A DNA stretch of 64,000 nucleotides from a virus. Taxonomy: Duplodnaviria > Caudoviricetes. The translations under genes and the position numbers were made by a program. How positions within the stretch are numbered: position 1 is the stretch's first letter; the number at the start of each line of letters is the position of its first letter. Positions 1 to 64,000 of this stretch are shown here, in pieces. Location of the stretch: the IMG/VR virus record IMGVR_UViG_3300021256_000079, positions 30,755 through 94,754 of that record; one strand, written 5' to 3'. The notes beneath the pieces were generated by a model. That model did no database searches and was not told the origin of the DNA. It saw nothing but the letters and a program-made list of their open reading frames with translations.

Positions 1-1
1 A

Positions 2-163
2 AGTGCGTATACGCTCTTTGAGTTGAGGTTCTCAGACGAATCGGACCTCATGGCCGGCTTGGATTGGCTGACCGACTATTTCAATCATATCAATGGTATT
101 GAACTGTTTTACGCACACGAAATCAGACCCACTATTAGATGGACTAAGAGACGGTTTTATTAA
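2..163 (+). CDS. 3' end of hypothetical protein (truncated by window edge)
   Basis: Open frame 2 to TAA at 161-163, followed by a terminator. Confidence 0.55.
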   Translation, partial: SAYTLFELRFSDESDLMAGLDWLTDYFNHINGIELFYAHEIRPTIRWTKRRFY

Positions 164-169
164 AAGATG

Positions 170-206
170 AGGACTTGAAACAAGTCCTCTTTCTTTTTTT
201 TTTTTT
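170..206 (+). terminator. Rho-independent terminator (cassette repeat copy 1)
   Basis: GAGGACTTG-AAA-CAAGTCCTC hairpin plus long T tract; identical hairpin at 543. Confidence 0.85.
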
Positions 207-232
207 CGCGTGATCAACATGCCTTATAATGA
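206..232 (+). promoter_or_regulatory. Conserved phage promoter-like motif, copy 1
   Basis: TCGCGTGATCAACATGCCTTATAATGA; consensus WCGCRY-N4-AACAY-N6-TAATGA. Confidence 0.8.
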
Positions 233-247
233 AAGGAGTGATTCGTA

Positions 248-526
248 ATGAATCAGATTATTGAATTTATTGGTATCTATTTGATCATGGGAATTGCGGC
301 TGACTTAATTTACATTGTGTTTGCGATGGGTTACTTATTTGTGAAGTTATATCCTAATTACAATAAGCTTGTAGAATTCAACAGGCATATTGAATCGGAT
401 AAAAACGAAGACAAAAGCAAAAGTAACGCTATTATGCACTGGCTCAATGTACTGTTCATGTGGCCGTACAGAATTACAATGGCTGTATACGATATTTATT
501 CGACAATAAAGAAGATTACTACGTAA
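248..526 (+). CDS. Small membrane protein, paralog of 1266-1541
   Basis: RBS, hydrophobic N-terminus, shared LNxLFxWPYRIT motif. Confidence 0.8.
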   Translation: MNQIIEFIGIYLIMGIAADLIYIVFAMGYLFVKLYPNYNKLVEFNRHIESDKNEDKSKSNAIMHWLNVLFMWPYRITMAVYDIYSTIKKITT

Positions 527-542
527 CGACTTTACAAAAGAC

Positions 543-576
543 GAGGACTTGAAACAAGTCCTCTCTTTTTTTTTTT
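543..576 (+). terminator. Rho-independent terminator (cassette repeat copy 2)
   Basis: Same hairpin as 170 plus T tract. Confidence 0.85.
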
Positions 577-602
577 CGCGTGATCAACATGGACTATAAT
601 GA
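576..602 (+). promoter_or_regulatory. Promoter-like motif, copy 2
   Basis: TCGCGTGATCAACATGGACTATAATGA. Confidence 0.8.
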
Positions 603-618
603 AAGGAGGCTTAATGCC

Positions 619-957
619 ATGCTAAAGAAACTTATTGGATTATATTTACTAGGTTTTGTTGTAGGAATGGGTATTGGAAAATTCATTATTGTCCCTATGA
701 TGGAGAGGAATAAGGACAGGAAAGAAAAGAAAATGCGGGAACTAGAAAAAGAACTGATGAATAAAATGAAGGAGGAAATGATAGCAAAGCGGCAAGCTGA
801 AGAATACAAAAGAATGGAAAATTTACAAACAAAAACAACGGAAGAATTATTGGAAGAAATTGACAGATTGTTTACTGAAATGGGAGAAAAGATGGACTAC
901 GAAGATGCATGTAGGACATTCGAAGAAAGAATCGAAAACGACGACAAAGAGGAGTAA
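619..957 (+). CDS. Membrane-anchored coiled-coil protein
   Basis: RBS GAAAGGAGG; N-terminal hydrophobic helix, charged tail. Confidence 0.75.
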   Translation: MLKKLIGLYLLGFVVGMGIGKFIIVPMMERNKDRKEKKMRELEKELMNKMKEEMIAKRQAEEYKRMENLQTKTTEELLEEIDRLFTEMGEKMDYEDACRTFEERIENDDKEE

Positions 958-965
958 ATACTATT

Positions 966-1193
966 ATGCTAAATGCATTTGAACTAACTGCAAAAGAAAA
1001 GGAAGAAAGAGATCGCATGCAGCGATACATTTATGAAAGGAACCTGTATCAACGTGGCTGGGAATGGTGCCACGAACGATCGTTTCAAGACGAACACATT
1101 GGAGATATTATTAACGAAATAGATCTAATGCTAATGCTTAAAATAAACGGAAAGTATATTTGGGAAAAAGAAAAAACCAGAAAAAGAGGTTAA
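966..1193 (+). CDS. Hypothetical protein
   Basis: ORF with RBS, followed by hairpin/T tract. Confidence 0.7.
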   Translation: MLNAFELTAKEKEERDRMQRYIYERNLYQRGWEWCHERSFQDEHIGDIINEIDLMLMLKINGKYIWEKEKTRKRG

Positions 1194-1223
1194 GTCCGCA
1201 AAACGCGGACTCTCTTTTTTTTT

Positions 1224-1250
1224 TCGCATCATAAACATACCTTATAATGA
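1224..1250 (+). promoter_or_regulatory. Promoter-like motif, copy 3
   Basis: TCGCATCATAAACATACCTTATAATGA, directly after a terminator. Confidence 0.8.
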
Positions 1251-1265
1251 AAGGAGGGATTCACA

Positions 1266-1541
1266 ATGATGAATCTTATTATCGAAATTGTAGGTATGTA
1301 TCTTATTGTAGGTATTGTGGCTTATGGAATCTATATGGTAGCATGGACCATCTACGCTTTGACTAAGCTGTATCCGAACAGGGCAGAAAAAGTACAAGAT
1401 TTTAAATCTCATGTATATGCAAAAATAGAACAGCCAAAAAGCAAAATTGGTCACTTGCTCAATATACTATTTCTATGGCCGTACAGAATTACTATTGGAT
1501 CGTATAATGTTTATTCAATAATTAAGGAGATGACTGTGTAA
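1266..1541 (+). CDS. Small membrane protein, paralog of 248-526
   Basis: Clear sequence similarity; same 3' flank TAACGACTTTACAAAAGACG. Confidence 0.8.
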   Translation: MMNLIIEIVGMYLIVGIVAYGIYMVAWTIYALTKLYPNRAEKVQDFKSHVYAKIEQPKSKIGHLLNILFLWPYRITIGSYNVYSIIKEMTV

Positions 1542-1587
1542 CGACTTTACAAAAGACGGGCCACAAACGTGGCCTTTCTTTTTTTTT

Positions 1588-1614
1588 TCGCATCATGAAC
1601 ATGTTCATAAATGA
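1588..1614 (+). promoter_or_regulatory. Promoter-like motif, copy 4
   Basis: TCGCATCATGAACATGTTCATAAATGA after a terminator. Confidence 0.75.
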
Positions 1615-1653
1615 GATGGAAACATCATCAAAGTATTTAGGAGGTTATGAATT

Positions 1654-2070
1654 ATGACAACTAAGGAACAGTATCGAGTGATATTTGACTATAAGGGAAA
1701 TGGTACCCTATATGACTCTAAGGAGCTATTTCGTAACGGATTGGAAAATACATTTGTACAATCGTATAATCAGTTTGTGAATGCTGTTAATCCGCATTTT
1801 GAACTGTGGAACAGAGAGGCTGAGGCATTTGGTTTTGACGAATCTGATGACCCAAACTCTATGTATATGCAATTCATGCAGAGAAAGCAAAGCGAGGTGT
1901 TAAAAGACGAAATGACAAAAGATATTTTTGTAGAAATAAAGAAATGGCAGCCGCAGGGGGCTACATATGAATGGTACATAGACGAATATGGACAGTTTCA
2001 TATGATGCTGGCCGGTGACATGATGGGACTCGGATACATTGATATTTGCGTACACATCGAAAAAATCTAA
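1654..2070 (+). CDS. Hypothetical protein
   Basis: ORF with AGGAGG RBS. Confidence 0.75.
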   Translation: MTTKEQYRVIFDYKGNGTLYDSKELFRNGLENTFVQSYNQFVNAVNPHFELWNREAEAFGFDESDDPNSMYMQFMQRKQSEVLKDEMTKDIFVEIKKWQPQGATYEWYIDEYGQFHMMLAGDMMGLGYIDICVHIEKI

Positions 2071-2101
2071 ATTGAGGGGCTTAAAGCAAGCCCTTCTTTT
2101 T

Positions 2102-2127
2102 TCGCGTAAAAAACATACTTTATGTGA
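2102..2127 (+). promoter_or_regulatory. Promoter-like motif, copy 5 (variant spacing)
   Basis: TCGCGTAAAAAACATACTTTATGTGA after a terminator. Confidence 0.65.
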
Positions 2128-2178
2128 AAGGGAGCTTGAACAAGGCTCCTTATATTTTTATCGAAAGGGGTTTTAACA

Positions 2179-2415
2179 ATGTTTAAAAAGTACAAACTGG
2201 AAGGCTGGATTGACTATCCTGGAGTCGGCAAGATTACGGACGAAGATGTTTATCGGACAGTAAAGAAGCATTCAAGACTTGTAGATAGACTCAATCCTCG
2301 CAAAATGCTGGAGATGTCTTTTTATGCGCAAGCCATTCTTATGAAAGCTGCTGAACCAGACGATGTGAACAATCCGAACTGGAAGTTTTATGGAAAGAAG
2401 CATAAAAGGAGGTGA
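2179..2415 (+). CDS. Hypothetical protein
   Basis: ORF with RBS. Confidence 0.7.
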   Translation: MFKKYKLEGWIDYPGVGKITDEDVYRTVKKHSRLVDRLNPRKMLEMSFYAQAILMKAAEPDDVNNPNWKFYGKKHKRR

Positions 2416-2798
2416 AATTAATGTCGCGTGTTGATATTAACTATTTGTTGGATCAGGTAAAGTATAGATTTAAGCTTGCTTATCATGACGCTTATGAAAA
2501 AGGCAAGAAAGCGGCTGAGTACGTACGTGACAATCCAAGAGAAGCAGCGATGATTATTGCCGCTGGCAGTACGTTTCTTGGAATCGCACATAAGATTTCA
2601 AAAGATATTTCCAGAAAGAATCTTTTAAGAAAGGAAAGAGAACTGAAGGAACTGTACGTGTACGACTATAGCAGTCATATGTATATTCGACTGAAGCATA
2701 AGCTTAGTGTTGAAGATCTCGAAAATGTTGAAAGACTTCGTAGAAAGGGTTATAGCAAAACGGAAGCACTTCTTAAACTTAATCTTGTAAAGAAATGA
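2412..2798 (+). CDS. Hypothetical protein with central hydrophobic helix
   Basis: Overlapping start/stop coupling, RBS. Confidence 0.75.
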   Translation: MKLMSRVDINYLLDQVKYRFKLAYHDAYEKGKKAAEYVRDNPREAAMIIAAGSTFLGIAHKISKDISRKNLLRKERELKELYVYDYSSHMYIRLKHKLSVEDLENVERLRRKGYSKTEALLKLNLVKK

Positions 2799-2813
2799 AA
2801 GGAGTTCTAACTC

Positions 2814-3089
2814 ATGACTAATTGGGACAAAATAAGCAAAGCTCTCAGCGGATTGCTTAAGGATATTACGCCAGATGTATTTGCGGAATCTCTCGCAAGC
2901 GATTGCGCGACTTGCACGTATTGTGCGTTAAATGAAAGATGTAATTCAGTATTCTATGTTTATGATGAAAATGGTGAATGCGTAGTAGATAATGATGGTG
3001 ACCCAATTGTAAATGACGATTTCCCAGGATGTGAAAAGATCATTCTGGGATATTTAAATGAAGAAACAGGTGAAGATGATGCACGCTAA
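2814..3089 (+). CDS. Cys-rich hypothetical protein
   Basis: CATCTYC motif; RBS. Confidence 0.7.
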   Translation: MTNWDKISKALSGLLKDITPDVFAESLASDCATCTYCALNERCNSVFYVYDENGECVVDNDGDPIVNDDFPGCEKIILGYLNEETGEDDAR

Positions 3090-3438
3090 TCTGCATCTTA
3101 TAACAGAAATGGAACTTATACCTGTAATGATCGATGCTATCATGGAACCTTTTTATGAAGGTAACTTTTTAATGTATGACAAAGAAAAAGACGAGTATAA
3201 GTATCCGGATGTCATGCCACAATTCAGATGGGACTACTATACTGTTCATCCGAAGATATTCTATCCTAAAATTGAAGACTGTTTCATCATTATTGATCCA
3301 GAAGGAAGAGCAATTGCCAGAAGATGGTGGAACGGTAAAAAATGGATCGACCAAAACAAGCATTTTGAAAGATTCATAAAGAAAAATAAGCGTAAATGGA
3401 AAGGATGCTACATGCTAGAAATAGATGTGCATTGGTGA
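3076..3438 (+). CDS. Hypothetical protein
   Basis: ORF coupled to neighbours; start approximate. Confidence 0.7.
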   Translation: MMHANLHLITEMELIPVMIDAIMEPFYEGNFLMYDKEKDEYKYPDVMPQFRWDYYTVHPKIFYPKIEDCFIIIDPEGRAIARRWWNGKKWIDQNKHFERFIKKNKRKWKGCYMLEIDVHW

Positions 3439-3446
3439 TTAATACG

Positions 3447-3758
3447 ATGAAAGCTAAAGAATATTTCGAAAAGTATGCTGAATCAGTTTGGGAAGACTAT
3501 CAGCAGGACGAATTTCGTGGCGACGGTCCAATCGCCAAAATGTTTATTGAATTTATGACGGAAACCAAAGATATTTGCGAAAAAAGAAAAGCCAAAACTG
3601 ATCGAGCGGTACTAAGTGTCGTTGATGAACAGAATAAGAAGTGGAACGCTTTGGCAAATCTGTTCATTAAGAAATACGGTCAATCTCCTATTAAGCGTGA
3701 CGGATATTTAAATGGAGCTGAAAGCGAACTTGGAGTCTCGCTGAAGAAAAGAACATAA
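3447..3758 (+). CDS. Hypothetical protein, paralog of 14529-14912
   Basis: AKEYFxxY...KKWxxLxNxF shared. Confidence 0.7.
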   Translation: MKAKEYFEKYAESVWEDYQQDEFRGDGPIAKMFIEFMTETKDICEKRKAKTDRAVLSVVDEQNKKWNALANLFIKKYGQSPIKRDGYLNGAESELGVSLKKRT

Positions 3759-3784
3759 CGCGTAAGAAACATGGTGTTTAATGG
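3758..3784 (+). promoter_or_regulatory. Promoter-like motif, copy 6
   Basis: ACGCGTAAGAAACATGGTGTTTAATGG followed by a hairpin. Confidence 0.75.
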
Positions 3785-3837
3785 GAGGACTAAGGAAACT
3801 TGGTCCTCTTATATTTTTCTCGAAAGGAGTCATACCA

Positions 3838-4653
3838 ATGAGTCTCAAGGTCAAGGGAAAAACGTTGCTTATTCTGGTGACAGGTGCTGGTATTGTAGTC
3901 ACAGCTTATCTTGCCGCTAAGAAAGCACCGGAAGCTCAAAAGAGAAAGGAGGAAGCACTTAAAGCAAAAAGAGAAGCCACTGGAGATGAGAACGCTCAGC
4001 TTACAACTACCGAGTCTATAAAGGCACAAATTGGTAGTTATGCGCCAGCAATTATTAGTGGTGTCGTAGCTTTTAGCAGTTTTATTGGAACCGAAATTAT
4101 TGACGAGCATGATATTCATAAGATTAAGCAGTCGGTAACGAACGATTTCAATAAACTTAAGAATTCACTAGATGACTACAAAACAATGACCGATAAGTTG
4201 AACGGCAATGGCTCTTCCAAGATAATTGAAAGAGCTATTGAACAAGACAATAAGACGTTTACAACAAGACAGTGGTACCGAATTGTATTTGAGGGTGAAA
4301 AACTTGAATTCCAGTCTACGCCAGAAGAGGTGATTAAAGCTTTTTATGAGGCGAATCGACAGTTTCAGGGTACAGGAATTCTGACATTTAATGAGTTTAT
4401 TGATTTTCTCGATCAGCAGCTATTGACAGATGAAGCTCAGCAAAAGGGTGAAGAACTCTGTTGGGAGGCTTTTGTATGTGACAACATCTTTGGCTACACG
4501 TGGCTAGACTTTGATATTCAGCCTTGTGAAGATAGACCCGACATGAAAGAGATCATCTTTCCTGTGATGCCTCGTTATATTGATGAGGAAGATCGATACC
4601 ATAAGATTAACGAAGCCTGTGCTAAAAAGATTACGGATGGTGATATTGAATGA
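3838..4653 (+). CDS. DUF6353-like phage protein (paralog family with 12047 and 16484)
   Basis: N-terminal hydrophobic GxxxTA helix, second hydrophobic helix, similar C-terminal domain; family name from memory. Confidence 0.65.
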   Translation: MSLKVKGKTLLILVTGAGIVVTAYLAAKKAPEAQKRKEEALKAKREATGDENAQLTTTESIKAQIGSYAPAIISGVVAFSSFIGTEIIDEHDIHKIKQSVTNDFNKLKNSLDDYKTMTDKLNGNGSSKIIERAIEQDNKTFTTRQWYRIVFEGEKLEFQSTPEEVIKAFYEANRQFQGTGILTFNEFIDFLDQQLLTDEAQQKGEELCWEAFVCDNIFGYTWLDFDIQPCEDRPDMKEIIFPVMPRYIDEEDRYHKINEACAKKITDGDIE

Positions 4654-4982
4654 CGCCTAAAACGTATGTACTCGAGGTTTCGGACGAAATCAATAGTGTT
4701 CCAAGTAGGATTAAGAGTATACAAAAACTGTTCAACGATGAGAATACGATCGTTACTCTTAACCTTATAAGAGAGGTGTTCGGATTGAGGCCGCTTAGAT
4801 CAGAGTATGAAATGTGCTTTGGTCCGAACACAGAAGAACCGCTGGATATTAGTGTATCTTACAGCTTTAATACTAGGATGCATGCTGAAAACAATTGTTA
4901 TACAATCAAGATTTCGAACGTCATCGATTTAAGATATTTTTATGAATGTTGTGAGGAGAGCGATTACTATGGAGACGATTAA
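4650..4982 (+). CDS. Hypothetical protein
   Basis: ATGA overlap with upstream gene. Confidence 0.7.
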   Translation: MTPKTYVLEVSDEINSVPSRIKSIQKLFNDENTIVTLNLIREVFGLRPLRSEYEMCFGPNTEEPLDISVSYSFNTRMHAENNCYTIKISNVIDLRYFYECCEESDYYGDD

Positions 4983-5292
4983 AATTAGTGATACAGATCT
5001 TAGGGAATATGCCAACGAAATTATGTCGAGCGATGAGTATCTCGCTCAGAGAGAAAAATACCATATGCACAACCCAAAGCACTATGTAAATGAATCGACG
5101 CATAGAGCAATCATGATGAGTTCTATTGATATTGCGAAAAAAACTATCGGCAGTAACGGTACTATTGAAGAGATCAAAAGAGCATGTGTCTATATGAGAA
5201 TCTGTATTGACGCAAGACAGTATCGACTGAACTATACGGCGGCAAAGAAAGAACTCAAAATTGATGAGCTTGTTCAGAAGTATTGTAAATAA
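4969..5292 (+). CDS. Protein resembling the post-catalytic helical segment of the phage RNAP
   Basis: EEIKRA..IDA..L..IDELVQKY aligns ungapped with RNAP EEIARA..IDA..L..IAELKTKY. Confidence 0.7.
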   Translation: METIKISDTDLREYANEIMSSDEYLAQREKYHMHNPKHYVNESTHRAIMMSSIDIAKKTIGSNGTIEEIKRACVYMRICIDARQYRLNYTAAKKELKIDELVQKYCK

Positions 5293-5295
5293 TAC

Positions 5296-5322
5296 TCGCG
5301 TAAGAAACACACGTATAGATGA
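5296..5322 (+). promoter_or_regulatory. Promoter-like motif, copy 7 (heads the unit containing the pentamer array and Cas7-like gene)
   Basis: TCGCGTAAGAAACACACGTATAGATGA followed by a hairpin. Confidence 0.75.
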
Positions 5323-5374
5323 GAGGACTAAGGAAACTTAGTCCTCTTTATTTTTATCGAAAGGATGAAAAACT

Positions 5375-5908
5375 ATGAAAAAAGCTATTGTTCGCGGAAA
5401 CTACGATGAAGCCCCTATGCTCCAGATGGGTTATGTTACTGATTACATGTGGAAATCGGTAGCATACTTTAGAGCGCCAGAAAAAAGTGGAAGATATTTG
5501 GTTATTAAAAAAGACGGAACACTCGACGAATATGAGTGCACCGGAACAAAATGCGATGACAAATCGCTGTTTGAAATGGCCGCTGAAATGAGTGATGAAT
5601 ATTGCTCAGCCGTTTTTGTCAATGAACACCCCGCAAGCGATACAGAAATTCTTGACACTTACAGAAGTCCATGGTCTAGATGGTATAAAGTCGAGGAGTG
5701 GTACGAATACGAAGACTGCCACACTGATCTGCATATGTTTACAGAAGAATCTGATCAGTATCCATTATATTTTCTTGACCTTAATCTTGATGAAAAATTC
5801 CAAATCGAAGAAAACGGTGAAATTCACACAGGTGAGGATCCCGTTTACTTTAGACTTAATACGAATCTTGAATACGAGCAAATCGACGACGAAGATAAAA
5901 ACGAGTGA
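5375..5908 (+). CDS. Acidic hypothetical protein
   Basis: ORF with RBS. Confidence 0.75.
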   Translation: MKKAIVRGNYDEAPMLQMGYVTDYMWKSVAYFRAPEKSGRYLVIKKDGTLDEYECTGTKCDDKSLFEMAAEMSDEYCSAVFVNEHPASDTEILDTYRSPWSRWYKVEEWYEYEDCHTDLHMFTEESDQYPLYFLDLNLDEKFQIEENGEIHTGEDPVYFRLNTNLEYEQIDDEDKNE

Positions 5909-5915
5909 ATAAAAT

Positions 5916-6576
5916 GTTATGGCAAAGTGTAGATCTGAGGGGCGTAGGAAGAGAAAAGCAACGTGATGGCATGGAACGGCAGGGAAAAGAATTGCAAAGC
6001 GAGGGAATAGCGCTGCACTGAATCGCGTGGGAACAGAGTAGTTACGAGTAGCAAAGGATTAGCGATGCGACGATTACCAAAGAGATGCATTGGCATAGAA
6101 CGGCACGGAAACGAATGGCAAAGGACTTGCATAGAAGAGCAAAGGAGAGGCGTGGCGACAAAATGGAGACGAAATGCAACGGAACAGGACCGCTAAGAAA
6201 TGAGGAGCGTTGGAAATGAACGGTATGGAGCAGAAAAGAACTGCATAGGAATAGAACAGCTACGAATTGAGGAGTGTTGGCATAGCTCAGAGATGCAATG
6301 GAAATGAACTGCCAAGAAACGGTACGCAGTGGTAGAGCTTAGATACGAGAAGCATTGGCAAAGAACGGATGCTCATCGAGATGCAAAGGAAAAGAATGGC
6401 CTTGAATTGAACTGCCAAGAACACAAAAGCAATGGAATTGCAATGAAACGTCCTGAAAGGGAGAAGAAAAGCAAGGATAGCCGCGAACTGTACGCATTGG
6501 CAAAGAATGGAGGCTCATCGAGATGCTAAGGAAAAGCCTTGCATTGAACTGCCAAGAACAGAAAGGCGACGGCGAT
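5916..6576 (+). ncRNA. Pentamer-periodic G[AC][AG]NN array; putative guide-RNA array for the adjacent Cas7-like protein
   Basis: Parses almost entirely into G-initiated 5-mers with a single extra G every ~3-9 units; no credible ORF. Confidence 0.75.
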
Positions 6577-6589
6577 TGCTTGAAAGGAG

Positions 6590-6874
6590 GTGATCAAAAT
6601 GATAATTGAAAGCTTTCCTGGCGATGCCAAACCGTACAAGTGTAATGACTGTGACACAATCTTTTTATGGAGGGAGGATATTGCAGATCATCCAAAAGGA
6701 AGATGTAACAGGTTTAGTACTAAGTACGAATGCTATACAAACGACGAAACATGCTTATTTTACAGCAAATGTAGTGGACCGATATGCCCAGTATGTAAAT
6801 CCAAATACGTTGTAAACGTAAACTCTTTTTACTACAGAATAACAAGATATTTCAGAAATCGAAAGGAGAAATAA
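6590..6874 (+). CDS. Zn-ribbon protein, paralog of 10489-10752
   Basis: CNDC and CPVC motifs; shared C-terminus RIxxYFR. Confidence 0.75.
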   Translation: MIKMIIESFPGDAKPYKCNDCDTIFLWREDIADHPKGRCNRFSTKYECYTNDETCLFYSKCSGPICPVCKSKYVVNVNSFYYRITRYFRNRKEK

Positions 6875-6876
6875 TT

Positions 6877-7488
6877 ATGATCACTTTGACTGTTAAGGTT
6901 ACTTTTACTGAGGAAGTCCTTGGAACTGCTTCTGCTAACAAAGATATTCATGCTGAATACATCGCTAGCAAGGCTCCTGATGCTGCTTCCATTAAGGAAG
7001 AAGTGGAAGCCGTTGGCGCTGAAGAAGTGTTTGAAAAGTCTATGACCGTTTTTCCGCGAGGAAAAGATGGCGGACCGATTGCCTGGGATTACCAGTGGAA
7101 GGGTTTTCTTAAGGACGCCTTTAAGTCCCTTAAGAAGATTCCTGGATCTGAATGCGGTAAGATTAAGGCCTATAAACAGGAGATTGATGGCCTTATATTC
7201 GTGAACCCGCGTCAGATCCCGATCGTTCTCCCTGAAGGCGGAAAGATTGGTATCTGCCAGAGACCTCTCAGAGCCAGCACTGCTCAGGGTGAAAGGATTG
7301 CTTTGGCCTCTTCTGAAACAGTTCCTGTCGGATCTACTATGACGTTTGATATTCAGCTGCTTCTTGACACACACGAAAAAGCTGTAATCGAGGCTTTCAA
7401 TTACGGAAAGCTTCGTGGTTTTGGTCAGTGGCGAAACTCCGGTGCCGGACGTTTCAACTATGAAATCCTTAACAGAAAGGTGGATTAA
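6877..7488 (+). CDS. Solitary Cas7/RAMP-like protein
   Basis: N-terminal strand with VTFTEEVLG, helix WKGFLKDA, C-terminal Gly-rich loop GFGQWRNSGAGRF typical of RAMP/Cas7 (Csm3/Csf2-like) folds. Confidence 0.75.
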   Translation: MITLTVKVTFTEEVLGTASANKDIHAEYIASKAPDAASIKEEVEAVGAEEVFEKSMTVFPRGKDGGPIAWDYQWKGFLKDAFKSLKKIPGSECGKIKAYKQEIDGLIFVNPRQIPIVLPEGGKIGICQRPLRASTAQGERIALASSETVPVGSTMTFDIQLLLDTHEKAVIEAFNYGKLRGFGQWRNSGAGRFNYEILNRKVD

Positions 7489-7490
7489 TC

Positions 7491-8285
7491 ATGAATACGA
7501 TGCTTGCTTTTATGATGGGTGATCGTTTTCGTGGTAATGAATTGATGGTTTTTGACTGGAATAAGGCTGCAAAACTTATTAAAGAAAACTATCTGGACGA
7601 AGTGGTATTTGCCGGTCTTTCTGGAGATATGGAATATACCTCTGGCTGTATATTCAGAGATGGTCATCCTGTTCTTGACGATTACACATACCTTTCATCA
7701 ACTTGGGCAACTCCGGTTCTTGCAGTTGGAGACGAAGAAATTCCATGCTATATCATGCAACATGAAACCGAGTGGGATGATAGCACTAAATGGCCACAAT
7801 CCGCTCTTGATATTCTTGGCGTAAAGAAAACCGAACCCGATCCAAGAATTTACAACGATAATTCACAAGGTCGTGCAATTCTTGAAGACGATGCTTATAA
7901 TGGGTATCATTATAGAATTGTATCTACTCGCGGCGATCATCCTTGCTGCTACATCGAAATTACAGAAGGACATCCTTGGTATCGTAAACCTTATCAGCGT
8001 CTTGAGTGGGATTGGGAATGGGACGATGAAGGAAAAGAGATAGAGAAACCTCCAATTGGAGGCAAAACTATCAACGTTCATGGCGGAATTACTTACAGCG
8101 ATAACATGGACGTTGAAGGAGAATGGTGGATCGGATGGGATTACGCTCATGGCGGAGATTATTGTCATCATTATATGAAACATTCGCCTGACGATCATGT
8201 ATGGACAATGGATGAACTTCGAAAAGAAGTGCATGATGCAATTGACCAGCTTAATGATATTTTCAAGGAGGACGACGAAAGGTGA
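7491..8285 (+). CDS. Two-domain hypothetical protein
   Basis: N-domain FDWNKAA..WATP; C-domain HPCCY..VHGGITY..WIGWDYAH. Confidence 0.75.
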   Translation: MNTMLAFMMGDRFRGNELMVFDWNKAAKLIKENYLDEVVFAGLSGDMEYTSGCIFRDGHPVLDDYTYLSSTWATPVLAVGDEEIPCYIMQHETEWDDSTKWPQSALDILGVKKTEPDPRIYNDNSQGRAILEDDAYNGYHYRIVSTRGDHPCCYIEITEGHPWYRKPYQRLEWDWEWDDEGKEIEKPPIGGKTINVHGGITYSDNMDVEGEWWIGWDYAHGGDYCHHYMKHSPDDHVWTMDELRKEVHDAIDQLNDIFKEDDER

Positions 8286-8551
8286 AGAAAAAACTCTTGG
8301 CTGGAATTGTATGCCTTGTGATGCTGTTAGTTCTTTTGACTGGTTGCAGCTCGAACACTAAGAGTACGGACGCTAGTAAGGAATGGAAGAAAATAGGTTA
8401 CATTCTGTTTCCGGACGAAACGGTTGTAATCGAATTCGGAAAGATAAGTAGAATCAGTTCTGGTTGGATTAATGTATGGACTGCTGATGGAAAAACGTGT
8501 TACTCAACAAATGAAAGAAACGTTATTCTTGTAAACGAACAAATCGACTAA
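8282..8551 (+). CDS. Putative lipoprotein
   Basis: KKK, hydrophobic stretch, then lipobox LLTGC. Confidence 0.75.
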   Translation: MKKKLLAGIVCLVMLLVLLTGCSSNTKSTDASKEWKKIGYILFPDETVVIEFGKISRISSGWINVWTADGKTCYSTNERNVILVNEQID

Positions 8552-8611
8552 TTCAAAAGAGGCTGTCTCAATCGAGGCAGCCTTTTTATTTTTTCTGGAA
8601 GGAGAAATTAA

Positions 8612-8857
8612 ATGTGGAGGAGTGGGAACATTGGCCTAAATGGAATTTGGTACGTCTTTGAAATTCTTGTCAGCGAGCATCCAAGTAAGCTTGGGATATT
8701 TGGAGGAAAGATAGAAGAACTCCATCTATACGACGGAAACGACAATCTTGTAGCTGAGTTTAATAAGAAGTGGATCGTATCGCCTAAAAAAGGATCCGAT
8801 TCCTATAAAGCTGTTAACAAGATATTAAAAGAATTTAATTTCGGAAAGGAAAAATGA
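8612..8857 (+). CDS. Hypothetical protein, related to 12969-13247
   Basis: SxxGIxGxxIxxLxx motif shared. Confidence 0.7.
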   Translation: MWRSGNIGLNGIWYVFEILVSEHPSKLGIFGGKIEELHLYDGNDNLVAEFNKKWIVSPKKGSDSYKAVNKILKEFNFGKEK

Positions 8858-8859
8858 CT

Positions 8860-8979
8860 ATGAAGTACCAAATCAGAATTGATAATGGCCACTATAATCT
8901 GTATGTGAACGGACAATTTTATGGTAGTTACGACACATATTCCGAGGCCGAGAAAGACCTCGATGAACTTCGCACATAA
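8860..8979 (+). CDS. 39-aa hypothetical protein
   Basis: Read manually: MKYQIRIDNGHYNLYVNGQFYGSYDTYSEAEKDLDELRT. Confidence 0.55.
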   Translation: MKYQIRIDNGHYNLYVNGQFYGSYDTYSEAEKDLDELRT

Positions 8980-8996
8980 AACATTCTTAATAATGA
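8970..8996 (+). promoter_or_regulatory. Promoter-like motif, copy 8
   Basis: TCGCACATAAAACATTCTTAATAATGA. Confidence 0.75.
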
Positions 8997-9021
8997 GGAA
9001 AGACCTTGAAAGGAGTACTGA

Positions 9022-9471
9022 ATGATTAAGGAATTATTTAGAAACGAAACAGGTGAAACAAAAGTAAAGGTTAAGAAAATTAGAATTACGGCGAAGGAGA
9101 TTAAAACTCACATCAACTGGCTTGATGAACAAATTCAAAAATGCCAAAAAGAAAGAGAAAGATACAGAGAATTACGGAAGCAAATGCTTGAACTGGATCC
9201 GGATGATGAATCGTACTCAGCTCTAGAAAGAGAAGCGGAAGCATACGCAGATGCCGATGAACGGTATTCGAAGCTTCAAGAGCAAAGAGAAAAGGAGTTT
9301 ACGATTCTTAAGAAATACAAAGATTCCAAGTTCTATGTAGCTCCGAAAGATTTAATGGTTATCTTCGGAGTTGGCTGCTTGAGTTTCTTCATGATTGCAC
9401 TTGAGAGAGAAAATCCTAAGGCGTTGAAGTTGGCGAGCTTTGTGCTGAAGCTGTTTCCGATTAAAATGTGA
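9022..9471 (+). CDS. Coiled-coil protein with C-terminal hydrophobic segment
   Basis: ORF with RBS, enclosed by a 14-bp inverted repeat. Confidence 0.75.
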   Translation: MIKELFRNETGETKVKVKKIRITAKEIKTHINWLDEQIQKCQKERERYRELRKQMLELDPDDESYSALEREAEAYADADERYSKLQEQREKEFTILKKYKDSKFYVAPKDLMVIFGVGCLSFFMIALERENPKALKLASFVLKLFPIKM

Positions 9472-9566
9472 AGAAGATATTCATTTTGGAATAAGAAAAA
9501 GGTCTTTCCTCAGAATCAAGAGAGAACAAAAAGTTCTCTCTTTATTTTTTCTAGGAGGTATGCATC

Positions 9567-9785
9567 ATGCCGAGTAAAAAGGGTATTGAACAAGCTCTAA
9601 CGTGGCTTCGAAGTAAGTCACACGATCGAGACACCTTAGATGGAATCAATGCTGAACTTTGTATTAATGTAATTATGGATTTGCAAAGACAGTATGACAG
9701 ACTTGGTGCTCAATTTAGCAATCTGGCAAAAACAAAAAGACAGAATAACGATCCAAATAGTCCAGATCAGATTAGTTTTTTATAA
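9567..9785 (+). CDS. Hypothetical protein with C-terminal QISF clamp-binding-like motif
   Basis: AGGAGG RBS; ends DQISFL. Confidence 0.65.
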   Translation: MPSKKGIEQALTWLRSKSHDRDTLDGINAELCINVIMDLQRQYDRLGAQFSNLAKTKRQNNDPNSPDQISFL

Positions 9786-9809
9786 GAAACGAAAGGAGTT
9801 GCGGATATT

Positions 9810-9992
9810 TTGAATTGGAAGAATCTTGCTAAAAAGTTAGCTCTCGCGATTACGGCTATTGCATGCCTTGGGGCTTTAAACAAGATCATGACAAAGGAAG
9901 ATATTCTCTATAAGGGCTATGATCCTACCAAAACACGAGTTGATAGACATGGAAATGTAATCATTGGTACGGACGACTACACAATCACTTAA
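9810..9992 (+). CDS. Small membrane protein
   Basis: RBS, hydrophobic N-terminus. Confidence 0.6.
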   Translation: MNWKNLAKKLALAITAIACLGALNKIMTKEDILYKGYDPTKTRVDRHGNVIIGTDDYTIT

Positions 9993-9997
9993 GACAC

Positions 9998-10024
9998 TCG
10001 CACCATGAACATGCTCTATAATGA
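9998..10024 (+). promoter_or_regulatory. Promoter-like motif, copy 9
   Basis: TCGCACCATGAACATGCTCTATAATGA. Confidence 0.8.
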
Positions 10025-10101
10025 AAGGAGATGATTAAATTGGGAGTATAAACCCGACGGAGGGCTGTGAGCTTCGGCAAGATCAGTTTTTAAAACTAGC
10101 C

Positions 10102-10173
10102 GTCATAATAGCTCAAAGGTAGAGCGCCTGTAAAGACGAAACAGGAGACCCGGGTTCGAAGCCCGGAAAATGA
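10102..10173 (+). ncRNA. tRNA-like RNA / tRNA pseudogene
   Basis: D arm TAGCTCAAAGGTAGAGC, stem CCTGT/ACAGG with 9-nt loop, T arm CCGGG-TTCGAAG-CCCGG; broken acceptor stem. Confidence 0.65.
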
Positions 10174-10211
10174 AGATCATTCCCTTATATTTTTCGTAAA
10201 GGAGTGCAAAC

Positions 10212-10505
10212 ATGCGTAGACCAACTAGAACTCAAATACTTATGTCTAATCTTTACATATGGGTTAGACGGTACGGATGCGTAGATATTAGTCCTGGAAT
10301 GGAAAAGTATCTGTGTGTATCAAGAAGGGTTCTTCTAAGTGCTGCTAAAAGCTTATGCAAGGATCCTGCTGATTTGAATAAAGTAATGATATTACGAATT
10401 GATGGCATTACCGTCCTGGTTACGGACGATTTTTCACTCAGTGACTTTGATTTAAGACTAATCCCAAAAGATCTTGAGGGGTACACAGATGGCAATAATA
10501 GTTAA
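10212..10505 (+). CDS. Protein resembling an N-terminal subdomain of the phage RNAP
   Basis: LMSNL..V....VDISPGMEKYLCVS...L..A aligns with RNAP LMKVL..V....VDVGGGSELRLNVS...L..A. Confidence 0.65.
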   Translation: MRRPTRTQILMSNLYIWVRRYGCVDISPGMEKYLCVSRRVLLSAAKSLCKDPADLNKVMILRIDGITVLVTDDFSLSDFDLRLIPKDLEGYTDGNNS

Positions 10506-10752
10506 AGGATATTTGAAATGCAAAATATGCGGAACATTCTTTACTCCAGCAATAACCGAGCTGCCTTGTTACTTTACAGAGAATGAAGTAGAAGACGGGG
10601 TAGAAGTCGGCGTTCCGTCGGAAAAGTGTGCAGAATGCAAACATTTTTTGAGCTGGAGATGCAGCTCACCCAGATGCCCAGCATGCGGATCTAATAACGT
10701 TAAAAAAGTATCTGGTATTGCAGTTAGAATTTCTAACTATTTTAGAAAGTGA
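10489..10752 (+). CDS. Zn-ribbon protein, paralog of 6590-6874
   Basis: CKIC, CAEC, CPAC motifs. Confidence 0.75.
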   Translation: MAIIVKGYLKCKICGTFFTPAITELPCYFTENEVEDGVEVGVPSEKCAECKHFLSWRCSSPRCPACGSNNVKKVSGIAVRISNYFRK

Positions 10753-10762
10753 GGAATCTATT

Positions 10763-11071
10763 ATGGACCGTTATGCTAGAGTTTCTTTTGGAAGAGACGA
10801 AAAAGAAAAGCAACGAGACTTTCTTCTCGCCATGAATGGTGCTGAAATCATTCAAGTCTCAGAAGAAGATATTGATAGATGGTATGAAGAAGATGTGAAA
10901 ATGAATACCGGATGCAATAACTGCATTGTTTTGCATAATGACGAAGAAGTAAACCGTTTTATTTATGTAATGCGCACCTTCTTCAATGGCGTTCCGTATA
11001 AAATCACAAGTGATCCCGATAATGAAGTGTTCAAAGAATGCATTGAAAAGAGTAAAAAGGAGCTGTCATGA
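10763..11071 (+). CDS. Hypothetical protein
   Basis: ORF with RBS. Confidence 0.7.
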   Translation: MDRYARVSFGRDEKEKQRDFLLAMNGAEIIQVSEEDIDRWYEEDVKMNTGCNNCIVLHNDEEVNRFIYVMRTFFNGVPYKITSDPDNEVFKECIEKSKKELS

Positions 11072-11352
11072 AGAGTTCTGCCAAAGATATTTGTGTCAAA
11101 GAGCGAATTAGCGATGAACTTATGAAGTTTACATTCGATTTTGAACAAAAAGTCATAGATACTCTAGGTTTTACGACTGTTGGACACATCTTAGGCTACT
11201 TAAAAATTAACGAAATACCCAATAAGTATTGGAGTTATATTGTCTCAAAGCTAGATTTCATTAAATGGGACGAAGAAAGAAAAGAAACAGTAATTAGGTG
11301 CAGATATCGCACAAAAAACACCTCCTCTAATGAGAAAGGAGGTGAATCTTAA
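11068..11352 (+). CDS. Hypothetical protein
   Basis: ATGA overlap. Confidence 0.65.
   Translation: MKSSAKDICVKERISDELMKFTFDFEQKVIDTLGFTTVGHILGYLKINEIPNKYWSYIVSKLDFIKWDEERKETVIRCRYRTKNTSSNEKGGES
11307..11333 (+). promoter_or_regulatory. Promoter-like motif, copy 10
   Basis: TCGCACAAAAAACACCTCCTCTAATGA then RBS. Confidence 0.7.
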
Positions 11353-11612
11353 TGAGTCAGATTTTTCTTGAAATTGGCGACATTGAAAGCACTATGGAAT
11401 TCATAAAAGATGCAAAAGAAGCTGGATTCCTGAAAGATATTTCATCAGATAAGGTTGAAAGTCTTTTAAAGGATAAACAGTTTCCGATACGTATCCAAAT
11501 TGAATTAGATGATGTGTTTAAATTGGCGTCTAATCCTATTGTTAGGAAAATGTTTGGCAAAAGAATTGAGGACACAACAGTAAAGACCATTCTCAAGGTA
11601 ATTAATGAGTAA
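11352..11612 (+). CDS. Hypothetical protein
   Basis: Strong RBS; terminator hairpin follows. Confidence 0.75.
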   Translation: MSQIFLEIGDIESTMEFIKDAKEAGFLKDISSDKVESLLKDKQFPIRIQIELDDVFKLASNPIVRKMFGKRIEDTTVKTILKVINE

Positions 11613-11666
11613 GGAGGCTTAAATAAGTCTCCTTATATTTTTCGCTTACAACGAAGAAAGGAGTAA

Positions 11667-12050
11667 ATGTTGAAGCAATGGGAAAGATACCTGCAACAAC
11701 AATACGAGCAGGACCGAAGAAAACTATTGGACTATAGAGAGATTGATATTGAGTTTAAGCAATTAATAATGGAGGCGACAATACTCGATGGACCAGTTGA
11801 ACCTGATCCTGTCATTGATATTGTGCTCAATGATAGGGTTCATGATGGGGAATGTGTACGGACAGAACAAAGTAAAGTATCAGATCGAGAAATTGTTGGA
11901 CAGGATCATGAAGAGCCTGGGGGAGATCCAGAAGGGGACGGACGAGAAGAAGTAATCGATGATTACGACGATTCGTTCGATTCTTATTATGATGAAATTG
12001 TTGAATACAAGAACAGTAAAAAGACTGGTAAAAAGAAAAAAGGAAAATGA
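11667..12050 (+). CDS. Acidic hypothetical protein
   Basis: ORF with RBS. Confidence 0.7.
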   Translation: MLKQWERYLQQQYEQDRRKLLDYREIDIEFKQLIMEATILDGPVEPDPVIDIVLNDRVHDGECVRTEQSKVSDREIVGQDHEEPGGDPEGDGREEVIDDYDDSFDSYYDEIVEYKNSKKTGKKKKGK

Positions 12051-12880
12051 GGGATATTTTCATGAATGCTCTTTCAAAAATGACGAGACCACTTGTTAGA
12101 GTGACCAGAAATGGTATTCGATTCTTTAACAAGAATGCAAACTTGATATTGACAGTTGTTAGTGCAACTGGTGTTCTTGCCACTGTTGTATGTGCTGTTA
12201 AAGGGACTATTAAAGCTGTAAAGCTATATGAAGAGAAGAAACCGGTTGGCGGGAAAGAAATTGTTAAGACAGTTTGGAAATGTTATATTCCAACCGCTGG
12301 AATGGTGATTCTCACAACAACGGCCATCATTTGTAATGGCAGAATGAATGCTAAGAAGATTGCCATGTTGACCAGTGCTTATGGTTCATCCATGGAAGCT
12401 CTCAAGAGAGTTGAAGATAAAATGGGTGAAGCTCTTGGACCCAAGAAGGCTCAGCAGGTTATCGACGAAGTTCATAGCGAAAAAGCCGAAGCCTCAAGCA
12501 AAGTAATCACAGAGGATGATATTAAGAAAACCGGTCACGGCGATGAAATCTTCTTCATATACGATGTAGGTCAATGGATCTACGCGAATACAAACTGGAT
12601 CGAACTCGCGGAACTTAAGACCTATAAAGAACTTCAGGATAGTAACGACTGGAACGATGATGGAGAAGCATATTTGCTCATGAACAATGCTCTTCAGAAT
12701 CTCGGTGCGAATCCTTGTTATTTCGGCGGATCTCATGGATGGTTCCACGACGATCTTGAAAAGCTTGGACTGGATGGACCGAAGTTTAGAATTAGTTCAA
12801 AGAGGATGTTTGTTCCGTGGCTTGGCGAAGAAAGAGCCGTTGGCACAATCTGGTTTGAACCAGAGGCTTCAGTCATTTGA
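12047..12880 (+). CDS. DUF6353-like phage protein
   Basis: ILTVVSATGVLAT..WKCYIP architecture shared with 3838 and 16484. Confidence 0.7.
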   Translation: MRDIFMNALSKMTRPLVRVTRNGIRFFNKNANLILTVVSATGVLATVVCAVKGTIKAVKLYEEKKPVGGKEIVKTVWKCYIPTAGMVILTTTAIICNGRMNAKKIAMLTSAYGSSMEALKRVEDKMGEALGPKKAQQVIDEVHSEKAEASSKVITEDDIKKTGHGDEIFFIYDVGQWIYANTNWIELAELKTYKELQDSNDWNDDGEAYLLMNNALQNLGANPCYFGGSHGWFHDDLEKLGLDGPKFRISSKRMFVPWLGEERAVGTIWFEPEASVI

Positions 12881-12968
12881 AGGGAACCTTTTTGGCATGA
12901 ATTTGACCTGGATTAAAGCTTGCCTGTGAGCAGCCATCCAGGCTCTTTATATTTTAAGGAGACAAATA

Positions 12969-13247
12969 ATGAAAAGCTTTTATCAGGAAGAACAAGGTAA
13001 GGCCACTATTAACGAACACAAATTCGAGTGGAAAATGAAGCGCACCAAAGGCGAAAGCGCTTTTGGTATCAAAGGAAGCCGGATATTTGGACTTGAGATC
13101 AAGAAAGATGGATTCATAACAGGTGCTTATGATAGAGGCTGGAGTGTAAGAATTAGAGACGACGATGCCGACACTAAGCTCTGCCTTGATCATATTCTGA
13201 ATACGTACGGAAAAGAGAAAAAGAAGGTGAAGAAAGATGCCGACTGA
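12969..13247 (+). CDS. Hypothetical protein, related to 8612-8857
   Basis: SAFGIKGSRIFGLEI..YDRGW. Confidence 0.7.
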   Translation: MKSFYQEEQGKATINEHKFEWKMKRTKGESAFGIKGSRIFGLEIKKDGFITGAYDRGWSVRIRDDDADTKLCLDHILNTYGKEKKKVKKDAD

Positions 13248-13566
13248 TATTTTTAACGAACACTATTTAGTAACAAAGTATGAACTTGATCTTACGTCAA
13301 TTATTAGTAAATGCGAGTGTATTAGTTTCAATGCTGTTAACAGCAACGTTGATGAAAGATTGTGCGAAATCATGGCCTATGTGTTCACACGGGTAAAACA
13401 GCCGTTAAAACAACATGGGCTTGTATACAAACTTAAAAAAGCTGTTGATATTTATTGCGAAAAGTTTGAAAAAGAAAGCTATGGGGTTTCTCCTGGTTTT
13501 AAAGAACGTTTTTACGAACAATACGCAGAGTATATTGTTAGAAAGGATGAGGAAGATGGAGCCTAA
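13237..13566 (+). CDS. Hypothetical protein
   Basis: Coupled ORF. Confidence 0.65.
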   Translation: MPTDIFNEHYLVTKYELDLTSIISKCECISFNAVNSNVDERLCEIMAYVFTRVKQPLKQHGLVYKLKKAVDIYCEKFEKESYGVSPGFKERFYEQYAEYIVRKDEEDGA

Positions 13567-13927
13567 AGGTAGCAGCTATAGTTTTGTTGCCTCGAAGACA
13601 ATTTATGTAGGCGAAGGTGAAGAAGTTGCTATGAACAATGTTTTTAACGAAGATTGTAATAAAGAATTTATTGACTTCCTCAAAGAAAAACTTACTGAGT
13701 TCGCTCAGGAAAACTGTGTAAAGAAAATCGTTCGCAATGGTCCTGCCACAATCGTGTTCTGGGATGATGGCACGAAGACCATTGTAAAGAGAGCAGAGGG
13801 TACCAAAGATGATATTTACATGGCTTTCTGCTCTGCTTTCACAAAGAAAATGCTTGGTAATAACAGTCGTATCAAAAGAATTATTTTCAAAAATTTGATT
13901 GAAGAAGGAGAAAAGAAAAATGCTTAA
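13556..13927 (+). CDS. Phage protein, NGPATIVxWxDGTKT family, copy 1
   Basis: Domain duplicated in the next gene. Confidence 0.75.
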   Translation: MEPKGSSYSFVASKTIYVGEGEEVAMNNVFNEDCNKEFIDFLKEKLTEFAQENCVKKIVRNGPATIVFWDDGTKTIVKRAEGTKDDIYMAFCSAFTKKMLGNNSRIKRIIFKNLIEEGEKKNA

Positions 13928-14423
13928 CATTGGAGATTGCGCAGGTAATTCTTGTGCCGTTAATTCTATTGATCGCGCATGTACTTGTATTGATAGTTCT
14001 GAATACAGCTATCGTCTTACTCCTTATACTCCTTATGCTGCTTCTTATGGAGATATTGGTATTAGAGCAATTGAAGAATCGGTCGAAGCTATGCCTGGAT
14101 CTCCAGCAACCGGAACTCTTGTCATGAAAGTTGACCCGGGTAAACTTTTGACTAAAGAGGACATTCTAAATATTGTCGGAAAAACAAGCTTTGCTTTCAA
14201 TGATTACGGAGTTGATAGGATTATTAGAAACGGTCCGGCTACTATTGTGATCTGGAAGGATGGCACTAAGACGATTGTAAAGAGGTCCAAAGGCGAGAAG
14301 GACGATATTTATGTTGCCTTCTGCGCTGCTCTTGCCAAAAAGCTTTACGGCAACAACAGTAAGATCAAGCGAATGCTTAATGAGAAGACAGTTTATGATA
14401 CCAAAAAGAAGGGAGTTAAGTAA
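13920..14423 (+). CDS. Phage protein, NGPATIVxWxDGTKT family, copy 2
   Basis: Tandem paralog. Confidence 0.75.
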   Translation: MLNIGDCAGNSCAVNSIDRACTCIDSSEYSYRLTPYTPYAASYGDIGIRAIEESVEAMPGSPATGTLVMKVDPGKLLTKEDILNIVGKTSFAFNDYGVDRIIRNGPATIVIWKDGTKTIVKRSKGEKDDIYVAFCAALAKKLYGNNSKIKRMLNEKTVYDTKKKGVK

Positions 14424-14528
14424 GATGGTTACTAAGATTGTTATATTTGTAGCACTTGCAGTTTGTGTCGCTATTATTGCATTTTCTATTAATGAAGTAG
14501 AAAGAATCAACAATAAGGAGAACAAGTA

Positions 14529-14912
14529 ATGGAAGAAATGGTAAGAGTCCGGAGTGCTAAAGAGTACTTCAATGAATACGGACTTAATGGCATCGGTAAG
14601 GGTGCTGATAAATGGATGATCAGAAGGCAGCTTATCGATGCATTCCAAAAGGAAATGTTTGGACTTATCACAATTCGTATCCACAAAGATATTCCAGAAG
14701 GAGTTCCTGCAATTGGGAACCCAAGAGCAATCGAGATCATTAGGAATGTAACCAGTGATACCCAGAAAAAGTGGGTAAAGCTATGTAACATGTTTGCTCA
14801 GTATAAGGAAACAAGCGGTCTTCTGAGTATCGACGATCTTAAAGGCGAGTATATTAAAGACGACGATACAGATGATACCGATGATGAAACACGCGCAGAA
14901 AACATGGAGTAA
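14529..14912 (+). CDS. Hypothetical protein, paralog of 3447-3758
   Basis: Shared motifs. Confidence 0.7.
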   Translation: MEEMVRVRSAKEYFNEYGLNGIGKGADKWMIRRQLIDAFQKEMFGLITIRIHKDIPEGVPAIGNPRAIEIIRNVTSDTQKKWVKLCNMFAQYKETSGLLSIDDLKGEYIKDDDTDDTDDETRAENME

Positions 14913-14917
14913 GATGA
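14891..14917 (+). promoter_or_regulatory. Promoter-like motif, copy 11
   Basis: ACGCGCAGAAAACATGGAGTAAGATGA. Confidence 0.7.
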
Positions 14918-14963
14918 GGGAACCACAAAATAAAACTTTTATATTTGGAAGGAGTAATTTATT

Positions 14964-15215
14964 ATGGCAAAGACTGTGAACAACAACGAAACGACAAAGG
15001 TTGAGGACCTGAAAGAAACAACGATGGAAGAAGAAATCAACGAAACCGAAAAGGTTATCGAAGACAACAGCAAGAAGAAAAAGATCATTAAGGTGGTCAT
15101 CGGTGCAGTTGCCTTTATCGCAACGAACGTAGCGAGCTTCTTCATTGGTCGTGGAACGGCAAACAATGACGACGATGATGACACGGAAAGTCAGGAAGAA
15201 AAGACCGAAGAATAA
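14964..15215 (+). CDS. Single-TM acidic protein
   Basis: RBS; KKKK followed by TM helix; enclosed by an 11-bp inverted repeat. Confidence 0.75.
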   Translation: MAKTVNNNETTKVEDLKETTMEEEINETEKVIEDNSKKKKIIKVVIGAVAFIATNVASFFIGRGTANNDDDDDTESQEEKTEE

Positions 15216-15307
15216 TACAGATATTTGTGGTTCCTGAAATTGGAAAAGGCTAGGCAAAAATGACTTAGCCTTTTTCTTTTCCCTTTTTTGTCTAATAGGA
15301 GGTCGCA

Positions 15308-15538
15308 ATGCTAGAGAATCTGACAAAAAAGCTAGCAGAGAAGATGGGGAAATCGGTCAAAGCGACGATTGAACCAAAAGTCGATAGCAAAATAGACTTA
15401 TATTCTAAAATTTTGAGATTCGGAGTGTTGGTCTTTTTGTTTATCGAAGGGACTAAAAAGGCTACCAATGATATTTCGACTCCGGCAAATCCGAATCAGA
15501 TTGTAATTAATAACTATCTCTATGAAAGAAAGGAGTGA
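15308..15538 (+). CDS. Small membrane protein
   Basis: AGGAGG RBS. Confidence 0.65.
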   Translation: MLENLTKKLAEKMGKSVKATIEPKVDSKIDLYSKILRFGVLVFLFIEGTKKATNDISTPANPNQIVINNYLYERKE

Positions 15539-15539
15539 A

Positions 15540-15809
15540 ATGATGAATAATGAAGAAATGAAAAGCCCTTTGGATGCAGCAAAATTCGTTACTGGGACTA
15601 TTATATCCTTGGGTGCTGCAGCAGCGGTCGTTGGTATGATGCAAAACCCTATTAAAAACGCAAAAGGACTTACTAAGCTTATGATGAAACTTGGCGTTTT
15701 CGTTATTGGATGTAAAGTCGGAGACGTTGTGGAAAAGTATTTTAACGACACTGTTGACGAAATGGTTAAGGCATTTAACGATCTTAAGAAGGAGATGGGG
15801 AAAGCATGA
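15540..15809 (+). CDS. Small membrane protein
   Basis: RBS; two hydrophobic segments. Confidence 0.7.
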   Translation: MMNNEEMKSPLDAAKFVTGTIISLGAAAAVVGMMQNPIKNAKGLTKLMMKLGVFVIGCKVGDVVEKYFNDTVDEMVKAFNDLKKEMGKA

Positions 15810-16471
15810 ATGATATTCCATCCAATAGCCATAAAAGCCAGGAAGAATTGAATAAGGCTCCTCAAAAACCACCAATTCCGGAATTCAATGGCAAAGTAGC
15901 AGGCGTAAAAAGAAAACAGGAAAACAAATTCCTTAAATGGCTTCGCAAAATGTTCCTATCTGATCAAAAGCCCAGTGATATTCTTATGAATGTTCTTGAG
16001 CAACAAATTGTTCCAGGTATTAAAGACAATTTCAGGAACAGTCTTATGAGTTCTATTGATATGTTCATTTATCCGAACTCAAAACCAACCAGTCAGTCTA
16101 GTAACAACATTTCTTACAGCCGTATTTATAATTCGCAAAACAATAATGTAAATCAAGTAAAGACTCAATCGCAACCTAAAGTTCAGAGTCAAACACCTAA
16201 CACAAATGACTTTGACTTGAGTGCTGGGTTTACAAATCCTTGTTTTCATCGCCTCGATGAAGCCAATCAATTTCTCGGACTCATGCAGAACTATGACTAC
16301 CCGACTCTGTCTGTTCATACATTATATATGATGCGAAAGCAGCACATCGATTACACTTGGGATGCATATGGCTGGACCAAAGAAGAGATCGCTAATGTTA
16401 AAGTTGTTCATATTGACAATAGCGATTACCCCTGGATGATTGATCTTCCGCGTGCTCACGTTATTTCTTAA
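15806..16471 (+). CDS. Conserved phage protein (PSNSHK N-terminus, YGWT C-domain)
   Basis: Coupled ORF. Confidence 0.75.
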   Translation: MNDIPSNSHKSQEELNKAPQKPPIPEFNGKVAGVKRKQENKFLKWLRKMFLSDQKPSDILMNVLEQQIVPGIKDNFRNSLMSSIDMFIYPNSKPTSQSSNNISYSRIYNSQNNNVNQVKTQSQPKVQSQTPNTNDFDLSAGFTNPCFHRLDEANQFLGLMQNYDYPTLSVHTLYMMRKQHIDYTWDAYGWTKEEIANVKVVHIDNSDYPWMIDLPRAHVIS

Positions 16472-16483
16472 AGGAGAGATTTT

Positions 16484-17470
16484 ATGGGAATGCTCAGTAT
16501 TATTAAAACCGTACCTAAAGTTGCGAAAAGGGGACTCGGAAGGGTCCTCTTTTCCATTTCCAAAAACAAACCCCAAATTTTGCTCGGGGGAGGAATTATA
16601 TTAACGGTAGGCGGCTTCGTGTGGGCTGTTGTTAATGCCACTAAACTCAATGAAACCATGAGTGAAGGTGAAAAGGCCGTTAATGATATTCAGGAGAAGA
16701 TCAAGATCGAGGAAGGTAAAGAAGAAGTAGAGACTACTCTTGTCGATCTTAATAAGGAACTTCGCAAAGCTAAAAAAGATAACATTTTGAAGGTTGCATT
16801 CCTTATGGGTGCACCGACTCTAGTGTTTGTTGGTGGCGTTGCTATGACAGTTGGAGGCCACATTATATTACTCAGACGCTTTGGTCAGGTATCAGCATCA
16901 CTTGCAGCTCTTCAGCAAGCGTTTGCAAGATACAGACAAATGAACATTGCTGAACACGGAGAAGAGTGTGATAGAAGATATCGTTATGGTATCTCTAATA
17001 CTATCGAAACGGAATCCGTGATTACGGATGAAAACGGGAATGAAGTGAAAGGTAAAGCTCTAATCCCGGTTACGGACAAGGATCCTGCCAGTATGTTCAC
17101 TTTTATATTCTCTGAGGAGTTCTCAAGGAAGTGCCCTAAGGATCCTGTTGCCACGATTTCATTCCTTAGGTCTCAAGAAAAGTATTGGAACATGTGGATG
17201 CAGGCAACAGGCCGTCCTGTAACACTTAGTATGGTTCTTCAGGATCTTGGGATTGAACTTGATCCAGATGATCCTATGAACGATTATATTTTGGTAGCTG
17301 GTTGGCGTCCTAATGGGGAAGGAGATGGGTATATTGACTTCGGTATCATGAGATCTGTCAATAAGCCGACTCTCGACATGCTTGAAAACAGTGTCATGCT
17401 AAACTTCAACTGTGACGGTAACATTTACCACAGTGTACGGACCACAAAAGACGGAAAGAAGGTATGTTAA
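16484..17470 (+). CDS. DUF6353-like phage protein
   Basis: PQILLGGG..; C-terminal GW..YIDFG..LNFNCDG. Confidence 0.75.
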   Translation: MGMLSIIKTVPKVAKRGLGRVLFSISKNKPQILLGGGIILTVGGFVWAVVNATKLNETMSEGEKAVNDIQEKIKIEEGKEEVETTLVDLNKELRKAKKDNILKVAFLMGAPTLVFVGGVAMTVGGHIILLRRFGQVSASLAALQQAFARYRQMNIAEHGEECDRRYRYGISNTIETESVITDENGNEVKGKALIPVTDKDPASMFTFIFSEEFSRKCPKDPVATISFLRSQEKYWNMWMQATGRPVTLSMVLQDLGIELDPDDPMNDYILVAGWRPNGEGDGYIDFGIMRSVNKPTLDMLENSVMLNFNCDGNIYHSVRTTKDGKKVC

Positions 17471-17591
17471 ATGAACGAGTATGACTCTAAGCCTACGGAC
17501 GATATGATTAATTTTCTTGATATTGATCACGGATCCGATAGAATTATTATTCATTTTAACGTTGACGCGATTAAGAAGGAGGAAACTACAA

Positions 17592-18344
17592 ATGACAACG
17601 ATTAAAATTGGCGGAGTACTTCTTACTGGTTTTGCTGCTTACCTGATTCTTAGTAAGGCAATTGGCACTATTGATAATTCCACAAAGAGGGCTTGTGAAG
17701 CTTCTAAGTGGAAGAATTATTACAAGTGCTGGAGCGAAGGTAATGCAGAAGGCGAACCCATTCCTCCTGGATATTCTAGAAAGTCTGATACATCAACGAC
17801 CGGAGTCAATGAAAATAGCATCGATCAGGATCCTAATGAGGCCGCCGCTAAGGCCGCTGTAGACCTCATTAAGGAAGGTTTGTCAAAGCTGAAGGTTACC
17901 ATTACAAAGCATGCAGAGAAGCAGGAAAAGGTCTCTGAAGGGCAAGAAAAGGCATCTGCAGTTGATATTGTTGAATCACTGAAAGATTTTGACACAAAAG
18001 CCTATCAGCTGCCTGACGATGCTCCTCCTGTTGATATTGATCACGGGTTTGACAGAAAGGCCGAGATCTGTAGAATCAGTAATCTTATCATTAGTATGAC
18101 GAAAAGAAATGCTGATGAGGATGAACTTGAAAGGGCTATTATTCACTCGATGGTAATCATCGACGCTGAAAAGTATCATCTTGATTACATGCAATCCTAT
18201 ATTGATAATCGTATTGATCAGCTCATCGAGAAGTATCAGCCTGAGGTTAATGATATTGCTAACGACGTGATCGATTACATGGAAAAGAAATACGAGGTTG
18301 TAAATAAAGTAGAAGAGGAGAACAAAGATGAAACCGTGGATTAA
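17592..18344 (+). CDS. Membrane-anchored protein carrying a copy of the RNAP post-catalytic domain
   Basis: YQLPDDAP..HGF..SNLI..M...AD..E..RA..HSMV.IDAEK.HLD matches RNAP 29713-29979. Confidence 0.8.
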   Translation: MTTIKIGGVLLTGFAAYLILSKAIGTIDNSTKRACEASKWKNYYKCWSEGNAEGEPIPPGYSRKSDTSTTGVNENSIDQDPNEAAAKAAVDLIKEGLSKLKVTITKHAEKQEKVSEGQEKASAVDIVESLKDFDTKAYQLPDDAPPVDIDHGFDRKAEICRISNLIISMTKRNADEDELERAIIHSMVIIDAEKYHLDYMQSYIDNRIDQLIEKYQPEVNDIANDVIDYMEKKYEVVNKVEEENKDETVD

Positions 18345-19047
18345 GATTCTTATTGGTGTGGTTTCAGGATTTGCCGGTGGCTTTGCTGCCGGCTTCCTTT
18401 TTTGCAAAAAGATGAATGATATTCAGTTTGTTGAGATCGACGAAGAAGAAATGGCTCAAATCGAAGAAGATCTCAAGAAGACAGACAAAACAGACAAACA
18501 AGAAGCAATCAAGAAGGCTGTTGAAGAGACTGATCCTCAGAACGAAGACGAACTGAGGAATGCTCTTCAGGGTAAGGTCAGTTATATTCGTGCGGACCAG
18601 GAAGCAAAACAAAAGTTCGCATCGACATGGAATACGATCAAAGATTATTCCAGTGAGGAAAATGCTGACTCTATGCCAATTGATATTGAGGAAGGCTTTG
18701 ATGAAGAATTCCTTGAAACGATTGAGGAGGAAACGGTCGAGCCAGGACAGGTCGATCCTCCTCACATAATTTCGCTTAGTGAGTTCTACAACGAACGGCC
18801 AGAGTATGATAAAATCACTATTGAATGGTATGAAGAGGACGATACTTATGTAGACGAAAACGAAGAAATCATCGATGATATTTCTTCTTACATAGGTATG
18901 AACCGCGACAAACTGTTCAAAGAAAATGGACCGGACGATGATCCTGATATTCGGTTTGTAAGAAACGAACAATACGGCAGTGACTACGAAATTGTCCGTC
19001 ATCATATGAGCTATAAGGAGGCAACCGGTCTTGAGGAAGGAGAGTAA
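18328..19047 (+). CDS. Membrane-anchored acidic phage protein
   Basis: N-terminal TM; C-terminal FVRNE..DYEI. Confidence 0.75.
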   Translation: MKPWIKILIGVVSGFAGGFAAGFLFCKKMNDIQFVEIDEEEMAQIEEDLKKTDKTDKQEAIKKAVEETDPQNEDELRNALQGKVSYIRADQEAKQKFASTWNTIKDYSSEENADSMPIDIEEGFDEEFLETIEEETVEPGQVDPPHIISLSEFYNERPEYDKITIEWYEEDDTYVDENEEIIDDISSYIGMNRDKLFKENGPDDDPDIRFVRNEQYGSDYEIVRHHMSYKEATGLEEGE

Positions 19048-19053
19048 CAATGA

Positions 19054-19590
19054 ATGCGCAGCAGCGATCCATATTTTGAATGGCTGTGCGTAACGATTAA
19101 CAACCGCAATTATATTGAGCTGGCCCGGGCTCTGCACTCGATGGAGTTTCGGGCCAAGCTCCCTTCAGATCGCAATCGCGGTATGGATGGGATGCATCTT
19201 CGTGTTGATTTTATGGAAAGACACGGAGCTTTTGGATCCTCTACCAACAGAGGCAGTTGCACAATGTTGGAGTTTTTAATCGGTATTGCAAAGCATATGA
19301 GTTTTCTTATGTATGGAAACTCAAGTGACCATCGCACGGCTTATTATTTTTGGGTTTTGATAAGGAATTTGGGACTAGATAAGTGCACTGATGCAAATTG
19401 GTATACTATTAATGGCGATTTTTATGTCGAAGATGCTGTTCATAGGGTTCTTGATAGGCAGTATGACTATAATGGAAAAGGTGGACTCTTTCCATTGAGA
19501 CATCCTATGCAGGATCAAAGAGAAGTTGAGATCTGGTATCAAATGCATTCTTGGCTTGGGGAGAATAGCGATCTGGATCTAGACATGTAA
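19054..19590 (+). CDS. Conserved phage protein
   Basis: DRNRGMDG..LR; GGLFPL..DQREVEIWYQM. Confidence 0.75.
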   Translation: MRSSDPYFEWLCVTINNRNYIELARALHSMEFRAKLPSDRNRGMDGMHLRVDFMERHGAFGSSTNRGSCTMLEFLIGIAKHMSFLMYGNSSDHRTAYYFWVLIRNLGLDKCTDANWYTINGDFYVEDAVHRVLDRQYDYNGKGGLFPLRHPMQDQREVEIWYQMHSWLGENSDLDLDM

Positions 19591-19617
19591 TTATATTTTT
19601 CGAAAGGATGATGGACC

Positions 19618-19884
19618 ATGTATGACTCGCCCGTAAACAGTATTGAAACAATTTATAATGAGATCAAACAGAAGGCTGACAGCGATCTTAAAGACGCCAT
19701 GTTTACTGTTCTTGGCAAACGAAGCATTGATATTGATGAAGAGAAACTCGTCCAGGCAATCACAGCAGATAGAAAAAGGTATGAAGAAGCTTACAGACGT
19801 GGCTATGAAGCTGGACGGAGAGATGAATACAACAAATTTGCTACGATTTGCTCTAGGGCTATGGATGATATGTGTGGGTTTTAA
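19618..19884 (+). CDS. Hypothetical protein
   Basis: RBS; YEEAYRRGYEAG motif. Confidence 0.7.
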   Translation: MYDSPVNSIETIYNEIKQKADSDLKDAMFTVLGKRSIDIDEEKLVQAITADRKRYEEAYRRGYEAGRRDEYNKFATICSRAMDDMCGF

Positions 19885-19885
19885 T

Positions 19886-19972
19886 AGAGTTCTGGAAGAG
19901 TTCTGGAAGAGTACTTGAATGGTTCTGGAAGAGTTCTGGAAGAGTTCTGGAAGAGTTCTGGAAGAGTACGGA
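19886..19972. repeat. 11-bp tandem repeat (AGAGTTCTGGA), ~7.5 copies
   Basis: Read directly; two variant internal units. Confidence 0.9.
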
Positions 19973-20012
19973 CGTGGATTTATATTTTTCGAAAATGAAA
20001 GGAATAACAATT

Positions 20013-20192
20013 ATGGAAAATTCAGAAGCAAAACGAACAGTAAATGCTGTTAAGACTATTGATGAATTTATTCAAAATCACCTGTATGAACTTCATCCAA
20101 AAACCGTAGACAGATGGTTTGATGTGAAGATGGAAATAAGTAAAGTTATCGAAAAATCTACTGGAAAAAGCGTTTATGGCCAATGGGATTAA
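20013..20192 (+). CDS. Small hypothetical protein
   Basis: ATG after AAGGAA; upstream extension in the ORF track is the repeat. Confidence 0.6.
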   Translation: MENSEAKRTVNAVKTIDEFIQNHLYELHPKTVDRWFDVKMEISKVIEKSTGKSVYGQWD

Positions 20193-20197
20193 AACAA

Positions 20198-20480
20198 AAA
20201 ATCCCGTCGTTTTTGCCCGTCGTTTTTGAAAATTTTTCAGCATCATATTTTTGTTGTGTGAAAAATCGTCAAAAAATGGCAAAAAATGGCAAATCCCGTC
20301 AAAAAAGTGACGGGCAGCTTCAAAAGTGACGGGCAGTCAAACCCTTGGCCCCCAACGGTTTGCGGGAAAATCCCGTCGTTTTTGAAATTTTTATTAAGTT
20401 AATCTCCAGAAAAAAATTATTTATAGAATTAATATGGACTTTTTTCAAAAATGACGGGCAACGATATTTTTTACAAAAAA
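20198..20480. other. Putative replication origin
   Basis: Direct and inverted CCCGTC/TGACGGG repeats with A/T tracts in non-coding DNA immediately upstream of the replicase. Confidence 0.65.
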
Positions 20481-20512
20481 TTAGTACAAAAGAAAGGAGG
20501 ATTGAGACATGA

Positions 20513-23500
20513 ATGCAGTGTGACTTTTTTAGAGTAACAACAGCATATGTTAAGAATGGAGTTGAGTCAGTTATTCCTGAATTCCTTGTTAAAACTAAGA
20601 TCAACGATCTTATGATTCGAGGTGGAAAATTCTATGCCATTCTTAATAAAAGAACAAACATGTGGGAAACGAATGAAGGAGTTGTTCAAAAGTTTGTTGA
20701 TGAAGAGATTGAAGCTCTTTATCAGAAACTAACAGCTAATCCCGGTCAAAAGTTTTATATTCGTAAAGACATGGAGAGTTTCGGAAGTGGAAGTTGGAGT
20801 ACTTATAAGAATTATGCTGCCAGTCTTCCTGACAATTGGCATCAGCTCGATAATAAGATCTGTTTTAGCGACACTCAGGTCACTCCTAAAGATTATATTT
20901 CTAAGAGACTTCCTTATGCTCTCGGTGATAGCGGATACGAAAGTTGGGATGAACTTGTTGGTACTTTATATTCTCCAGAAGAAAGAGAAAAGATAGAATG
21001 GGCCATTGGATCCATTGTCTCTGGAGATAGTAAAGATATTCAAAAATTTATAGTTCTCTATGGTGATCCTGGTGCCGGTAAAGGAACGATTATTGAAATT
21101 ATTAAAAAGTTGTTTCCTGGATATTATGAGGTGTTCGATGCAAAGAGTCTTAGCAGCAATAGCAATGCATTCGCATTCGAGCAATTTCGTACGAACCCTT
21201 TGATCGCCTTGCAGAGTGATGGCGATTTAAGTCGAATCGAGGACAACACAAAAATTAATAGTCTGGTTAGCCATGAAACTATAGTGATGAATGAAAAAAG
21301 GAAGCAGAGTTATAATTTCACACCTAGATGTTTTCTATTCATGGCCTCAAATAAACCTGTAAAGATTACTGATGCCAAAAGTGGAATCATTCGAAGACTT
21401 ATTGATGTTCATCCTACTGGCAACACACTTCCTAAAGCTAAGTATGATAGCTTAATGGGTAAAGTCCAATTTGAACTTGGTGGAATTGCAAAACACTGCC
21501 TTGATGTTTATCAAAAGCTTGGAAAAAACTATTACAACGGCTATCGGCCATTAAGTATGATGTTCCAGACAGATGCGTTCTTTAACTTCATGAAAGATCG
21601 TTATGACTTTTTTAAGATTGAACATGCTGACGGAATTTGTTTGTCTGAAGCTTACATCGAATGGCAAAATTATTGCAACGAAACTGGCCTTGATATTCGT
21701 CTTCCTAGATACAAATTTAGAGAAGAATTGAAAAACTATTTTGAGCACTTTGATGATCGCGTGTCAGTGAACAATGAAGATCATAGAAGTTGGTTTAGCG
21801 GTTTTAAGGTCGATCGGTTTCTCGGAAGTAGAGGTGGACGAAAAGATATTCCTGTAAAGGGTAAAACTCTTGGTCTAGTCCTCGATCAAAAGGTTTCACT
21901 TCTCGATGAGATGTTGAAAGACTGTCAAGCACAGTATGGAGAAGAAAAACCTGAGGGCGGAAGTAAGCCAAGAATCTCTTGGGATGAATGTCAGACAACT
22001 CTTAAGAATATTGATACTTCTAAACTTCACTTTGTTCGTCTTCCTAAAGATCATATTGTTATTGACTTTGATCTTAAGAATGAAAAAGGTGAAAAAGACG
22101 CTTTACTTAATCTCGAAGCTGCCGATAAGTGGCCAAAAACCTATGCTGAATACAGCCAAGGTGGAAAAGGCGTGCACTTGCATTATATTTATGCTGGTGA
22201 TCCTGAAGAACTCAAGGCTCTTTATGCAGATGGCATTGAGATTAAAATCTCAAAAGGTAAAAGTAGTCTTAGAAGAAGGCTCAGTCTGTGTAATAACATC
22301 CCAGTTGCAACTATTAGTTCTGGTCTTCCTAAGAAAGAGGTGGTTGACAATTTGCTTGACTTCGAAGCTGTTAAGGACGAACAGCATTTGAGAAACATTG
22401 TCAGTAAATGTCTTCGAAAAGATATTCAGCAGCCTTACACAACAACGGCTATGAATCTTATTAAGAAGACTCTTGAAGACGCATATAACAGCGGTCTCAA
22501 GTATGATATTACTGACATGCGTCCTGCCATTAAAGGTTTCGCTTGTAAGAGCACTCATCAGAAAGAAACCTGTATGAAAATTGCCGAAGAATTGCATTAT
22601 AAAGGAAAAGTCTTTGAAACCCTCATGGAAGGCTCTATAATGGCCTCTAAGCCGCCTGAAGAGGTAGAGACGACTAAATCTACGCCCCCTGAGAAAAATC
22701 GCTCAGAGGGCCTTTTAAATGCAAAAGAAGTGCATCCTGACATCATTTATATTCCAAATGAACCTTCTAGCGAAGAACTTCCTGTATTCTTTGATATTGA
22801 AGTCTTTCCTAACCTGCTTCTTGTGAACTGGAAAGAGGCTGGCGAAGGTAAAGGCGTTGTGAGAATGATAAATCCCACAATGCAGGAAGTTAGAGCTTTG
22901 TTTAAGAAGAAGCTTATAGGCTTTAACTGTAGAAGGTATGACAACCATGTACTTTATGCAAGAGCCATTGGCTATGATATTCCGTCTCTCTATAAGCTTA
23001 GTCAGAAAATCATCGCTGGAAGTAAGAATGCCATGATGGGTCAGGCCTATGATATTTCCTATACCGATGTCTATGACTTTGCAGCTAAGAAGCAAAGTCT
23101 TAAGAAGTGGGAAATTGAACTAGGCATTCACCATCAGGAACTTGGACTTCCTTGGGATCAGCCAGTTCCAGAAGAAAGATGGCCAGAAGTTGCTGCATAT
23201 TGCGACAATGACGTTATTGCAACTGAAGCTGTATTCAATCATTTGGCTGGTGACTTTAAAGCAAGAGAGATTCTGGCAGACATTGCTGGCATGACAGTCA
23301 ATGACACAACCAATAGCCTTACAACCAAAATTATATTTGGCGATGATCCCGCTCCTCAAAGACAGTTTGTCTATCCTGATCTTAAGAAAAAATTCCCAGG
23401 TTATATATTTGAGAATGGAAAGAGCTATCTTAATGGAGTTGAGATTGGCGAAGGTGGAAGAGTATATGCCGTTCCTGGAATTCATCATCATGTAACAACT

Positions 23501-24928
23501 TATGACGTTGCCAGTATGCATCCTTCTTCTATTATTGCCGAAAATGGCTTTGGCAAGTATACAGAACGCTTCAAACAGCTACTTGATATTCGTATTGCTA
23601 TTAAGCATAAGGACTTCGAGAAAGCCAAAACAATGCTGGATGGTAAACTTGCCAAATACTTAACCGATAAGAATCAAGCAAAGGCTCTTAGCCAGGCACT
23701 TAAGATTGCTATCAATAGTGTTTATGGTTTAACTGCTGCTGGATTCGATAACAAATTTAGAGATCCTCGCAATGTGGATAATTGGGTTGCTAAGAGAGGC
23801 GCTCTCTTTATTGAGACACTTAGGGTTAATGTAATTAAGCTTGGAGGCAAAGTTGTTCACATTAAGACAGACTCTATCAAGGTTGAAGATCCAACTCCTG
23901 AGATCACGAATTATATTCTGGACTTCGGTAAACAGTGGGGTTACACATTTGAAGTTGAGGACATCTACGAAAAGATGTGTCTCGTGAATGATGCTGTTTA
24001 TGTTGCTCTTAGAGATAGGGAAGATCCGAGTTGGAAAGATGAATGCGAAAAGGCCAAAAAGAAAGCCGAAGAAACTAATTCAGTTTATCAAGAACCTACA
24101 AGGTGGACAGCCACTGGTGCTCAGTTCCAACATCCTTATGTCTTTAAGCATCTCTTTAGCGGTGAGGAAGTCACTTTCAGAGATCTGTGTGAAACCAAGA
24201 CCGTTACAAGCGCTTTATATTTGGACATGAACGAAAATCTTAGTGATGTAACAGAGTATGAGAAGAATCTAGACAAACTTGTAAAGAGAGCAAAGACACT
24301 TCTTAAAACCGAAGGATATTTTGGTTCATGGGAAGAATGGCCTGAGTGGAGAAAACAGAATCCTGATGCTCAAGATTCGCATGGCGGGGTTATTTATGGT
24401 GAACTTGACGATCTTGTTAAAGATCAAGAAGTTCTCAAAGAGCTTATTGCAAAAGGACACAATTATATTTTCGTTGGTAAAGCTGGATGCTTCTGTCCTG
24501 TACTTAAAGGAACAGGTGGTGGCATCCTTGTAAGAGAAAAAGATGGTAAATTCAATGCTGCAACTGGTAGTAAAGGATTCAGATGGCGTGAAAGTGAAAG
24601 TATTTCTGGTGCTGACAGAATGAACATAATCGACATGGGCTACTTTGAGAATCTTGCTCGGGTTGCAAAAGAGGCTATTGAGACATATGGGGACTTTGAT
24701 GCATTCGTAACAGAATCATCTGAAGTCCCCAATTATATTTCAATAGACGAAGAAGCAGAGAAAGCCGCTAAGAAGTATGGAGAACCCGGTGTTCCTTCAT
24801 GGCTGCCACCTTGTGGTGATGGCAAGTATGCTAATTGCTATGATTGTCCTCACTTTGATATTGAGAAAATTCCCCCTGAATGTAGAAAAGGTTATGACCT
24901 GACAGAACACTTCACAATTAATGTTTGA
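20513..24928 (+). CDS. Fused SF3 helicase / primase (prim-pol) / family B-like DNA polymerase
   Basis: Walker A GDPGAGKGT; VIDFD and HLHY primase motifs; exonuclease FDIEVF; polymerase DVASMHPS, KIAINSVYG, KTDS. Confidence 0.88.
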   Translation: MQCDFFRVTTAYVKNGVESVIPEFLVKTKINDLMIRGGKFYAILNKRTNMWETNEGVVQKFVDEEIEALYQKLTANPGQKFYIRKDMESFGSGSWSTYKNYAASLPDNWHQLDNKICFSDTQVTPKDYISKRLPYALGDSGYESWDELVGTLYSPEEREKIEWAIGSIVSGDSKDIQKFIVLYGDPGAGKGTIIEIIKKLFPGYYEVFDAKSLSSNSNAFAFEQFRTNPLIALQSDGDLSRIEDNTKINSLVSHETIVMNEKRKQSYNFTPRCFLFMASNKPVKITDAKSGIIRRLIDVHPTGNTLPKAKYDSLMGKVQFELGGIAKHCLDVYQKLGKNYYNGYRPLSMMFQTDAFFNFMKDRYDFFKIEHADGICLSEAYIEWQNYCNETGLDIRLPRYKFREELKNYFEHFDDRVSVNNEDHRSWFSGFKVDRFLGSRGGRKDIPVKGKTLGLVLDQKVSLLDEMLKDCQAQYGEEKPEGGSKPRISWDECQTTLKNIDTSKLHFVRLPKDHIVIDFDLKNEKGEKDALLNLEAADKWPKTYAEYSQGGKGVHLHYIYAGDPEELKALYADGIEIKISKGKSSLRRRLSLCNNIPVATISSGLPKKEVVDNLLDFEAVKDEQHLRNIVSKCLRKDIQQPYTTTAMNLIKKTLEDAYNSGLKYDITDMRPAIKGFACKSTHQKETCMKIAEELHYKGKVFETLMEGSIMASKPPEEVETTKSTPPEKNRSEGLLNAKEVHPDIIYIPNEPSSEELPVFFDIEVFPNLLLVNWKEAGEGKGVVRMINPTMQEVRALFKKKLIGFNCRRYDNHVLYARAIGYDIPSLYKLSQKIIAGSKNAMMGQAYDISYTDVYDFAAKKQSLKKWEIELGIHHQELGLPWDQPVPEERWPEVAAYCDNDVIATEAVFNHLAGDFKAREILADIAGMTVNDTTNSLTTKIIFGDDPAPQRQFVYPDLKKKFPGYIFENGKSYLNGVEIGEGGRVYAVPGIHHHVTTYDVASMHPSSIIAENGFGKYTERFKQLLDIRIAIKHKDFEKAKTMLDGKLAKYLTDKNQAKALSQALKIAINSVYGLTAAGFDNKFRDPRNVDNWVAKRGALFIETLRVNVIKLGGKVVHIKTDSIKVEDPTPEITNYILDFGKQWGYTFEVEDIYEKMCLVNDAVYVALRDREDPSWKDECEKAKKKAEETNSVYQEPTRWTATGAQFQHPYVFKHLFSGEEVTFRDLCETKTVTSALYLDMNENLSDVTEYEKNLDKLVKRAKTLLKTEGYFGSWEEWPEWRKQNPDAQDSHGGVIYGELDDLVKDQEVLKELIAKGHNYIFVGKAGCFCPVLKGTGGGILVREKDGKFNAATGSKGFRWRESESISGADRMNIIDMGYFENLARVAKEAIETYGDFDAFVTESSEVPNYISIDEEAEKAAKKYGEPGVPSWLPPCGDGKYANCYDCPHFDIEKIPPECRKGYDLTEHFTINV

Positions 24929-24950
24929 TATTTGAAAGGAGCTATTAATT

Positions 24951-25505
24951 ATGGCTAATTTTGCTAACAATTCTAACAACACCGCTCGTAAGTTCATCGA
25001 ACCCCTTGTAATTAAGGATGCACACATTGTTATGAAGACTCGTAACTTTAGTGGTAACAACCCTGGTAAGTTTGATCGTCCTGGTGCTCGCAATTTCTCA
25101 ATTTTTCTTGATCCTGAGAAGGTTGATATTTCCAAGCTTCAGGAAATCGGATGGAACATTAAAGTTGGAAAGCCCAACCCTGAAGATCCGGATGATATTC
25201 CTAGTTGCTTCCTTCGTATTCATGCTAATTGGTTCCCGCTTGAAGATAGTCGGAGTGGCATGAACCCGATGATCATTAAGATTGTTGATGGTGAAAAGAT
25301 TCGCCTTGATGAAGAAACGGTTAAGCAGCTTGACACTGATGAAATTCTTAAGTGCAATATTACTGTTACCGGTCGCTGGATGGAAAGTCCTACCTATACC
25401 GGTGTCGTTGCATATTTGAAGAAGTTGGTTGTTGAAGTTAGCAGTGACGATGACATGGCTGACATGTTCGACGGAATGGATGTAAACGATCAGGCTCCGT
25501 TTTAA
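24951..25505 (+). CDS. Single-stranded DNA-binding protein
   Basis: RNFSG..RNF motif, acidic tail ending PF, position after the replicase. Confidence 0.7.
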   Translation: MANFANNSNNTARKFIEPLVIKDAHIVMKTRNFSGNNPGKFDRPGARNFSIFLDPEKVDISKLQEIGWNIKVGKPNPEDPDDIPSCFLRIHANWFPLEDSRSGMNPMIIKIVDGEKIRLDEETVKQLDTDEILKCNITVTGRWMESPTYTGVVAYLKKLVVEVSSDDDMADMFDGMDVNDQAPF

Positions 25506-25523
25506 TGAAAGGATGATATTTTA

Positions 25524-25754
25524 ATGAACTATAGAGACATGGCTGTTGCAGTTTGTAAAATTGCTGGTCAGGATCTTATAGACAGAGCGGAAGATTTGAT
25601 ACCAAAAGTCGAAGGCGTTAAAAACATTGATATTTGGATTAGAATTCCGTCTTTAACCGATGATCCTCTTTGTGTTCCAGAGATTGAGGTTAGCACTAAT
25701 TTATATCCTAGAAAAGCAATCATTTCTAAGATTGCTAATCTTTCTGAAAATTAA
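25524..25754 (+). CDS. Hypothetical protein
   Basis: ORF with RBS. Confidence 0.7.
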   Translation: MNYRDMAVAVCKIAGQDLIDRAEDLIPKVEGVKNIDIWIRIPSLTDDPLCVPEIEVSTNLYPRKAIISKIANLSEN

Positions 25755-25764
25755 GTGATGACTT

Positions 25765-26940
25765 ATGGAAATAGAACTTTTTGAGCATCAGAAAGAAGCA
25801 CTTAAAAAGCTGCATCCTGGCTCCATCCTTTGTGGTGGAGTCGGGAGCGGCAAAAGTATTACTGGGATTGCCTATTATATTCTAAGTGAAGTCGAGAATG
25901 TCAAAACACCTCCGAATCTATACATCATAACAACAGCTAGGAAAAGAGATACATTAGAATGGGATCATGAATGTGCTAGATTCGGACTTAGTAGATATTC
26001 TGATTGCAGTATCTATGGAATTCAAGTAGTCATAGATAGCTGGAACAACATTCAGAAATACATAGATGTCAAAAATTCGTTCTTTATATTTGATGAGCAA
26101 AGAGTTGTCGGTTATGGTACATGGGTTAAGAGTTTCTTAAAAATCACAAAAGCTAATCGGTGGATTCTTCTTAGTGCTACACCAGGTGATACCTGGATGG
26201 ATTATGTGCCTGTCTTTATAGCAAACGGTTTCTATAAGAATAAAACCGAATTTTGTAGAAGACACGTCATTTATAATCGTTTTGCCAAGTATCCACAGGT
26301 TAGTCGCTATGTTGAAGAGAAACGACTCAACAAACTGAGGAATGATATTTTAGTCACTATGGAATTTCAAAGAGAAACTGTTCAACATCATGAACGGGTT
26401 GTTGTTCGGTTTGATAAATTCACATATGACAACACTATGAGAGATAGGTGGAATCCCTATACAGATGCACCAATACAGCAGGCTAGTGAATTATGCCAAG
26501 TTCTAAGAAAGATTGTTGGCTCTTCACCTGAAAGATTCGAAGAGGTAAAAGCCATACTCGAAAAGCATCCTAAGGTAATTATATTTTACAACTATGATTA
26601 TGAGCTTGAGATTCTTAGAAAACTTCCAACTGTTTTAGCCGAATGGAATGGACATAAGCATGATCCAATTCCTACTGGTGATCATTGGGCATATCTTGTT
26701 CAGTATTCGGCAGGTGCTGAAGGATGGAATTGTACAACTACTGACACTATTATATTTTACTCCGAGAGCTATAGCTATAAGGCTATGATTCAAGCTGCTG
26801 GAAGAATTGATAGATTGAACACACCATACATAGATCTGTGGTATTACCATTTGGTTAGCATGAGTAAAATTGATATTGCCATTGCAAGAGCTCTTAGGAA
26901 TAAAAAGAATTTCAATGAGTCGGCTTTTGCTGCCTCGTAG
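25765..26940 (+). CDS. SF2 (SNF2-like) DNA helicase
   Basis: GGVGSGKS, FDE, LSATP, QAAGRIDR. Confidence 0.88.
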   Translation: MEIELFEHQKEALKKLHPGSILCGGVGSGKSITGIAYYILSEVENVKTPPNLYIITTARKRDTLEWDHECARFGLSRYSDCSIYGIQVVIDSWNNIQKYIDVKNSFFIFDEQRVVGYGTWVKSFLKITKANRWILLSATPGDTWMDYVPVFIANGFYKNKTEFCRRHVIYNRFAKYPQVSRYVEEKRLNKLRNDILVTMEFQRETVQHHERVVVRFDKFTYDNTMRDRWNPYTDAPIQQASELCQVLRKIVGSSPERFEEVKAILEKHPKVIIFYNYDYELEILRKLPTVLAEWNGHKHDPIPTGDHWAYLVQYSAGAEGWNCTTTDTIIFYSESYSYKAMIQAAGRIDRLNTPYIDLWYYHLVSMSKIDIAIARALRNKKNFNESAFAAS

Positions 26941-26960
26941 CGAAATTTATATTTTTAGCC

Positions 26961-26987
26961 TCGCGCAAAAAACATGGACTGTAATGG
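26961..26987 (+). promoter_or_regulatory. Promoter-like motif, copy 12 (upstream of the RNAP operon)
   Basis: TCGCGCAAAAAACATGGACTGTAATGG followed by hairpins. Confidence 0.75.
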
Positions 26988-27095
26988 AAGGAGAGGAGAA
27001 TGCCTTTTTTAGGCGTTCAAATCTCCTATTTTTGTTCTAATCTCGTAGATTAGAACATGGTTTGTTCATTTTTCTCATTTTTGGAGGGACCACCA

Positions 27096-27392
27096 ATGTC
27101 TAAAAACGAGAATGACTTTCAATACAAACTTATCAAAAAGATCAAAGAAATGTTTCCTGGATGCATAGTCATGAAAAACGATCCGAATTATATTCAGGGC
27201 ATTCCAGATCTGACTATTCTATGGAAAGACAAATGGGCTCTCCTCGAATGCAAAAAAGAAAGTGATGCTAGAAGAAGACCAAATCAGGCGTTTTATATTC
27301 GTTTAGCAAACGAATCATCATTTGGTCGTTTTGTATACCCAGAAAACGAGGAGGAAGTTTTACATGATCTTCAACAAGCATTTAGAGCTTGA
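27096..27392 (+). CDS. VRR-NUC nuclease / Holliday junction resolvase-like
   Basis: E..FQ, GIPDL, LECK, PNQ motifs. Confidence 0.8.
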   Translation: MSKNENDFQYKLIKKIKEMFPGCIVMKNDPNYIQGIPDLTILWKDKWALLECKKESDARRRPNQAFYIRLANESSFGRFVYPENEEEVLHDLQQAFRA

Positions 27393-27993
27393 AGGGAGAC
27401 ACGCCTTACTTAGCCCAAGTAAGCACTATTGGATGAACTATGACGATGATGCATTAATCAAGAATTATATTTCATCGTTTGCAACGGACATCGGAACATT
27501 AGTTCATGAATTCGCTGCTGATAGGATCCAATACAAAATACCGTTAGATGCCGAGAATGAAGAAGCTAAGAACTCGCTTCTTATATTTTTGCTCAAAAAC
27601 GGCATCCCATTCAAGGTAATAGACTTGGATCGTATTTTTTATAATCTTGTGCCATATGTTAACGATGCAATTGGTTACAAGATGGAGAGTGAAGTGCGGC
27701 TGAAATATTCAGACCTCTGTTTTGGCACAGCAGATGCGATCGGTGTTCGGCGGAATTGGCTTCGGATTCATGACTTGAAGACCGGACAGACTCCGGCAAG
27801 CATGGATCAAGTGATGTGCTACGCCGGTTTATTTTTTCTTGAGTATAAGAGAGATTATCGTCCGCAAACTATGAAGGTGGAACTTCGCATCTACCAGAAT
27901 CAAGAGATTCTAATCGCCCAGCCTTCTTCTGAAGAGATAAAGGCTGTTATGGATACAATCATTCATGGCGATTCTGTGTTAACAAAAATGTAA
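27364..27993 (+). CDS. PD-(D/E)xK (Cas4/RecB-like) exonuclease
   Basis: HALLSPS, GTLVHE, GTADA, IHDLKTG, QVMCYA. Confidence 0.8.
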   Translation: MIFNKHLELEGRHALLSPSKHYWMNYDDDALIKNYISSFATDIGTLVHEFAADRIQYKIPLDAENEEAKNSLLIFLLKNGIPFKVIDLDRIFYNLVPYVNDAIGYKMESEVRLKYSDLCFGTADAIGVRRNWLRIHDLKTGQTPASMDQVMCYAGLFFLEYKRDYRPQTMKVELRIYQNQEILIAQPSSEEIKAVMDTIIHGDSVLTKM

Positions 27994-28008
27994 TGGAGGT
28001 ATGAAGCA

Positions 28009-30807
28009 ATGGATTACCAAGATCGGAATGATGTGTACATGGACGAATTATATTTGTCCGATAGTGCATATCTCGAACACTATGGAACGCCTCGGCATTC
28101 TGGACGTTATCCATGGGGTTCTGGCGACAATCCTTATCAGAGACATGCCGATTTTCTGGCAAATTACTATAAATTGAAGGATAAGGGTTTGAGTCCAACC
28201 GAAATTGCTCGAAGTATGAACATGACCACATCGGTTCTTCGTGCTAAGGTCTCCTATGCTAACGATACTCTTAGGAGAGAAAGAGCTTCTCAGGCAATGA
28301 AGCTCAAAGAAAAGGGATATTCTAATACTGCAATAGCCAAAAGAATGAATTTGCCTAACGAAAGCTCAGTTCGAGCCCTTCTTAAAGAGAAGAGTGATAT
28401 TCGTGCTCAGCAGACAGAAAATTTGATGAAAGTTCTTAAGGCAACAGTTGAGGAAAAGAAGTATGTCGATGTTGGTGGTGGTTCCGAACTTCGGCTTAAT
28501 GTCAGTGAGACAAAATTGAAGAATGCATGTGTTCTTCTTGAAGAAGAAGGATATAAAATAACCACATTTAAAACACAGCAAGCTGGAACTCCTTATAAAA
28601 CCACGATTAAGGTGCTTACAAAGGCTGATGTTCCGAGATCGGAAATCAACCAACATCGTGGTGATATTGCTATTCCTAATTATTATTCAGAAGATCATGG
28701 TTTTACACTTAATAAAGTCGAGAGACCTGTTCCAGTAGATGGAAGCCGCATTTATATTCGCTATGGTGAAGAAGGCGGAAAAGAACGGGATGGCACAATT
28801 GAACTTCGTCGTGGTGTGGAAGATCTTGATTTGCATAATGCATTATATGCTCAGGTGAGAATTGCCGCAAAACAGCCTGGAACCGAAGGTGATGGAACAC
28901 ATTACCTTAAAGGCATGGCCTTATATGGAGACGATAAGGATTTTCCTCCTGGAGTCGACATTATATTTAACACCAAGAAACCTAAGGGAACAGAGATATT
29001 TGGTAAAGACACAGACACATCAGTGTTGAAACCAATCAAAGAAACAGCCGATCCTGACAACCCATTCGGAGCAACCATCAAAGACGATGTAGATCTCATA
29101 AAAGCACAGAGACATTATATTGGTGCCGATGGTGAAAAACATCTTTCAGCACTTAATATTGTCAATGAGGAAGGTAACTGGAACGAATGGTCTAGAACTC
29201 TTTCTAGTCAGTTCTTAGCAAAGCAGAATCCTTCACTTATTCGTAGTCAGCTTAAAGAAGCATATGATATGCGCAAAGAAGAATTCGATGAAATTGGTAA
29301 AATGACCAATCCGGCTGTTCGTAAGAAATTATATTCTTCATTCGCCGATGACTGTGATTCAGCAGCTGTTCATCTTAAAGGTGCTTCAATGCCAAGACAA
29401 AGGAGCCAAGTTATATTACCGATGCCTTGGCTAAAGGAAGACGAAGTGTATGCTCCAAATTTCCATGATGGAGAAACTGTAGTTCTCATTAGATATCCTC
29501 ATTCTGGTACTTTTGAGATCCCGGAATTGAAGGTTAACAATCGAGATCCTAAAGCTAAAGAGATATTAAAGACTCCCGATGGAAGAGATGCCATGGATGC
29601 TATAGGTATTCATCCAGCAGCTGCACAAAAACTGTCTGGTGCTGATTTCGATGGCGATACAGTTTTGGTTATTCCTAACAATGATCGAAGAATTCGTAGT
29701 ACACCTCTTATGGAGTCTCTTAGAAACTTCGATCCTGACATGTATCAGCTTCCACATGATGCACCTAAGGTTGATGCTAAGCATGGCTTTCATAAGCAGC
29801 AAGAAATGGGTAAGGTTTCTAACCTTATTACAGACATGACTATTAAAGGTGCCGATCTTGAAGAGATAGCTCGTGCTGTTAAACACTCAATGGTAGTCAT
29901 CGATGCTGAAAAGCATCACCTTGACTGGAGAAAGTCATTTGAGGACAATGGTATTGCTGAACTTAAGACTAAATACCAAGGTAGAGCTGATGCTGGTGCA
30001 TCTACTCTTATTTCCAGATCTAAGGGTCAAGCACATCCTTTGGATCGAAAGCTCTTAACTAATCCTAAGCTCATGACTAAGGAGCAAAGAGAACGTTTCT
30101 ACAACGGTGAGAATATTTATGTAGAAACTGGACGAACCAGAATCGATAGGAAGACAGGCAAAGAGGTACCAATTCGCATATCCTCCACGAAGATGGCTGA
30201 AGCCAAAGATGCTTTCGAACTATCATCTGGCACTCTTCAGGAAACAATTTATGCAAATTTTGCAAATCGTCTTAAGAATTTAGCAAATGAAGCTAGAAAA
30301 GCTGCCTTATTTACAGAGCCTGACAAGTACAATCCTTCTGCAAAGAAAGCATATGCTGCTGAAGTCGACTCTCTTAACAAAAAGCTATATTTGGCAGAGC
30401 TTAATCGTCCTCTTGAAAGAAAAGCACAGCTTCTTATGGCCCAGAAACTTCGTGCATATATGCAAGAGAACGACGATATGACAAGCGATGAAATAAAGAA
30501 GCTTAGAGGTAGACTTATCAAAGAAGCCAGAGCTTCTGTTGGCGCAAAAAAAGATCCTGTAGAGATTACAGATCGAGAATGGGAAGCCATCCAAGCACAT
30601 GCTGTGTCATATAATACACTGACAAAAATTCTTAATAACAGTGACATGGACCATATTAAGCAACTTTCCATGCCTAGAAACACTCCTGTCATGTCTGAAG
30701 CTAAGATTGCAAGAGCCAAGAACATGATGAATCAGGGTCGAACTAGAGAAGAGGTTGCTGAAGCCTTGAATGTCTCCATATCTACACTGCTCAAAGCTAT
30801 GCTGTAA
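28009..30807 (+). CDS. Phage DNA-directed RNA polymerase (double-psi beta-barrel, DFDGD type) with HTH domains
   Basis: RYPH and LSGADFDGD catalytic motif; N- and C-terminal HTHs; N-terminal LEHYG..WG tag. Confidence 0.85.
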   Translation: MDYQDRNDVYMDELYLSDSAYLEHYGTPRHSGRYPWGSGDNPYQRHADFLANYYKLKDKGLSPTEIARSMNMTTSVLRAKVSYANDTLRRERASQAMKLKEKGYSNTAIAKRMNLPNESSVRALLKEKSDIRAQQTENLMKVLKATVEEKKYVDVGGGSELRLNVSETKLKNACVLLEEEGYKITTFKTQQAGTPYKTTIKVLTKADVPRSEINQHRGDIAIPNYYSEDHGFTLNKVERPVPVDGSRIYIRYGEEGGKERDGTIELRRGVEDLDLHNALYAQVRIAAKQPGTEGDGTHYLKGMALYGDDKDFPPGVDIIFNTKKPKGTEIFGKDTDTSVLKPIKETADPDNPFGATIKDDVDLIKAQRHYIGADGEKHLSALNIVNEEGNWNEWSRTLSSQFLAKQNPSLIRSQLKEAYDMRKEEFDEIGKMTNPAVRKKLYSSFADDCDSAAVHLKGASMPRQRSQVILPMPWLKEDEVYAPNFHDGETVVLIRYPHSGTFEIPELKVNNRDPKAKEILKTPDGRDAMDAIGIHPAAAQKLSGADFDGDTVLVIPNNDRRIRSTPLMESLRNFDPDMYQLPHDAPKVDAKHGFHKQQEMGKVSNLITDMTIKGADLEEIARAVKHSMVVIDAEKHHLDWRKSFEDNGIAELKTKYQGRADAGASTLISRSKGQAHPLDRKLLTNPKLMTKEQRERFYNGENIYVETGRTRIDRKTGKEVPIRISSTKMAEAKDAFELSSGTLQETIYANFANRLKNLANEARKAALFTEPDKYNPSAKKAYAAEVDSLNKKLYLAELNRPLERKAQLLMAQKLRAYMQENDDMTSDEIKKLRGRLIKEARASVGAKKDPVEITDREWEAIQAHAVSYNTLTKILNNSDMDHIKQLSMPRNTPVMSEAKIARAKNMMNQGRTREEVAEALNVSISTLLKAML

Positions 30808-30860
30808 GTGTAAGGTATAGAGACTCAAGGCTTTTTGATCGCAAACAAGGAGGTTTTGGT

Positions 30861-31127
30861 ATGGACACAATTGCTTACTCCGAAGTCGCCTTGAGCACAT
30901 CAGACAATCCGTATAGTCCTCTTACAGACTATGATAGTTGGTATGCCTATGATCATCAGAAAGGCTACAATACTTCTGAATACCTTGCACGAATTGTGAG
31001 AACAACCAATGAGTATGGTGACAATACATATTTGGAAGACATTGAGAGAGCAATAGATGAAGCTGTTCTTCTCAATCTAATCTCATGGACTCATGAAGGT
31101 GTCTCTTACATTAAAGTTGTTGCCTAA
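30861..31127 (+). CDS. Conserved phage protein downstream of RNAP
   Basis: LSTSDNPYSP..W..YD..KGY.T..YLAR. Confidence 0.75.
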   Translation: MDTIAYSEVALSTSDNPYSPLTDYDSWYAYDHQKGYNTSEYLARIVRTTNEYGDNTYLEDIERAIDEAVLLNLISWTHEGVSYIKVVA

Positions 31128-31295
31128 CTAATCCAACTAAACACTGAACTCATGGCTCTTCAAAGCTGTGACATGTTTAAAAGTCTTACTAATGATTGAG
31201 CTTCAATGGTCAAAGTCTAAGAAACTTTAAGAAACTGAATTCAATTATGACTAAATAAAACATGACATGGCTGAATAAAATAAAAAATTCAAATA

Positions 31296-31365
31296 GGGGG
31301 GAGGGTGTCGCCAAAAATGCCCTCCCCCTTGAATCGCGCCGGTCTTATATTTTTCCCCGGGGGTT
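31296..31365. other. Putative cos / genome-end region
   Basis: G/C hairpin AGGGGGGAGGG..CCCTCCCCCT, then CGCCGGTCT (31337-31345) and CCCCGGGG palindrome, in the non-coding gap before the packaging genes. Confidence 0.6.
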
Positions 31366-31612
31366 ATATTTGGCTTTTTCCCTTCGTATGAAGGAGCACT
31401 TGCTGAATTTTTTTGGTGAGTGAAGCGACATGTACTTTTGAAACGAGTGTCGGATTTATTTCCTGTCCAGATACTGGTCCCATCTGTACTCCTTTCAGAG
31501 TCCGGCACTCCTTTCAAAAGTACATTCAAACTATACAAAAACGATATTTATCGAGTTATGGAACCGACAGCAAAAGCATACGGAACCAGATCTAAAGTGA
31601 GGTGAAAGGCGC

Positions 31613-31957
31613 ATGGCTGTCAGTAAGAAAAATTCAAGCGGAACAGTTCAGCGCAAATTCGCACCTGCTACAGATACTGAAGCTCGAGAGAATCAGCTCA
31701 TTAGTCTTGCTGTCGATGCTGCTGAACGAGAGTTACTGAAAGATAATCCATCGAACCAAGTTGTTCTTCATTTCTTAAAGTTGGGTACAACAAAGTTGCA
31801 GCTGGAGAAAGAAAAACTTAGAAGAGAGAATTTACTTCTTGAGGCTAAGGCAAATGCTATTGAGGCTTCTGCTAGAACAGAGGAGCTTTACCAGAATGCA
31901 ATAGATGCAATGCGGATTTATTCGGGTTCTTTGAATCGAGGCGATGAGTTTGAATAA
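31613..31957 (+). CDS. Probable terminase small subunit
   Basis: First gene after the putative cos, helical, precedes HNH; positional inference. Confidence 0.5.
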   Translation: MAVSKKNSSGTVQRKFAPATDTEARENQLISLAVDAAERELLKDNPSNQVVLHFLKLGTTKLQLEKEKLRRENLLLEAKANAIEASARTEELYQNAIDAMRIYSGSLNRGDEFE

Positions 31958-32366
31958 TCTCAGGTGCTATAGAGAACTCATTAGACTAAAAACTTTCGAT
32001 GAAAGATTCGAGTACTTAAAACTAAAGGGAATTGTTGGAGAAGCAACTTTTGGGTATGACCGATATTTAAATCAACTGCTATACACATCAGGTGAGTGGC
32101 GGAGAATTAGACGAGACATTATTCTTAGGGACAATGGATGCGATCTTGCTGTTAAAGGATACGATATTCCAGACATTATTATAGTACACCATATGAATCC
32201 AATAAGTGTTGAAGACTTAATAGACTTTTCTGAGGACGTTATTAATCCTGAGTATCTAATTTGTGTTTCACATGATACCCATAATGCTATTCATTACGGA
32301 GATAAAGGTCTCCTGACTAGAGAACCAATAGAAAGAAAACCGGGTGATACATGTCCCTGGAAGTAA
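31944..32366 (+). CDS. HNH endonuclease (packaging associated)
   Basis: RDNGCD, VHHMN, THNAIH. Confidence 0.85.
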   Translation: MSLNNLRCYRELIRLKTFDERFEYLKLKGIVGEATFGYDRYLNQLLYTSGEWRRIRRDIILRDNGCDLAVKGYDIPDIIIVHHMNPISVEDLIDFSEDVINPEYLICVSHDTHNAIHYGDKGLLTREPIERKPGDTCPWK

Positions 32367-32381
32367 TAGGAGGATGCTTAT

Positions 32382-32852
32382 ATGAGTAAGTATGGCTTTA
32401 ATGAAAACGAAGTTAAGAAGACAATCGTAACTATGATCGACAAAGATGGCTTTCATAAAGAGACTGTTTATGACGGTAAGTATGAAGCTGGCAGTACGGC
32501 GGAATTCAATGCTGATGGGTACATTTATGACAATTCTGTTGCTGGAGCAAAAGAAACCGTAATATTTGTAATAAATGTACCGGATAACGTCGAAGTTATC
32601 GGAACTAGTAGTAATACTGATAGTGACTACGAGCTGGATATTGGAGATAATACACAAGATGAGCCAGAGATCGCTATCATGTATCGTTCTTTTACTGTAC
32701 TTCCTACGATACAAGCAGCATGTTATACACAAATATCGACTGACGGCAAAGTTGGTGCAATAGCTCCCGAGCACTTTTATCAGATATACGCTGTTGATTC
32801 AACATCACATAAAGTTCTAAAACGAGTTAAGATAGAACTAACAGAAGACTAA
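32382..32852 (+). CDS. Putative virion protein with MSKYGFNENE N-terminal module
   Basis: First ~32 aa nearly identical to 33065-33484. Confidence 0.7.
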   Translation: MSKYGFNENEVKKTIVTMIDKDGFHKETVYDGKYEAGSTAEFNADGYIYDNSVAGAKETVIFVINVPDNVEVIGTSSNTDSDYELDIGDNTQDEPEIAIMYRSFTVLPTIQAACYTQISTDGKVGAIAPEHFYQIYAVDSTSHKVLKRVKIELTED

Positions 32853-32869
32853 TATGGAGGAACTGACTT

Positions 32870-33046
32870 ATGGAATCATATACGGTCCATGAATTCAAGC
32901 GAGGAGATATTCTTCTTGCTAGTCAGCTTAACGAAATGGATGAACAGATCGCTTCTTTGACAAGAGATGCTCAAGCCGGTGGAGCGTATAAGATTACAGA
33001 AGGTTCCACAGGTATCGAGATATTCGACAATACGACAAACGCCTAA
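32870..33046 (+). CDS. 58-aa hypothetical protein
   Basis: GGAGG RBS; MESYTVHEFKRGDILLASQLNEMD... Confidence 0.6.
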   Translation: MESYTVHEFKRGDILLASQLNEMDEQIASLTRDAQAGGAYKITEGSTGIEIFDNTTNA

Positions 33047-33064
33047 AGAGAGGAGAAAATAGTA

Positions 33065-33484
33065 ATGAGTAAGTATGGGTTTAATGAAAACGAGATAGTT
33101 AAGACCATTATTACAAAGATTGATAAAGATGGTTTTCATAAAAAAGAAGTATTTGAAGGAAACGTTGATGGTGGTTGGAGTTCTTCAGATATTACATATG
33201 CAACTATGACTGTCGCTTCGGGCGGGAGTGCAGTTGAAATGAGTCTTCCGTTTTTAGAAGATTATACTGATGATCATACTGATTTGTCTAAGATTAATAC
33301 TTCTAAAAGATTTTATCAACCAGGTGATGTTGTGACTGTTCTTTTATATAAAGGACAAGCTTGTGCATCATTGTATCCTAACTCGTCTGATAATTATGAA
33401 TTTACGGGAGACATTGAATACGATACTTTTAATAAAACGGTAACCATTTATGGCAATTTTACAGTTACTAATAGCGGAAAGTAA
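33065..33484 (+). CDS. Putative virion protein with MSKYGFNENE N-terminal module
   Basis: Shared N-terminus, different C-terminus. Confidence 0.7.
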   Translation: MSKYGFNENEIVKTIITKIDKDGFHKKEVFEGNVDGGWSSSDITYATMTVASGGSAVEMSLPFLEDYTDDHTDLSKINTSKRFYQPGDVVTVLLYKGQACASLYPNSSDNYEFTGDIEYDTFNKTVTIYGNFTVTNSGK

Positions 33485-33520
33485 TGAACATTTATTTGCC
33501 AACAGAAAGGAGGAGCAGTT

Positions 33521-33886
33521 TTGGAAGAAAGCATTCTTATGACAATAAAGAAGATGCTTGGTCTGGAAGCGGATTACACGCCATTTGATACAGACATCAT
33601 CGTACTTATTAACTCAACTTTGATGACATTGACTCAAGCGGATGTCGGTCCCAAAGAGGGCTTCAAGATCACAGGAATGTCCGAATCCTGGGGCGACTTT
33701 CTGACAAATGAAACGATGCTTGAAGCAGCTAAACAGTTCATTTATATGAAAGTACGGATAATCTTCGATCCGCCATCCAGTTCTATAGTTATGGACGCTC
33801 TTAAGACTCAGTCTGACGAATTGCTCTGGCGCCTTATTGCTCAAGCGGAATCTGTCGAGACTTTCGACTTTATGACGGAGGAATGA
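33521..33886 (+). CDS. Head-tail connector (adaptor) protein
   Basis: SILxTIKKMLG..FDTDII..IN..FDPP..WRL pattern. Confidence 0.7.
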   Translation: MEESILMTIKKMLGLEADYTPFDTDIIVLINSTLMTLTQADVGPKEGFKITGMSESWGDFLTNETMLEAAKQFIYMKVRIIFDPPSSSIVMDALKTQSDELLWRLIAQAESVETFDFMTEE

Positions 33887-33889
33887 CAA

Positions 33890-34087
33890 ATGGCAGAACT
33901 TTCTCTTCCTTTTTTGGCTACAAATGAAGAAGGAATCCCTAGTGGTTGTCCTCAGGGAAATTTGTATCGAGGTCATAGAATTAAAGTTTCTCTGATGTCT
34001 GACCATGAACCTTATGACATGGAAATAATCGAAGAGTCTATTGGTGTAGTTGTTCGTCCAATTAAAGAACAGCGTGGTGATGAATAG
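33890..34087 (+). CDS. Hypothetical protein
   Basis: ORF with RBS. Confidence 0.6.
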   Translation: MAELSLPFLATNEEGIPSGCPQGNLYRGHRIKVSLMSDHEPYDMEIIEESIGVVVRPIKEQRGDE

Positions 34088-34677
34088 TGCTATTCGAGGG
34101 AAACTATTTAGCGCATTACGGAATAAAGGGTCAAAAGTGGGGAGTTAGACGTTTTCAGAACGAAAACGGTTCATATACTCCAGAGGGTAAAGAAAGATAT
34201 GGACGAGACTCGAAAAAAGTTTTTAAATCTCCTGAAGCTCTTTCTAATTACATGAAGAAGATAAAATACAAAGAGTTCGATACATTAATGTCACCAGAAG
34301 AGGTTCAAAAGCAGAAACGAGGTTCTTGCCACGATCAGGTGATGTTTGAAATGAGTCAACTTAGAAAAATGGGTTATGATCCAAAAGCCTGTTTCGTTAT
34401 GGAATACGATAAAAACCAAGGCGGAATGACTCATTCTTTTGTGTATTATCGCGATAATGGTAAGGTGAATTGGATTGAAAACGCTTGGTCCGAGCGTGCT
34501 GGAATCAAATCTTACAATTCTCTTAAAGAGATTAAAAGCGAAATACGTAAAGCTCATTCTTCTGGAGAATATGGAGATATTTCTTCTTTTCCTAAAATTG
34601 TTTTCGGTGAGTTTGACGATTCAGAGCATGTTCCTGGCGAGACTCTTCAAGAATTAGTTGATAAGTGTCTTAAATAA
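34087..34677 (+). CDS. HYG-tag protein with papain/transglutaminase-like cargo
   Basis: LAHYGIKGQKWGVRR; GSCHDQ..THSF..WIE putative Cys-His-Glu triad. Confidence 0.75.
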   Translation: MLFEGNYLAHYGIKGQKWGVRRFQNENGSYTPEGKERYGRDSKKVFKSPEALSNYMKKIKYKEFDTLMSPEEVQKQKRGSCHDQVMFEMSQLRKMGYDPKACFVMEYDKNQGGMTHSFVYYRDNGKVNWIENAWSERAGIKSYNSLKEIKSEIRKAHSSGEYGDISSFPKIVFGEFDDSEHVPGETLQELVDKCLK

Positions 34678-34693
34678 AGGAGGATGTGTTCGA

Positions 34694-36448
34694 TTGCTCT
34701 CAAACACCGCTACGCCTAAATACTATGGGATGTTTCGAGATCAAGTGCTGAGAGGAGAAATTCCTGTCTGCAAAGAGATCGAAATGGAAATGAACCGAAT
34801 AGACGGACTTATTCGAAACCCGCAATTCTACTATGACATAGATGCAGTTGAAGGATTTGTAAAATTCTGTGAAAACGAGCTGACTCTAACTGATGGGTCA
34901 GATCTTTTTTTATTGGATACTTTTAAGCTTTGGTCAGAAGAGATATTTGGATGGTATTACTTCGTAGATCGAAGTGTAGCTGTTCAAAACGCAGATGGTC
35001 ACGGTATTCATTACGAGACTCGAAAAATTAAGAAGAGACTGGTTAATAAACAGTATCTGATTATTCCTCGTGGTGCTGCTAAGTCAATGTATGATGAATC
35101 AATTCAGGCATACTATTTAACAGTAGATACATCGACCACTCAACAGATTACAACAGCTCCTACAATGAAACAGGCCGAAGAAGTAATGACTCCTCTTCGT
35201 ACAGCTCTTGCAAGATCTCGTGGCCCACTTCTTAAGTTTATGACTGAAGGAAGTCTTCAGAACACAACTGGTAGCAAAGCCAATAGACAAAAGATGGCCT
35301 CAACTAAGAAGGGCATTGAGAACTTTCTTACTAATTCGATTCTTGAAGTTAGACCTATGTCAATGGACAAGCTTCAGGGTCTTAGAAGTAAGATTAATAC
35401 TGTCGATGAATGGTTGTCTGGAGCAATCAGAGAAGACGTTATTGGTACTCTTGAACAGGGTGCTTCTAAGAATGACGACTATTTGATCGTTGCAACTTCT
35501 TCTGAAGGTACCGTTAGAAACGGACCTGGCGACACAATCAAAATGGAACTAATGGACATACTTCGAGGCGACTATTACAACCCGCATGTGTCCATCTGGT
35601 ATTACAAGCTCGACGACATTAAAGAAGTCGAAGAAGGAAAGACTAATCCTATGGTCTGGCTTAAGGCTAATCCTAATCTTGGAAAGACAATTAGCTTTGA
35701 AACCTATCTTCTTGATGTAGAAAGAGCTGAAAAGAATCCCGCTGTTCGTAACGATATTTTGGCTAAGCGTTTCAATATTCCTATGGAAGGCTATACGTAC
35801 TTCTTTACATACGAAGAAACTCTTCCTCATAGAAGACGTGACTTCTGGCAAATGGCTTGCTCTATGGGAGCCGACCTTTCTCAGGGTGACGACTTTTGCG
35901 CGTTTACTTTCATGTTCCCTCTTGGCCGTGGACAGTTTGGCATCAAGACCAGATGTTACATCACCTCTTTAACCCTTAGTAAACTTCCTGCCGCTATGCG
36001 TATTAAATACGATAGCTTTATTAACGAAGGAAGTCTTATCATCATGGAAGGTACAGTTCTTGAGATGATGGACGTTTATGACGATCTTGATAGACACATT
36101 CAAGAGTCTGGATACGATGTAAGAACGTTTGGCTTTGACCCTTACAATAGTAGACAGTTTGTAGAACGATGGGTTAGAGAGAATGGCGAATTCGGAGTTG
36201 AGAAAGTCATTCAGGGTGCTAAGACAGAAAGCGTTCCTCTTGGAGAACTTAAGAAGCTTAGCGGAGAAAGAGCGCTTATATTTGATCAGGACATGATGAC
36301 GTTTGCTATGGGAAACGCCATAACGCTTGAAGATACAAATGGCAACCGCAAACTCTTGAAGAAACGCTATGACCAGAAGATTGACTCTGTCGCAGCTATG
36401 ATCGACGCTTACGTGGCCTATAAATTGAATACCGATATGTTTGAGTGA
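34694..36448 (+). CDS. terL: Terminase large subunit
   Basis: Walker A IPRGAAKS, VDEW, nuclease GADLSQGDD, KIDSVAA. Confidence 0.92.
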   Translation: MLSNTATPKYYGMFRDQVLRGEIPVCKEIEMEMNRIDGLIRNPQFYYDIDAVEGFVKFCENELTLTDGSDLFLLDTFKLWSEEIFGWYYFVDRSVAVQNADGHGIHYETRKIKKRLVNKQYLIIPRGAAKSMYDESIQAYYLTVDTSTTQQITTAPTMKQAEEVMTPLRTALARSRGPLLKFMTEGSLQNTTGSKANRQKMASTKKGIENFLTNSILEVRPMSMDKLQGLRSKINTVDEWLSGAIREDVIGTLEQGASKNDDYLIVATSSEGTVRNGPGDTIKMELMDILRGDYYNPHVSIWYYKLDDIKEVEEGKTNPMVWLKANPNLGKTISFETYLLDVERAEKNPAVRNDILAKRFNIPMEGYTYFFTYEETLPHRRRDFWQMACSMGADLSQGDDFCAFTFMFPLGRGQFGIKTRCYITSLTLSKLPAAMRIKYDSFINEGSLIIMEGTVLEMMDVYDDLDRHIQESGYDVRTFGFDPYNSRQFVERWVRENGEFGVEKVIQGAKTESVPLGELKKLSGERALIFDQDMMTFAMGNAITLEDTNGNRKLLKKRYDQKIDSVAAMIDAYVAYKLNTDMFE

Positions 36449-36457
36449 GGTTAAACT

Positions 36458-37054
36458 ATGGCAAAATATTATGGAATGATTTGGACATATGGAAAGAGCC
36501 TCGCTCACTTTGGTATAAAAGGCCAAAAGTGGGGTATAAGGCGTTTTCAGAACGAAGACGGATCGTATACTCCGGAAGGAAAAGAGCGTTATTCTCGTCG
36601 ATCAAAAGATATAGAATATGCAAAAAAATACGCTAAAAGTCAAATAGAAAAAGATAAGAAAAGTCTTGAATATTGGAGATCTGAAGTACAAAAATCTAAA
36701 GACATGCCTGCGACAAGAGAAGGAATAAAGAAACGGATTAACATCTCGGATGATGACTATGATGATTATTTAAGAGAATATAAGACTCCAGAAAACATTA
36801 AGAAAAGAATAATTTCTGATGATCAGCATGAGGCAAAAACTTTTAAAGAAAGTATTAAAGACTGGAATAAAAAGTTAAAAAGTCTCGAAAAGGTAAAAGT
36901 TGATGTTATTATGTCCGATAAACAACATCAGAAGCAGATCGATGATATCTTTACTCAGGCTCAAGGGAAGTTCTTTAGATTTGTAGAATTATACCCTCTA
37001 CATGAATTCATTAATGATTCAAGAAAACAAGATAAGCGTAAAAGTGCATCTTAA
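36458..37054 (+). CDS. HYG-tag protein
   Basis: LAHFGIKGQKWGIRRFQNEDGS. Confidence 0.8.
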   Translation: MAKYYGMIWTYGKSLAHFGIKGQKWGIRRFQNEDGSYTPEGKERYSRRSKDIEYAKKYAKSQIEKDKKSLEYWRSEVQKSKDMPATREGIKKRINISDDDYDDYLREYKTPENIKKRIISDDQHEAKTFKESIKDWNKKLKSLEKVKVDVIMSDKQHQKQIDDIFTQAQGKFFRFVELYPLHEFINDSRKQDKRKSAS

Positions 37055-37061
37055 AGATCTT

Positions 37062-37090
37062 TAAGCCGTTTCTAAAAAGACGGCTTTTAA
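37062..37090 (+). terminator. Terminator-like hairpin
   Basis: AAGCCGTTT..AGACGGCTT followed by Ts. Confidence 0.6.
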
Positions 37091-37093
37091 TTT

Positions 37094-37166
37094 GCTTCCA
37101 TAGCTCAGTGGTTAGAGCACCGGTCTTATAAACCGTAGGCCCCTAGTTCGAATCTAGGTGGAAGTA
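37094..37166 (+). tRNA. tRNA-Ile (anticodon UAU)
   Basis: Acceptor GCTTCCA/TGGAAGT, D arm, loop CTTATAA, T arm CCTAG-TTCGAAT-CTAGG; CCA not encoded. Confidence 0.88.
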
Positions 37167-37192
37167 CTAATTATTTTTGAGGAGGCCTTTGT

Positions 37193-37945
37193 ATGGGCGA
37201 ATATTACTCCGGTATTTTTGTTTCCGATGAAGCTCTCGCCCATTATGGCATAAAAGGTCAAAAATGGGGTTTTCGTCGATTTAGAAATGAAGATGGATCT
37301 CTAACTTCTGAAGGCCGTGACCATTATGGAATCGGAGATCCAAGGAAGCCTGGAGTCGCTGGATCTATTCGATACAATACTAGACAACAGGCCGAGCATA
37401 ACTATCGTATCAGAAGATTTGGATCGGCTTCAGCTAAAACTCTCGAAAGTAAACCTAAGCAGCTGAGTAAAAAAGAGCAGCAGATTAGAAAAACGAGAGC
37501 TAAACGATTACTCAAAACGGCGGCAATAGTTGGAATTGGTGTAGCTGCGATTTATGGCGTGCATCGTTACAACAAGACTACTGATAATTTGATTCAGCTT
37601 GCTAAAAATGACGTTCACAATACATACAAGATGGGCGAAAGCTCAATTAAGAATGCACAGGATAGAGCTAATCACGATTATTGGCGTGCACATGATATTA
37701 ACGCTATTACGACAAGAAGTGCTGCCAAGAAAGTACTGCACCTTAAAGGTTTAAAACAGACACACCAATTCATTAAAGCCAATAATCTCGCTAAGCGTAA
37801 GACAAGCGAGATTATGGAAAAACGTACTGGAAAGCTTATTGAAGGAATGACTAGAAGTCGACTGACTGGTGATTTTAAACCGATCTCTGAAAAGAAACGA
37901 AGAAAGATGGCTGAACGAATGGTTCGAAATCGAGTTGTATTCTAA
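37193..37945 (+). CDS. HYG-tag protein, basic, one hydrophobic helix
   Basis: LAHYGIKGQKWG. Confidence 0.8.
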   Translation: MGEYYSGIFVSDEALAHYGIKGQKWGFRRFRNEDGSLTSEGRDHYGIGDPRKPGVAGSIRYNTRQQAEHNYRIRRFGSASAKTLESKPKQLSKKEQQIRKTRAKRLLKTAAIVGIGVAAIYGVHRYNKTTDNLIQLAKNDVHNTYKMGESSIKNAQDRANHDYWRAHDINAITTRSAAKKVLHLKGLKQTHQFIKANNLAKRKTSEIMEKRTGKLIEGMTRSRLTGDFKPISEKKRRKMAERMVRNRVVF

Positions 37946-37967
37946 TTATTACAGGAGGGCACATATT

Positions 37968-38642
37968 ATGCTATACGAAACAAACTACCTTGAGCATCAC
38001 GGCATAAAAGGTCAGAGATGGGGGACTCGTCGTTTTCAGAACGAGGACGGAACTTTGACCGCAGAAGGACGAGATCGTTATGGTGTCGGTGAATCTGATT
38101 CTGCTAATTCACAAAAGAAGTCTAGAGCCGAAACCAGAGAAGAAAGAAAAGCTAGATACAAACGCGGTAAGGAGTTCGAGCGTGAACGTAGAGCTGAAGA
38201 ATCTCGAGATTATGAAAAACAGCTCAATGAAGATGAAGACTATCAAAGAGAAAAGCATAAAAAAGAGAGACTCGATTGGGACGCTGCTGTAAATCAGAAC
38301 CAGCCAAATTTTTATCGCGATTTGCACCGTTATGATGCAGATCAAAAAATGAAGGATAAAGAATACGTTGCTTCAGAAAAAGCGCAAAAGAACTCACGAG
38401 AGTATATTAGGAAAAAGCACGGAGATACAGCCATATCTGATATGGACTATTATACCTCGCAGTCCAAAAAGAAAAAGGCAATCGCTATGATCGCTACAGT
38501 GAGTGCGCTTGCGCTAGGATCGGTTCTGTATAATAAGCATCAGCAAAGGAAAGAAACACAAGCCTATTATAACGATCTTCATAGCCGATATAGTGCTGAA
38601 TTCGATAAGATTAATAGAATGAAGCGAAACGGAGCGTTCTGA
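37968..38642 (+). CDS. HYG-tag protein, one hydrophobic helix
   Basis: LEHHGIKGQRWG. Confidence 0.8.
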   Translation: MLYETNYLEHHGIKGQRWGTRRFQNEDGTLTAEGRDRYGVGESDSANSQKKSRAETREERKARYKRGKEFERERRAEESRDYEKQLNEDEDYQREKHKKERLDWDAAVNQNQPNFYRDLHRYDADQKMKDKEYVASEKAQKNSREYIRKKHGDTAISDMDYYTSQSKKKKAIAMIATVSALALGSVLYNKHQQRKETQAYYNDLHSRYSAEFDKINRMKRNGAF

Positions 38643-38646
38643 TACT

Positions 38647-39348
38647 ATGGAAAGATATTTGGAGCATTACGGTATAAAAGGCCAAAAATGGGGGGTTCGG
38701 CGTTTTCAGAATGAAGATGGATCGTATACTCCAGAGGGTAAAGAACGTTACAATCAAGGTTCTTCTGGAAAAAATAGTTTCGATCATAGAAAAGCTTCAT
38801 CTGGATTAGCTGGAGGTATTGGTGAAAGCGGCAAAACAGGTCGAATGATGAACAATACTGAAATTTGGCTAACTTCTGCGGCTACGAGCTTTATTATTCG
38901 TAGGTCGGCTTATGAGCATCGTAAAGTGAATGCTAAAAAAGAAATAGCTAAAGCCGAAATCAATAAAGATAAAGAACGAATAACAAAAGACAATCTAAAA
39001 GATATGTGTTCTAAATACAATCGTAAAGAGCGTCATGTTATTATCGATCAGATGAAAAATAAGCCCAATATGACATATGATAAGGCAACAGATAAGGCAG
39101 ATAGCATGCGGAATAAACGTCTGTTGAAGAATACTGCGTTGTATTTGGCTTCAACTGTTGCAGTTCCGCTTGCGATGATTTATGGTCCAAATGCCATGCG
39201 TAAAGTTCATGATTCTCTTGGAAAAAACAAGATGTTTCAAGAATTCTTGAGAAGTATGAAACATCGAAGCATGAAAGATGCAATCGTCCTTCGTAAAGAT
39301 GAGTGGGAAATTGACAAAGTATGGCAACTCCCATCTGGTCGCGGTTAA
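38647..39348 (+). CDS. HYG-tag protein
   Basis: LEHYGIKGQKWG. Confidence 0.8.
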   Translation: MERYLEHYGIKGQKWGVRRFQNEDGSYTPEGKERYNQGSSGKNSFDHRKASSGLAGGIGESGKTGRMMNNTEIWLTSAATSFIIRRSAYEHRKVNAKKEIAKAEINKDKERITKDNLKDMCSKYNRKERHVIIDQMKNKPNMTYDKATDKADSMRNKRLLKNTALYLASTVAVPLAMIYGPNAMRKVHDSLGKNKMFQEFLRSMKHRSMKDAIVLRKDEWEIDKVWQLPSGRG

Positions 39349-39393
39349 GCGATTTTTTTATTTAATGAAATTAGTGTTTTTGAGGTGGGCTTA

Positions 39394-39945
39394 ATGCTAT
39401 ATGAAACTAATTATTTGGAGCATCACGGTATAAAAGGCCAAAAGTGGGGAACCAGACGTTTTCAAAACGAGGACGGAACTTTGACCCCTGAAGGTGAAGA
39501 GAGATATGGTCATAAAAAGGATCGTGGCGATAAAGGTCTAATCCGAAAAACCATCGGTAGCGAAATGGGAAACTATGCTTTCGCTAAATGGAGAGAAAGA
39601 CGCCACGAAAAGAATCTCGCAAAAGCTGAAAAGGCTTCCGATCAGAAGAAAATCGATAAGTATAAGAGTAAAAAAGATGCTCAGGCAGCAGCTAATCGTA
39701 ATCTGGACGCCTATCGTCGTCATACTAAAGCTAGTACGTTGGTTGCTCAGAATTTACTCCTTACAGCTCCAGCTTTTAGGCACGCAAGAGCTAGAGGAGA
39801 GGGCATTTTAAGTTCTCTTGTTGAATCGTCGACTCCTATTGGTCCGATTTTACGAATGATGCGAGATAAGAAAGCTTATGGCAAATATCTAGTGTTTGGT
39901 ATCGACGATGGTGAAGATTTTGCAATTAAATTTGAAGATCGCTAA
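39394..39945 (+). CDS. HYG-tag protein
   Basis: LEHHGIKGQKWG. Confidence 0.8.
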   Translation: MLYETNYLEHHGIKGQKWGTRRFQNEDGTLTPEGEERYGHKKDRGDKGLIRKTIGSEMGNYAFAKWRERRHEKNLAKAEKASDQKKIDKYKSKKDAQAAANRNLDAYRRHTKASTLVAQNLLLTAPAFRHARARGEGILSSLVESSTPIGPILRMMRDKKAYGKYLVFGIDDGEDFAIKFEDR

Positions 39946-39969
39946 TACGTTCTAGGTGGATGATTAACT

Positions 39970-40785
39970 ATGACTTATGAAGAAAATTATTTGAAACACT
40001 ATGGTATAAAAGGCCAAAAGTGGGGAGCCAGACGTTTTCAAAATGAAGACGGATCTTATACTGCCGAAGGTAAAGAGAGATATGGACGTGGCGGCAATTC
40101 TGGACGCTCTGGAGCGATTAAAGGATTTAACCGTTCTGGAGGTGTTTATGATAAGTCAGACGGATCAAAAGATATGAAGCGTCTTAAGAAAGATGCTAAG
40201 AAAGATGCCGAAGATATGGCTCGTGCTAAAGCTTATTATGGCGAAGGAGCAGGTAATAGACGTAAGCAGATTAAAAATAGAATCAGCGAGCGCATGAAAG
40301 ATCCTGACTATAAGGCTGAATACGAAAAGCAGCTTGCTGCCCAGGACATGTCTAAGCATCAGAAAGCCGCTAACAGAGAACGACATGTTCAAGATGCCAA
40401 GAATACGGCTGCTAAAACAGCTCGCGGTATTAAGAATCTTCTACTCGGTGTTGGCTCGGCTTCTGTTGCAGCTGTCATGCTTTATAACGCAGCTAAATTT
40501 ACGGGCGCTGATAAAAAGATTGCTGAGTTTGGTAAAAAAGCGTTCAATGACATTTCAGATAAAGTGAAAAACTTTAAAAAGCCGCAGCTTAAAGATTTTG
40601 ATTGGTCTAAGAATCGTCCTACGAAATATGGATCTAATGATTATACAGCTCCTAAAAGTTCCCATACAGTTAATGAAAGTCAGTCTTCGCGACGTCCTGG
40701 TGGTATCGTTGAAAAGACTGATAGAACTAAACATGGGACAACACGCCCGTGGGTAGATAAAAATGGTCAGATTCATTACTATTGA
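39970..40785 (+). CDS. HYG-tag protein
   Basis: LKHYGIKGQKWG. Confidence 0.8.
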   Translation: MTYEENYLKHYGIKGQKWGARRFQNEDGSYTAEGKERYGRGGNSGRSGAIKGFNRSGGVYDKSDGSKDMKRLKKDAKKDAEDMARAKAYYGEGAGNRRKQIKNRISERMKDPDYKAEYEKQLAAQDMSKHQKAANRERHVQDAKNTAAKTARGIKNLLLGVGSASVAAVMLYNAAKFTGADKKIAEFGKKAFNDISDKVKNFKKPQLKDFDWSKNRPTKYGSNDYTAPKSSHTVNESQSSRRPGGIVEKTDRTKHGTTRPWVDKNGQIHYY

Positions 40786-40799
40786 GGAGGTGATAGTCA

Positions 40800-42254
40800 A
40801 TGGCATTAACTCTTCAAGAATGCATAGACAAAATTAAGAAAGAGTACCCTCATCATTATCCATATGTTTATGTAGAATTTGAGGGAAAATACATTTTTAA
40901 CCTTATTTCTAAGGGTGCCGACCCCGAAGGTGCGATTAGTGATATGCACGTCGTTGATCCAGAAACTGGTTACATTAGCGGCGGAATTTCAATTATGGAA
41001 TTCGTCAAGGATGCAAAATTTAGAGAGGTATGGAAGCATGCTAATTTGGTTGCAAACCATGACGATAGCTTACAGCATTCTTCTTTTCCGAAGTCGTCTT
41101 CTGAAAGAGGATGGCGTGTTCGAAAAAATCAAAATGGAAGTAAAAGCGGCCCTTTTGTATCTAAGGCGAGTGATTACGGGGACAATCTGACATATGGTGG
41201 CAGCTTGATGCATCATGGGATTAAAGGTCAGAGCTGGGGTGTCCGTAATGGCCCGCCTTATCCTTTGGATCAAAAGACACATAATAAAGTTGTAAAAGAA
41301 GCCGGCAAGTCTCCTTCTGGGCGAAGCGATGGATCAAATGATGGTAAAACTGGTCTTATCCCAGAAACAATCGCTTTGGTTTCGATTCTCGCTATAAATG
41401 CCTATATGAATAGCCCTAAGGTAGTAGAAAAGAGACAGCAAAAAGAGCAGATCAAGTTCAACAAACAAAATCGATCAGTTTCGGAAGATATTTTGGGCGA
41501 TATTGCCGACGTTAGAAAAGATTTCAGTTCTGACAATATGCCAAAACAGATTTCCGGAAATCATAGTTCTGAAGACGATATGGCAGCGGTTAATCCTCGG
41601 TACAAAAACGGCGTCGTTCCTGGAACTAGTGTTAACTGTGTGCTTTGTTCTTGTACTTACGATCTTCGCAGACGAGGATATGACGTGACGGCTCTTTCCA
41701 GTGAGACAGGAAACTACACAGAGCAAATCCTTAAGGGGCTTTATAAGGATCCTGTAATCGAGCATGTTCCTAGTAAAAGCTTTACTGAAATGTTCGACAA
41801 CGCCGCAAAAAAGTATCCTGAAGGAGCTAGAGGAGAAATTTCTGTTTCTGGTCTTTTCATGGGGCATAGCATGGCTTGGGAGATAAAGAATGGCAAATTC
41901 GAAGTTCTTGATACTCAGCGAAATGTAAAGGTGACTCCTTCTGATCTTTTAGAGTTTGGGTTTATGCCTGGTGCCAAGAATAATACCATAACCAGAACAG
42001 ACAATCTCGAAATCAAGCCAGAAGGCATTAATCTTGTCGCCGCTGAATACAAGCCAGGAGCAAAGAAGATACTTAAAGCCGAGCAGGCTGCTTTAAAAGC
42101 AAAAAATGACGATAAGAAAAAAGGAATCATGACAATTAGTGAAGCTAAGCGACGTAAGAAGTATGAAGAGGCCTATTTGAGAGAACATCCAAATGCTGAT
42201 CGTAATTCTGAGGGACTTAGGAATTATGTAGAATCTCAAATGAATGCCAAATGA
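40800..42254 (+). CDS. HYG-tag protein (internal tag) with papain-fold toxin/deamidase-like domain
   Basis: LMHHGIKGQSWGVRNGPPYPL; NC..GH..LDTQ catalytic pattern. Confidence 0.75.
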   Translation: MALTLQECIDKIKKEYPHHYPYVYVEFEGKYIFNLISKGADPEGAISDMHVVDPETGYISGGISIMEFVKDAKFREVWKHANLVANHDDSLQHSSFPKSSSERGWRVRKNQNGSKSGPFVSKASDYGDNLTYGGSLMHHGIKGQSWGVRNGPPYPLDQKTHNKVVKEAGKSPSGRSDGSNDGKTGLIPETIALVSILAINAYMNSPKVVEKRQQKEQIKFNKQNRSVSEDILGDIADVRKDFSSDNMPKQISGNHSSEDDMAAVNPRYKNGVVPGTSVNCVLCSCTYDLRRRGYDVTALSSETGNYTEQILKGLYKDPVIEHVPSKSFTEMFDNAAKKYPEGARGEISVSGLFMGHSMAWEIKNGKFEVLDTQRNVKVTPSDLLEFGFMPGAKNNTITRTDNLEIKPEGINLVAAEYKPGAKKILKAEQAALKAKNDDKKKGIMTISEAKRRKKYEEAYLREHPNADRNSEGLRNYVESQMNAK

Positions 42255-42262
42255 TGTTATAG

Positions 42263-43165
42263 ATGAGGAGACAGATTATGAAATGGGAAAGTGATTCCGG
42301 ATATTTACCTGTCCCCTCTGAGAAAGACTGGGGCGTAAAAAAAGAACTAGGATTCGGCGGAAATTCGATCCTAGACAATTCCGAAAACGAATTGATGCAT
42401 TATGGTATTCCTGGAATGAAATGGGGCGTTCGAACTAAGGAATACATAGCTAAGCGATTAGCTTCAAGTCGAACTAAACGAGAAGCCGAGCGAAAGCGTC
42501 AGTACGAAGAAGGATACAACCGTGGTCGAAGAGTAGCTAGCAATACCTATTTTATTAAAAACCGCGTAGCTAAGATTTTGGCTGAAAAAAAGAGACGAGA
42601 AGAAGAAGCTAAAGGAAGTCTATCTGATCGTTTCGTAGACAAAAATTTTGATAAGCTGACTGATAAAATGGGTATCAGCGATATGCTTAAAGGTTTCGGT
42701 TTGGACGAGAAAGCTAAAGACTATTTAAAAGATTTCAAAGATAAAAAAATAGATGACGCGCTTGATTGGATGCAAACCGAAAACGGTCAAAAAAGAGTGC
42801 AGAGCGTTGCGAATTTCCTTGGTAAATCTACTTCAAAAGCAATTGGCGTTGGAGTTAAGGCTGCTCCTTATGTTAAGAAAGGTGCCAAATCTGCTGGAAA
42901 GGCCGTATCTAAAGCTGGTAAAGGCGCTGCTTCTGCTGCTGCGAAAGCTGTCAAATCTGGTTATAAATGGCTGCGCGAAGGTGATCCTAGCGGGTCTCAG
43001 AAAATTAAAATGGGCGTTCGGAAATTTGAAAAGGCTATGTCTAGGCAGCTTGGAAAAACCTCAGTTGCTATAACAAAAAGTTCAGCTTTTTCTAAAAAGG
43101 CTGTTCGTTATGCTCATGAGAGTCTTGGCAATCTTTTGCGCAAAAGACCGAGGCGACATTCATAG
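42263..43165 (+). CDS. HYG-tag protein, very basic
   Basis: LMHYGIPGMKWGVR. Confidence 0.8.
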   Translation: MRRQIMKWESDSGYLPVPSEKDWGVKKELGFGGNSILDNSENELMHYGIPGMKWGVRTKEYIAKRLASSRTKREAERKRQYEEGYNRGRRVASNTYFIKNRVAKILAEKKRREEEAKGSLSDRFVDKNFDKLTDKMGISDMLKGFGLDEKAKDYLKDFKDKKIDDALDWMQTENGQKRVQSVANFLGKSTSKAIGVGVKAAPYVKKGAKSAGKAVSKAGKGAASAAAKAVKSGYKWLREGDPSGSQKIKMGVRKFEKAMSRQLGKTSVAITKSSAFSKKAVRYAHESLGNLLRKRPRRHS

Positions 43166-43171
43166 AAAGAA

Positions 43172-44077
43172 GTGATTCTTATGCAGGAAAAGCCTGCTTC
43201 TTTTATTTATGGAAAAGTCAGGCAGCCGCCTGAACTAATGCACTATGGTATCAAAGGACAGAAATGGGGCGTAAGGCGTTTTCAATATGAAAACGGATCG
43301 TATACTACCGAAGGCAAGGAAAGATACGGTCGAGGCTCGGAATCGTCAAAAAAGAATTCTGAGTCAAACAAAAAACAATCCAGTTCAAATACGTATCGTT
43401 CGAACGGAACTAGTAAAGGTCGAAAAGAAGTAGATAAGCTTTTCGATGATCGTGATTATGATACCGCTTCTAAATTCGATTTTGCTGGTCAATACGCTTT
43501 GTCAGAATACAAGCGTGGTGGGAGAGATGCAGCAGAAAAAGCTATTTCTTCCCAATTAAAAGGATACAAGTATGAATATTCTATAAATGACGATAAATCT
43601 AGTAAAGACTCGTATTCAACTTATTCTTTAAGAGTGCACGGAAACGGTAAAGCGTATGAAGTGTTCGGAGACGACGAATACAGTGATGATCAGTCATTTG
43701 TAAGAACTGATAAATCGTCGAAAAAGGGTTTGGCAGGCGGTATTAAATCTAGAGGCAATAAAGACCCCAATGCTCGTGAAAACTGGAAACCTAAAGATGT
43801 TAGTAAACTGTCCGATGAAGAATTGAGAAGGCGTAATAATCGTCTTCAGGCTGAACAACAGTATAAGAGTGCTACAACACCTGAGTGGAAAAAAGAAACC
43901 AAGCAGATAGCTAAAGATGCAATGAAGAAGATATTTGTTGCTACGGCTGTTACTTCGGTAGCAGCGATAGCAACTGCGTATTTGAAACCTGCAAGGACGT
44001 ATCTTAGCGAGCTGGCAGAAGCGAAAATGCAAAAAACAGTAGATTCTATTAAGGCAAAACGCGCAGGGTCGAGGTGA
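43172..44077 (+). CDS. HYG-tag protein
   Basis: LMHYGIKGQKWGVRR; LSDEEL..RL..EQQY motif. Confidence 0.8.
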   Translation: MILMQEKPASFIYGKVRQPPELMHYGIKGQKWGVRRFQYENGSYTTEGKERYGRGSESSKKNSESNKKQSSSNTYRSNGTSKGRKEVDKLFDDRDYDTASKFDFAGQYALSEYKRGGRDAAEKAISSQLKGYKYEYSINDDKSSKDSYSTYSLRVHGNGKAYEVFGDDEYSDDQSFVRTDKSSKKGLAGGIKSRGNKDPNARENWKPKDVSKLSDEELRRRNNRLQAEQQYKSATTPEWKKETKQIAKDAMKKIFVATAVTSVAAIATAYLKPARTYLSELAEAKMQKTVDSIKAKRAGSR

Positions 44078-44083
44078 CGCAGC

Positions 44084-45391
44084 TTGAGTGAAATGAAATC
44101 TGATGCCATGGGACTAGGCAGTAGGCTTAAGCATGCGTGGAATGCCTTTACCGGAAAAGATCAAACCGAAGCATGGACACGTCCGGATATTGGACCTGCT
44201 AATTACACTCGTCCAGATAGGCCGCGTTATCGCTTTGGAAACGAAAGAAGTATACTTGCTAGTATTTATACGAGAATAGCAATTGATTGTTCCGCTATAG
44301 ATATTCAGCATGTACGTCTTGATGAAGAAGGTCGATTCCTGGAGCGTATTGATAGCGGTCTGAATTACTGCTTATCAACTGAAGCTAACATTGATCAGAC
44401 AGCTAGAGCCTTTAAGCAGGATCTTGTCATGAGCATGCTTGACGAAGGTGTTGTCGCAGCAGTTCCTGTTGATACAACCGTCAATCCTCGCATTACTGGT
44501 AGTTATGATATTCAGACTATGAGAACTGCGAAGATTGTTGAGTGGTATCCGAGAAACGTGAAACTGTCACTTTATAACGACCGAACCGGCAATAAAGAGG
44601 AGATTATTCTTCCTAAAGAGACAGTGGCAATAATTGAAAATCCCTTATATGCCGTAATGAATGAGCCTATTTCGACACTGAAAAGGCTCATTTATAAATT
44701 TAATCTATTAGACTCTGTCGATGAGACAATTTCAAGCGGTAAGCTTGATCTCATCGTTCAGCTTCCTTATCCGATTAAAACTGAGATGAGGAGGCAGGAG
44801 GCCGAAAAGCGGCGCAAAGATCTCGAAACGCAGCTTAGCGGCAACAATAAATACGGGATCGCCTATACGGATGGTACAGAAAAGTTTACACAGCTTTCTA
44901 GACCGGTTGAAAACAAACTCATGGATCAGATCGAATACCTGACGAGCATGCTATATAGCCAGCTGGGAATGACGAAGGAAGTCTTTGAGGGAACCGCCGA
45001 TGAGAGAGTGATGATGAACTATATCAGCCGTACAGTTGAACCAATTGTGTCTGCAATTTCTGATGAGTTTAATCGAAAGTTTTTGACCAAGACCGCTAGA
45101 GCACAGCGTCAGAAAGTGATGTACTTTAATGACATCTTTAAGCTAGCGACTGCCGATAGCATGACAGCTAATGGTATTCAGCTTGTCACGGGTGAAGTAA
45201 TCACCAAAAATGAGCTTAGACAGCGTATGGGTTATAAACCGATTGAAGATCAGGGTGCAGATCAGCTGATGAATCCTAACATTAATCCTGGAGGAGGCAT
45301 GGACCAGGCTGTTGATGCAGGAGCACCAGTTGAAAACGAGGATGGCAACGAACCAACGCTTGCTGACATGAAGGTATCTGACATACCTTGA
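44084..45391 (+). CDS. Portal protein (HK97-like)
   Basis: Size, position before protease/capsid, TKNELR..G..PI motif; start may be 44108. Confidence 0.88.
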   Translation: MSEMKSDAMGLGSRLKHAWNAFTGKDQTEAWTRPDIGPANYTRPDRPRYRFGNERSILASIYTRIAIDCSAIDIQHVRLDEEGRFLERIDSGLNYCLSTEANIDQTARAFKQDLVMSMLDEGVVAAVPVDTTVNPRITGSYDIQTMRTAKIVEWYPRNVKLSLYNDRTGNKEEIILPKETVAIIENPLYAVMNEPISTLKRLIYKFNLLDSVDETISSGKLDLIVQLPYPIKTEMRRQEAEKRRKDLETQLSGNNKYGIAYTDGTEKFTQLSRPVENKLMDQIEYLTSMLYSQLGMTKEVFEGTADERVMMNYISRTVEPIVSAISDEFNRKFLTKTARAQRQKVMYFNDIFKLATADSMTANGIQLVTGEVITKNELRQRMGYKPIEDQGADQLMNPNINPGGGMDQAVDAGAPVENEDGNEPTLADMKVSDIP

Positions 45392-45470
45392 GAACCGAAT
45401 TAGCTTACAGACTTCAAAATGGAAGTCTGTTTTTAATTTCGGAAATACTTTTTAGAAAGGGTAAGGACGA

Positions 45471-47483
45471 ATGAAGAAAACTAAATATGACTTCGGCGGA
45501 TGGGCGACAAAAAATGATCTGCTCTGTGCCGATGGCAGAACCATTCGACAGGACGCCTTCAAGGATGACGATGGGCGAACGGTTCCGCTTGTTTATCAGC
45601 ATAACCATGAAGATCCTACTCGAGTAATTGGCCATGCACTACTCGAAAACAAAGCAGACGGTGTTTATGCATATTGCAGTTTGAACGGAACGGGCATTGC
45701 TCAGCATGTAAAAGAATGCATCCGTCATGGCGATATTAATGGTCTTAGCATTTATGCAAACAAGCTTGTACAGCGCGGAGGCGACGTTATTCATGGCGTC
45801 ATTAGAGAACTTAGTGTTGTACTTTCTGGGGCTAATCCTGGTGCTGTGATTGAGTTCCCGATCCTCGAGCACGGGGAAGAAAGCGAGACTGAAGCTTTTA
45901 TTTGGTGCGGCGAAGAAGGAATCGATTTCGAAGATGATCTCAGTCATGCTGAAGAGGAAGACAAAGAGGAAAAAGCTAAGGAGCCGCCAGTAGAAGAAAA
46001 GAAGCCGGAGGCTAAAGAAGTGGCTAAGGATAATAAAGAAGAAACAGTCCAGGACGTTCTGGATTCAATGAATGATAAGCAGCGCAAAGTTGTTGAGTAT
46101 CTGGTTGCTCAGGCACTTGGCGGCGATGAAGATGATGGCGAAGACGAAGCTGAACACAGTTACGATGATGAGTATGAAGATAGTCTGTCTCATGCTGATG
46201 ACGGCGAAACAGTTCAGGACGTTCTTGATTCAATGAACGATAAACAGCGCAAAGTTGTTGAATACCTCGTCGCTCAGGCACTCGATAGTTCTAGTGCTGG
46301 AGAAGATGAAGAAGACGAAGACGACGAGGAAGAAGACGAAGAAGTTTCACATAGCGATTTCGAAGGAGAGGATTATACTATGAAAAAGAATGTTTTTGAT
46401 AACGACGTTATGGATCAGCAGAACGACACCCTGACCCATGCTCAGATTGACACCCTCATTAAAGATGCAAAGCGCCTCGGCAGTCTCAGACAGTCCGTTC
46501 TTGAGCACAGCGCTGAATATGGCATCGATCAGATTGACTGGCTGTTCCCGGAAGACCGTAGCCTTCAGAACACCCCTGCGTTCATTCAGCGCGACATGGG
46601 TTGGGTTTCTAAGGTCATGAATGCTGTTAACCACACTCCGTTCTCTCGCATTAAGACCCTGTTTGCAGATATTACTGAAGACGAGGCCCGTGCACGGGGT
46701 TACATCAAGGGTAAGCAGAAGAAGAACGAAGTATTCACCCTGCTCAAGCGTACCACTGATCCTCAGACCATTTACAAGAAGCAGAAGCTCAACCGCGATG
46801 ACGTTGTTGATATTACTGACTTCGACGTTGTTGCCTGGATGAAGCAGGAAATGCGTATGATGCTGGACGAGGAAATTGCTCGTGCCATTCTTATTGGTGA
46901 CGGTCGTGAAACTGATGATGATGATCACATCAGCGAAGATCACATCCACAGCGTCTTCCACGACGACGAGACCCTGTTTGTTGTTCGTCGTCAGTACACT
47001 GCTGTTCAGGGTGAAGAGAAGGCCAAGACCCTTATCAAGCTGGTTCGTAAGGCCTGGAAGGACTACAAGGGTAGCGGCAATGCTGTTGCTTATGTGTCTG
47101 AAGACACTCTGTCTGATCTGCTCCTGCTGGAAGACAGCTTTGGTCATTTCCTCTATCCGACAAAGGATGTTGCTGCTAGCGTTCTTGGTGTTCAGGACAT
47201 TGTTACTGTTCCTCCGATGGCTGACACTGCTTCGGTTCGTGTTGATGAAGATGCAAACAAGACCTATCGTCCTCTGATGATCATTGTCAACATGAAGGAC
47301 TACAATGTTGGCGCCGATAAGGGTGGCTCTGTCAACATGTTCGAAGACTTCGACATTGACTACAATGCTCAGAAGTATCTGATCGAAACCCGTTGCAGTG
47401 GCGCTCTTGTTCGTCCGTTCAGCGCTATTGTTATCGAGGAAGAAGTCGTGGCTAATGCCGGCGAAGGAAACGATGGCAACTAA
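45471..47483 (+). CDS. Prohead protease - scaffold - major capsid fusion
   Basis: HK97-type protease (QHNH, GLSI, ELSVV..GANP), acidic linker, capsid domain. Confidence 0.88.
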   Translation: MKKTKYDFGGWATKNDLLCADGRTIRQDAFKDDDGRTVPLVYQHNHEDPTRVIGHALLENKADGVYAYCSLNGTGIAQHVKECIRHGDINGLSIYANKLVQRGGDVIHGVIRELSVVLSGANPGAVIEFPILEHGEESETEAFIWCGEEGIDFEDDLSHAEEEDKEEKAKEPPVEEKKPEAKEVAKDNKEETVQDVLDSMNDKQRKVVEYLVAQALGGDEDDGEDEAEHSYDDEYEDSLSHADDGETVQDVLDSMNDKQRKVVEYLVAQALDSSSAGEDEEDEDDEEEDEEVSHSDFEGEDYTMKKNVFDNDVMDQQNDTLTHAQIDTLIKDAKRLGSLRQSVLEHSAEYGIDQIDWLFPEDRSLQNTPAFIQRDMGWVSKVMNAVNHTPFSRIKTLFADITEDEARARGYIKGKQKKNEVFTLLKRTTDPQTIYKKQKLNRDDVVDITDFDVVAWMKQEMRMMLDEEIARAILIGDGRETDDDDHISEDHIHSVFHDDETLFVVRRQYTAVQGEEKAKTLIKLVRKAWKDYKGSGNAVAYVSEDTLSDLLLLEDSFGHFLYPTKDVAASVLGVQDIVTVPPMADTASVRVDEDANKTYRPLMIIVNMKDYNVGADKGGSVNMFEDFDIDYNAQKYLIETRCSGALVRPFSAIVIEEEVVANAGEGNDGN

Positions 47484-47500
47484 TTCAAGAAGGAGATAAC

Positions 47501-47833
47501 ATGGCGAAGTTTTATGATGTTGTAGGCTATGCCGAACAACGAGAGGGAACTGGTGAACACGAAGGGGTCAAAGAAGACGTTATCGTCGAAAGAAGATATT
47601 TCGGAGAAGTTCTTAGGAATACCAGACGATACGAAAACGGAAGTGACATTCTTGAAAATGTTAGGATTAACAATCAGATCAGCATTGTTGCCGATGCATA
47701 CGCTTATGAACATTTCTTCGCTATGAAATACGTGAAGTGGATGGGGACGCGCTGGGTAATTACCAACATCGAGGTTCAGCGTCCCCGTCTTCTTTTGACT
47801 ATTGGGGGCGTGTACAATGGGCCGAAGGCTTGA
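47501..47833 (+). CDS. Head-tail joining protein
   Basis: Position; ISIVADAYA..YVKWMG..PRL. Confidence 0.7.
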   Translation: MAKFYDVVGYAEQREGTGEHEGVKEDVIVERRYFGEVLRNTRRYENGSDILENVRINNQISIVADAYAYEHFFAMKYVKWMGTRWVITNIEVQRPRLLLTIGGVYNGPKA

Positions 47834-48143
47834 TCTGCATCATGTTTTACGAAGTACATATGAATCCGTAACTGGAACTTCAAGTGAAGGGCATGTCTTT
47901 TTCCAACCAGGAAAAGATACTGAACTTCATTACCCGTGTATTTTGTATAAGCTATCTAACATTCCTGTTGATCGTGCTAATAATCGTCCGTACAAAATTG
48001 AGCACGCTTACGATTTGACCGTTATCGATAGAGATCCCGTAAGTCCTCTTCGAGAAGCTATTGTGATGCTTCCATATTCTCGTATGAATCGTTCATATGA
48101 GGCTGATGGTTTGCATCATTATGCGTTTACTATTTATGACTGA
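47817..48143 (+). CDS. Tail terminator / completion protein
   Basis: FQP..YPCILY; position before the major tail gene. Confidence 0.7.
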   Translation: MGRRLDLHHVLRSTYESVTGTSSEGHVFFQPGKDTELHYPCILYKLSNIPVDRANNRPYKIEHAYDLTVIDRDPVSPLREAIVMLPYSRMNRSYEADGLHHYAFTIYD

Positions 48144-48162
48144 TATCTAGGAGGAAAATATT

Positions 48163-48825
48163 ATGCCTACTACTAAGATGCTGCACTGGGACGCCACTGG
48201 TGAAAAAAAGTATGAAAATGGTGTAAGCCAGGGTGTTCTGTATCTTAAAGACCCTGATACTAATAAATGGCTCGGTTATGCTTGGAACGGTCTTACTTCC
48301 GTGAACGAAAGTCCGGAAGGTGCCGATAAGAGCGACCTGTGGGCCGATAACATTAAGTATGCTTCTATGCGTGCTGCTGAAACTTTCGGTGGTACGATCG
48401 AAGCTTATACTTATCCTGAAGAGTTCGAGCGTTGCAATGGTGAAGCCAAACTGGCAACCGGTGCCGTTTATGGTCAGCAGGCTCGTGAGGTGTTTGGCCT
48501 TTGCTATCGTACTGAAATCGGTAACGACGAGAACACTCAGTACGGTTACAAACTTCATCTCGTTTACAACTGCACTTGCTCTCCTTCTGAACGCGCATAT
48601 GAGACTATCAATGATAGCCCCGATGCTATTACGTTCAGCTGGGAGTTCGACTCCACCCCTGTTAATGTAACGGGTGGCAAGCCCACAAGCATTATTACAG
48701 TTGATAGCACTAAAGCTACAAGTACTGGCATGGCAGCTCTCCTCGCTGCTCTTTATGGCACCGCTGATGATGATCCTTATCTTCCTGATCCGGATACTGT
48801 TGCAAGTTTGCTTGCTACTACCTAA
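48163..48825 (+). CDS. Major tail protein
   Basis: GVLY..AWNGLTSVNESP..ADNIKY..IEAYTYP. Confidence 0.88.
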   Translation: MPTTKMLHWDATGEKKYENGVSQGVLYLKDPDTNKWLGYAWNGLTSVNESPEGADKSDLWADNIKYASMRAAETFGGTIEAYTYPEEFERCNGEAKLATGAVYGQQAREVFGLCYRTEIGNDENTQYGYKLHLVYNCTCSPSERAYETINDSPDAITFSWEFDSTPVNVTGGKPTSIITVDSTKATSTGMAALLAALYGTADDDPYLPDPDTVASLLATT

Positions 48826-48840
48826 TCAAAATGGAACCTT

Positions 48841-48876
48841 GGAGCTGTCTTTCGGGGCAGCTCCTTAATTTTTTTC
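48841..48876 (+). terminator. Terminator after major tail gene
   Basis: GGAGCTGTC-TTTCG-GGGCAGCTCC followed by T tract. Confidence 0.8.
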
Positions 48877-48902
48877 GTTTATGATGAAAGGAGAATAATT
48901 TT

Positions 48903-49337
48903 ATGGTTAAGAAGACTGTCACTTTTACAAACTTTGATGGAAAAGAAGTTACCAAAGATTTTTACTTTAACCTTAGCAAGATGGAATTCCGCGTTCTCGA
49001 TCGTAAGATTCCTGGTGGACTTCAGAACATGATTGATCAGATCATGAAAGAAAAAGACGAAGACCGTCTTATCGATCTTCTGGACATTCTGATTCTTGAG
49101 AGTTATGGCGAGAAGTCTGAAGACGATCGTTTCGTGAAGGAAGATCGTTATGGTCGTAGGCTCTCTACTTTCTTTAAGGTTAGCGAAGCTTGGGACGTTC
49201 TGTTTATGAATCTCGTGAAGAGTGAAGCTGAACTTCGCGAATTCCTGACAGGTATCGTTCCTAAGGATGTTGCTGATAAGGCTGATGAAGAAGCCAAGAA
49301 ACTCGAAGGAACTTTGACGCCGATTAATCCCGAGTGA
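48903..49337 (+). CDS. Tail assembly chaperone
   Basis: Position; DFYFNLSK motif. Confidence 0.7.
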   Translation: MVKKTVTFTNFDGKEVTKDFYFNLSKMEFRVLDRKIPGGLQNMIDQIMKEKDEDRLIDLLDILILESYGEKSEDDRFVKEDRYGRRLSTFFKVSEAWDVLFMNLVKSEAELREFLTGIVPKDVADKADEEAKKLEGTLTPINPE

Positions 49338-49362
49338 TGATATTTGAAAGGAGATCTGACTA

Positions 49363-49899
49363 ATGCTTAGGCTTACAATTCCTTCAACTGAATTATTCGA
49401 TGAAAAAACAAATCGATTTATTACAATTCATGGAAGAGAGCTCCAGCTTGAGCATAGTCTGGTCTCCGTTTCTAAATGGGAAAGTAAATGGAAGAAACCG
49501 TTTTTAGGTAACACTCCAAAAAATCGAGAAGAGACGATTGACTATGTTAGATGCATGACAATTACTCAGAACGTTGATCCGATCATTTTCCTAGGATTAA
49601 CAGATGAAAACATTGAGACAGTTAATCGTTACATCGATGATCCAATGACAGCCACCACGTTTAAAAACGACAAAAGAGCGAACAGACAAGTGATCACAAG
49701 TGAGATCATTTACTATTGGATGATAGCGCTTGGAGTTCCGATGGAGTGCCAGAAGTGGCATTTGAACAGACTGTTAGCCCTGATTAGAGTTTGCGACGAA
49801 AAGAATAAGCCGGCTAAGAACAAAAGTCGCAAAGATGTAATGGCCGAGAATAGAGCGTTGAATCAATTACGTAAAGCCAGAAGTGGCTCACACGGATAA
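49363..49899 (+). CDS. Tail assembly protein
   Basis: LEHSLVS.SKWES; KWHLNRL. Confidence 0.7.
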   Translation: MLRLTIPSTELFDEKTNRFITIHGRELQLEHSLVSVSKWESKWKKPFLGNTPKNREETIDYVRCMTITQNVDPIIFLGLTDENIETVNRYIDDPMTATTFKNDKRANRQVITSEIIYYWMIALGVPMECQKWHLNRLLALIRVCDEKNKPAKNKSRKDVMAENRALNQLRKARSGSHG

Positions 49900-49917
49900 G
49901 AAAGTGAGGATACGATT

Positions 49918-50298
49918 GTGGCGCTTATTAAAATCAAGCATAAGGGAAATTTCAATAATGCCGAGAAGTTTTTCAATCGTGTCCTTAAACGTGACTATCT
50001 AAACATTCTCGGAAGGTATGGAGATGCTGGCGTTAGAGCACTCAGAAACGCTACTCCGAGTGCAAGTGGAAAGACTGCTGAGAGTTGGGATTTCGGAATC
50101 GAAGAAGGAAACGGAACAGTTACTTTGTATTGGTCTAATTCCAATGAAAACGAAGGCGTGAACATTGCAATACTTTTGATTTATGGTCACGGACTTCAAA
50201 ATGGAACCTACGTCGAAGGTATAGACTTCGTGGATCCAGCCATGCGTCCAATTTTTGAACAATTAGCCAATGAATGTTGGAAGGAGGTTACTCGTTAA
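49918..50298 (+). CDS. HK97 gp10-like tail component
   Basis: ATP..SGKTA.SW; YGHG. Confidence 0.7.
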   Translation: MALIKIKHKGNFNNAEKFFNRVLKRDYLNILGRYGDAGVRALRNATPSASGKTAESWDFGIEEGNGTVTLYWSNSNENEGVNIAILLIYGHGLQNGTYVEGIDFVDPAMRPIFEQLANECWKEVTR

Positions 50299-53200
50299 TG
50301 GCAAACAATTCAACGGATACTCGAATTGTACAAATGCAGTTTGACAATAGAGAATTTGAAAGGAATATTGCTCAAAGCGAAAAGTCATTAGATAAGTTTA
50401 AGGAAGCCTTGGACTTTTCGAAGTGCGAGAGCAGTCTTGAAGATTTTCAGGATGCCACTAAAAAGTTGACCTTCGAACAGATGGCTGAAAACATTCAAAA
50501 GTTGACGGATAAATTCACAGGTCTTGGTAATCTTGGAGAATTCGCAATTAGTAAAGTTCGTCATGAACTTGAAAGCGCTGCTTATAAAGCTAAAGCCTTT
50601 TTTGATAGTATGACTATCGAGCAGGTCAATGTTGGTTTTAGTAAGTTTGGTCAGCTGAATAAAAAAGTTCAAACAATTATGGCTGCGACTGGTCGAGCCG
50701 AAAGTGACGTTTATACGGTACTAGAACGTTTGAACGAATACACTGACCAAACAAGCTATAACTTTGTTGATATGGCTGCTAATATTGGTAAGTTCACATC
50801 TGTTGGTATTGGACTTGAAGACGCTGAAAAGCAGATGGAAGGTATTGCTAACTGGGCTGCTCGATCTGGTGGCGGCATTCAGGAAGCAAGCCGAGCCATG
50901 TATAACTTGAGTCAGGCAATGGGTGTTGGTGCTCTTACTAAGATTGACTGGAAGTCAATTGAGAATGCCAGCATGGCTACAAAGGAATTCAAAGAACAGC
51001 TGATTCAGGCAGGTCTTGCAACAGGACAGCTTGTTAAAGAGAATGGTAAAGTCATGACTGCTAAATCTCTTGGTAAGCAGGTTGAGGTTACTTATCAGAA
51101 TCTTGCTGAAACACTTTCTAAGAAATGGGCTAACACAGAAGTAATGCAGAAGTCGTTCATGGCTTATTACTATGAAGACTTATATTACACTGGCGAAATA
51201 GCAACTGGCGTTAAAACTACAAAAGAGCAGCGTGACGAACTTCGAAAACTTGTCGCACTAAACGAGAAGATAGATTTAAAAGCTTGGGAAAACATTAAAT
51301 CTGAATCGGATAAGATTCGAAATGACTTACTTTCAAGTGAAGAGATAGACCATTCCGAATGGGAAAAACTAAACATCGACTCTGAAGAAAATCGACAGAA
51401 GATATTAGATGCCGCTGTTGAACAGAAAAAGATTCTCAAAGAGGTAAACGAAGAAGGCTATACTGTTTACAAGACTTTGGCTAAAGATGGTAAACAGATT
51501 GAGCTTACAACTGAGAACTTTGATGAATTTGTAAAAAGAGGTCTTTTGGACGAGACACTTATGACAGTTGTTTTTGGTCTCGACATGGATCCTCTTATCG
51601 AGTCCACTGAAGAACAGAAACAAGCCCTTAAAGATGCTCTTGGTTCAGATGATATTATTCTCAAAAAAGACTGGGCTGAGAATCTTAAAGCCGCTGGTCT
51701 CGCTAATGACGAATTCAAGCAAGCTGCTATGGATGCTGCTGTTGCTGCCGGTACTCTTAAGAAAGAGACGGATAAAGCAGGAAAGACTATCTACAAAACG
51801 GCTAAAGGATTCGGGAAAGAGACAGTTGTCAATCTTCAGAACTTTGAAGAAACTCTTAAAAACAAATGGTTCACAGGCGCTGTTGCCGATAGAGCTGTAA
51901 AGCTTAACGATCTTGGTAAAGCTGCATATGAATCAGCTCAGAAATGTATGACGTTTACCGATGTTCTTGATGCTTGGAAGGACCAGCTTTCTACTGGTTG
52001 GATGAACAGCTATAAGAAGATATTTGGTGAATTGTCTGAAAGCATGGAGCTTTTCTCTAACGTTTGTAATAAAGTTGGTGAAGCTCTTGGTAATCTTGTT
52101 GAGTTCAGGAACAAGATTCTTGATACCTGGGGTAAAGCTGGCGGAAGAGAGAATCTTTGGGCACTTATTGTCGGCGAAGTTACTGATGAAGGAGAAGCTA
52201 TAGCATACAAAGGTGCATATGGTCTTTTGGATGCCTTGGGTGACATCGGAGAGATGATATCCAACGCCTTTTTTGAAATGCTTAAACTGTTTGCCGATCC
52301 AGGTAGTCAGCTAAACTGGGACGAAGAAGGATACAAAGAAGGCTGGATGGCAGCTACTCTTAATCACGCTATTGTCTCAATTAGAGCATTTATTGCATCT
52401 ATTCATGACTTCTTTAATGCGTCTTCTGAGGGTTCTGAGAAGAGCAGATGGGAACAGATTCAAGATGTTGTTAATGCTATATTCGCCACATTCGCTTTAG
52501 CATATGTTGTTATTCGTGATGTTACTGGGTTTATGTCCAAGCTCTTTGATAAGGATCATTTAGGAAAGAGTTTGGATTATATTCTGCAGCTTCTTAGTGC
52601 TCTTGGTGTTGGCGTTTACGACATGGTTGATTCTGCTGAATCAGCTGATGGTCTACAGAAATTATTCAATGGACTTCTTGAATCTCTTGAACCATTAATC
52701 GCAGCTGTTAATGAGCTTGTTGGCGTCATTGTCAACAATCTCATTGGGACTTTGGAAAACGGTAAAGAGAGCGGAACGTTTGCTGGAATTTGGGAAACTA
52801 TTTGCGATATTTTTAAACTTCTTGGTACTATCATCTCTAAAGTCGCTCCTCCTTTTCTTAAGTTTGTTTCTAGCATGCTTGAGATTATTAACGACTTGTT
52901 CAATGGAGAGCTAACGGGCGATAAACTTAAATCGCTTGGAGCGAGACTTGAAGCTTCTATCACACAGCTTTTTGATGATGTTTTTGGTTTAATTCCTGGA
53001 TTTGGAAAAGACTTGCAAGGAGCTATAGCTTACATCTTTGGCTTTGCAGAAGAAGGCGCAGAGGATGGAGCAGATGGTAGTAGTAAGACAATTCTCGGTG
53101 TTGCTAAGCAGTGGCTTAGGAAGATATTTGGCGGATTTGCGAACATTTATGACAACATAAAAGGCGACGCCGATCAGTTTAACCTTTTCACGTGGGCTAA

Positions 53201-56200
53201 GCAGATGCTTGGTCTGGATGCTTTTGGTAAATTCATTGGTCAAATGGCTGGCGTTGTAAAGGGAACAAACTTATATGGTATCATCATGTCGTTCCTTGGC
53301 GGCTACGCATTGTTTAAGCTTATTGGAACTCTTCGTCAGGGAACTGGACTTCTTAGAAATCTACAAGGCTTCTTCCAGGGAGCGCAAGACGTAATGAAGG
53401 ACGGATTGAAGCTTAAGTTTGGCGATCAGCTTGAATCAACTGGCGATAAAGTCATGAAGATTGCTACTGGTATTGCGCTTATTGCAGGATCGGTAGCTGT
53501 TCTTGGTAGCATGGATCCTAAGAATCTTTTGATCGGTTTCGCTGCTTTAGCCGGTGTCATGATTGCTCTTGGTGGATTCCTTCTTCTTATGAAGCAGTAC
53601 GTTCTTAAAGACTTCAAGGAAGCTATGGGTCTTACTGCTACGATTGGCGCTGTTGCAATAGCAATTCTTAGTATCACGCTCGGCATTGGCTTGCTAGTTA
53701 TGATGCTCAAGCCACTTGCCAACATGGAGCCCGACGGTATTATTAAAATGCTCACCGGTCTTCTTGGCGTTGTTACTATTCTCGGTCTTGTCGCAAAATA
53801 CATTGGTAAAGATCTTAAGAATCTTAAGGGTGCTGGGTCAATAGCCGCGATGGCTGTTTCTATCGGTTTGCTGATATTTGCCCTCAAACCGTTGGCCACA
53901 ATGGAACTTGGCGAAATGGGAAATATGGCGCTCGGCTTAATTGGTATTTTGACAATTTTGGCTTTGTTTAGTAAATACGCCGGTAACATGAAGATTAAAG
54001 GCACAGGAAGTCTTATACTTCTAGCCACATCCATAGCGATACTCGTTATGTCATTAATGAGTCTTAAAGATTTAAAACCCGAGCAAATGGCTAATCTTGG
54101 TACTGGATTATTCGGGATTCTTACAATACTCGCTTTATTTGCGAAATATGCCGGATCCATGAAAGGAAAAGGCATGGGCCAAATGATCCTTGTTGCCGGA
54201 AGTATATTTATACTGATGCAGGCTATAATGCCACTAGCTAATCTTAAATGGGAACAGCTAGGAAAACTCGGAGCAAGCCTTGCTGGCATAATGATAATAC
54301 TTGGTGCGTTCATTAATGAAACTCAGAGTATGAAAGCAACGGGCATGATAAATCTCGTTGTAATCGCAGCTGCAATATGGGTTCTGGTTAGAGCGATCGA
54401 ACCTTTGGCCAAATACGAATGGAGTCAATTGGCTAAAATTGGTGTTGGACTTTTTGTTATTTCTGGCATTGTTATAGCTATGACGCAGCTTGCTGGTGAT
54501 ATGAATATTCTTCAGGGTGCTGGTATCGCCGTCATGCTCGTAGGTTTCGCAGCTGTTCTGCTTGCATTTGGCTTAGCTATGAGTTCTGTTGCTGGACTGA
54601 AAGTTGATCAGATTGAATCTACTTTAAGCGGATTTGTGTCAATTCTTATAACATTTGCTCTAATTCAAAGATATTTGCTTAAAGATAGCGACATTCTTGA
54701 TGCTGTTCACACGTTGATTCTTCTTGGCGGTTTAGCTGTCGTGATGATCGCATTCTCGATAGCGCTTAATGAAATAAAGAATGTCCCGACTGATAAAATT
54801 ATAGCGTTCTCTATTGGTCTTGGCGTGCTTGTTGCTGGCGTTGGTTTAGCACTAAAACTTACAAAAGGTCTAACTATAGGTGGAGCTATAAAATCCATTC
54901 TTATTATATCTGCTGCCGTTGCTGCTCTGATGGCAGTGTTTGCTATTGTCGGAAAATTTGCTATAGGCACACTTGCTAGTGCTTTAACAAATTTGGCTGC
55001 AAATCTTAAGCTATTCAGCGGTATGATGACGGATTTTAGCGACCGCATGAATAAAGTAGATGAAGGAAGCATTAAGAAAGCAGAGCTTATTATAAATATG
55101 CTCGCCGAAATGCTTAGTGATCTTGTTGGTATTTCTATTGGATCTATTTCTTCCTCTTACTTAACGACTATTGCATCACATCTTACTCTTACTAGCGGTA
55201 TGCTTATCGATTTCAGTAGTCGAATGAATAGAATCGATCTCACCGCGTTTACAAAAGCTCAGACAATGATCGATCAGATACGGCTTATGATGATTAGTCT
55301 TACTGGATTTGAGGATTTCACGTCCAGAAGAGAAGCATTCACAACTGCTCTGTTTGATCTTGGTACTGGTATTGAAATCTTTGCTACACATACTGGCAAT
55401 GTCGGCGATATGTCCAACAACTCCGCTATTCAGATAATTAAGGATCTTAGTGGATGCGCTGGTGATCTTGACATCATAGCAAAGATGGATCTCGATAAAT
55501 TAACTTCGTCTATGACAGGTCTCGGCGGCGCTATGATGCTTTATGCAAAAGGTGCTGAAGAGGCAACTGGCATTGCGACTGAAACCGAAGGTGCTCCAGA
55601 TGTTGCAGGAGCAGTTGGTCTTCTTAGGGATATTTCTAATAGTCTTACTGAAGAGGGCGGTTTTACTATTCCTGAAAACATGCCTTCTGATCAAGCTTTG
55701 GGAACATTTGGTGCACAGCTGGCAGCTCTTGCTGGCGCACTTGTTGAATTCGAAGCTGCTGGAAGCAAACTTGGATCTGGAACAGATAAGGCCTTAGAGT
55801 GTCTCGATTTCTTTTCTGATCTTAAGGCTAAGCTTTCAGAAATTAATATGGGTGAGGCCATTGGCGCTGTGCTAACAGCCTTTATTACAAAAAACGATGT
55901 CACAGTTCAGCCTAACGAGCTTGAAACATTTGGTAAAAACATCGAACAACTCGGTTTAGCTTTGGCTGCATTCGCTAAGTCTACAACTATTGTTGATGAA
56001 TCGACTGGCGAAATTACACCTGTTGATTATTCAGTAGCTGTTGAAGCACTTCAGTCGTTCTCTGGTCTTGCTAATAGTCTTCCGACTATTGGCGGTATCA
56101 ATGCTTGGTGGACTGGCAACAAAGAAAGCCTCACTCAATTGGCAGCGGATCTCGAAGCTCTTGGACAGGGACTTAAAGATTTCAGTATGAAGGTAACTGG

Positions 56201-57704
56201 CAAGAGCGAAGACGAATACGAGGGAATTGCTGCTGAAACCATTGAAGAAGGTAAGACTGCTTCTACGACGATAGTCGATAAGGCTGTCGAAGTATTTACT
56301 AAAATTACAGAAGCACAGAGTAAACTTCAAAATGTGGGTGGAATTGCAAGTATTTGGACTGGCGAGCCGCCTTCGTTTACTGACATCGCCGCTCAGTTTG
56401 AATCACTCGGTCAAGGTCTTAAAGACTTTAGCGACAAATTAAATGGCGTTGGCGAAAGTGAAACTAAGAAGTTTGATCCAGAAGCTGCTAAGGGTGCTCT
56501 TCTTATTGTCGATAGCATGATCAGTACTATGACAGATATTGGCACAAGGCTTCCTAAGATTGGCGGTATTGGAAACTTCTTTAAGACAATTGGTGAAGGC
56601 CGTACGTCCACTTTGTCTGATGTCGGTACACAGATTGGCGGACTCGGTGACGGACTTAGCGGATTCTCTACAGCTATTAGTGGAAAATTCGGTAATGCTG
56701 ATGAGATTATTAATGCCCTCAAAGTTGTTTCAAGTGTTGTCGATATGATCGCATCTATGGCGTCAACTGGCGAGATGATTTCATATGGTAATGTTGAAAC
56801 ATACGTTGACTATATTAATACTTTCCTGACCGAAATGACGAGTCTCGAAAGAGGCGTGAGCGGTGGACCTGATAGAAGTCAAACTGTTATCCAATCTCTT
56901 GTAACGATGATGGGAGATATTTCTGCAGCTATGACAGCAGCCGATAATATCGATGATAAGAACCTTGACATCTTTGCCACATTTGTTCAGTCTTTGAATA
57001 ACTTGGCTACCATTAACATGGAAACTACACTTAAATCCTTCGAAGAAGTCGGCAATAACATTTCTCTTGGTGTGCAGCGTGGTATTAATAGTGGATCGTC
57101 TGCTGTAATCCAGGCTGCTATCGATATGGCTGTTGCTGCATATGAAGCGGCTAAGGCTGCTCTCGATGAACACAGTCCGAGTAGACTATTTATGGGAATT
57201 GGTGCCTTTGCTTCTGAAGGTATGGCTCTTGGTATTACTAAGAGTGCTGATCAAGCAGCCAATGCTAGTGAATCGATGGCAAATAGCACAATTGATTCTG
57301 CTAGAGGCGTGCTTGCAAATATTAGTAGTATTCTTGCTAGCGATGTTGATGCTCAGCCTACGATTACACCCGTTCTTGATCTGACTAATGTTACAGCTGG
57401 TGCTAGGGAAATTAGTGGAATGTTCGGTAGCACTTATGGAATCGGTATTGATCCAAGTGGTGCGAGAGCTAGAGCATCCAGAACTTATTCTGCTCCTGAA
57501 GCTGTGGCTGTTGATCAAAATGGAATCGATAGTTATGGCGCTCTTGCTAGACTTGATGCTATGCTCGAGAATATTCAGAAAATGGGCGAGAGCATTTCCA
57601 ATATGAAACTGGTACTCGACACTGGTGTCATTGCTGGCGGCGTTTCTGACGACGTCGATATCGATATTGGAAGAAAAATGTTCTACGCAGCAAGAAGAAA
57701 CTAA
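50298..57704 (+). CDS. Tape measure protein
   Basis: ~2470 aa, tape-measure N-domain, hydrophobic repeats, HSPSR motif near the C-terminus. Confidence 0.92.
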   Translation: MANNSTDTRIVQMQFDNREFERNIAQSEKSLDKFKEALDFSKCESSLEDFQDATKKLTFEQMAENIQKLTDKFTGLGNLGEFAISKVRHELESAAYKAKAFFDSMTIEQVNVGFSKFGQLNKKVQTIMAATGRAESDVYTVLERLNEYTDQTSYNFVDMAANIGKFTSVGIGLEDAEKQMEGIANWAARSGGGIQEASRAMYNLSQAMGVGALTKIDWKSIENASMATKEFKEQLIQAGLATGQLVKENGKVMTAKSLGKQVEVTYQNLAETLSKKWANTEVMQKSFMAYYYEDLYYTGEIATGVKTTKEQRDELRKLVALNEKIDLKAWENIKSESDKIRNDLLSSEEIDHSEWEKLNIDSEENRQKILDAAVEQKKILKEVNEEGYTVYKTLAKDGKQIELTTENFDEFVKRGLLDETLMTVVFGLDMDPLIESTEEQKQALKDALGSDDIILKKDWAENLKAAGLANDEFKQAAMDAAVAAGTLKKETDKAGKTIYKTAKGFGKETVVNLQNFEETLKNKWFTGAVADRAVKLNDLGKAAYESAQKCMTFTDVLDAWKDQLSTGWMNSYKKIFGELSESMELFSNVCNKVGEALGNLVEFRNKILDTWGKAGGRENLWALIVGEVTDEGEAIAYKGAYGLLDALGDIGEMISNAFFEMLKLFADPGSQLNWDEEGYKEGWMAATLNHAIVSIRAFIASIHDFFNASSEGSEKSRWEQIQDVVNAIFATFALAYVVIRDVTGFMSKLFDKDHLGKSLDYILQLLSALGVGVYDMVDSAESADGLQKLFNGLLESLEPLIAAVNELVGVIVNNLIGTLENGKESGTFAGIWETICDIFKLLGTIISKVAPPFLKFVSSMLEIINDLFNGELTGDKLKSLGARLEASITQLFDDVFGLIPGFGKDLQGAIAYIFGFAEEGAEDGADGSSKTILGVAKQWLRKIFGGFANIYDNIKGDADQFNLFTWAKQMLGLDAFGKFIGQMAGVVKGTNLYGIIMSFLGGYALFKLIGTLRQGTGLLRNLQGFFQGAQDVMKDGLKLKFGDQLESTGDKVMKIATGIALIAGSVAVLGSMDPKNLLIGFAALAGVMIALGGFLLLMKQYVLKDFKEAMGLTATIGAVAIAILSITLGIGLLVMMLKPLANMEPDGIIKMLTGLLGVVTILGLVAKYIGKDLKNLKGAGSIAAMAVSIGLLIFALKPLATMELGEMGNMALGLIGILTILALFSKYAGNMKIKGTGSLILLATSIAILVMSLMSLKDLKPEQMANLGTGLFGILTILALFAKYAGSMKGKGMGQMILVAGSIFILMQAIMPLANLKWEQLGKLGASLAGIMIILGAFINETQSMKATGMINLVVIAAAIWVLVRAIEPLAKYEWSQLAKIGVGLFVISGIVIAMTQLAGDMNILQGAGIAVMLVGFAAVLLAFGLAMSSVAGLKVDQIESTLSGFVSILITFALIQRYLLKDSDILDAVHTLILLGGLAVVMIAFSIALNEIKNVPTDKIIAFSIGLGVLVAGVGLALKLTKGLTIGGAIKSILIISAAVAALMAVFAIVGKFAIGTLASALTNLAANLKLFSGMMTDFSDRMNKVDEGSIKKAELIINMLAEMLSDLVGISIGSISSSYLTTIASHLTLTSGMLIDFSSRMNRIDLTAFTKAQTMIDQIRLMMISLTGFEDFTSRREAFTTALFDLGTGIEIFATHTGNVGDMSNNSAIQIIKDLSGCAGDLDIIAKMDLDKLTSSMTGLGGAMMLYAKGAEEATGIATETEGAPDVAGAVGLLRDISNSLTEEGGFTIPENMPSDQALGTFGAQLAALAGALVEFEAAGSKLGSGTDKALECLDFFSDLKAKLSEINMGEAIGAVLTAFITKNDVTVQPNELETFGKNIEQLGLALAAFAKSTTIVDESTGEITPVDYSVAVEALQSFSGLANSLPTIGGINAWWTGNKESLTQLAADLEALGQGLKDFSMKVTGKSEDEYEGIAAETIEEGKTASTTIVDKAVEVFTKITEAQSKLQNVGGIASIWTGEPPSFTDIAAQFESLGQGLKDFSDKLNGVGESETKKFDPEAAKGALLIVDSMISTMTDIGTRLPKIGGIGNFFKTIGEGRTSTLSDVGTQIGGLGDGLSGFSTAISGKFGNADEIINALKVVSSVVDMIASMASTGEMISYGNVETYVDYINTFLTEMTSLERGVSGGPDRSQTVIQSLVTMMGDISAAMTAADNIDDKNLDIFATFVQSLNNLATINMETTLKSFEEVGNNISLGVQRGINSGSSAVIQAAIDMAVAAYEAAKAALDEHSPSRLFMGIGAFASEGMALGITKSADQAANASESMANSTIDSARGVLANISSILASDVDAQPTITPVLDLTNVTAGAREISGMFGSTYGIGIDPSGARARASRTYSAPEAVAVDQNGIDSYGALARLDAMLENIQKMGESISNMKLVLDTGVIAGGVSDDVDIDIGRKMFYAARRN

Positions 57705-57725
57705 CTTCTCATTTCAAGTAAACCG

Positions 57726-57760
57726 GACCGGGGTATCTTCGGATATTCCCGGTCTGTTTT
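57726..57760 (+). terminator. Terminator-like hairpin after tape measure gene
   Basis: GACCGGG..TTCG..CCCGGTC followed by TGTTTT. Confidence 0.7.
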
Positions 57761-57783
57761 ACTGAGAGGAGCGACTACAAAAA

Positions 57784-60291
57784 ATGTACGATATTTACCT
57801 TAAAAACTATTATGAAAACGGATCGCTTGTAAAAACAGAAAAAAGACTCTATTCGATTCCGATTAAAGAAGAGGACATAGAGTATGTTCTTGTTGATCCG
57901 TCTGTCTCTTGCGATATTGGTAAGACTGGAAGCTTCGAATTTACGATTCATCCTAACCATCCCTATTATCACGCTTTGGCTCAGATGAGAACTATTATGC
58001 GAGTCGAATACGATGGAGACACGATATTTAGAGGCAGAATTCTAACAGTTGATAATACACTTACTGGAGCTAAAAAGATTCACTGTGAAGGCGACATGGC
58101 CTTTCTTCTTGATAGCTTTCAGATGAGTTCTAAAAAAGAAGAAAGATCATCTATTACGATCAATGTTTATATTAATAAAATTCTTAATGAGCATAATCGT
58201 CAAATGAGCGAATCTGGAGAAACAGATAAGTGCATTTATCCTGGCTACATTCCAGGTAGTTATCCAGCGAGTTTCAGCGAACAGCAAAAAGTCACTAATA
58301 AAACCGATAAATTTGGAAGCAATAGTCATGAGCAGACCATGAATGCATTAGAGTCGCTTACAAAAGAATTCGGTGGATTCTTTAGAACTCGCTATAATCC
58401 TGCTGATGGAAAAGTATATTTGGACTGGTGTAGAAACTGGTTCAATAGAAATATCGAAGGAAGTCAACCAATCGCAATCACTCAGAACATTATTGATGCT
58501 CAGAGTAATAGTGAAGTTGATAACATCTTTACCGCTTTGATCCCGGTTGGTTCAAAAGAAGGTAAAGATATTTTCATCAATGGCTATAAAACTAACATTC
58601 ACGGTGACAATAATCGTATTCTTGTTCCACAAATAGCTAGTGTTTACACAGCAGAACAACTTGATACTGGCTATGTTAATGAGTCGATATTTGAAAAAGC
58701 TGTTGAACAGTATGGAATAATCTATAAAGTTCAAAGCTTTTCTAATGCCGATACTCAAGCAAAACTGTGGAGTTACGCTTGTGACTGGATTCGCCATAAC
58801 TATGTTGGCGGAATCACGAATTATGATTTGACTGCAATCGATATGCATCATATAGATGGCACGGTTGCAAAGTATTTGGTTGGCGACTGTATTCCACTTC
58901 GTCTTCCTCCAGATCTTACCGAACTCGACGAGTATATAGATGCTAATATTCAAGAAAGAAGTGCCATCGTCCATAGAACGATTCTCGGTATAAAGTATAA
59001 CCTTCATAACCCTGAGAAAAATAGTTATTCTTGTGGCATTGTCAGTGATATTTTAAATCTTGAGTATGGTGTGGCTTCTACCTCTAAATCAAAAGGTGGA
59101 AAAGGTAAAGGCGGTGCTGGTGCAAAAGGTGGAGGCAACGGTAACAACAATAAGGAGGTCGGCGGCGACAGCAAAATGACAGAGCGAGAACTTAAAGAAC
59201 TCGCTTGGAACTATGTCATTAGCTCAGAGTACAATAACGATCTCTATGAAGACCTCAAAGCTCAAGACCCGACAGGTGAACGAGTTGCAGCTGCAGAAAA
59301 GGCATCTCATGTCAGACTCATTCGAGACATTAAGGCAACAGAAGTCTTGGAAGACGGATCAAAAGAAGAAAAAACATATGCCGCTGTATCGACGATGTTT
59401 CTCGATGCTCAGCAAGGTGTTCTTAGTTTTCTTCATCCGGTTGTGAATATTCTAGGTTTAGATGAAGCCGGAAAACGCATAACCGAAATGCGAGCTGTTA
59501 AATCTATGGAAATCGACGGATACAATCAATACCTTAGTGTAAAGAATGTTCCAAACTATCACACATATGTTGATCCATTTGTTAAACCTGTAAGTCCGTT
59601 TGTCGAAGTAGCTTCGAATGTTGCGGGACATCTTCTTGATCCGTTTGATGTACTTGGCCTTAGATCAAAAGAAAAAGGCGCAAAGATGTCTTTTATGGGC
59701 GGAACCGCCGATAATAACAAAGTTACTGCGTCTACTGATGGCGAAAATGGCTGGATGGGTGAAATCGTGAACATTATTGGTTCCGATGGTAGTGGAACCC
59801 TTGACGTTGCCACAATAATTCAAAATGGAATAGGTAACGATGGTAAAGGGTCGGAAGCTATTGGAAAAACGCCATCCGGTGAATGGCTTATTCATTTGAA
59901 TGAACCACTTAAGTATAAAGATGGTGATGGTGTTATACATACAATTCCAGATGGTGTTGTTGACGCAACCGATTACGCTGCGTTGAATTCTGGTCTTCAG
60001 AAAATCCCAAGTTTTGTAACTCAGATTGGTGTGTTTAAGACTCTGATTGCCGATAATGCTACAGCTATTAATCTTAAAGCTGACAAAGCTGATCTCAATA
60101 CTCTTAGTGCCAAAGTTGCTCATATCGAGAGTTTGACGTCTACTTACATCACAAGTAAACGTCTTGAAACTATGGAAGTAAAGGTTAAGAGTTTAACTAT
60201 AGATAACAAATTCATGATAGGAAGTAGAGTTGTTAGGCCTCAGTTATTTAGCACGCTGGGAACGGCAGCTACAGTTTTAGTTTTGGTTTAA
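57784..60291 (+). CDS. Tail tip protein (Tal/endopeptidase-like minor tail)
   Basis: GSFEF..HP.Y; IFRGR; TALIPVG. Confidence 0.8.
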   Translation: MYDIYLKNYYENGSLVKTEKRLYSIPIKEEDIEYVLVDPSVSCDIGKTGSFEFTIHPNHPYYHALAQMRTIMRVEYDGDTIFRGRILTVDNTLTGAKKIHCEGDMAFLLDSFQMSSKKEERSSITINVYINKILNEHNRQMSESGETDKCIYPGYIPGSYPASFSEQQKVTNKTDKFGSNSHEQTMNALESLTKEFGGFFRTRYNPADGKVYLDWCRNWFNRNIEGSQPIAITQNIIDAQSNSEVDNIFTALIPVGSKEGKDIFINGYKTNIHGDNNRILVPQIASVYTAEQLDTGYVNESIFEKAVEQYGIIYKVQSFSNADTQAKLWSYACDWIRHNYVGGITNYDLTAIDMHHIDGTVAKYLVGDCIPLRLPPDLTELDEYIDANIQERSAIVHRTILGIKYNLHNPEKNSYSCGIVSDILNLEYGVASTSKSKGGKGKGGAGAKGGGNGNNNKEVGGDSKMTERELKELAWNYVISSEYNNDLYEDLKAQDPTGERVAAAEKASHVRLIRDIKATEVLEDGSKEEKTYAAVSTMFLDAQQGVLSFLHPVVNILGLDEAGKRITEMRAVKSMEIDGYNQYLSVKNVPNYHTYVDPFVKPVSPFVEVASNVAGHLLDPFDVLGLRSKEKGAKMSFMGGTADNNKVTASTDGENGWMGEIVNIIGSDGSGTLDVATIIQNGIGNDGKGSEAIGKTPSGEWLIHLNEPLKYKDGDGVIHTIPDGVVDATDYAALNSGLQKIPSFVTQIGVFKTLIADNATAINLKADKADLNTLSAKVAHIESLTSTYITSKRLETMEVKVKSLTIDNKFMIGSRVVRPQLFSTLGTAATVLVLV

Positions 60292-60318
60292 CACAATACT
60301 GAAAGGACCAATGCAATT

Positions 60319-60531
60319 ATGACCATTGAAGATATTATTAAACAGATCACAGAAAAACTTATCACCCTTCCAGATCAGACTGGTTTAGCTAAGTGTGCTG
60401 GTTTCTATATGCTTTATCAGGGAATCAAAACACTAGAAGAAGCTCTAAAAGAAGAGCGTGAAAAGAACGAAACCGAAAAGAATGCTCTTCGTGAAAGAAT
60501 TAAAGAACTCGAATCTAAAGTAAAGGAGTAA
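60319..60531 (+). CDS. Small coiled-coil protein
   Basis: ORF with RBS. Confidence 0.65.
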   Translation: MTIEDIIKQITEKLITLPDQTGLAKCAGFYMLYQGIKTLEEALKEEREKNETEKNALRERIKELESKVKE

Positions 60532-60537
60532 TGAATT

Positions 60538-60882
60538 ATGGATGATCAAACTATTAATACTCAAGGTGAAATCCCTGTAGTTGAAAACGATTGGGCCTAT
60601 CCTAAGGTTTATGAAAAATCTATCATTCTTGCCGACGATACCATTCTCAAAGGCTACATTCAGCGCTCCTCTATTTCAGATGAGATCTGGGTGTTCCCTT
60701 CTGATCATTCTCTTAGCTATATGGACTTGATTCTCATCTTCACAAACGCAGAAAAGACAAGTACTCTTACCTGCTATGAATCAGAAACCGAACAGAAGAA
60801 ATATGTTGGCTACACTCGTGTGGCTAGTATTAATTCTGATACAAACGACGAAATCACAATTTGTCTCACAAAACCTGTCTAA
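60538..60882 (+). CDS. Hypothetical protein
   Basis: ORF with RBS. Confidence 0.65.
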   Translation: MDDQTINTQGEIPVVENDWAYPKVYEKSIILADDTILKGYIQRSSISDEIWVFPSDHSLSYMDLILIFTNAEKTSTLTCYESETEQKKYVGYTRVASINSDTNDEITICLTKPV

Positions 60883-60897
60883 TAGGAGGATAAAACA

Positions 60898-61125
60898 ATG
60901 TTTAAGATTCTTAAATACGGCGCCGAAGGTAAAGAAGTTGTGGAAGCTCAGGTTATGCTTCAGAGAGCCGGATCTAAAGTCAAGGCTACAGGAAAGTATA
61001 CCATTGGCATGATTGCTGCAGTTCGCGCATTCCAGAAGAAAAACGGTCTTGAAGTAACTGGTCGTCTTGATTCTAAAACTATGCGCAAACTCAGACCATA
61101 TGGAAGAAAGACCACTAAGAAATAA
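60898..61125 (+). CDS. Stand-alone peptidoglycan-binding domain protein
   Basis: LKYG..G..V...Q.ML..AVRAFQKKNGL..TG..D..T. Confidence 0.85.
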   Translation: MFKILKYGAEGKEVVEAQVMLQRAGSKVKATGKYTIGMIAAVRAFQKKNGLEVTGRLDSKTMRKLRPYGRKTTKK

Positions 61126-61147
61126 TTCAAAATGGGAGGGATAATAG

Positions 61148-61705
61148 ATGCTAGGTGAAGCGTCATATGAAGGTGCCCATAGCATAACCTTTAGTACAGG
61201 AGAAAAAGAGACTGAAGGACCTAAGGCTGGATATTTAAAAGGTCTCAATACATGGGACACCTGGCATCTAATTCCAACCAGTAAACCTATTGTCACAGGT
61301 CCTCAGCCAAGAACCAATTATATTGAAATTCCCGGTCGAGATGGTGCTATCGATTTTAGTACTTATCTTACTGGGAATATTTCATATGGTCCTAGAAGCG
61401 GCAGCTGGGAGTTTGCGATTGATAACGGATGGGAAGGCTGGGAAGCAATAAGGCAAAAGCTTTACCAGGATCTTCACGGAAAAGAATACTGGATTGTTCT
61501 TGAAGATAATCCAACTTGGTATTGGGTTGGACGAGTTAGCATTGGCGACTATAAAGCTGAGTCTAATTACAACTCGGTTACGATTAGCTATGTGGTTGAA
61601 CCTAGATGCTACTCGATATTTTCTGGAGAAGACAGCTGGCTTTGGGATCCGTTTAACTTTGAAACTGACTATACAGACGGCACTGGCCGAGAACCTAGAC
61701 TATAA
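61148..61705 (+). CDS. Distal tail (Dit)-like protein
   Basis: EIPGRDGAID..L.G; LHGK; YWVGR. Confidence 0.75.
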   Translation: MLGEASYEGAHSITFSTGEKETEGPKAGYLKGLNTWDTWHLIPTSKPIVTGPQPRTNYIEIPGRDGAIDFSTYLTGNISYGPRSGSWEFAIDNGWEGWEAIRQKLYQDLHGKEYWIVLEDNPTWYWVGRVSIGDYKAESNYNSVTISYVVEPRCYSIFSGEDSWLWDPFNFETDYTDGTGREPRL

Positions 61706-61717
61706 AGAGGTGACACG

Positions 61718-62488
61718 ATGCCTTACACACTTAAACCAAATAAATTGTTTGCTAAAGACCCAAATGGCGACGGATATTTGCCACAGAATGTGATCACTGA
61801 TAAGTCTACAAGTGATGCCGTTGCTGAAATAGAAGAGACTGGCACGACTCAGAATAATAGATTGACTACGACTGGTAATGCACAGGAAGATAGAGTCAAT
61901 GCTGCCGGTAGAACTCAAGTTAATGCCATTACTGCAAAAGCGACAGAACTCGAAACGCTGATGGATGACGCAGATGCAGCCATTGCTAAGATTGATGCTC
62001 TGGACGATATTATTAGTGGACTTAGAAGTCTTCTGGATCTTGTGCATCCTGTTGGCAGCATTTACATCTCAAAAGATCCAACAGATCCTGGTGATATGTT
62101 CGGTGGTGTATGGAGTCCAATAACGGATCGTTTTCTTCTTACAGCTGGTAGCACATATCATGTTGGGGATGCTGATGGCGGTGAGGCAACTCATACTCTG
62201 ACGGCATCGGAGCTTCCTACACATACACACTACGCAAAAGGAAACAACAGTACAGAAAACGACAATTGGACAATTCCAGCAGTTAGAAATATATCTGGGT
62301 CATCCGGTATTTTGACCGTTTCGCAAGGTATGGACAGGGTTGTTCCTGCTTCAAAATTTGAAAGCGACGCCTCTTGGGGAAATTTTTATCTTAGCTCGGA
62401 AACGGGCGGAATCACTGGAACGGCCGGAACTGCTCACAACAATATGCCGCCATACACAATTGTGTATGCTTGGGAAAGAGTTCAGTAA
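61718..62488 (+). CDS. Baseplate/tail fibre-associated protein
   Basis: HPVGSIY..FGG.W..GGEATH.LT..ELP..HNNMPP. Confidence 0.75.
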   Translation: MPYTLKPNKLFAKDPNGDGYLPQNVITDKSTSDAVAEIEETGTTQNNRLTTTGNAQEDRVNAAGRTQVNAITAKATELETLMDDADAAIAKIDALDDIISGLRSLLDLVHPVGSIYISKDPTDPGDMFGGVWSPITDRFLLTAGSTYHVGDADGGEATHTLTASELPTHTHYAKGNNSTENDNWTIPAVRNISGSSGILTVSQGMDRVVPASKFESDASWGNFYLSSETGGITGTAGTAHNNMPPYTIVYAWERVQ

Positions 62489-62497
62489 AGGAGTGAT

Positions 62498-63340
62498 TTG
62501 ATGCCAAGTAGCGAACATGATCATGCTATTGCTCGAGATGTTAAAGCAATCAGAGAAGCAGTCTTTGGAAGAGATGTAAGAAGTGCTATTGCCGACGGCA
62601 TCGAACAATGCTATGCAGATGTTTCAAATAGCCGAACGATAGCCGATGGTGCTACAGAATCTGCAACCAATGCGGCTAATCTCGCGAATCAGAAGGCTAT
62701 GGCAGCAGATGCCGCCGCACAAAATCTTGATAGAAAAGTTGAAGATATTGTTCTTGTTCAAGAATCTCAACCGTCTTCCGATACAAACAAGATTTGGGTT
62801 AAACCTGAAAGCGATGAATACAAAGTTCCGACTTGGGATGAGTTTCAGGAACTTTCTGATAGAGTCGATCATCAGGGTGGAGGAACTGCTGATTTTCCGC
62901 CAGGTGGTGAGATTGGTCAGTGTTTGATGAACGCAGGCGACGGAAACGTTGAATGGGGAACACCAACAAGTGTAGATATTGTTGTCGGTGATCTTGCACG
63001 CAAAAGTCAGGTTCAGGCAAGTTATACACCTCGCGGTTCTGTAAGTGCACCTAGTATTTCTGTTTCAAAAACTAAAGAAAGTATATACGCTGCGACAACA
63101 GGAGATGGCGGTGCTAGCGTTATTTCCGGTACAGCTGCTGCATATACTCTTCCGCAACTTACAATGAGAGTTGAACAAGAAAATCTTATTATCTCGTTTA
63201 CTCCGGGTACATTTACACCAAATAGGCCCACATCTGTTACACTTCCGACTTTTATGGAAACCGAAGTTATATCAGATGTTAGCGCAAAATCTACTGCTCC
63301 AAGCTTTACAGGCGAGACAGATACGATAACTTCGAGGTGA
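62498..63340 (+). CDS. Minor tail / fibre protein
   Basis: IREAVFGRDVRSAIADGI N-terminus; PPGG..GQ.L; P.FTG repeats. Confidence 0.65.
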   Translation: MMPSSEHDHAIARDVKAIREAVFGRDVRSAIADGIEQCYADVSNSRTIADGATESATNAANLANQKAMAADAAAQNLDRKVEDIVLVQESQPSSDTNKIWVKPESDEYKVPTWDEFQELSDRVDHQGGGTADFPPGGEIGQCLMNAGDGNVEWGTPTSVDIVVGDLARKSQVQASYTPRGSVSAPSISVSKTKESIYAATTGDGGASVISGTAAAYTLPQLTMRVEQENLIISFTPGTFTPNRPTSVTLPTFMETEVISDVSAKSTAPSFTGETDTITSR

Positions 63341-63347
63341 TAGGTGA

Positions 63348-63938
63348 ATGAATGATATTAAACGATTTACGGATACCAATGGAGTTGTTCACGATATTAA
63401 AGATTATCGTATTACGACTATTGTTGACACTTTCTATCCAGTCGGAAGTATTTATATGTCCGTAAACGCGACGGATCCTGGAGTTCTGTTTGGCGGTACT
63501 TGGGAAAAGCTTGAAAATCGATTTCTTGTTGGTGCTGGCGATTTGTATAACGTAAATTCCGAAGGCGGCGAGGCAACCCATAAGCTGACAGAAAACGAAT
63601 TGCCAGCATTCACTAGACAGGTTTCAATGCGAAAACTCTATACTGAGAATTTCTCAAATGACTATACGATGTTTGTTCAGACCGGATCGACCGACTATGG
63701 AACAGATGAACAACACGATTTTAAAGTCCATATTGGTGGAATCGGTACAGACGTTCTTGGTACTAACGGTCTTTCCGGTCCAGTTGTTCAACCGGCTATA
63801 AACTACAAAAATAAACCAGGTGTTACTGACGCAGCCACGGCAGGCGCAGCTAGATTGACACTTGATTTCGGTGGCGACCAGGCTCACAACAACATGCCGC
63901 CTTTTCTTGCTGCAAATATGTGGAAGAGAGTGTCTTAA
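63348..63938 (+). CDS. Baseplate/tail fibre-associated protein, paralog of the 61718 C-domain
   Basis: YPVGSIY..GGEATH.LT..ELP..HNNMPP. Confidence 0.75.
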   Translation: MNDIKRFTDTNGVVHDIKDYRITTIVDTFYPVGSIYMSVNATDPGVLFGGTWEKLENRFLVGAGDLYNVNSEGGEATHKLTENELPAFTRQVSMRKLYTENFSNDYTMFVQTGSTDYGTDEQHDFKVHIGGIGTDVLGTNGLSGPVVQPAINYKNKPGVTDAATAGAARLTLDFGGDQAHNNMPPFLAANMWKRVS

Positions 63939-64000
63939 AAAATTCAAAATGGAAGTAAAAAGGAGCGATTCCGATGGCTCTAATTAATGGAAATGATTAC

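What the first reader, a model, noticed from the sequence alone, without database searches (positions are those of the whole stretch)
5916..7488. Candidate RNA-guided system: pentamer-coded non-coding array plus solitary Cas7/RAMP-like protein
Seen: 5916-6576 has no credible ORF and parses into roughly 120 G-initiated 5-mers, e.g. GCAAA GTGTA GATCT GAGGG GCGTA g GAAGA GAAAA GCAAC GTGAT g GCATG GAACG GCAGG GAAAA GAATT GCAAA GCGAG g. Position 1 is almost always G, position 2 mostly A/C, position 3 mostly purine, and positions 4-5 vary freely. About 300 nt downstream, apparently in the same transcription unit (promoter motif at 5296, no terminator seen until ~8557), lies a 203-aa protein with RAMP/Cas7 hallmarks (Gly-rich loop GFGQWRNSGAGRF). 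I saw no cas1/2/5/6/8/10 and no CRISPR array. Known: Cas7 polymerises on guide RNA with a fixed nucleotide step. Inference: one subunit binds each pentamer; constant bases anchor the protein and the variable NN spell a non-contiguous target code for DNA or RNA, perhaps to silence rival phages or host genes. From memory this resembles recently reported phage 'VIPR'-type systems (GGY/NN repeats); that link needs verifying, and the consensus here differs, so this may be a new variant.
Basis: partly seen in the sequence, partly recalled or inferred. Interest (0 to 1): 0.96.

Follow-up and report, generated by a model that had tools for sequence, protein, structure and literature searches.

The report
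Phage VIPR-type guide array with RAMP
A rumen/gut phage carries a 660-base run of five-letter repeats next to a small Cas7-like protein: a divergent member of the recently described VIPR class of viral RNA-guided silencing systems, with an unusual repeat grammar whose targets remain unknown.

Summary

Of 160 related loci in viral contigs and gut/rumen MAGs, 147 carry the same kind of array within 700 nt of the gene. All 178 arrays detected across the 170 loci scanned show the G phase on the gene's strand.

This family departs from the characterised GGY/NN type in three ways:
- Only one G per pentamer is fixed.
- An extra G shifts the register about every 5-6 units, giving modules of 26 or 31 nt.
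- There is no structured 3' tail.

The first preprint mentions NNNNG repeats and "staggered" arrays, so this is probably an already catalogued type. I could not confirm that, because its figures and data tables are not held.

No natural target was found under any decoding rule, and no RNA data were available. The scan had already noted relatives of this protein in two other genomes.

Verdict: new member of a known, very recent kind.

The parts
5321..5348 (+). Terminator-like hairpin closing the upstream unit. It is followed at 5351 by the recurring motif TATTTTTATCGAAAGGA, which precedes several genes of this phage. This is the likely 5' boundary of the operon.
5375..5908 (+). First gene of the operon, 177 aa, no known family. 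It is kept at this position in close relatives.
5916..6580 (+). Candidate vrRNA array of about 128 G-initiated units: 104 pentamers and 22 hexamers. The GG hexamers shift the register by +1 and delimit about 22 modules, mostly of 5-7 units (26-36 nt). The tract is 69% purine, has no ORF and no more RNA structure than shuffles, and runs straight into the ribosome-binding site of the next gene.
6599..6874 (+). 91-aa cysteine-rich protein with only weak zinc-ribbon matches. Its stop lies 2 nt before the RAMP start. It is a possible accessory (vap-like) gene, but is found only in the closest relatives.
6877..7488 (+). Vipr-like RAMP protein, 203 aa. It has a single RRM core, a long beta-hairpin at about 125-149 (interpreted as the thumb) and a glycine-rich loop, GFGQWRNSGAGRF, at 181-193.
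7491..8285 (+). 264-aa protein of unknown function (phrog_2164). In close relatives other genes replace it, so it is probably not part of the system.
8282..8551 (+). 89-aa protein with a lipoprotein-like signal peptide. It is the last gene of the operon.
8556..8587 (+). Intrinsic-terminator-like hairpin (14 pairs followed by a T run) ending the operon.

Best explanation
This is a VIPR-type viral RNA-guided system in a complete 94.8-kb phage of rumen/gut Clostridia.

Inferred mechanism, by analogy with the published SUSP1 system:
1. The array is transcribed with its operon.
2. Copies of the 203-aa RAMP protein polymerise head to tail along the RNA, one per pentamer.
3. Each protomer is anchored by the invariant G, held by the conserved Trp-Arg of the G-loop.
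4. The remaining bases are presented to read double-stranded DNA non-contiguously.
5. The complex silences genes of competing phages, satellites or prophages.

Specific to this family, and shown here: only one G per unit is fixed, and an extra G about every 5-6 units resets the register. That divides the array into some 20 modules of 26-36 nt, which are gained and lost as blocks. I infer that these modules are the functional guides, or one helical turn each. There is no tail and no conserved accessory gene.

Shown: anatomy, fold, family-wide linkage of gene and array, and the conservation pattern. Inferred: transcription, binding, decoding rule, target class and outcome.
For: Fold.
- AF2 model with pLDDT 89.
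- Foldseek top 50 hits are all Csm3/Cas7, E about 2e-7.
- The family profile hits the G-loop of a type VII Cas7 in the PDB, E 1.9e-5.

Homology to a characterised Vipr.
- I located the SUSP1 vipr locus by its YNNGG repeats.
- hhalign of the family profile (62 sequences) against the SUSP1 Vipr family (37 sequences) gives probability 76%, E 2.3e-5, over 184 columns end to end.
- W178/R179 of SUSP1 align with W185 (invariant) and R186.
- H17 and D177, which read the first G in SUSP1, are T17 and Q184 here. That fits the loss of one fixed G.

Linkage of gene and array.
- 147 of 160 related loci have a G-phase period-5 array within 700 nt of the gene: 94 downstream, 48 upstream, 5 on both sides.
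- All 178 arrays detected in the 170 loci scanned show the G phase on the gene's strand.
- All 20 arrays parsed in full, plus the window's, share the grammar: G above 90% in all but one (83%) and 13-19% hexamers, most starting GG.

Selection pattern.
- Among close relatives there are 0/284 changes at G and 0/49 at the extra G, against 3-8.5% at positions 2-5.
- Family-wide, 3.8% of G positions are polymorphic against 9-16% elsewhere.
- Indels are in phase (5 or 10 nt) or remove a whole module (26 nt at 6030).

Other.
- The RNA is unstructured, z +1.0.
- A homotrimer model is head to tail: ipSAE 0.60 against a best control of 0.00. That mark was reached by 20 of 30 proteins solved as pairs and 1 of 23 solved as single chains. 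Runs agree in at least 50% of contacts and partner pLDDT is at least 74. The pass may reflect likeness to solved Cas7 filaments.
Against: - No evidence of transcription or processing is available.
- The canonical defining motif (GGY/NN) and the structured 3' tail are absent.
- Sequence-level homology to Vipr is only moderate: probability 76%, and a plain HMM search of the SUSP1 genome with the family profile found nothing.
- No Pfam, NCBIfam or PHROG family matches the protein.
- Modules of 5-7 units are shorter than the published 9-16 repeats. If only two bases per unit were read, a module would specify just 10-14 nt.
- Variation among relatives does not split cleanly into fixed and variable positions beyond the G.
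Confidence: 0.8

Rival explanations
1. The array is one long scaffold, not a set of guides. The whole 660-nt RNA would be coated by about 130 protomers into a single filament or condensate. Its role would not be sequence-specific DNA targeting. It might sequester a host factor, act as a decoy for host RAMP or type III complexes, or regulate the operon. The variable bases would then be merely unconstrained.
For: - There are no tails, promoters or terminators between modules.
- Positions 2-5 all drift at similar rates.
- The variable positions are A/T-biased and G-poor rather than codon-like.
- Arrays reach 1,560 nt.
Against: - One 8-unit stretch of a 12-unit module is identical in 15 different viral contigs while its flanks vary. 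That implies selection on the variable bases themselves.
- Block gain and loss of modules resembles guide turnover.
- The closest characterised relatives are sequence-specific guides.
Confidence: 0.12
2. The tract works as DNA, not RNA. Its 5.2-bp period is half a helical turn. It could be a bent or protein-coated DNA element, such as an origin, a partition site or a binding array for the neighbouring zinc-ribbon protein, that merely travels with the RAMP gene.
For: - The mean period of 5.2 equals half of 10.4 bp.
- A zinc-ribbon gene lies directly after the array.
- The family sits in replication/recombination modules, with SSB, antirepressor and DUF1351 as neighbours.
Against: - The tract is strongly strand-asymmetric (69% purine).
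- All 178 arrays detected are on the same strand as the RAMP gene, whether upstream or downstream of it.
- The only constant neighbour is an RNA-binding RAMP, not the zinc ribbon.
- The 5.2 period arises from discrete +1 steps, not a smooth helical phase.
Confidence: 0.05
3. Chance or a low-complexity purine-rich spacer with no function.
For: None beyond the low complexity of the tract.
Against: - z 28.6 against shuffles.
- Zero substitutions at 333 G positions among relatives.
- The same grammar next to the same gene in about 150 independent loci.
Confidence: 0.01

Closest known systems
VIPR type II, Escherichia phage SUSP1 and the Pseudomonas fulva prophage (bioRxiv 10.64898/2026.04.26.720920, .720927 and 10.64898/2026.10.15.759431)
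   Same: - Phage-borne.
- A single small protein (about 200 aa) that is a one-RRM RAMP with thumb and G-loop.
- The shared C-terminal motif G-x-G-x-W-R...G-R-F.
- An adjacent same-strand array of pentanucleotide repeats with a protein-anchoring G and variable bases.
- No cas genes and no CRISPR array.
   Different: - Here only one G per unit is fixed, against GGY.
- The array is one continuous tract of about 128 units, against separate vrRNAs of about 100 nt with 9-16 repeats.
- It has no conserved pseudoknot tail.
- A +1 register shift (extra G) occurs about every 5-6 units.
- No vap1 homologue is present.
- The two protein families are about 18-23% identical.
- The hosts are gut and rumen Clostridia.
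- The decoding rule and targets are not established.
Other VIPR types and non-canonical VIPR clusters. These are the NNNGG, YNNNG and NNNNG repeats and 'staggered arrays with overlapping vrRNAs' of the first preprint, and the 21 non-GGY period-5 clusters (GAC/NN, CAC/NN, WGT/NN, TGH/NN) in bioRxiv 10.64898/2026.10.21.760802.
   Same: - A G-only anchor corresponds to NNNNG.
- A register that steps by one base from module to module fits the wording 'staggered... 1 nt overlapping positions'.
- A Vipr-like fold lies beside a period-5 array.
   Different: I could not compare directly, because the figures, data tables and accessions of those types are not held. Membership of a named type (I, III-VII) is therefore undetermined. 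The language-model preprint describes arrays of about 10 units, whereas these arrays have 80-300.
Csm3/Cas7 backbone subunits of type III and type VII CRISPR-Cas effectors
   Same: - The G-loop is detected by sequence profile.
- The predicted head-to-tail oligomer resembles a Cas7 backbone.
   Different: - 10-17% identity.
- No hit to any Cas7 Pfam or NCBIfam model.
- No Cas10, Cas5, Cas6 or Cas1, and no repeat-spacer array.
- The RNA step is 5 nt, not 6.

Membership tests
[not shown]
   - pLDDT 89.
- Foldseek E 2e-7.
- The G-loop at 181-193 is hit by a PDB Cas7/Csm4 profile search.
- A long beta-hairpin at 125-149 is read as the thumb.
VIPR system | Sequence relationship to an experimentally characterised Vipr (SUSP1, YP_009199429). 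| tested here: inconclusive
   Profile-profile comparison gives probability 76%, E 2.3e-5, 184 columns end to end, with W and R of the G-loop conserved. A plain HMM search of the SUSP1 genome found nothing. The preprint's PSI-BLAST catalogue could not be consulted.
VIPR system | Tandem pentanucleotide repeat array beside the gene, with conserved anchor bases and variable bases. | tested here: met
   (window); 147 of 160 related loci have one within 700 nt, on the same strand. G is protected and the rest varies.
VIPR system | Canonical GGY/NN (YNNGG) repeat consensus. | tested here: not met
   The consensus is G-[A/C]-N-N-N. GG occurs only at the hexamers. The preprint accepts 'a related consensus', including NNNNG, so this does not exclude membership of the wider class.
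VIPR system | Each vrRNA has 9-16 repeats capped by a conserved structured 3' tail. | tested here: not met
   The tract is continuous with no interspersed conserved non-repeat element. Modules are mostly 5-6 units. The fold energy is no better than shuffles. The array ends in the next gene's ribosome-binding site.
VIPR system | Viral or proviral context with a minimal locus, no cas genes and no CRISPR array. | tested here: met
   The genome is a complete 94,754-bp virus record. It encodes terminase, portal, DNA polymerase and a phage RNAP. It has no Cas1, no CRISPR-like repeats and a single RAMP gene. Cas2, 5, 6, 8 and 10 were not searched for individually.
VIPR system | Associated vap accessory gene. 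| tested here: inconclusive
   No neighbour gene family is shared by more than 29 of 160 loci, apart from pseudo-ORFs inside the arrays. The 91-aa zinc-ribbon gene is present only in the closest relatives.
VIPR system | vrRNA is expressed and co-purifies with Vipr. | not testable with these tools
   No RNA run on record holds the locus. The contigs laid cannot show expression.
VIPR system | Targets DNA by the non-contiguous 1-nt-skip rule, with natural targets in competing mobile elements. | tested here: inconclusive
   Eleven read/skip rules gave chance-level results. They were tried on a 2.4-Mb local set, on IMG/VR, on JGI metagenomes and on 401 Clostridia genomes. Only exact or near-exact matches of a few modules could be searched.
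CRISPR-Cas class 1 (Cas7/Csm3) | Match to a curated Cas7-family sequence model. | tested here: not met
   No Pfam, NCBIfam or PHROG hit for the protein even at E <= 1.
CRISPR-Cas class 1 (Cas7/Csm3) | Repeat-spacer CRISPR array and an adaptation or effector partner (Cas1, Cas10 and others) in the genome. | tested here: not met
   No 20-mer repeats three or more times at 45-95 nt spacing. No Cas1. The operon's other proteins have no cas matches.

The most novel reading that the evidence does not exclude
This very large gut and rumen phage family (5,728 proteins, 1,669 clusters at 50% identity) would be a VIPR architecture outside the seven published types. Its arrays are tail-less and 80-300 units long. 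A single G anchors each protomer, and a programmed +1 'GG' step cuts the RNA into modules of one helical turn (5-7 protomers). It would be read by a decoding rule other than read-2-skip-1. The substitutions H17 to T and D177 to Q in the G-binding pocket, and the lack of a clean 3+2 conservation split, leave room for three or four read bases per unit.
Probability: 0.3. Interest if true: 0.7.

Novelty: new member of a known kind. Interest (0 to 1): 0.5.

Why it matters
VIPR was first described in 2026. It is proposed as the viral ancestor of CRISPR effectors and as a minimal programmable DNA binder.

This locus adds three things:
- The class appears abundant in phages of gut and rumen Clostridia, Coriobacteriia and some Bacteroidales bins. 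I retrieved more protein sequences here (5,728) than the published NR catalogue holds (2,664).
- At least this branch relaxes the fixed GGY to a single G.
- This branch dispenses with the tail and any conserved accessory gene, and punctuates its array by register shifts.

If the modules are guides, they show how short a VIPR guide can be and suggest a different way of delimiting guides. If more than two bases per unit are read, the coding density of the system would change. Both points bear on engineering and on the evolutionary step from a 5-nt to a 6-nt RAMP period. The finding remains a sequence-level description. Its value depends on RNA and binding experiments.

Tried and rejected
Target search. 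All results were at chance level.
- Local set (own genome plus about 170 loci, arrays masked), window modules against eleven or twelve read/skip rules: no excess over letter-shuffled controls.
- The same set with 771 unique modules from all arrays: no excess. The only excess, for step-5 rules, came from unmasked array remnants.
- IMG/VR exact scans of the window's 9-unit module at 6389:
  - Read positions 4-5, skip 1: 6 hits against roughly 10 expected. None extended into neighbouring modules, and none had a homologue in this phage.
  - Read positions 2-5, skip 1: 0 hits.
- IMG/VR exact scans of a 12-unit module conserved in 15 contigs:
  - Positions 4-5, skip 1: 1 non-extending hit.
  - Positions 3-4, skip 1: 0 hits.
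  - Positions 3-5, skip 0: 0 hits.
  - Positions 3-5, skip 1: 0 hits.
  - Positions 2-5, skip 1: only the arrays themselves.
- JGI metagenomes: 0 hits, then 1 non-extending hit.
- Five host MAGs: 0 hits.
- 401 Clostridia genomes at up to 3 mismatches: 1 hit against 2 in the reversed control for positions 3-4, and 7 against 1 for positions 4-5. All were at 3 mismatches and the matched sequences are unalike. The mild excess is probably codon bias.

These scans covered a few modules and near-exact matches only, so they do not argue against targeting.

Expression. No RNA holder is listed for this locus. Two runs labelled metatranscriptomic (probably DNA) hold contigs of relatives across the array, which says nothing about expression.

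Other dead ends.
- Rfam: nothing in 4500-11000 except a tRNA.
- Tandem Repeats Finder misses the array.
- A second 'period-5' signal at 19831-20010 is a harmonic of a 13-nt tandem repeat, not an array.
It was repeated with 14 sequences.
- Naming the published VIPR type was not possible because the supplementary files are not held.
Full report
**What is there**

The window is the 3' two-thirds of a 94,754-bp virus record that CheckV rates complete. The phage encodes a terminase, a portal, a head protease, a fused primase-polymerase and a YonO/crAss-type RNA polymerase.

A terminator-like hairpin at 5321-5348 and another at 8556-8587 bracket one co-oriented gene block, in this order:
- a 177-aa ORF;
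- a 665-nt non-coding tract, 5916-6580;
- a 91-aa cysteine-rich ORF with weak zinc-ribbon matches;
- the 203-aa ORF, 6877-7488;
- a 264-aa ORF (phrog_2164);
- an 89-aa lipoprotein-like ORF.

**The array is real**

- Same-base identity at lag 5 is 0.417, against 0.286 +/- 0.017 in dinucleotide shuffles.
- G power at period about 5.2 is 28.6 SD above shuffles.
- Autocorrelation peaks at 5, 10/11, 15/16, 21, 26, 31 and 36 show a mean period of 5.2.
- A dynamic-programming parse of 5916-6580 explains this: 104 pentamers and 22 hexamers, 21 of which begin GG (first parse). An extra G shifts the register by +1 about every 5-7 units.
- The tract therefore divides into some 22 modules, mostly 26-36 nt.
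- Position 1 is G in 96% of units. Position 2 is A or C in 83%. Positions 3-5 are A/T-biased but open.
- The tract is 69% purine and folds no better than shuffles, z +1.0.
- It runs directly into the ribosome-binding site of the next gene, with no tail element.

**The protein is a RAMP**

- With a 62-sequence alignment, AlphaFold2 gives pLDDT 89.
- All top Foldseek matches are Csm3 or type VII Cas7, at E about 2e-7.
- The family profile hits the G-loop of a PDB Cas7 at E 1.9e-5 and of Csm4 at E 0.002.
- No curated family matches.
- A homotrimer model is head to tail. One surface (residues 70-75, 101-112, 162-163) meets helix 83-88 and G-loop residues 179-189 of the next copy. The ipSAE is 0.60 against a best control of 0.00. 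That mark was reached by 20 of 30 proteins solved as pairs and 1 of 23 solved as single chains. The runs agree in at least 50% of contacts, and partner pLDDT is at least 74. The pass may reflect likeness to solved Cas7 filaments.

**The literature**

Three 2026 bioRxiv preprints describe Viral Interference Programmable Repeat systems. They consist of a phage-borne ancestral RAMP of about 20 kDa (Vipr) and vrRNAs of 9-16 YNNGG repeats plus a structured tail. One protomer binds each repeat, the GGY is sequestered, and the NN reads double-stranded DNA with one base skipped. The result is silencing of satellites and rival prophages.

The first preprint defines seven types. It states that some use NNNGG, YNNNG or NNNNG repeats, that some arrays are 'staggered' with vrRNAs at '1 nt overlapping positions', and that others are interspersed with ribozymes. 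A fourth preprint recovers 99 period-5 clusters, 21 of them non-GGY.

**Link to a characterised Vipr**

- I located the SUSP1 locus (KT454805, 28474-29061, minus strand) by its flanking YNNGG runs.
- Profile-profile comparison of the two families gives probability 76%, E 2.3e-5, across 184 columns end to end.
- The C-terminal motif is shared: GVGDWRPRFGRF in SUSP1 and GFGQWRNSGAGRF here.
- In the cryo-EM paper, H17 and D177 read the first G, while R138, W178 and R179 hold the second G and the pyrimidine.
- In the alignment, W178/R179 correspond to W185 (invariant) and R186. H17 and D177 correspond to T17 and Q184.
- I infer that this fits a family which fixes only one G.
- A plain HMM search of the SUSP1 genome with the family profile found nothing, so the relationship is remote.

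**Family-wide linkage**

- The protein has 5,728 relatives at E <= 1e-3 in the 90% database and 1,669 clusters at 50% identity.
- I fetched 80 IMG/VR loci, 80 genome or MAG loci and 9 close relatives.
- Of 160 loci with the gene motif, 147 have a period-5 array within 700 nt: 94 downstream, 48 upstream and 5 on both sides.
- All 178 arrays detected across the 170 loci scanned show the G phase on the gene's strand.
- Several of the 13 exceptions are truncated contigs.
- Array length has a median of 425 nt and reaches 1,560 nt.
- All 20 arrays parsed in full, plus the window's, share the grammar. G is above 90% in all but one (83%). Position 2 is mostly C/A, or T/C in one. Hexamers make up 13-19% of units, and most start GG.
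- The modal module is 5-6 units.
- The unit before the extra G is biased to G-C-A-A-N.
- No accessory gene is conserved. The commonest real neighbours are SSB, an antirepressor and DUF1351, each in under 20% of loci.
- The MAG bins carrying relatives are mainly Oscillospiraceae, Ruminococcaceae, Lachnospiraceae and other Clostridia, with some Coriobacteriia and Bacteroidales bins.
- The runs that hold this phage are animal gut metagenomes.

**Selection pattern**

- Among four near-identical phages, substitutions are 0/284 at G and 0/49 at the extra G. They are 3-4% at positions 2-4 and 8.5% at position 5.
- Over all related arrays, polymorphic sites are 3.8% at G and at the extra G, against 12.0, 11.8, 8.9 and 15.6% at positions 2-5.
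- Arrays are mosaics of conserved and replaced blocks.
- Indels are in phase (5 or 10 nt) or remove exactly one module (26 nt at 6030).
- One 12-unit module is kept in 15 viral contigs, with eight of its units identical, while its flanks vary. Its few variable sites (five, in units 10-12) all lie at positions 2 or 5.
- So the non-G bases are under selection in at least some modules. This favours guides over a mere scaffold.

**What could not be shown**

No RNA run is listed for the locus. No natural target emerged under any of eleven read/skip rules. Only a few modules, and only exact or near-exact matches, could be searched in the large collections, so this is uninformative rather than negative. 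The named VIPR type could not be assigned, because the preprint's figures and data tables are not held.

**Verdict**

The locus is best filed as a member of the VIPR class.

It fails two features of the characterised type II: the GGY consensus and the tailed vrRNAs of 9-16 repeats. It passes the class-level features: the RAMP fold, an adjacent pentamer array with a protein-anchoring base, a viral and minimal locus, and no cas genes.

Its grammar matches what the first preprint briefly calls NNNNG repeats and staggered arrays. I therefore rate it a new member of a known, very recent kind. I give a 30% chance that it is an undescribed architecture with its own decoding rule.

The scan had already noted relatives of this protein in two other genomes (e1-3754447, e1-3489273) without connecting them to arrays.

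Noticed in passing
window 19886-19965: A 13-nt tandem repeat (GAGTTCTGGAAGA, about 6 copies with one interruption) lies between two small ORFs, just upstream of the gene starting at 20014. Its harmonic mimics a period-5.2 signal, but it is not a pentamer array.
   Followed up: partly
window 20190-20430: A cluster of direct and inverted copies of AAATCCCGTCGTTTTTG / GTGACGGGCAG lies in the 320-nt gap before the primase-polymerase gene (20513-24928). It looks like iterons or operator sites, possibly the replication origin.
   Followed up: no
window 2155, 5351, 19596, 19985: The motif TAT(A)TTTT(A)TCGAAAGG recurs just upstream of genes, in two cases directly after a terminator-like hairpin. It is a candidate phage-specific promoter or translation-start signal, perhaps for the phage's own RNA polymerase. 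The copy at 5351 heads the operon that holds the array.
   Followed up: partly
window 4942-5292: A 116-aa ORF has a weak match (E 9e-4) to the C-terminal third of phrog_4291. That is the same RNA-polymerase family as the full-length 932-aa gene at 28009-30807. It may be a stand-alone fragment copy.
   Followed up: partly
window 10103-10174: An Rfam tRNA match (32.2 bits against a gathering score of 29) lies in a non-coding stretch.
   Followed up: no
L011 1-320, 2161-3720 and 4651-5690: One IMG/VR relative (73-kb contig) carries period-5 arrays on both sides of its Vipr-like gene, totalling over 2.9 kb. Position 2 there is T/C instead of A/C, so the second position of the unit co-varies with the protein lineage.
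   Followed up: partly
L180-L194 (for example L181 1910-1948): An 8-unit stretch of a 12-unit module (GCTGT GAGGT GAGGA GCTAG GGCTA GGTAT GCACA GCACC) is identical in 15 viral contigs. Twelve of them come from one metagenome (3300045988). It is a good first candidate for target hunting.
   Followed up: partly
L134 and L131 (JAGCAN010000001.1): One 86-kb MAG contig (Oscillospiraceae, yak duodenum) carries two copies of the Vipr-like gene 48 kb apart.
   Followed up: no

What the first reader, a model, noticed from the sequence alone, without database searches (positions are those of the whole stretch)
5916..6576. Second-level punctuation in the array: an extra G after a GC/GT-type pentamer defines ~20 segments
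The 5-nt phase shifts by +1 at single Gs (5921, 5947, 5968, 6004, 6030, 6056, 6092 ...), almost always after a GCNNN or GTNNN unit (GCAAAG, GCATTG, GCAATG, GCAGTG, GCGTTG). This gives segments of mostly 4-7 pentamers (~21-36 nt), i.e. guide-sized. The six-nt unit may mark processing sites or ends of individual filaments.
Basis: partly seen in the sequence, partly recalled or inferred. Interest (0 to 1): 0.75.

Follow-up and report, generated by a model that had tools for sequence, protein, structure and literature searches.

The report
Register-shift punctuation in a VIPR array
The extra G's are real and conserved: they split a phage's five-base-repeat guide-RNA array (a VIPR system, a CRISPR relative first described in 2026) into about 20 short units, matching the 'staggered array' layout that the first VIPR preprint shows only in a supplementary figure.

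Summary
Observation confirmed. Window 5916-6576 is about 130 GNNNN pentamers, 94% starting with G. Their phase jumps by +1 about 20 times. At 18 of 19 jumps the six-base unit starts GG (background G 0.15; p 2e-14), and 15 of 19 follow a GC pentamer (p 2e-4). Segments hold 4-9 pentamers (mean 6.4, CV 0.32; random placement gives 0.85).

The same grammar appears in every relative examined: 23 IMG/VR loci, rumen MAG prophages and human-gut phages, down to 40% protein identity. In all of them the array lies on the gene's strand next to a 203-aa gene. That protein is a Cas7/Csm3-like RAMP (AlphaFold pLDDT 91.5; Foldseek E 4e-8) and aligns end to end with the Vipr protein of phage SUSP1 (hhalign E 4.7e-5).

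The locus is therefore a VIPR system (bioRxiv 10.64898/2026.04.26.720920) with single-G pentamers, no 3' tails and a 'staggered' array (that preprint's fig. S18, which it did not confirm by RNA sequencing).

My best reading (0.6) is that each GG junction, set in a conserved motif G-S-A-A-W-G|G-M-A-N-H-G, ends one Vipr filament or guide and starts the next. Processing and targets remain unproven; my target searches found nothing. This scan has logged VIPR-type arrays before on other DNA (67 notes, at least 60 genomes). It is a new member of a known kind.

The parts
5916..6576 (+). vrRNA-type array of about 130 GNNNN pentamers in about 20 segments, without 3' tails
   Evidence: Periodicity. Parse. 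There is no ORF of 60 aa or more on the + strand before 6329. Base composition is A 38%, G 31%. No RNA fold beyond shuffles (z -0.46). No Rfam match. It is the only such array in the 94.7-kb genome.
6352..6363 (+). Example of a +1 junction (GCATT-G|G-CAAA-G): the last unit of one segment, the extra G, and the first unit of the next
   Evidence: Junction position-weight matrix from 18 window junctions and 300 junctions in relatives: G-S-A-A-W-G|G-M-A-N-H-G. The first G of each junction lies at 5921, 5947, 5983, 6004, 6030, 6056, 6092, 6123, 6181, 6212, 6248, 6279, 6300, 6331, 6357, 6388, 6434, 6460, 6499 and 6530.
6159..6180 (+). Irregular stretch with a 7-nt unit (CAAAATG) where the phase G is lost
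6471..6493 (+). Irregular stretch with two 4-nt units (GCAA, GTAC), the only -1 slips inside the array
6494..6551 (+). Copy of 6352-6409 (86% identical). The two copies differ by a 5-nt indel, so the array grows by blocks that keep the 5-nt register
   Evidence: sequence.
6877..7488 (+). vipr-type gene: a 203-aa stand-alone Cas7/Csm3-like RAMP
   Evidence: AlphaFold2 pLDDT 91.5, pTM 0.85. Foldseek hits type VII Cas7 (8z4j) and Csm3 (6xn3) at E 4e-8 to 7e-8, TM 0.55-0.62. HMM search against PDB hits type VII Cas7 at 3.5e-5. hhalign to SUSP1 Vipr gives E 4.7e-5 over the full length. No Pfam, PHROG or NCBIfam family. 1669 clusters at 50% identity.
6599..6874 (+). 91-aa ORF with CxxC pairs, between the array and vipr. 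Role unknown and not conserved in relatives
7491..8285 (+). 264-aa ORF abutting vipr (phrog_2164, unknown function). It is a possible accessory gene but is absent from the 23 related loci
5321..5348 (+). Terminator-like hairpin upstream. Together with 8556-8587 it brackets a likely transcription unit holding the array and vipr
8556..8587 (+). Terminator-like hairpin downstream of the unit

Best explanation
The locus is a VIPR system. The array is transcribed on the gene's strand as an unstructured, purine-rich RNA (inferred). Copies of the 203-aa RAMP (Vipr) line up on it, one per pentamer, holding the fixed G and partly the next base, and presenting the variable bases to a DNA target (inferred from the SUSP1 structures).

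The extra G is a register shift. The last anchor G of one run is followed at once by the first anchor G of the next, so a filament built in one register cannot run on into the next one. One transcript therefore encodes about 20 separate short guides of 4-9 pentamers (5k+1 nt, about one helical turn of six protomers) with no tails, ribozymes or CRISPR-type repeats between them. The units may be cut apart at the junction or simply carry separate filaments.

Shown here: the pattern, its conservation, the junction motif, and the protein's fold and kinship. Inferred: transcription, one protomer per pentamer, and filament or guide ends at GG.
For: 1. The protein is a Vipr-like RAMP.
2. A same-strand pentamer array adjoins the gene in all 23 IMG/VR loci, upstream or downstream. 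No other neighbouring gene is shared.
3. All 24 arrays peak at 5.09-5.21 nt and show nothing at 5.00.
4. In relatives 300 of 368 six-nt units start GG (p 2e-151). In rumen MAG and human-gut relatives the count is 83 of 86.
5. Inside arrays the slips are almost always +1. Segment size has mode 5-6 and CV 0.2-0.46, against about 0.9 for random placement.
6. The junction motif G-S-A-A-W-G|G-M-A-N-H-G recurs in six clades whose arrays cannot be aligned with one another, and G is 0% at +5 in every clade.
7. Between L014 and L015 the substitution rate by pentamer position is 6, 11, 16, 15 and 14%. The last unit before a junction changes at 9.6% against 16% for inner units.
8. SUSP1's G1 contacts H17 and D177 align with T17 and Q184 here, while W178 and R179 align with the conserved W185 and R186 (residue roles from bioRxiv 10.64898/2026.04.26.720927). 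This fits a single fixed G.
9. The preprint lists NNNNG and YNNNG repeats and staggered arrays (10.64898/2026.04.26.720920, Methods and fig. S18 legend).
Against: - There are no RNA ends, footprints or expression data.
- No target was found under eight reading rules in 0.76 Mb of related phages, nor in two exact IMG/VR scans. Guide function is therefore unproven for this clade.
- Six pentamers give only about 12-18 specified bases, fewer than the characterised vrRNAs of 9-16 repeats.
- Breakpoints between the L014 and L015 arrays lie only slightly nearer to junctions than chance would put them (median 7.5 against 10 nt).
- The hhalign probability to SUSP1 Vipr is a moderate 68%.
- I could not see fig. 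S18 itself, only its legend.
Confidence: 0.6

Rival explanations
1. A single continuous Vipr filament covers the whole array, and the extra G is a once-per-turn spacer that relieves strain or marks the helical turn. It is not a boundary between guides.
For: Mean segment size is 6.2-6.5 units. This equals the six-subunit helical periodicity reported for the binary SUSP1 filament (bioRxiv 10.64898/2026.04.26.720927). The arrays give one sharp long-range peak at about 5.16 nt, even over 2 kb.
Against: SUSP1 vrRNAs run 16 units with no slip, and the paper reports natural vrRNAs of up to 30 repeats, so long filaments do not need a spacer. Successive segment lengths do not compensate for one another: lag-1 correlation is -0.13 against -0.08 in permutations (p 0.12), and the cumulative drift is no smaller than in permutations. 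Segments range from 4 to 9 units rather than holding at 6.
Confidence: 0.15
2. The punctuation has no function of its own. Arrays grow by copying 26-36-nt blocks, and each block happens to carry one ancestral six-nt unit.
For: Block duplications are visible: 6352-6409 against 6494-6551, a 165-nt repeat in L008 that is absent from L020, and rearranged blocks between L014 and L015.
Against: - GG junctions and the flanking motif persist in arrays that share no alignable sequence, with proteins down to 40% identity.
- G is never found at +5.
- Slips are +1, almost never -1.
- The last unit before a junction evolves more slowly.
- Indels come in multiples of 5.
Confidence: 0.1
3. This is a DNA-level signal. 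A G every 5.17 bp is half a B-DNA turn (10.3 bp), which would phase a DNA-binding protein or bend the DNA.
For: The period is 5.09-5.21 in all arrays.
Against: The signal is strictly on the gene's strand. The conserved partner is an RNA-binding RAMP, and SUSP1 arrays of the same family have an exact 5.0 period. There is no long-range phase locking.
Confidence: 0.04
4. The RNA is a sponge whose GGA motifs soak up a CsrA-type or other host RNA-binding protein.
For: In the window most junctions read GGA (78% A at +2), spaced about 31 nt apart.
Against: In relatives the base after GG is mostly C (74% in L014, 58% in the L007 group), so GGA is not conserved. The motifs do not sit in hairpin loops, since no fold is detected.
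Confidence: 0.02

Closest known systems
VIPR 'staggered vrRNA arrays' (bioRxiv 10.64898/2026.04.26.720920, fig. S18 legend; alternative NNNNG/YNNNG repeats in its Methods)
   Same: A lone viral RAMP gene sits beside a tail-less run of pentamer repeats. Successive units are offset by one base, and the end of one is the start of the next.
   Different: That preprint gives only a diagram and did not confirm this architecture by RNA sequencing. Added here: the junction motif, the rule that G is never at +5, the 4-9-unit size distribution, the per-position substitution rates, and the spread across rumen and gut phages. I saw only the legend, so identity with fig. S18 is inferred.
Type II VIPR of Escherichia phage SUSP1 (Vipr + vap1 + vrRNAs; same preprint and 10.64898/2026.04.26.720927)
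   Same: A homologous small RAMP (hhalign E 4.7e-5), a 5-nt repeat RNA on the gene's strand, and a phage setting.
   Different: SUSP1 has separate vrRNAs of about 100 nt. Each has 9-16 GGY/NN units in one unbroken register plus a structured 3' tail. Here there is one fixed G per unit, no tail, about 130 units in one run, a +1 shift every 6 units or so, and no conserved vap gene.
Class 1 CRISPR Cas7 backbones (Csm3, type VII Cas7) on crRNA
   Same: The same fold and G-rich loop. The protein polymerises along a guide RNA, and a thumb displaces bases at a fixed period.
   Different: The period there is 6 nt and has no base specificity. Guides are set apart by CRISPR repeats and cut by Cas6 or a host RNase, and other cas genes are present. 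None of the neighbouring genes tested here matches a Cas family.
Hammerhead-interspersed vrRNA arrays (same preprint, fig. S19)
   Same: Many guides are encoded on one transcript and need a way to be separated.
   Different: Those arrays use ribozymes between the units. Here no structured element or Rfam family lies between units; the only separator is one extra G.

Membership tests
VIPR system | Small stand-alone RAMP (RRM core, G-loop, thumb) outside a CRISPR-Cas locus | tested here: met
   AlphaFold2 pLDDT 91.5, with a long beta-hairpin at 125-149. Foldseek hits Cas7/Csm3 at E 4e-8. The G-loop GFGQWRNSGAGRF aligns to Cas7 and Csm4 loops. No neighbouring gene matches a Cas family.
VIPR system | Homology to a characterised Vipr protein | tested here: met
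   hhalign of the 70-sequence profile against the 195-aa SUSP1 protein beside its YNNGG runs gives probability 68%, E 4.7e-5, covering residues 1-192. The support is moderate. A direct HMM search of the SUSP1 genome found nothing.
VIPR system | Tandem pentanucleotide repeats next to the gene on its strand, with fixed and variable positions | tested here: met
   G is fixed (94%), position 2 is semi-fixed, and positions 3-5 are variable.
VIPR system | Canonical GGY/NN repeat unit | tested here: not met
   There is one fixed G per unit, and GG occurs only at junctions. The preprint accepts NNNNG and YNNNG as alternative units, so this does not exclude membership.
VIPR system | Structured 3' tail after each repeat tract (type II) | tested here: not met
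   No fold beyond shuffles. The array runs straight into the next gene's ribosome-binding site. This argues against type II but not against VIPR.
VIPR system | Accessory vap gene beside vipr | tested here: inconclusive
   The 91-aa and 264-aa neighbours have no known family, and no neighbour is shared with the 23 related loci.
VIPR system | vrRNA is expressed, co-purifies with Vipr, and recognises DNA by a gapped code | not testable with these tools
   No expression data. Target searches were negative but had low power.
Staggered vrRNA array | Adjacent repeat tracts abut with a 1-nt offset and no spacer element | tested here: met
   About 20 +1 junctions in the window, 18 of 19 as GG. The same holds in all relatives.
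Staggered vrRNA array | Junctions are the ends of individual processed vrRNAs | not testable with these tools
   This needs RNA end mapping.
CRISPR-Cas class 1 effector | CRISPR repeat-spacer array, several cas genes, 6-nt binding period | tested here: not met
   The period is 5.2 nt, not 6. There are no repeat-spacer units and no Cas families among the neighbours tested.
CsrB-type protein sponge RNA | Conserved GGA motifs, many in hairpin loops | tested here: not met
   The base after GG is C in most clades, and no structure is detected.

The most novel reading that the evidence does not exclude
Guide boundaries in this clade are written purely as a one-base change of register. The GG junction stops one Vipr filament and seeds the next without any nuclease site, tail, ribozyme or repeat. 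A single transcript would then carry about 20 one-turn mini-filaments (about six protomers each), which may act together on neighbouring DNA sites. That would be a new way to punctuate a multi-guide RNA.
Probability: 0.3. Interest if true: 0.7.

Novelty: new member of a known kind. Interest (0 to 1): 0.4.

Why it matters
VIPR systems are months old in the literature. Only the type II form, with separate tailed guides, has been studied at the bench.

This clade is large: 1669 protein clusters at 50% identity, mostly from rumen and gut phages of Clostridia. It packs up to several kilobases of guide units into continuous arrays. How those units are told apart decides how many guides a phage carries, how long each one is, and how to read their targets.

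The grammar measured here covers the junction motif, the 5k+1 unit length and which positions vary. It gives a caller for such arrays and a concrete bench test, namely removing the extra G. It does not open a new category.

Tried and rejected
- **RNA structure and known RNA families:** none found.
- **DNA similarity to known phages:** none.
- **Coding reading:** triplets from positions 2-4 or 3-5, concatenated, are at most weakly depleted of stop codons and never free of them. The array is therefore not a disguised ORF.
- **Self-targets:** none in the 94.7-kb genome.
- **Target search, first round:** 202 guides were called and a random 120 of them searched, under 13 rules, against the loci then in hand. 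The few perfect hits came only under the 5-nt-period rules, were not traced, and most likely fall in arrays of relatives that I had not yet masked.
- **Target search, second round:** 15 whole related phage genomes plus six other related loci (0.76 Mb) were fetched and the arrays masked. 240 guides under 8 rules, and 231 twelve-unit windows spanning junctions under 10 rules, all scored the same as the reversed-guide null.
- **Exact IMG/VR scans:** one 7-unit segment under the NNN 0-skip and 1-skip rules gave 0 hits.
- **Helical phase-lock idea:** rejected.
- **CsrA sponge idea:** rejected.
The single protein was used instead.

Full report
**What is there**

Window 5916-6576 lies between a 177-aa ORF (5375-5908) and a 91-aa ORF (6599-6874), inside a run of + strand genes. 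Terminator-like hairpins at 5321-5348 and 8556-8587 bracket that run. The stretch is purine-rich (A 38%, G 31%). It has no long + strand ORF, no Rfam match, and no RNA fold better than shuffled sequence (z -0.46). The window is part of a 94.7-kb IMG/VR virus record, and this is the only such array in that genome.

**Checking the observation**

- The G autocorrelation peaks at lags 5 and 10, then at 16, 21, 26, 31 and 36. Lag 25 is near zero and lag 26 is 0.40.
- A parse that rewards only a G at the start of each unit gives 113 pentamers (94% start with G), 19-21 six-nt units and a few irregular units.
- 18 of 19 six-nt units begin GG, against an off-phase G frequency of 0.148 (p 1.9e-14).
- 15 of 19 follow a GC pentamer, against a background of 0.37 (p 2.4e-4).
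- Segments hold 4-9 units, with one of 12. The mean is 6.4 and the CV 0.32. Random placement of the slips gives 0.85 and never fell that low in 20,000 trials.
The exception is 5968 against 5983, where both phases carry G and the slip cannot be placed.

**The partner gene**

- The 203-aa ORF at 6877-7488 has no Pfam, PHROG or NCBIfam family. It nonetheless has more than 5,700 relatives at 90% clustering and 1,669 clusters at 50%.
- A 70-sequence alignment folds with pLDDT 91.5.
- Foldseek places the model with type VII Cas7 and Csm3 (E 4e-8 to 7e-8, TM 0.55-0.62).
- A profile search of PDB sequences hits type VII Cas7 at 3.5e-5 through the G-rich loop.

It is a stand-alone Cas7-like RAMP.

**Conservation of the pair**

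All 23 related IMG/VR loci carry a G-period-5 array on the gene's strand, directly upstream or downstream of the homologue. L014 and L015 carry kilobases of array on both sides. No other neighbouring gene is shared. Six hits in rumen MAGs (Clostridia, Ruminococcaceae, Atopobiaceae) point to the hosts. Of the five scanned, four show an array beside the gene, as do both human-gut phage loci scanned.

Every array has a sharp spectral peak at 5.09-5.21 nt and nothing at 5.00. Inside arrays the slips are almost all +1. In relatives 300 of 368 six-nt units start GG, and in the MAG and gut loci 83 of 86 do. Segment size has mode 5-6.

**The junction as a motif**

Aligning junctions in six clades gives G-S-A-A-W-G|G-M-A-N-H-G. 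G is 0% at +5 in every clade, and the four flanking phase G's are near 100%. These arrays cannot be aligned between clades. Even L021 and L023, whose genes are 87% identical, share no alignable array.

Where alignment is possible (L014 against L015), the substitution rates by pentamer position are 6, 11, 16, 15 and 14%. The last unit before a junction changes at 9.6%, against 16% for inner units. Successive segment lengths do not compensate for one another. The sharp 5.16-nt peak therefore comes from the narrow size distribution, not from locking to a global helix.

**What is known**

A literature search found the VIPR preprint (bioRxiv 10.64898/2026.04.26.720920). It reports the following:
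- Small phage RAMPs (Vipr) pair with vrRNAs of 9-16 YNNGG pentamers and a 3' tail.
- The NN bases read double-stranded DNA with one base skipped.
- There are seven types, with alternative NNNGG, YNNNG and NNNNG repeats.
[quoted passage not shown] The text says that only the other two architectures were confirmed by RNA sequencing.

The structural companion (10.64898/2026.04.26.720927) shows one protomer per repeat and a right-handed filament with six subunits per turn (five when bound to DNA). In it, G1 is held by H17 and D177, G2 by R138 and W178, and Y3 by R179. Two later preprints do not treat the junctions.

**Tying this locus to VIPR**

I located the SUSP1 locus from its YNNGG runs at 27.5-29.5 kb of KT454805.2. 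The family profile aligns end to end with the 195-aa SUSP1 protein (hhalign E 4.7e-5, probability 68%) and does not align with its 146-aa neighbour.

In that alignment SUSP1 H17 and D177 pair with T17 and Q184 here, while W178 and R179 pair with the near-invariant W185 and R186. This fits a unit with one fixed G: our position 1 is G2, position 2 is Y3, positions 3-4 are the NN, and position 5 is the former G1 slot. At a junction the old-phase G falls in that G1 slot, giving a GG(M) triplet. SUSP1's own tracts run 16 units with no slip.

**Mechanism**

I commit to this reading at 0.6: each junction ends one filament or guide and starts the next, so the array encodes about 20 short units of 5k+1 nt, each roughly one helical turn.

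The main rival is a single continuous filament with a once-per-turn spacer. The match between 6.2-6.5 units and six subunits per turn favours it. The slip-free long vrRNAs of type II, the 4-9 unit spread and the lack of compensation between segments argue against it. Neutral block duplication, DNA helical phasing and a GGA sponge are each contradicted by specific results.

**What is missing**

I found no targets in 0.76 Mb of related phages under any rule tried, nor in two exact IMG/VR scans. These searches had low power.

**Standing**

This scan has already logged VIPR-type arrays on other DNA: 67 notes in at least 60 genomes, some naming single-G pentamers and staggered arrays. The finding is a real, well-conserved feature of a published kind of system, and the measured junction grammar is the part that adds to what is in print.

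Noticed in passing
L014 and its whole record G006 (56251-62200 and 71226-72525): This 73-kb phage carries five arrays totalling about 4.5 kb. Two of them lie about 13 kb from the vipr gene, so guide arrays can sit far from the protein gene.
   Followed up: partly
P0121 (458 aa) and P0129 (432 aa): Two representatives match the 203-aa protein in two stretches each. They look like tandem-fused double RAMPs.
   Followed up: no
window 6877-7488, residues T17 and Q184: The two residues that read the first G of GGY in SUSP1 Vipr (H17, D177) are replaced in this family, while the W-R pair that reads the second G and the pyrimidine is kept. This may explain the single-G repeat unit.
   Followed up: partly
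window 6352-6409 and 6494-6551: An 86%-identical internal duplication spans two junctions. The copies differ by a 5-nt indel, so changes keep the pentamer register.
   Followed up: partly
window 8282-8551: The N-terminus of this 89-aa ORF weakly matches lipoprotein and secreted-peptide signal models (E about 3e-3). It may be a small membrane or exclusion protein at the end of the operon.
   Followed up: no
window 4942-5292: This 116-aa ORF gives a weak PHROG match to part of an RNA polymerase family (phrog_4291, E 9e-4).
   Followed up: no
L008 against L020 (array 3400-4060): Phages that are otherwise 97-99% identical differ by a block of about 165-200 nt inside the array, which shows fast gain or loss of guide units.
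   Followed up: partly

Follow-up and report, generated by a model that had tools for sequence, protein, structure and literature searches.

A conserved phage gene, here called gene X, encodes a 250-residue protein (P0002) in which a segment of the phage's own putative RNA polymerase (P0001) has been placed behind an N-terminal hydrophobic segment and a scaffold shared with other proteins. The segment comes from the region following the catalytic DFDGD loop, is accompanied by neither the catalytic barrels nor the metal-binding loop, and has been kept under purifying selection. What the protein does is less certain; we tentatively prefer, at somewhat below even chances, to see in it a non-catalytic, membrane-tethered mimic of a polymerase surface.

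All coordinates refer to the window, i.e. the whole 64,000-nt stretch that was analysed, which corresponds to positions 30755-94754 of a 94,754-bp IMG/VR virus record. The major genes of the genome are all on the + strand. The features of gene X are the following:

17576-17582, + strand: Shine-Dalgarno sequence AAGGAGG, 9 nt 5' of the ATG at 17592, read from the sequence
17592-18344, + strand: gene X, encoding the 250-aa scaffold protein P0002 (ORF list; 19 full-length orthologs)
17607-17663, + strand: N-terminal hydrophobic segment, aa ~6-24 (Kyte-Doolittle 19-residue mean 1.75)
17664-17957, + strand: conserved scaffold, common to relatives with and without the insert
17967-18272, + strand: polymerase-derived insert, aa 126-227, homologous to aa 567-668 of P0001
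17985-18053, + strand: loop preceding the putative bridge helix, aa 132-154, motif YQLPDDAPPVDIDHGFD, newly invariant in the insert clade
18054-18104, + strand: putative bridge-helix equivalent, aa 155-171, in which I159-C160-R-I-S-N164-L-I-I-S168-M-T aligns with M600-G601-K-V-S-N605-L-I-T-D609-M-T of P0001
18117-18236, + strand: putative trigger-loop-equivalent helices, aa 176-215, in which H185-S-M-V-I-I190-D191-A-E-K194-Y195 aligns with H626-S-M-V-V-I631-D632-A-E-K635-H636 of P0001
18273-18341, + strand: acidic C-terminal tail ending in ETVD (alignments)

The phage polymerase

The gene from whose family the segment was copied lies downstream of gene X:

28009-30807, + strand: polymerase gene P0001, 932 aa, source family of the copied segment (ORF list, PHROG 4291, Foldseek)
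29644-29658, + strand: DFDGD of P0001
29707-30012, + strand: segment of P0001 homologous to the X insert, aa 567-668

P0001 is matched over its full length by PHROG 4291 ('RNA-dependent RNA polymerase', E 0), and the Pfam RdRP family PF05183 gave a sub-threshold match (15.1 bits vs a cut-off of 23.8). Homologs with approximately 48% identity are present in 250 deposited phages of Arthrobacter, Gordonia, Streptomyces, Lactococcus, Faecalibacterium and others. The family has been described as the signature gene of a phage supercluster made up of Lactococcus 1706, Faecalibacterium FP_oengus and the actinophage clusters BI-AM-AU-AW-DJ-CC-EL, where it is termed an 'HTH/RdRP-like' polymerase and its polymerase activity is called potential (bioRxiv 10.1101/842583). 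HTH domains are found at both the N- and the C-terminus of P0001, and in the catalytic loop (S543-G-A-D546-F-D548-G-D550) the stretch D546-F-D548-G-D550 is invariant in 46 homologs. An AF2 model built with these 46 homologs (pLDDT 84, pTM 0.75) was used for Foldseek searches, in which QDE-1 was the best match (E 6.5e-9), followed by plant RDR2 and the phage polymerases P32 gp64 and P74 gp62. Because the model matches these enzymes, P0001 is regarded as a putative single-subunit two-barrel (QDE-1/RdRP-like) RNA polymerase.

The N-terminus of P0001 has a further peculiarity. Ten ORFs around terL and before the portal gene (34087-44077) start with a common tag, L.HYGIKGQKWG.RRFQNEDGS.T.E (as a regular expression), and the polymerase N-terminus (28009-28150; YLEHYGTPRHSGRYPWGSG..PYQ) is a variant of this tag, which is invariant across the polymerase family and disordered in the model. 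On the head-module ORFs and on the polymerase, the tag might serve as an address for packaging or ejection.

Which part of the polymerase was copied

In BLASTP, residues 126-227 of P0002 aligned with residues 567-668 of P0001 without gaps (51 of 102 positions identical, 50%; 73 of 102 positive; E 5e-31). When the window was searched with P0001 by tblastn, the region 17967-18272 was found with E 1.9e-26, the next match was 5164-5283 (E 0.076) and the remainder was noise. PHROG 4291 matches X in the insert alone, at profile positions 534-664 of 909 (E 6e-26). The copied stretch begins 17 residues past DFDGD; similarity is confined to residues 567-668 of P0001, and P0002 has neither the two double-psi barrels nor the DxDGD metal-binding loop. 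The homology proposed in the first-pass annotation, with a segment following DFDGD, is thus borne out, as is the N-terminal hydrophobic anchor, located at residues ~6-24. That annotation went too far in speaking of a close copy: at 50% identity to P0001, and at 50-54% to every polymerase of the family, its own included, the insert is neither a close nor a recent copy.

In QDE-1, the bridge helix (L1082-G1083-M1084..N1087) contacts the template strand, with N1087 as a template-contacting residue, and the trigger-loop subdomain spans residues 1102-1136, of which V1115, D1116 and K1119 contact the NTP (PMC9508822). In P0001, M600-G601-K-V-S-N605 lies in a long helix (596-612) and I631-D632-A-E-K635 ends the next one (617-636). 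The two motifs are 31 residues apart in the phage polymerase vs 33 in QDE-1, and the motif residues of P0001 are invariant in the 46 homologs. Because these motifs and their spacing parallel those of QDE-1, and in view of the global fold match, we infer that the copied segment comprises the bridge helix and the trigger-loop helices, together with the loop that follows the second barrel. The helices of the insert follow one another in the same order in the AF2 models of P0002 and P0001. When solved structures were searched by sequence with the polymerase profile and with the segment, the matches were limited to HTH proteins and, weakly and through DFDGD, the P23-45 tape-measure polymerase; these searches gave no residue-level alignment to QDE-1. 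With the isolated module, a VIA-align wide search yielded generic helical bundles (best Z 6.1; ZmRDR2 778-931 at Z 4.3, rank 44) and was thus not discriminating.

Conservation of gene X and selection on the insert

Nineteen full-length orthologs of X, 52-96% identical, were obtained from metagenome assemblies. The Met start is at the equivalent position in all of them and the reading frame is kept in 19 of 19. At its 3' end, the last 17 nt of gene X overlap the start of the next gene (18328). Pairwise dN/dS values (Nei-Gojobori, nine orthologous X genes) were approximately 0.20 for the whole gene, 0.20 for residues 1-65, 0.43-0.60 for residues 66-122, 0.155 for the insert and 0.14 for the tail, with dS saturating in the most distant pair. 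The window differs from L011 by 3 nonsynonymous and 23 synonymous substitutions, and from L001 by 0 and 6, respectively. Comparison of the orthologs thus shows ORF 17592-18344 to be a conserved early phage gene whose insert is under purifying selection; selection had been surmised before, with a ratio near 1 named as the finding that would speak for neutrality.

The insert of P0002 is identical at the protein level (100%) to those of P0011 and P0012, which carry the other N-terminal type. Such reshuffling of the N-terminal scaffold types (MTTIKIGG and MIKLKVGG) and of insert variants is seen among the X orthologs, and the identity of the insert in these three proteins despite their different N-terminal types therefore indicates that recombination moved a conserved insert between backgrounds. 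The mosaic nature of phage genomes and this reshuffling could speak for a neutral recombination scar, or for a functionless, mis-called ORF. We give this explanation almost no weight: a dN/dS of 0.155 with saturating dS in the most distant pair, an insert identical in P0002, P0011 and P0012 across N-terminal types, a frame kept in every ortholog and a strong ribosome-binding site all argue against it.

Two further observations concern the surroundings of gene X. A 44-aa ORF (17471-17605) lies between the DUF6353 gene and X and overlaps the start of X; every orthologous locus has a gene of 36-40 aa called there. Within the early half of the genome, the + strand contains 9 copies of the 10-mer TAATGAAAGG, which runs into a ribosome-binding site (227, 597, 1245, 10019, 25503 and nearby). 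No exact copy is found between 10019 and 25503, where a shorter variant, AATGAAAGGA, is present at 19994; gene X is therefore placed within a long unit.

Scaffold and cargo slot

X has a single hydrophobic segment, with one K/R residue before it and three to four in the 15 residues after it. By the positive-inside rule the segment is predicted to be a signal-anchor with N-out/C-in topology, which would place the insert in the cytoplasm, although it may instead be a cleavable signal peptide. The anchor is followed by a block with CEASKWKNYYKCWS (WKNYYK) and PPGYS (aa 35-62), a Ser/Thr-rich stretch that varies, an amphipathic helix (aa 81-99) and, at aa 116-122, the motif EGQEKAS. The C-terminal residues E247-T-V-D250 are invariant among X orthologs and are present also in the insert-less relatives P0023-P0028. 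In the AF2 model of P0002 the insert is the one confidently folded part (pLDDT 66-87, all helical), the rest being the anchor and a low-confidence linker. Foldseek found no match for the whole P0002 model, and no look-alike of the X scaffold was found in the protein atlas.

The scaffold family (P0002-P0032) is characterized by the N-terminal hydrophobic segment, the WKNYYK and PPGY blocks and an E-G-Q/D-x-E-A motif, and by lying between DUF6353 and the g239 homolog, an arrangement that is syntenic in L001, L002/L003 and L008-L014. Whether orthologs lacking the insert exist had been raised as a check, and they do: the positional orthologs P0023-P0032, including that of the sister phage G001, are insert-free and keep the anchor, the CEASKWKNYYKCWS and PPGYS blocks, the amphipathic helix, an EASEGQ.EAS motif and, mostly, ETVD. 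As these relatives share the scaffold and some of them carry other cargo, the polymerase segment fills a variable cargo slot. Some of P0023-P0032 have as cargo a Cys-rich element, CP..C..C....CPY, that may be a zinc ribbon; others have a short DENGKPVAGRYSW motif, found in some orthologs after the polymerase insert as well. A search of this genome and of the loci fetched turned up no phage protein from which the Cys-rich and DENGKPVAGRYSW cargos could have been copied. The insert-less orthologs may be deletion derivatives, or the insert may have been gained in X: P0025, P0027 and P0028 contain the sequence FKDFDKE, which resembles LKDFDTK of the insert in an ambiguous alignment.

Residue pattern in the insert

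Insert sequences and polymerases were compared over 99 columns. In 18 of these the same residue is at least 90% conserved in both groups; they comprise the hydrophobic core, H-S-M-V and I-D-x-x-K. Several residues that are invariant in the polymerases have been replaced in the insert: M600 by I, G601 by C or S, and H636 by Y (in 20 of 20 insert sequences); the constraint on D609 is relaxed, and the trigger-loop I-D-x-x-K is retained. At the position of QDE-1 N1087 the insert clade has N, S or D. Conversely, 14 columns that vary among the polymerases are at least 95% fixed in the insert, and 12 of the 14 fall in residues 132-154, the loop before the putative bridge helix. The residues conserved, dropped and newly fixed form the pattern expected for a folded replica that has lost catalytic-context residues and come under new constraint in one loop. 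In that loop the insert is 63% identical to P0034 and 55% to the polymerases of this phage and of G001, against a mean of 33% over 98 polymerases, a likeness that points to an origin in the polymerase type of the phage's own lineage.

These data also bear on the idea that the fragment was captured by recombination and is kept as a helical-bundle spacer or oligomerisation unit of a membrane complex, with no link to the polymerase left. The fold is a generic three-helix bundle, the residues shared with polymerases are mostly those of the hydrophobic core, and other family members fill the slot with unrelated cargo, all of which would suit such a structural domain. What it leaves unaccounted for is the retention of the polar trigger-loop residues D191 and K194 and the freezing of a loop that is lineage-specific in polymerases. 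Moreover, the module occurs in at least three other non-polymerase contexts (see below), always in DNA of phages of the polymerase type, which is more than expected for an arbitrary bundle. We therefore consider a purely structural role unlikely.

The early cassette

Gene X belongs to a cassette of early genes, delimited by synteny and profile matches:

15806-19590, + strand: early cassette g221, DUF6353, 44-aa ORF, X, g239, g178
first in the cassette, + strand: g221 (phrog_4079)
16484-17470, + strand: DUF6353, two TM segments
18328-19047, + strand: g239 (phrog_4695), N-terminal TM, very acidic
19054-19590, + strand: g178 (phrog_4678), the most conserved cassette member

The order g221-DUF6353-X-g239-g178 is conserved in L001, L002/L003 and L008-L014, and the cassette is located just upstream of the genes for primase-polymerase, SSAP, helicase and exonuclease. 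By hydropathy prediction three adjacent cassette products are membrane-anchored. The polymerase of IMG/VR record G001 shares 85% identity with P0001, and yet the X gene found there in synteny (P0027, 188 aa) is without the insert. The distant relative L016, with cassette proteins 27-53% identical, has the cassette without X and, between g221 and DUF6353, a gene for a 134-aa stand-alone module (P0036). That the cassette persists between phages whose cassette proteins are merely 27-53% identical is an observation in its own right.

The genome has three DUF6353 paralogs (3781-4653, 12047-12880 and 16484-17470), for all of which two TM segments and a C-terminal domain in the cytoplasm are predicted. 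Two of the three adjoin a module gene or are one gene away from it, and in L016 the stand-alone module gene directly precedes DUF6353. DUF6353 was considered as a constant neighbour of module genes; this fits P0002, P0003 (one gene apart) and P0036, and fails in G001 (L018:2088-2765, - strand), where the P0003 ortholog is preceded by a RadC/JAB-like gene. No paper on DUF6353 was found in the literature searched.

The position of gene X next to replication genes suggests that the module might keep an affinity for nucleic acid or for the polymerase, and serve to anchor early transcription or replication complexes to the membrane. An N-terminal anchor with predicted cytoplasmic orientation and the presence of three adjacent membrane-anchored products would agree with such a tether or organiser, as would the contact of the QDE-1 bridge helix with the template strand (PMC9508822). 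The module itself is less suited to the task. It is acidic (21 D/E vs 11 K/R), which is unfavourable for nucleic-acid binding, the residue equivalent to N1087 varies in the insert clade, and once removed from the cleft the helices offer no evident geometry for binding DNA. This alternative, in which X would resemble p16.7 of phi29, appears improbable to us.

Other carriers of the module

A search of the whole 94,754-bp genome with the insert profile detected three carriers of the module: P0001, P0002 and a soluble protein:

4942-5292, + strand: P0003, second non-polymerase copy, 116-aa soluble protein, aa 42-115 matching the module, no hydrophobic segment

P0003 was found with the insert profile at E 1e-7 (pairwise, E 1e-4 to the polymerase and 8e-8 to P0002); its orthologs are 64-96% identical and that of G001 is 47% identical. 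An exhaustive HMMER profile search of 1.84 billion representatives gave 1111 matching proteins. Nearly all of the best 150 of these 1111 are 880-1040 aa long with the module at residues ~530-690, or are obvious truncations of such genes; besides P0003, the true non-polymerase carriers among the best 150 are the insert clade, P0036, P0131 and P0180. In P0131 (L015:2509-2835) and P0180 (L019:1247-1630) a short, unrelated N-terminal hydrophobic anchor is joined directly to the module, and the charges flanking the anchors once more place the module, by prediction, in the cytoplasm. Each is a complete ORF with small genes around it, on a low-GC phage-like contig whose length does not suffice to tell if a polymerase is encoded; a CCKCKEKC stretch is found in P0180.

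Searches of 50,697 deposited phage genomes gave no match with P0003 (tblastn) and, with P0002 and P0036, only the polymerase genes of 250 records; the bridge-helix/trigger-loop segment was not found there as a separate gene. The IMG/VR scan returned only polymerase genes with P0131 and nothing with P0036. A word-index search for the insert alone among longer proteins had no match, which reflects a limit of the index and is superseded by the HMMER search.

In a tree of the segment the polymerases form one clade (support 0.85-0.95) with all non-polymerase copies outside it; with ~95 columns this topology may reflect long-branch behaviour. The changes of M600 to I and of H636 to Y are common to most non-polymerase copies, which fits either one old exaptation or convergent change. 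The first-pass annotation had the domain copied out twice, the other copy at 4969-5292. Two non-polymerase copies do exist, the second as ORF 4942-5292, and they may go back to two separate events. Because the non-polymerase copies share derived residues, two copying events are indistinguishable from one old exaptation followed by spread, and after the addition of further polymerases to the tree P0131 and P0180 could still be counted either as independent captures or not.

The repeated anchoring of the module in unrelated proteins also suggests a superinfection-exclusion trap, in which the anchored module would dock into the injected, still unfolded polymerase of a related phage and replace its native helices, leaving a dead enzyme. 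The predicted location at the inner membrane face is suitable for this, core-facing residues are kept while catalytic-context residues are changed, and the polymerase N-terminus with its variant of the tag of ten head-module proteins is compatible with packaging. The scheme presupposes, however, a packaged polymerase, which is so far hypothetical, and the location of the gene, among the early lytic ones, is atypical of prophage-expressed morons; we rate it as very unlikely. A complex prediction with the insert (120-222) and the polymerase deprived of its own module (135-566 + 669-850) scored 0.00, which is no answer and counts neither way. In a wider form of the idea, to which we assign a slim chance, copied-out bridge-helix/trigger-loop modules would be a new class of proteins acting in trans against the two-barrel polymerase, the anchored form excluding a superinfecting relative by occupying the helix slot of its injected polymerase.

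Proposed role of X

The reading of X as a membrane-tethered mimic starts from what the insert has lost. With no barrel and no metal-binding loop it is unable to polymerise; since the module is nevertheless under selection and has become membrane-anchored at least twice, a binding role is favoured. The features on which assignment to the mimic class was based are that the insert duplicates part of a polymerase encoded in the same genome, lacks a catalytic barrel, has polymerase-invariant residues replaced and shows a dN/dS of 0.155. In the proposed mechanism X would display, at the inner face of the membrane, a folded and catalytically dead replica of one polymerase surface. It would bind a factor that also recognizes this surface, be it a regulator of phage or host origin or else an inhibitor or sensor of the host, and as a mimic or decoy would titrate or relocate that factor, probably in cooperation with the neighbouring membrane proteins DUF6353 and g239.

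Three considerations weigh against the mimic. The isolated module, modelled as a generic three-helix bundle, could serve any helical-bundle role. In the intact polymerase the copied helices line the cleft and are partly buried, and it is unclear how much recognizable surface this leaves. Finally, because the sister phage G001 manages without the insert, the function is dispensable, or redundant with the P0003-type copy that G001 keeps.

Comparison with known systems

Protein mimics and decoys are used in phage-host conflicts, and a formal parallel is found in the integrated decoys of plant NLRs, in which the duplicate of a domain of the target sits within an unrelated scaffold and is maintained by selection, its original activity having been lost. 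X resembles them in all these respects; it differs in that a small membrane protein provides the scaffold, in place of a receptor with signalling output, and its decoy partner is hypothetical. Small membrane-anchored phage proteins are well known: p16.7 of phi29 consists of an N-terminal TM helix and a cytoplasmic DNA-binding domain, and HK97 gp15, the lactococcal Sie2009 and T4 Imm are membrane-anchored superinfection-exclusion proteins. Like X, these are small, expressed early or from a prophage, and hold a domain at the membrane by a single N-terminal anchor. Unlike X, none of them contains, to our knowledge, a polymerase fragment, and they have no relation to X in sequence or fold.

With QDE-1 and the supercluster polymerases X shares the segment after DxDGD, including helix order, hydrophobic core and the trigger-loop I/V-D-x-x-K. 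It differs from them in being a 250-aa membrane-anchored protein without double-psi barrels, DxDGD and HTH domains, in which the residues corresponding to M600, G601, D609 and H636 are altered. In the jumbo-phage RNA polymerases of phiKZ and AR9 the beta-prime-like subunits are split, so that the half bearing bridge helix as well as trigger loop forms a polypeptide of its own (PMC4666361, PMC9209446). As in X, this region is thereby on a polypeptide separate from the DFDGD barrel. In contrast to X, the phiKZ and AR9 piece is an obligatory subunit of the enzyme, whereas the polymerase of the present phage retains an intact module of its own, and it is an additional copy that has diverged and become membrane-anchored.

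A bridge-helix/trigger-loop segment occurring as a separate or membrane-anchored protein was not reported in the literature searched. What is new is thus the reuse of a polymerase piece as a membrane-anchored protein; the polymerase family as a putative enzyme, and the duplication of domains into mimic- or decoy-like proteins, are known.

The supercluster polymerase has barely been studied, though its phages infect Lactococcus, Faecalibacterium, other gut Firmicutes and many actinobacteria. That its active-site helices were copied into non-enzymatic proteins, maintained by selection and repeatedly tied to the membrane points to some factor or process by which this region of the enzyme is acted upon. 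The soluble module of ~100 residues, with its frozen 23-residue loop, offers a handle with which to fish for such a factor. If X turned out to be merely a reused helical bundle, it would still illustrate cleanly how a domain can be exapted into a scaffold that has a variable cargo slot; if the decoy or the trap were true, this would be the first catalytic element of a polymerase reused as a competitor in phage-host or phage-phage conflict.
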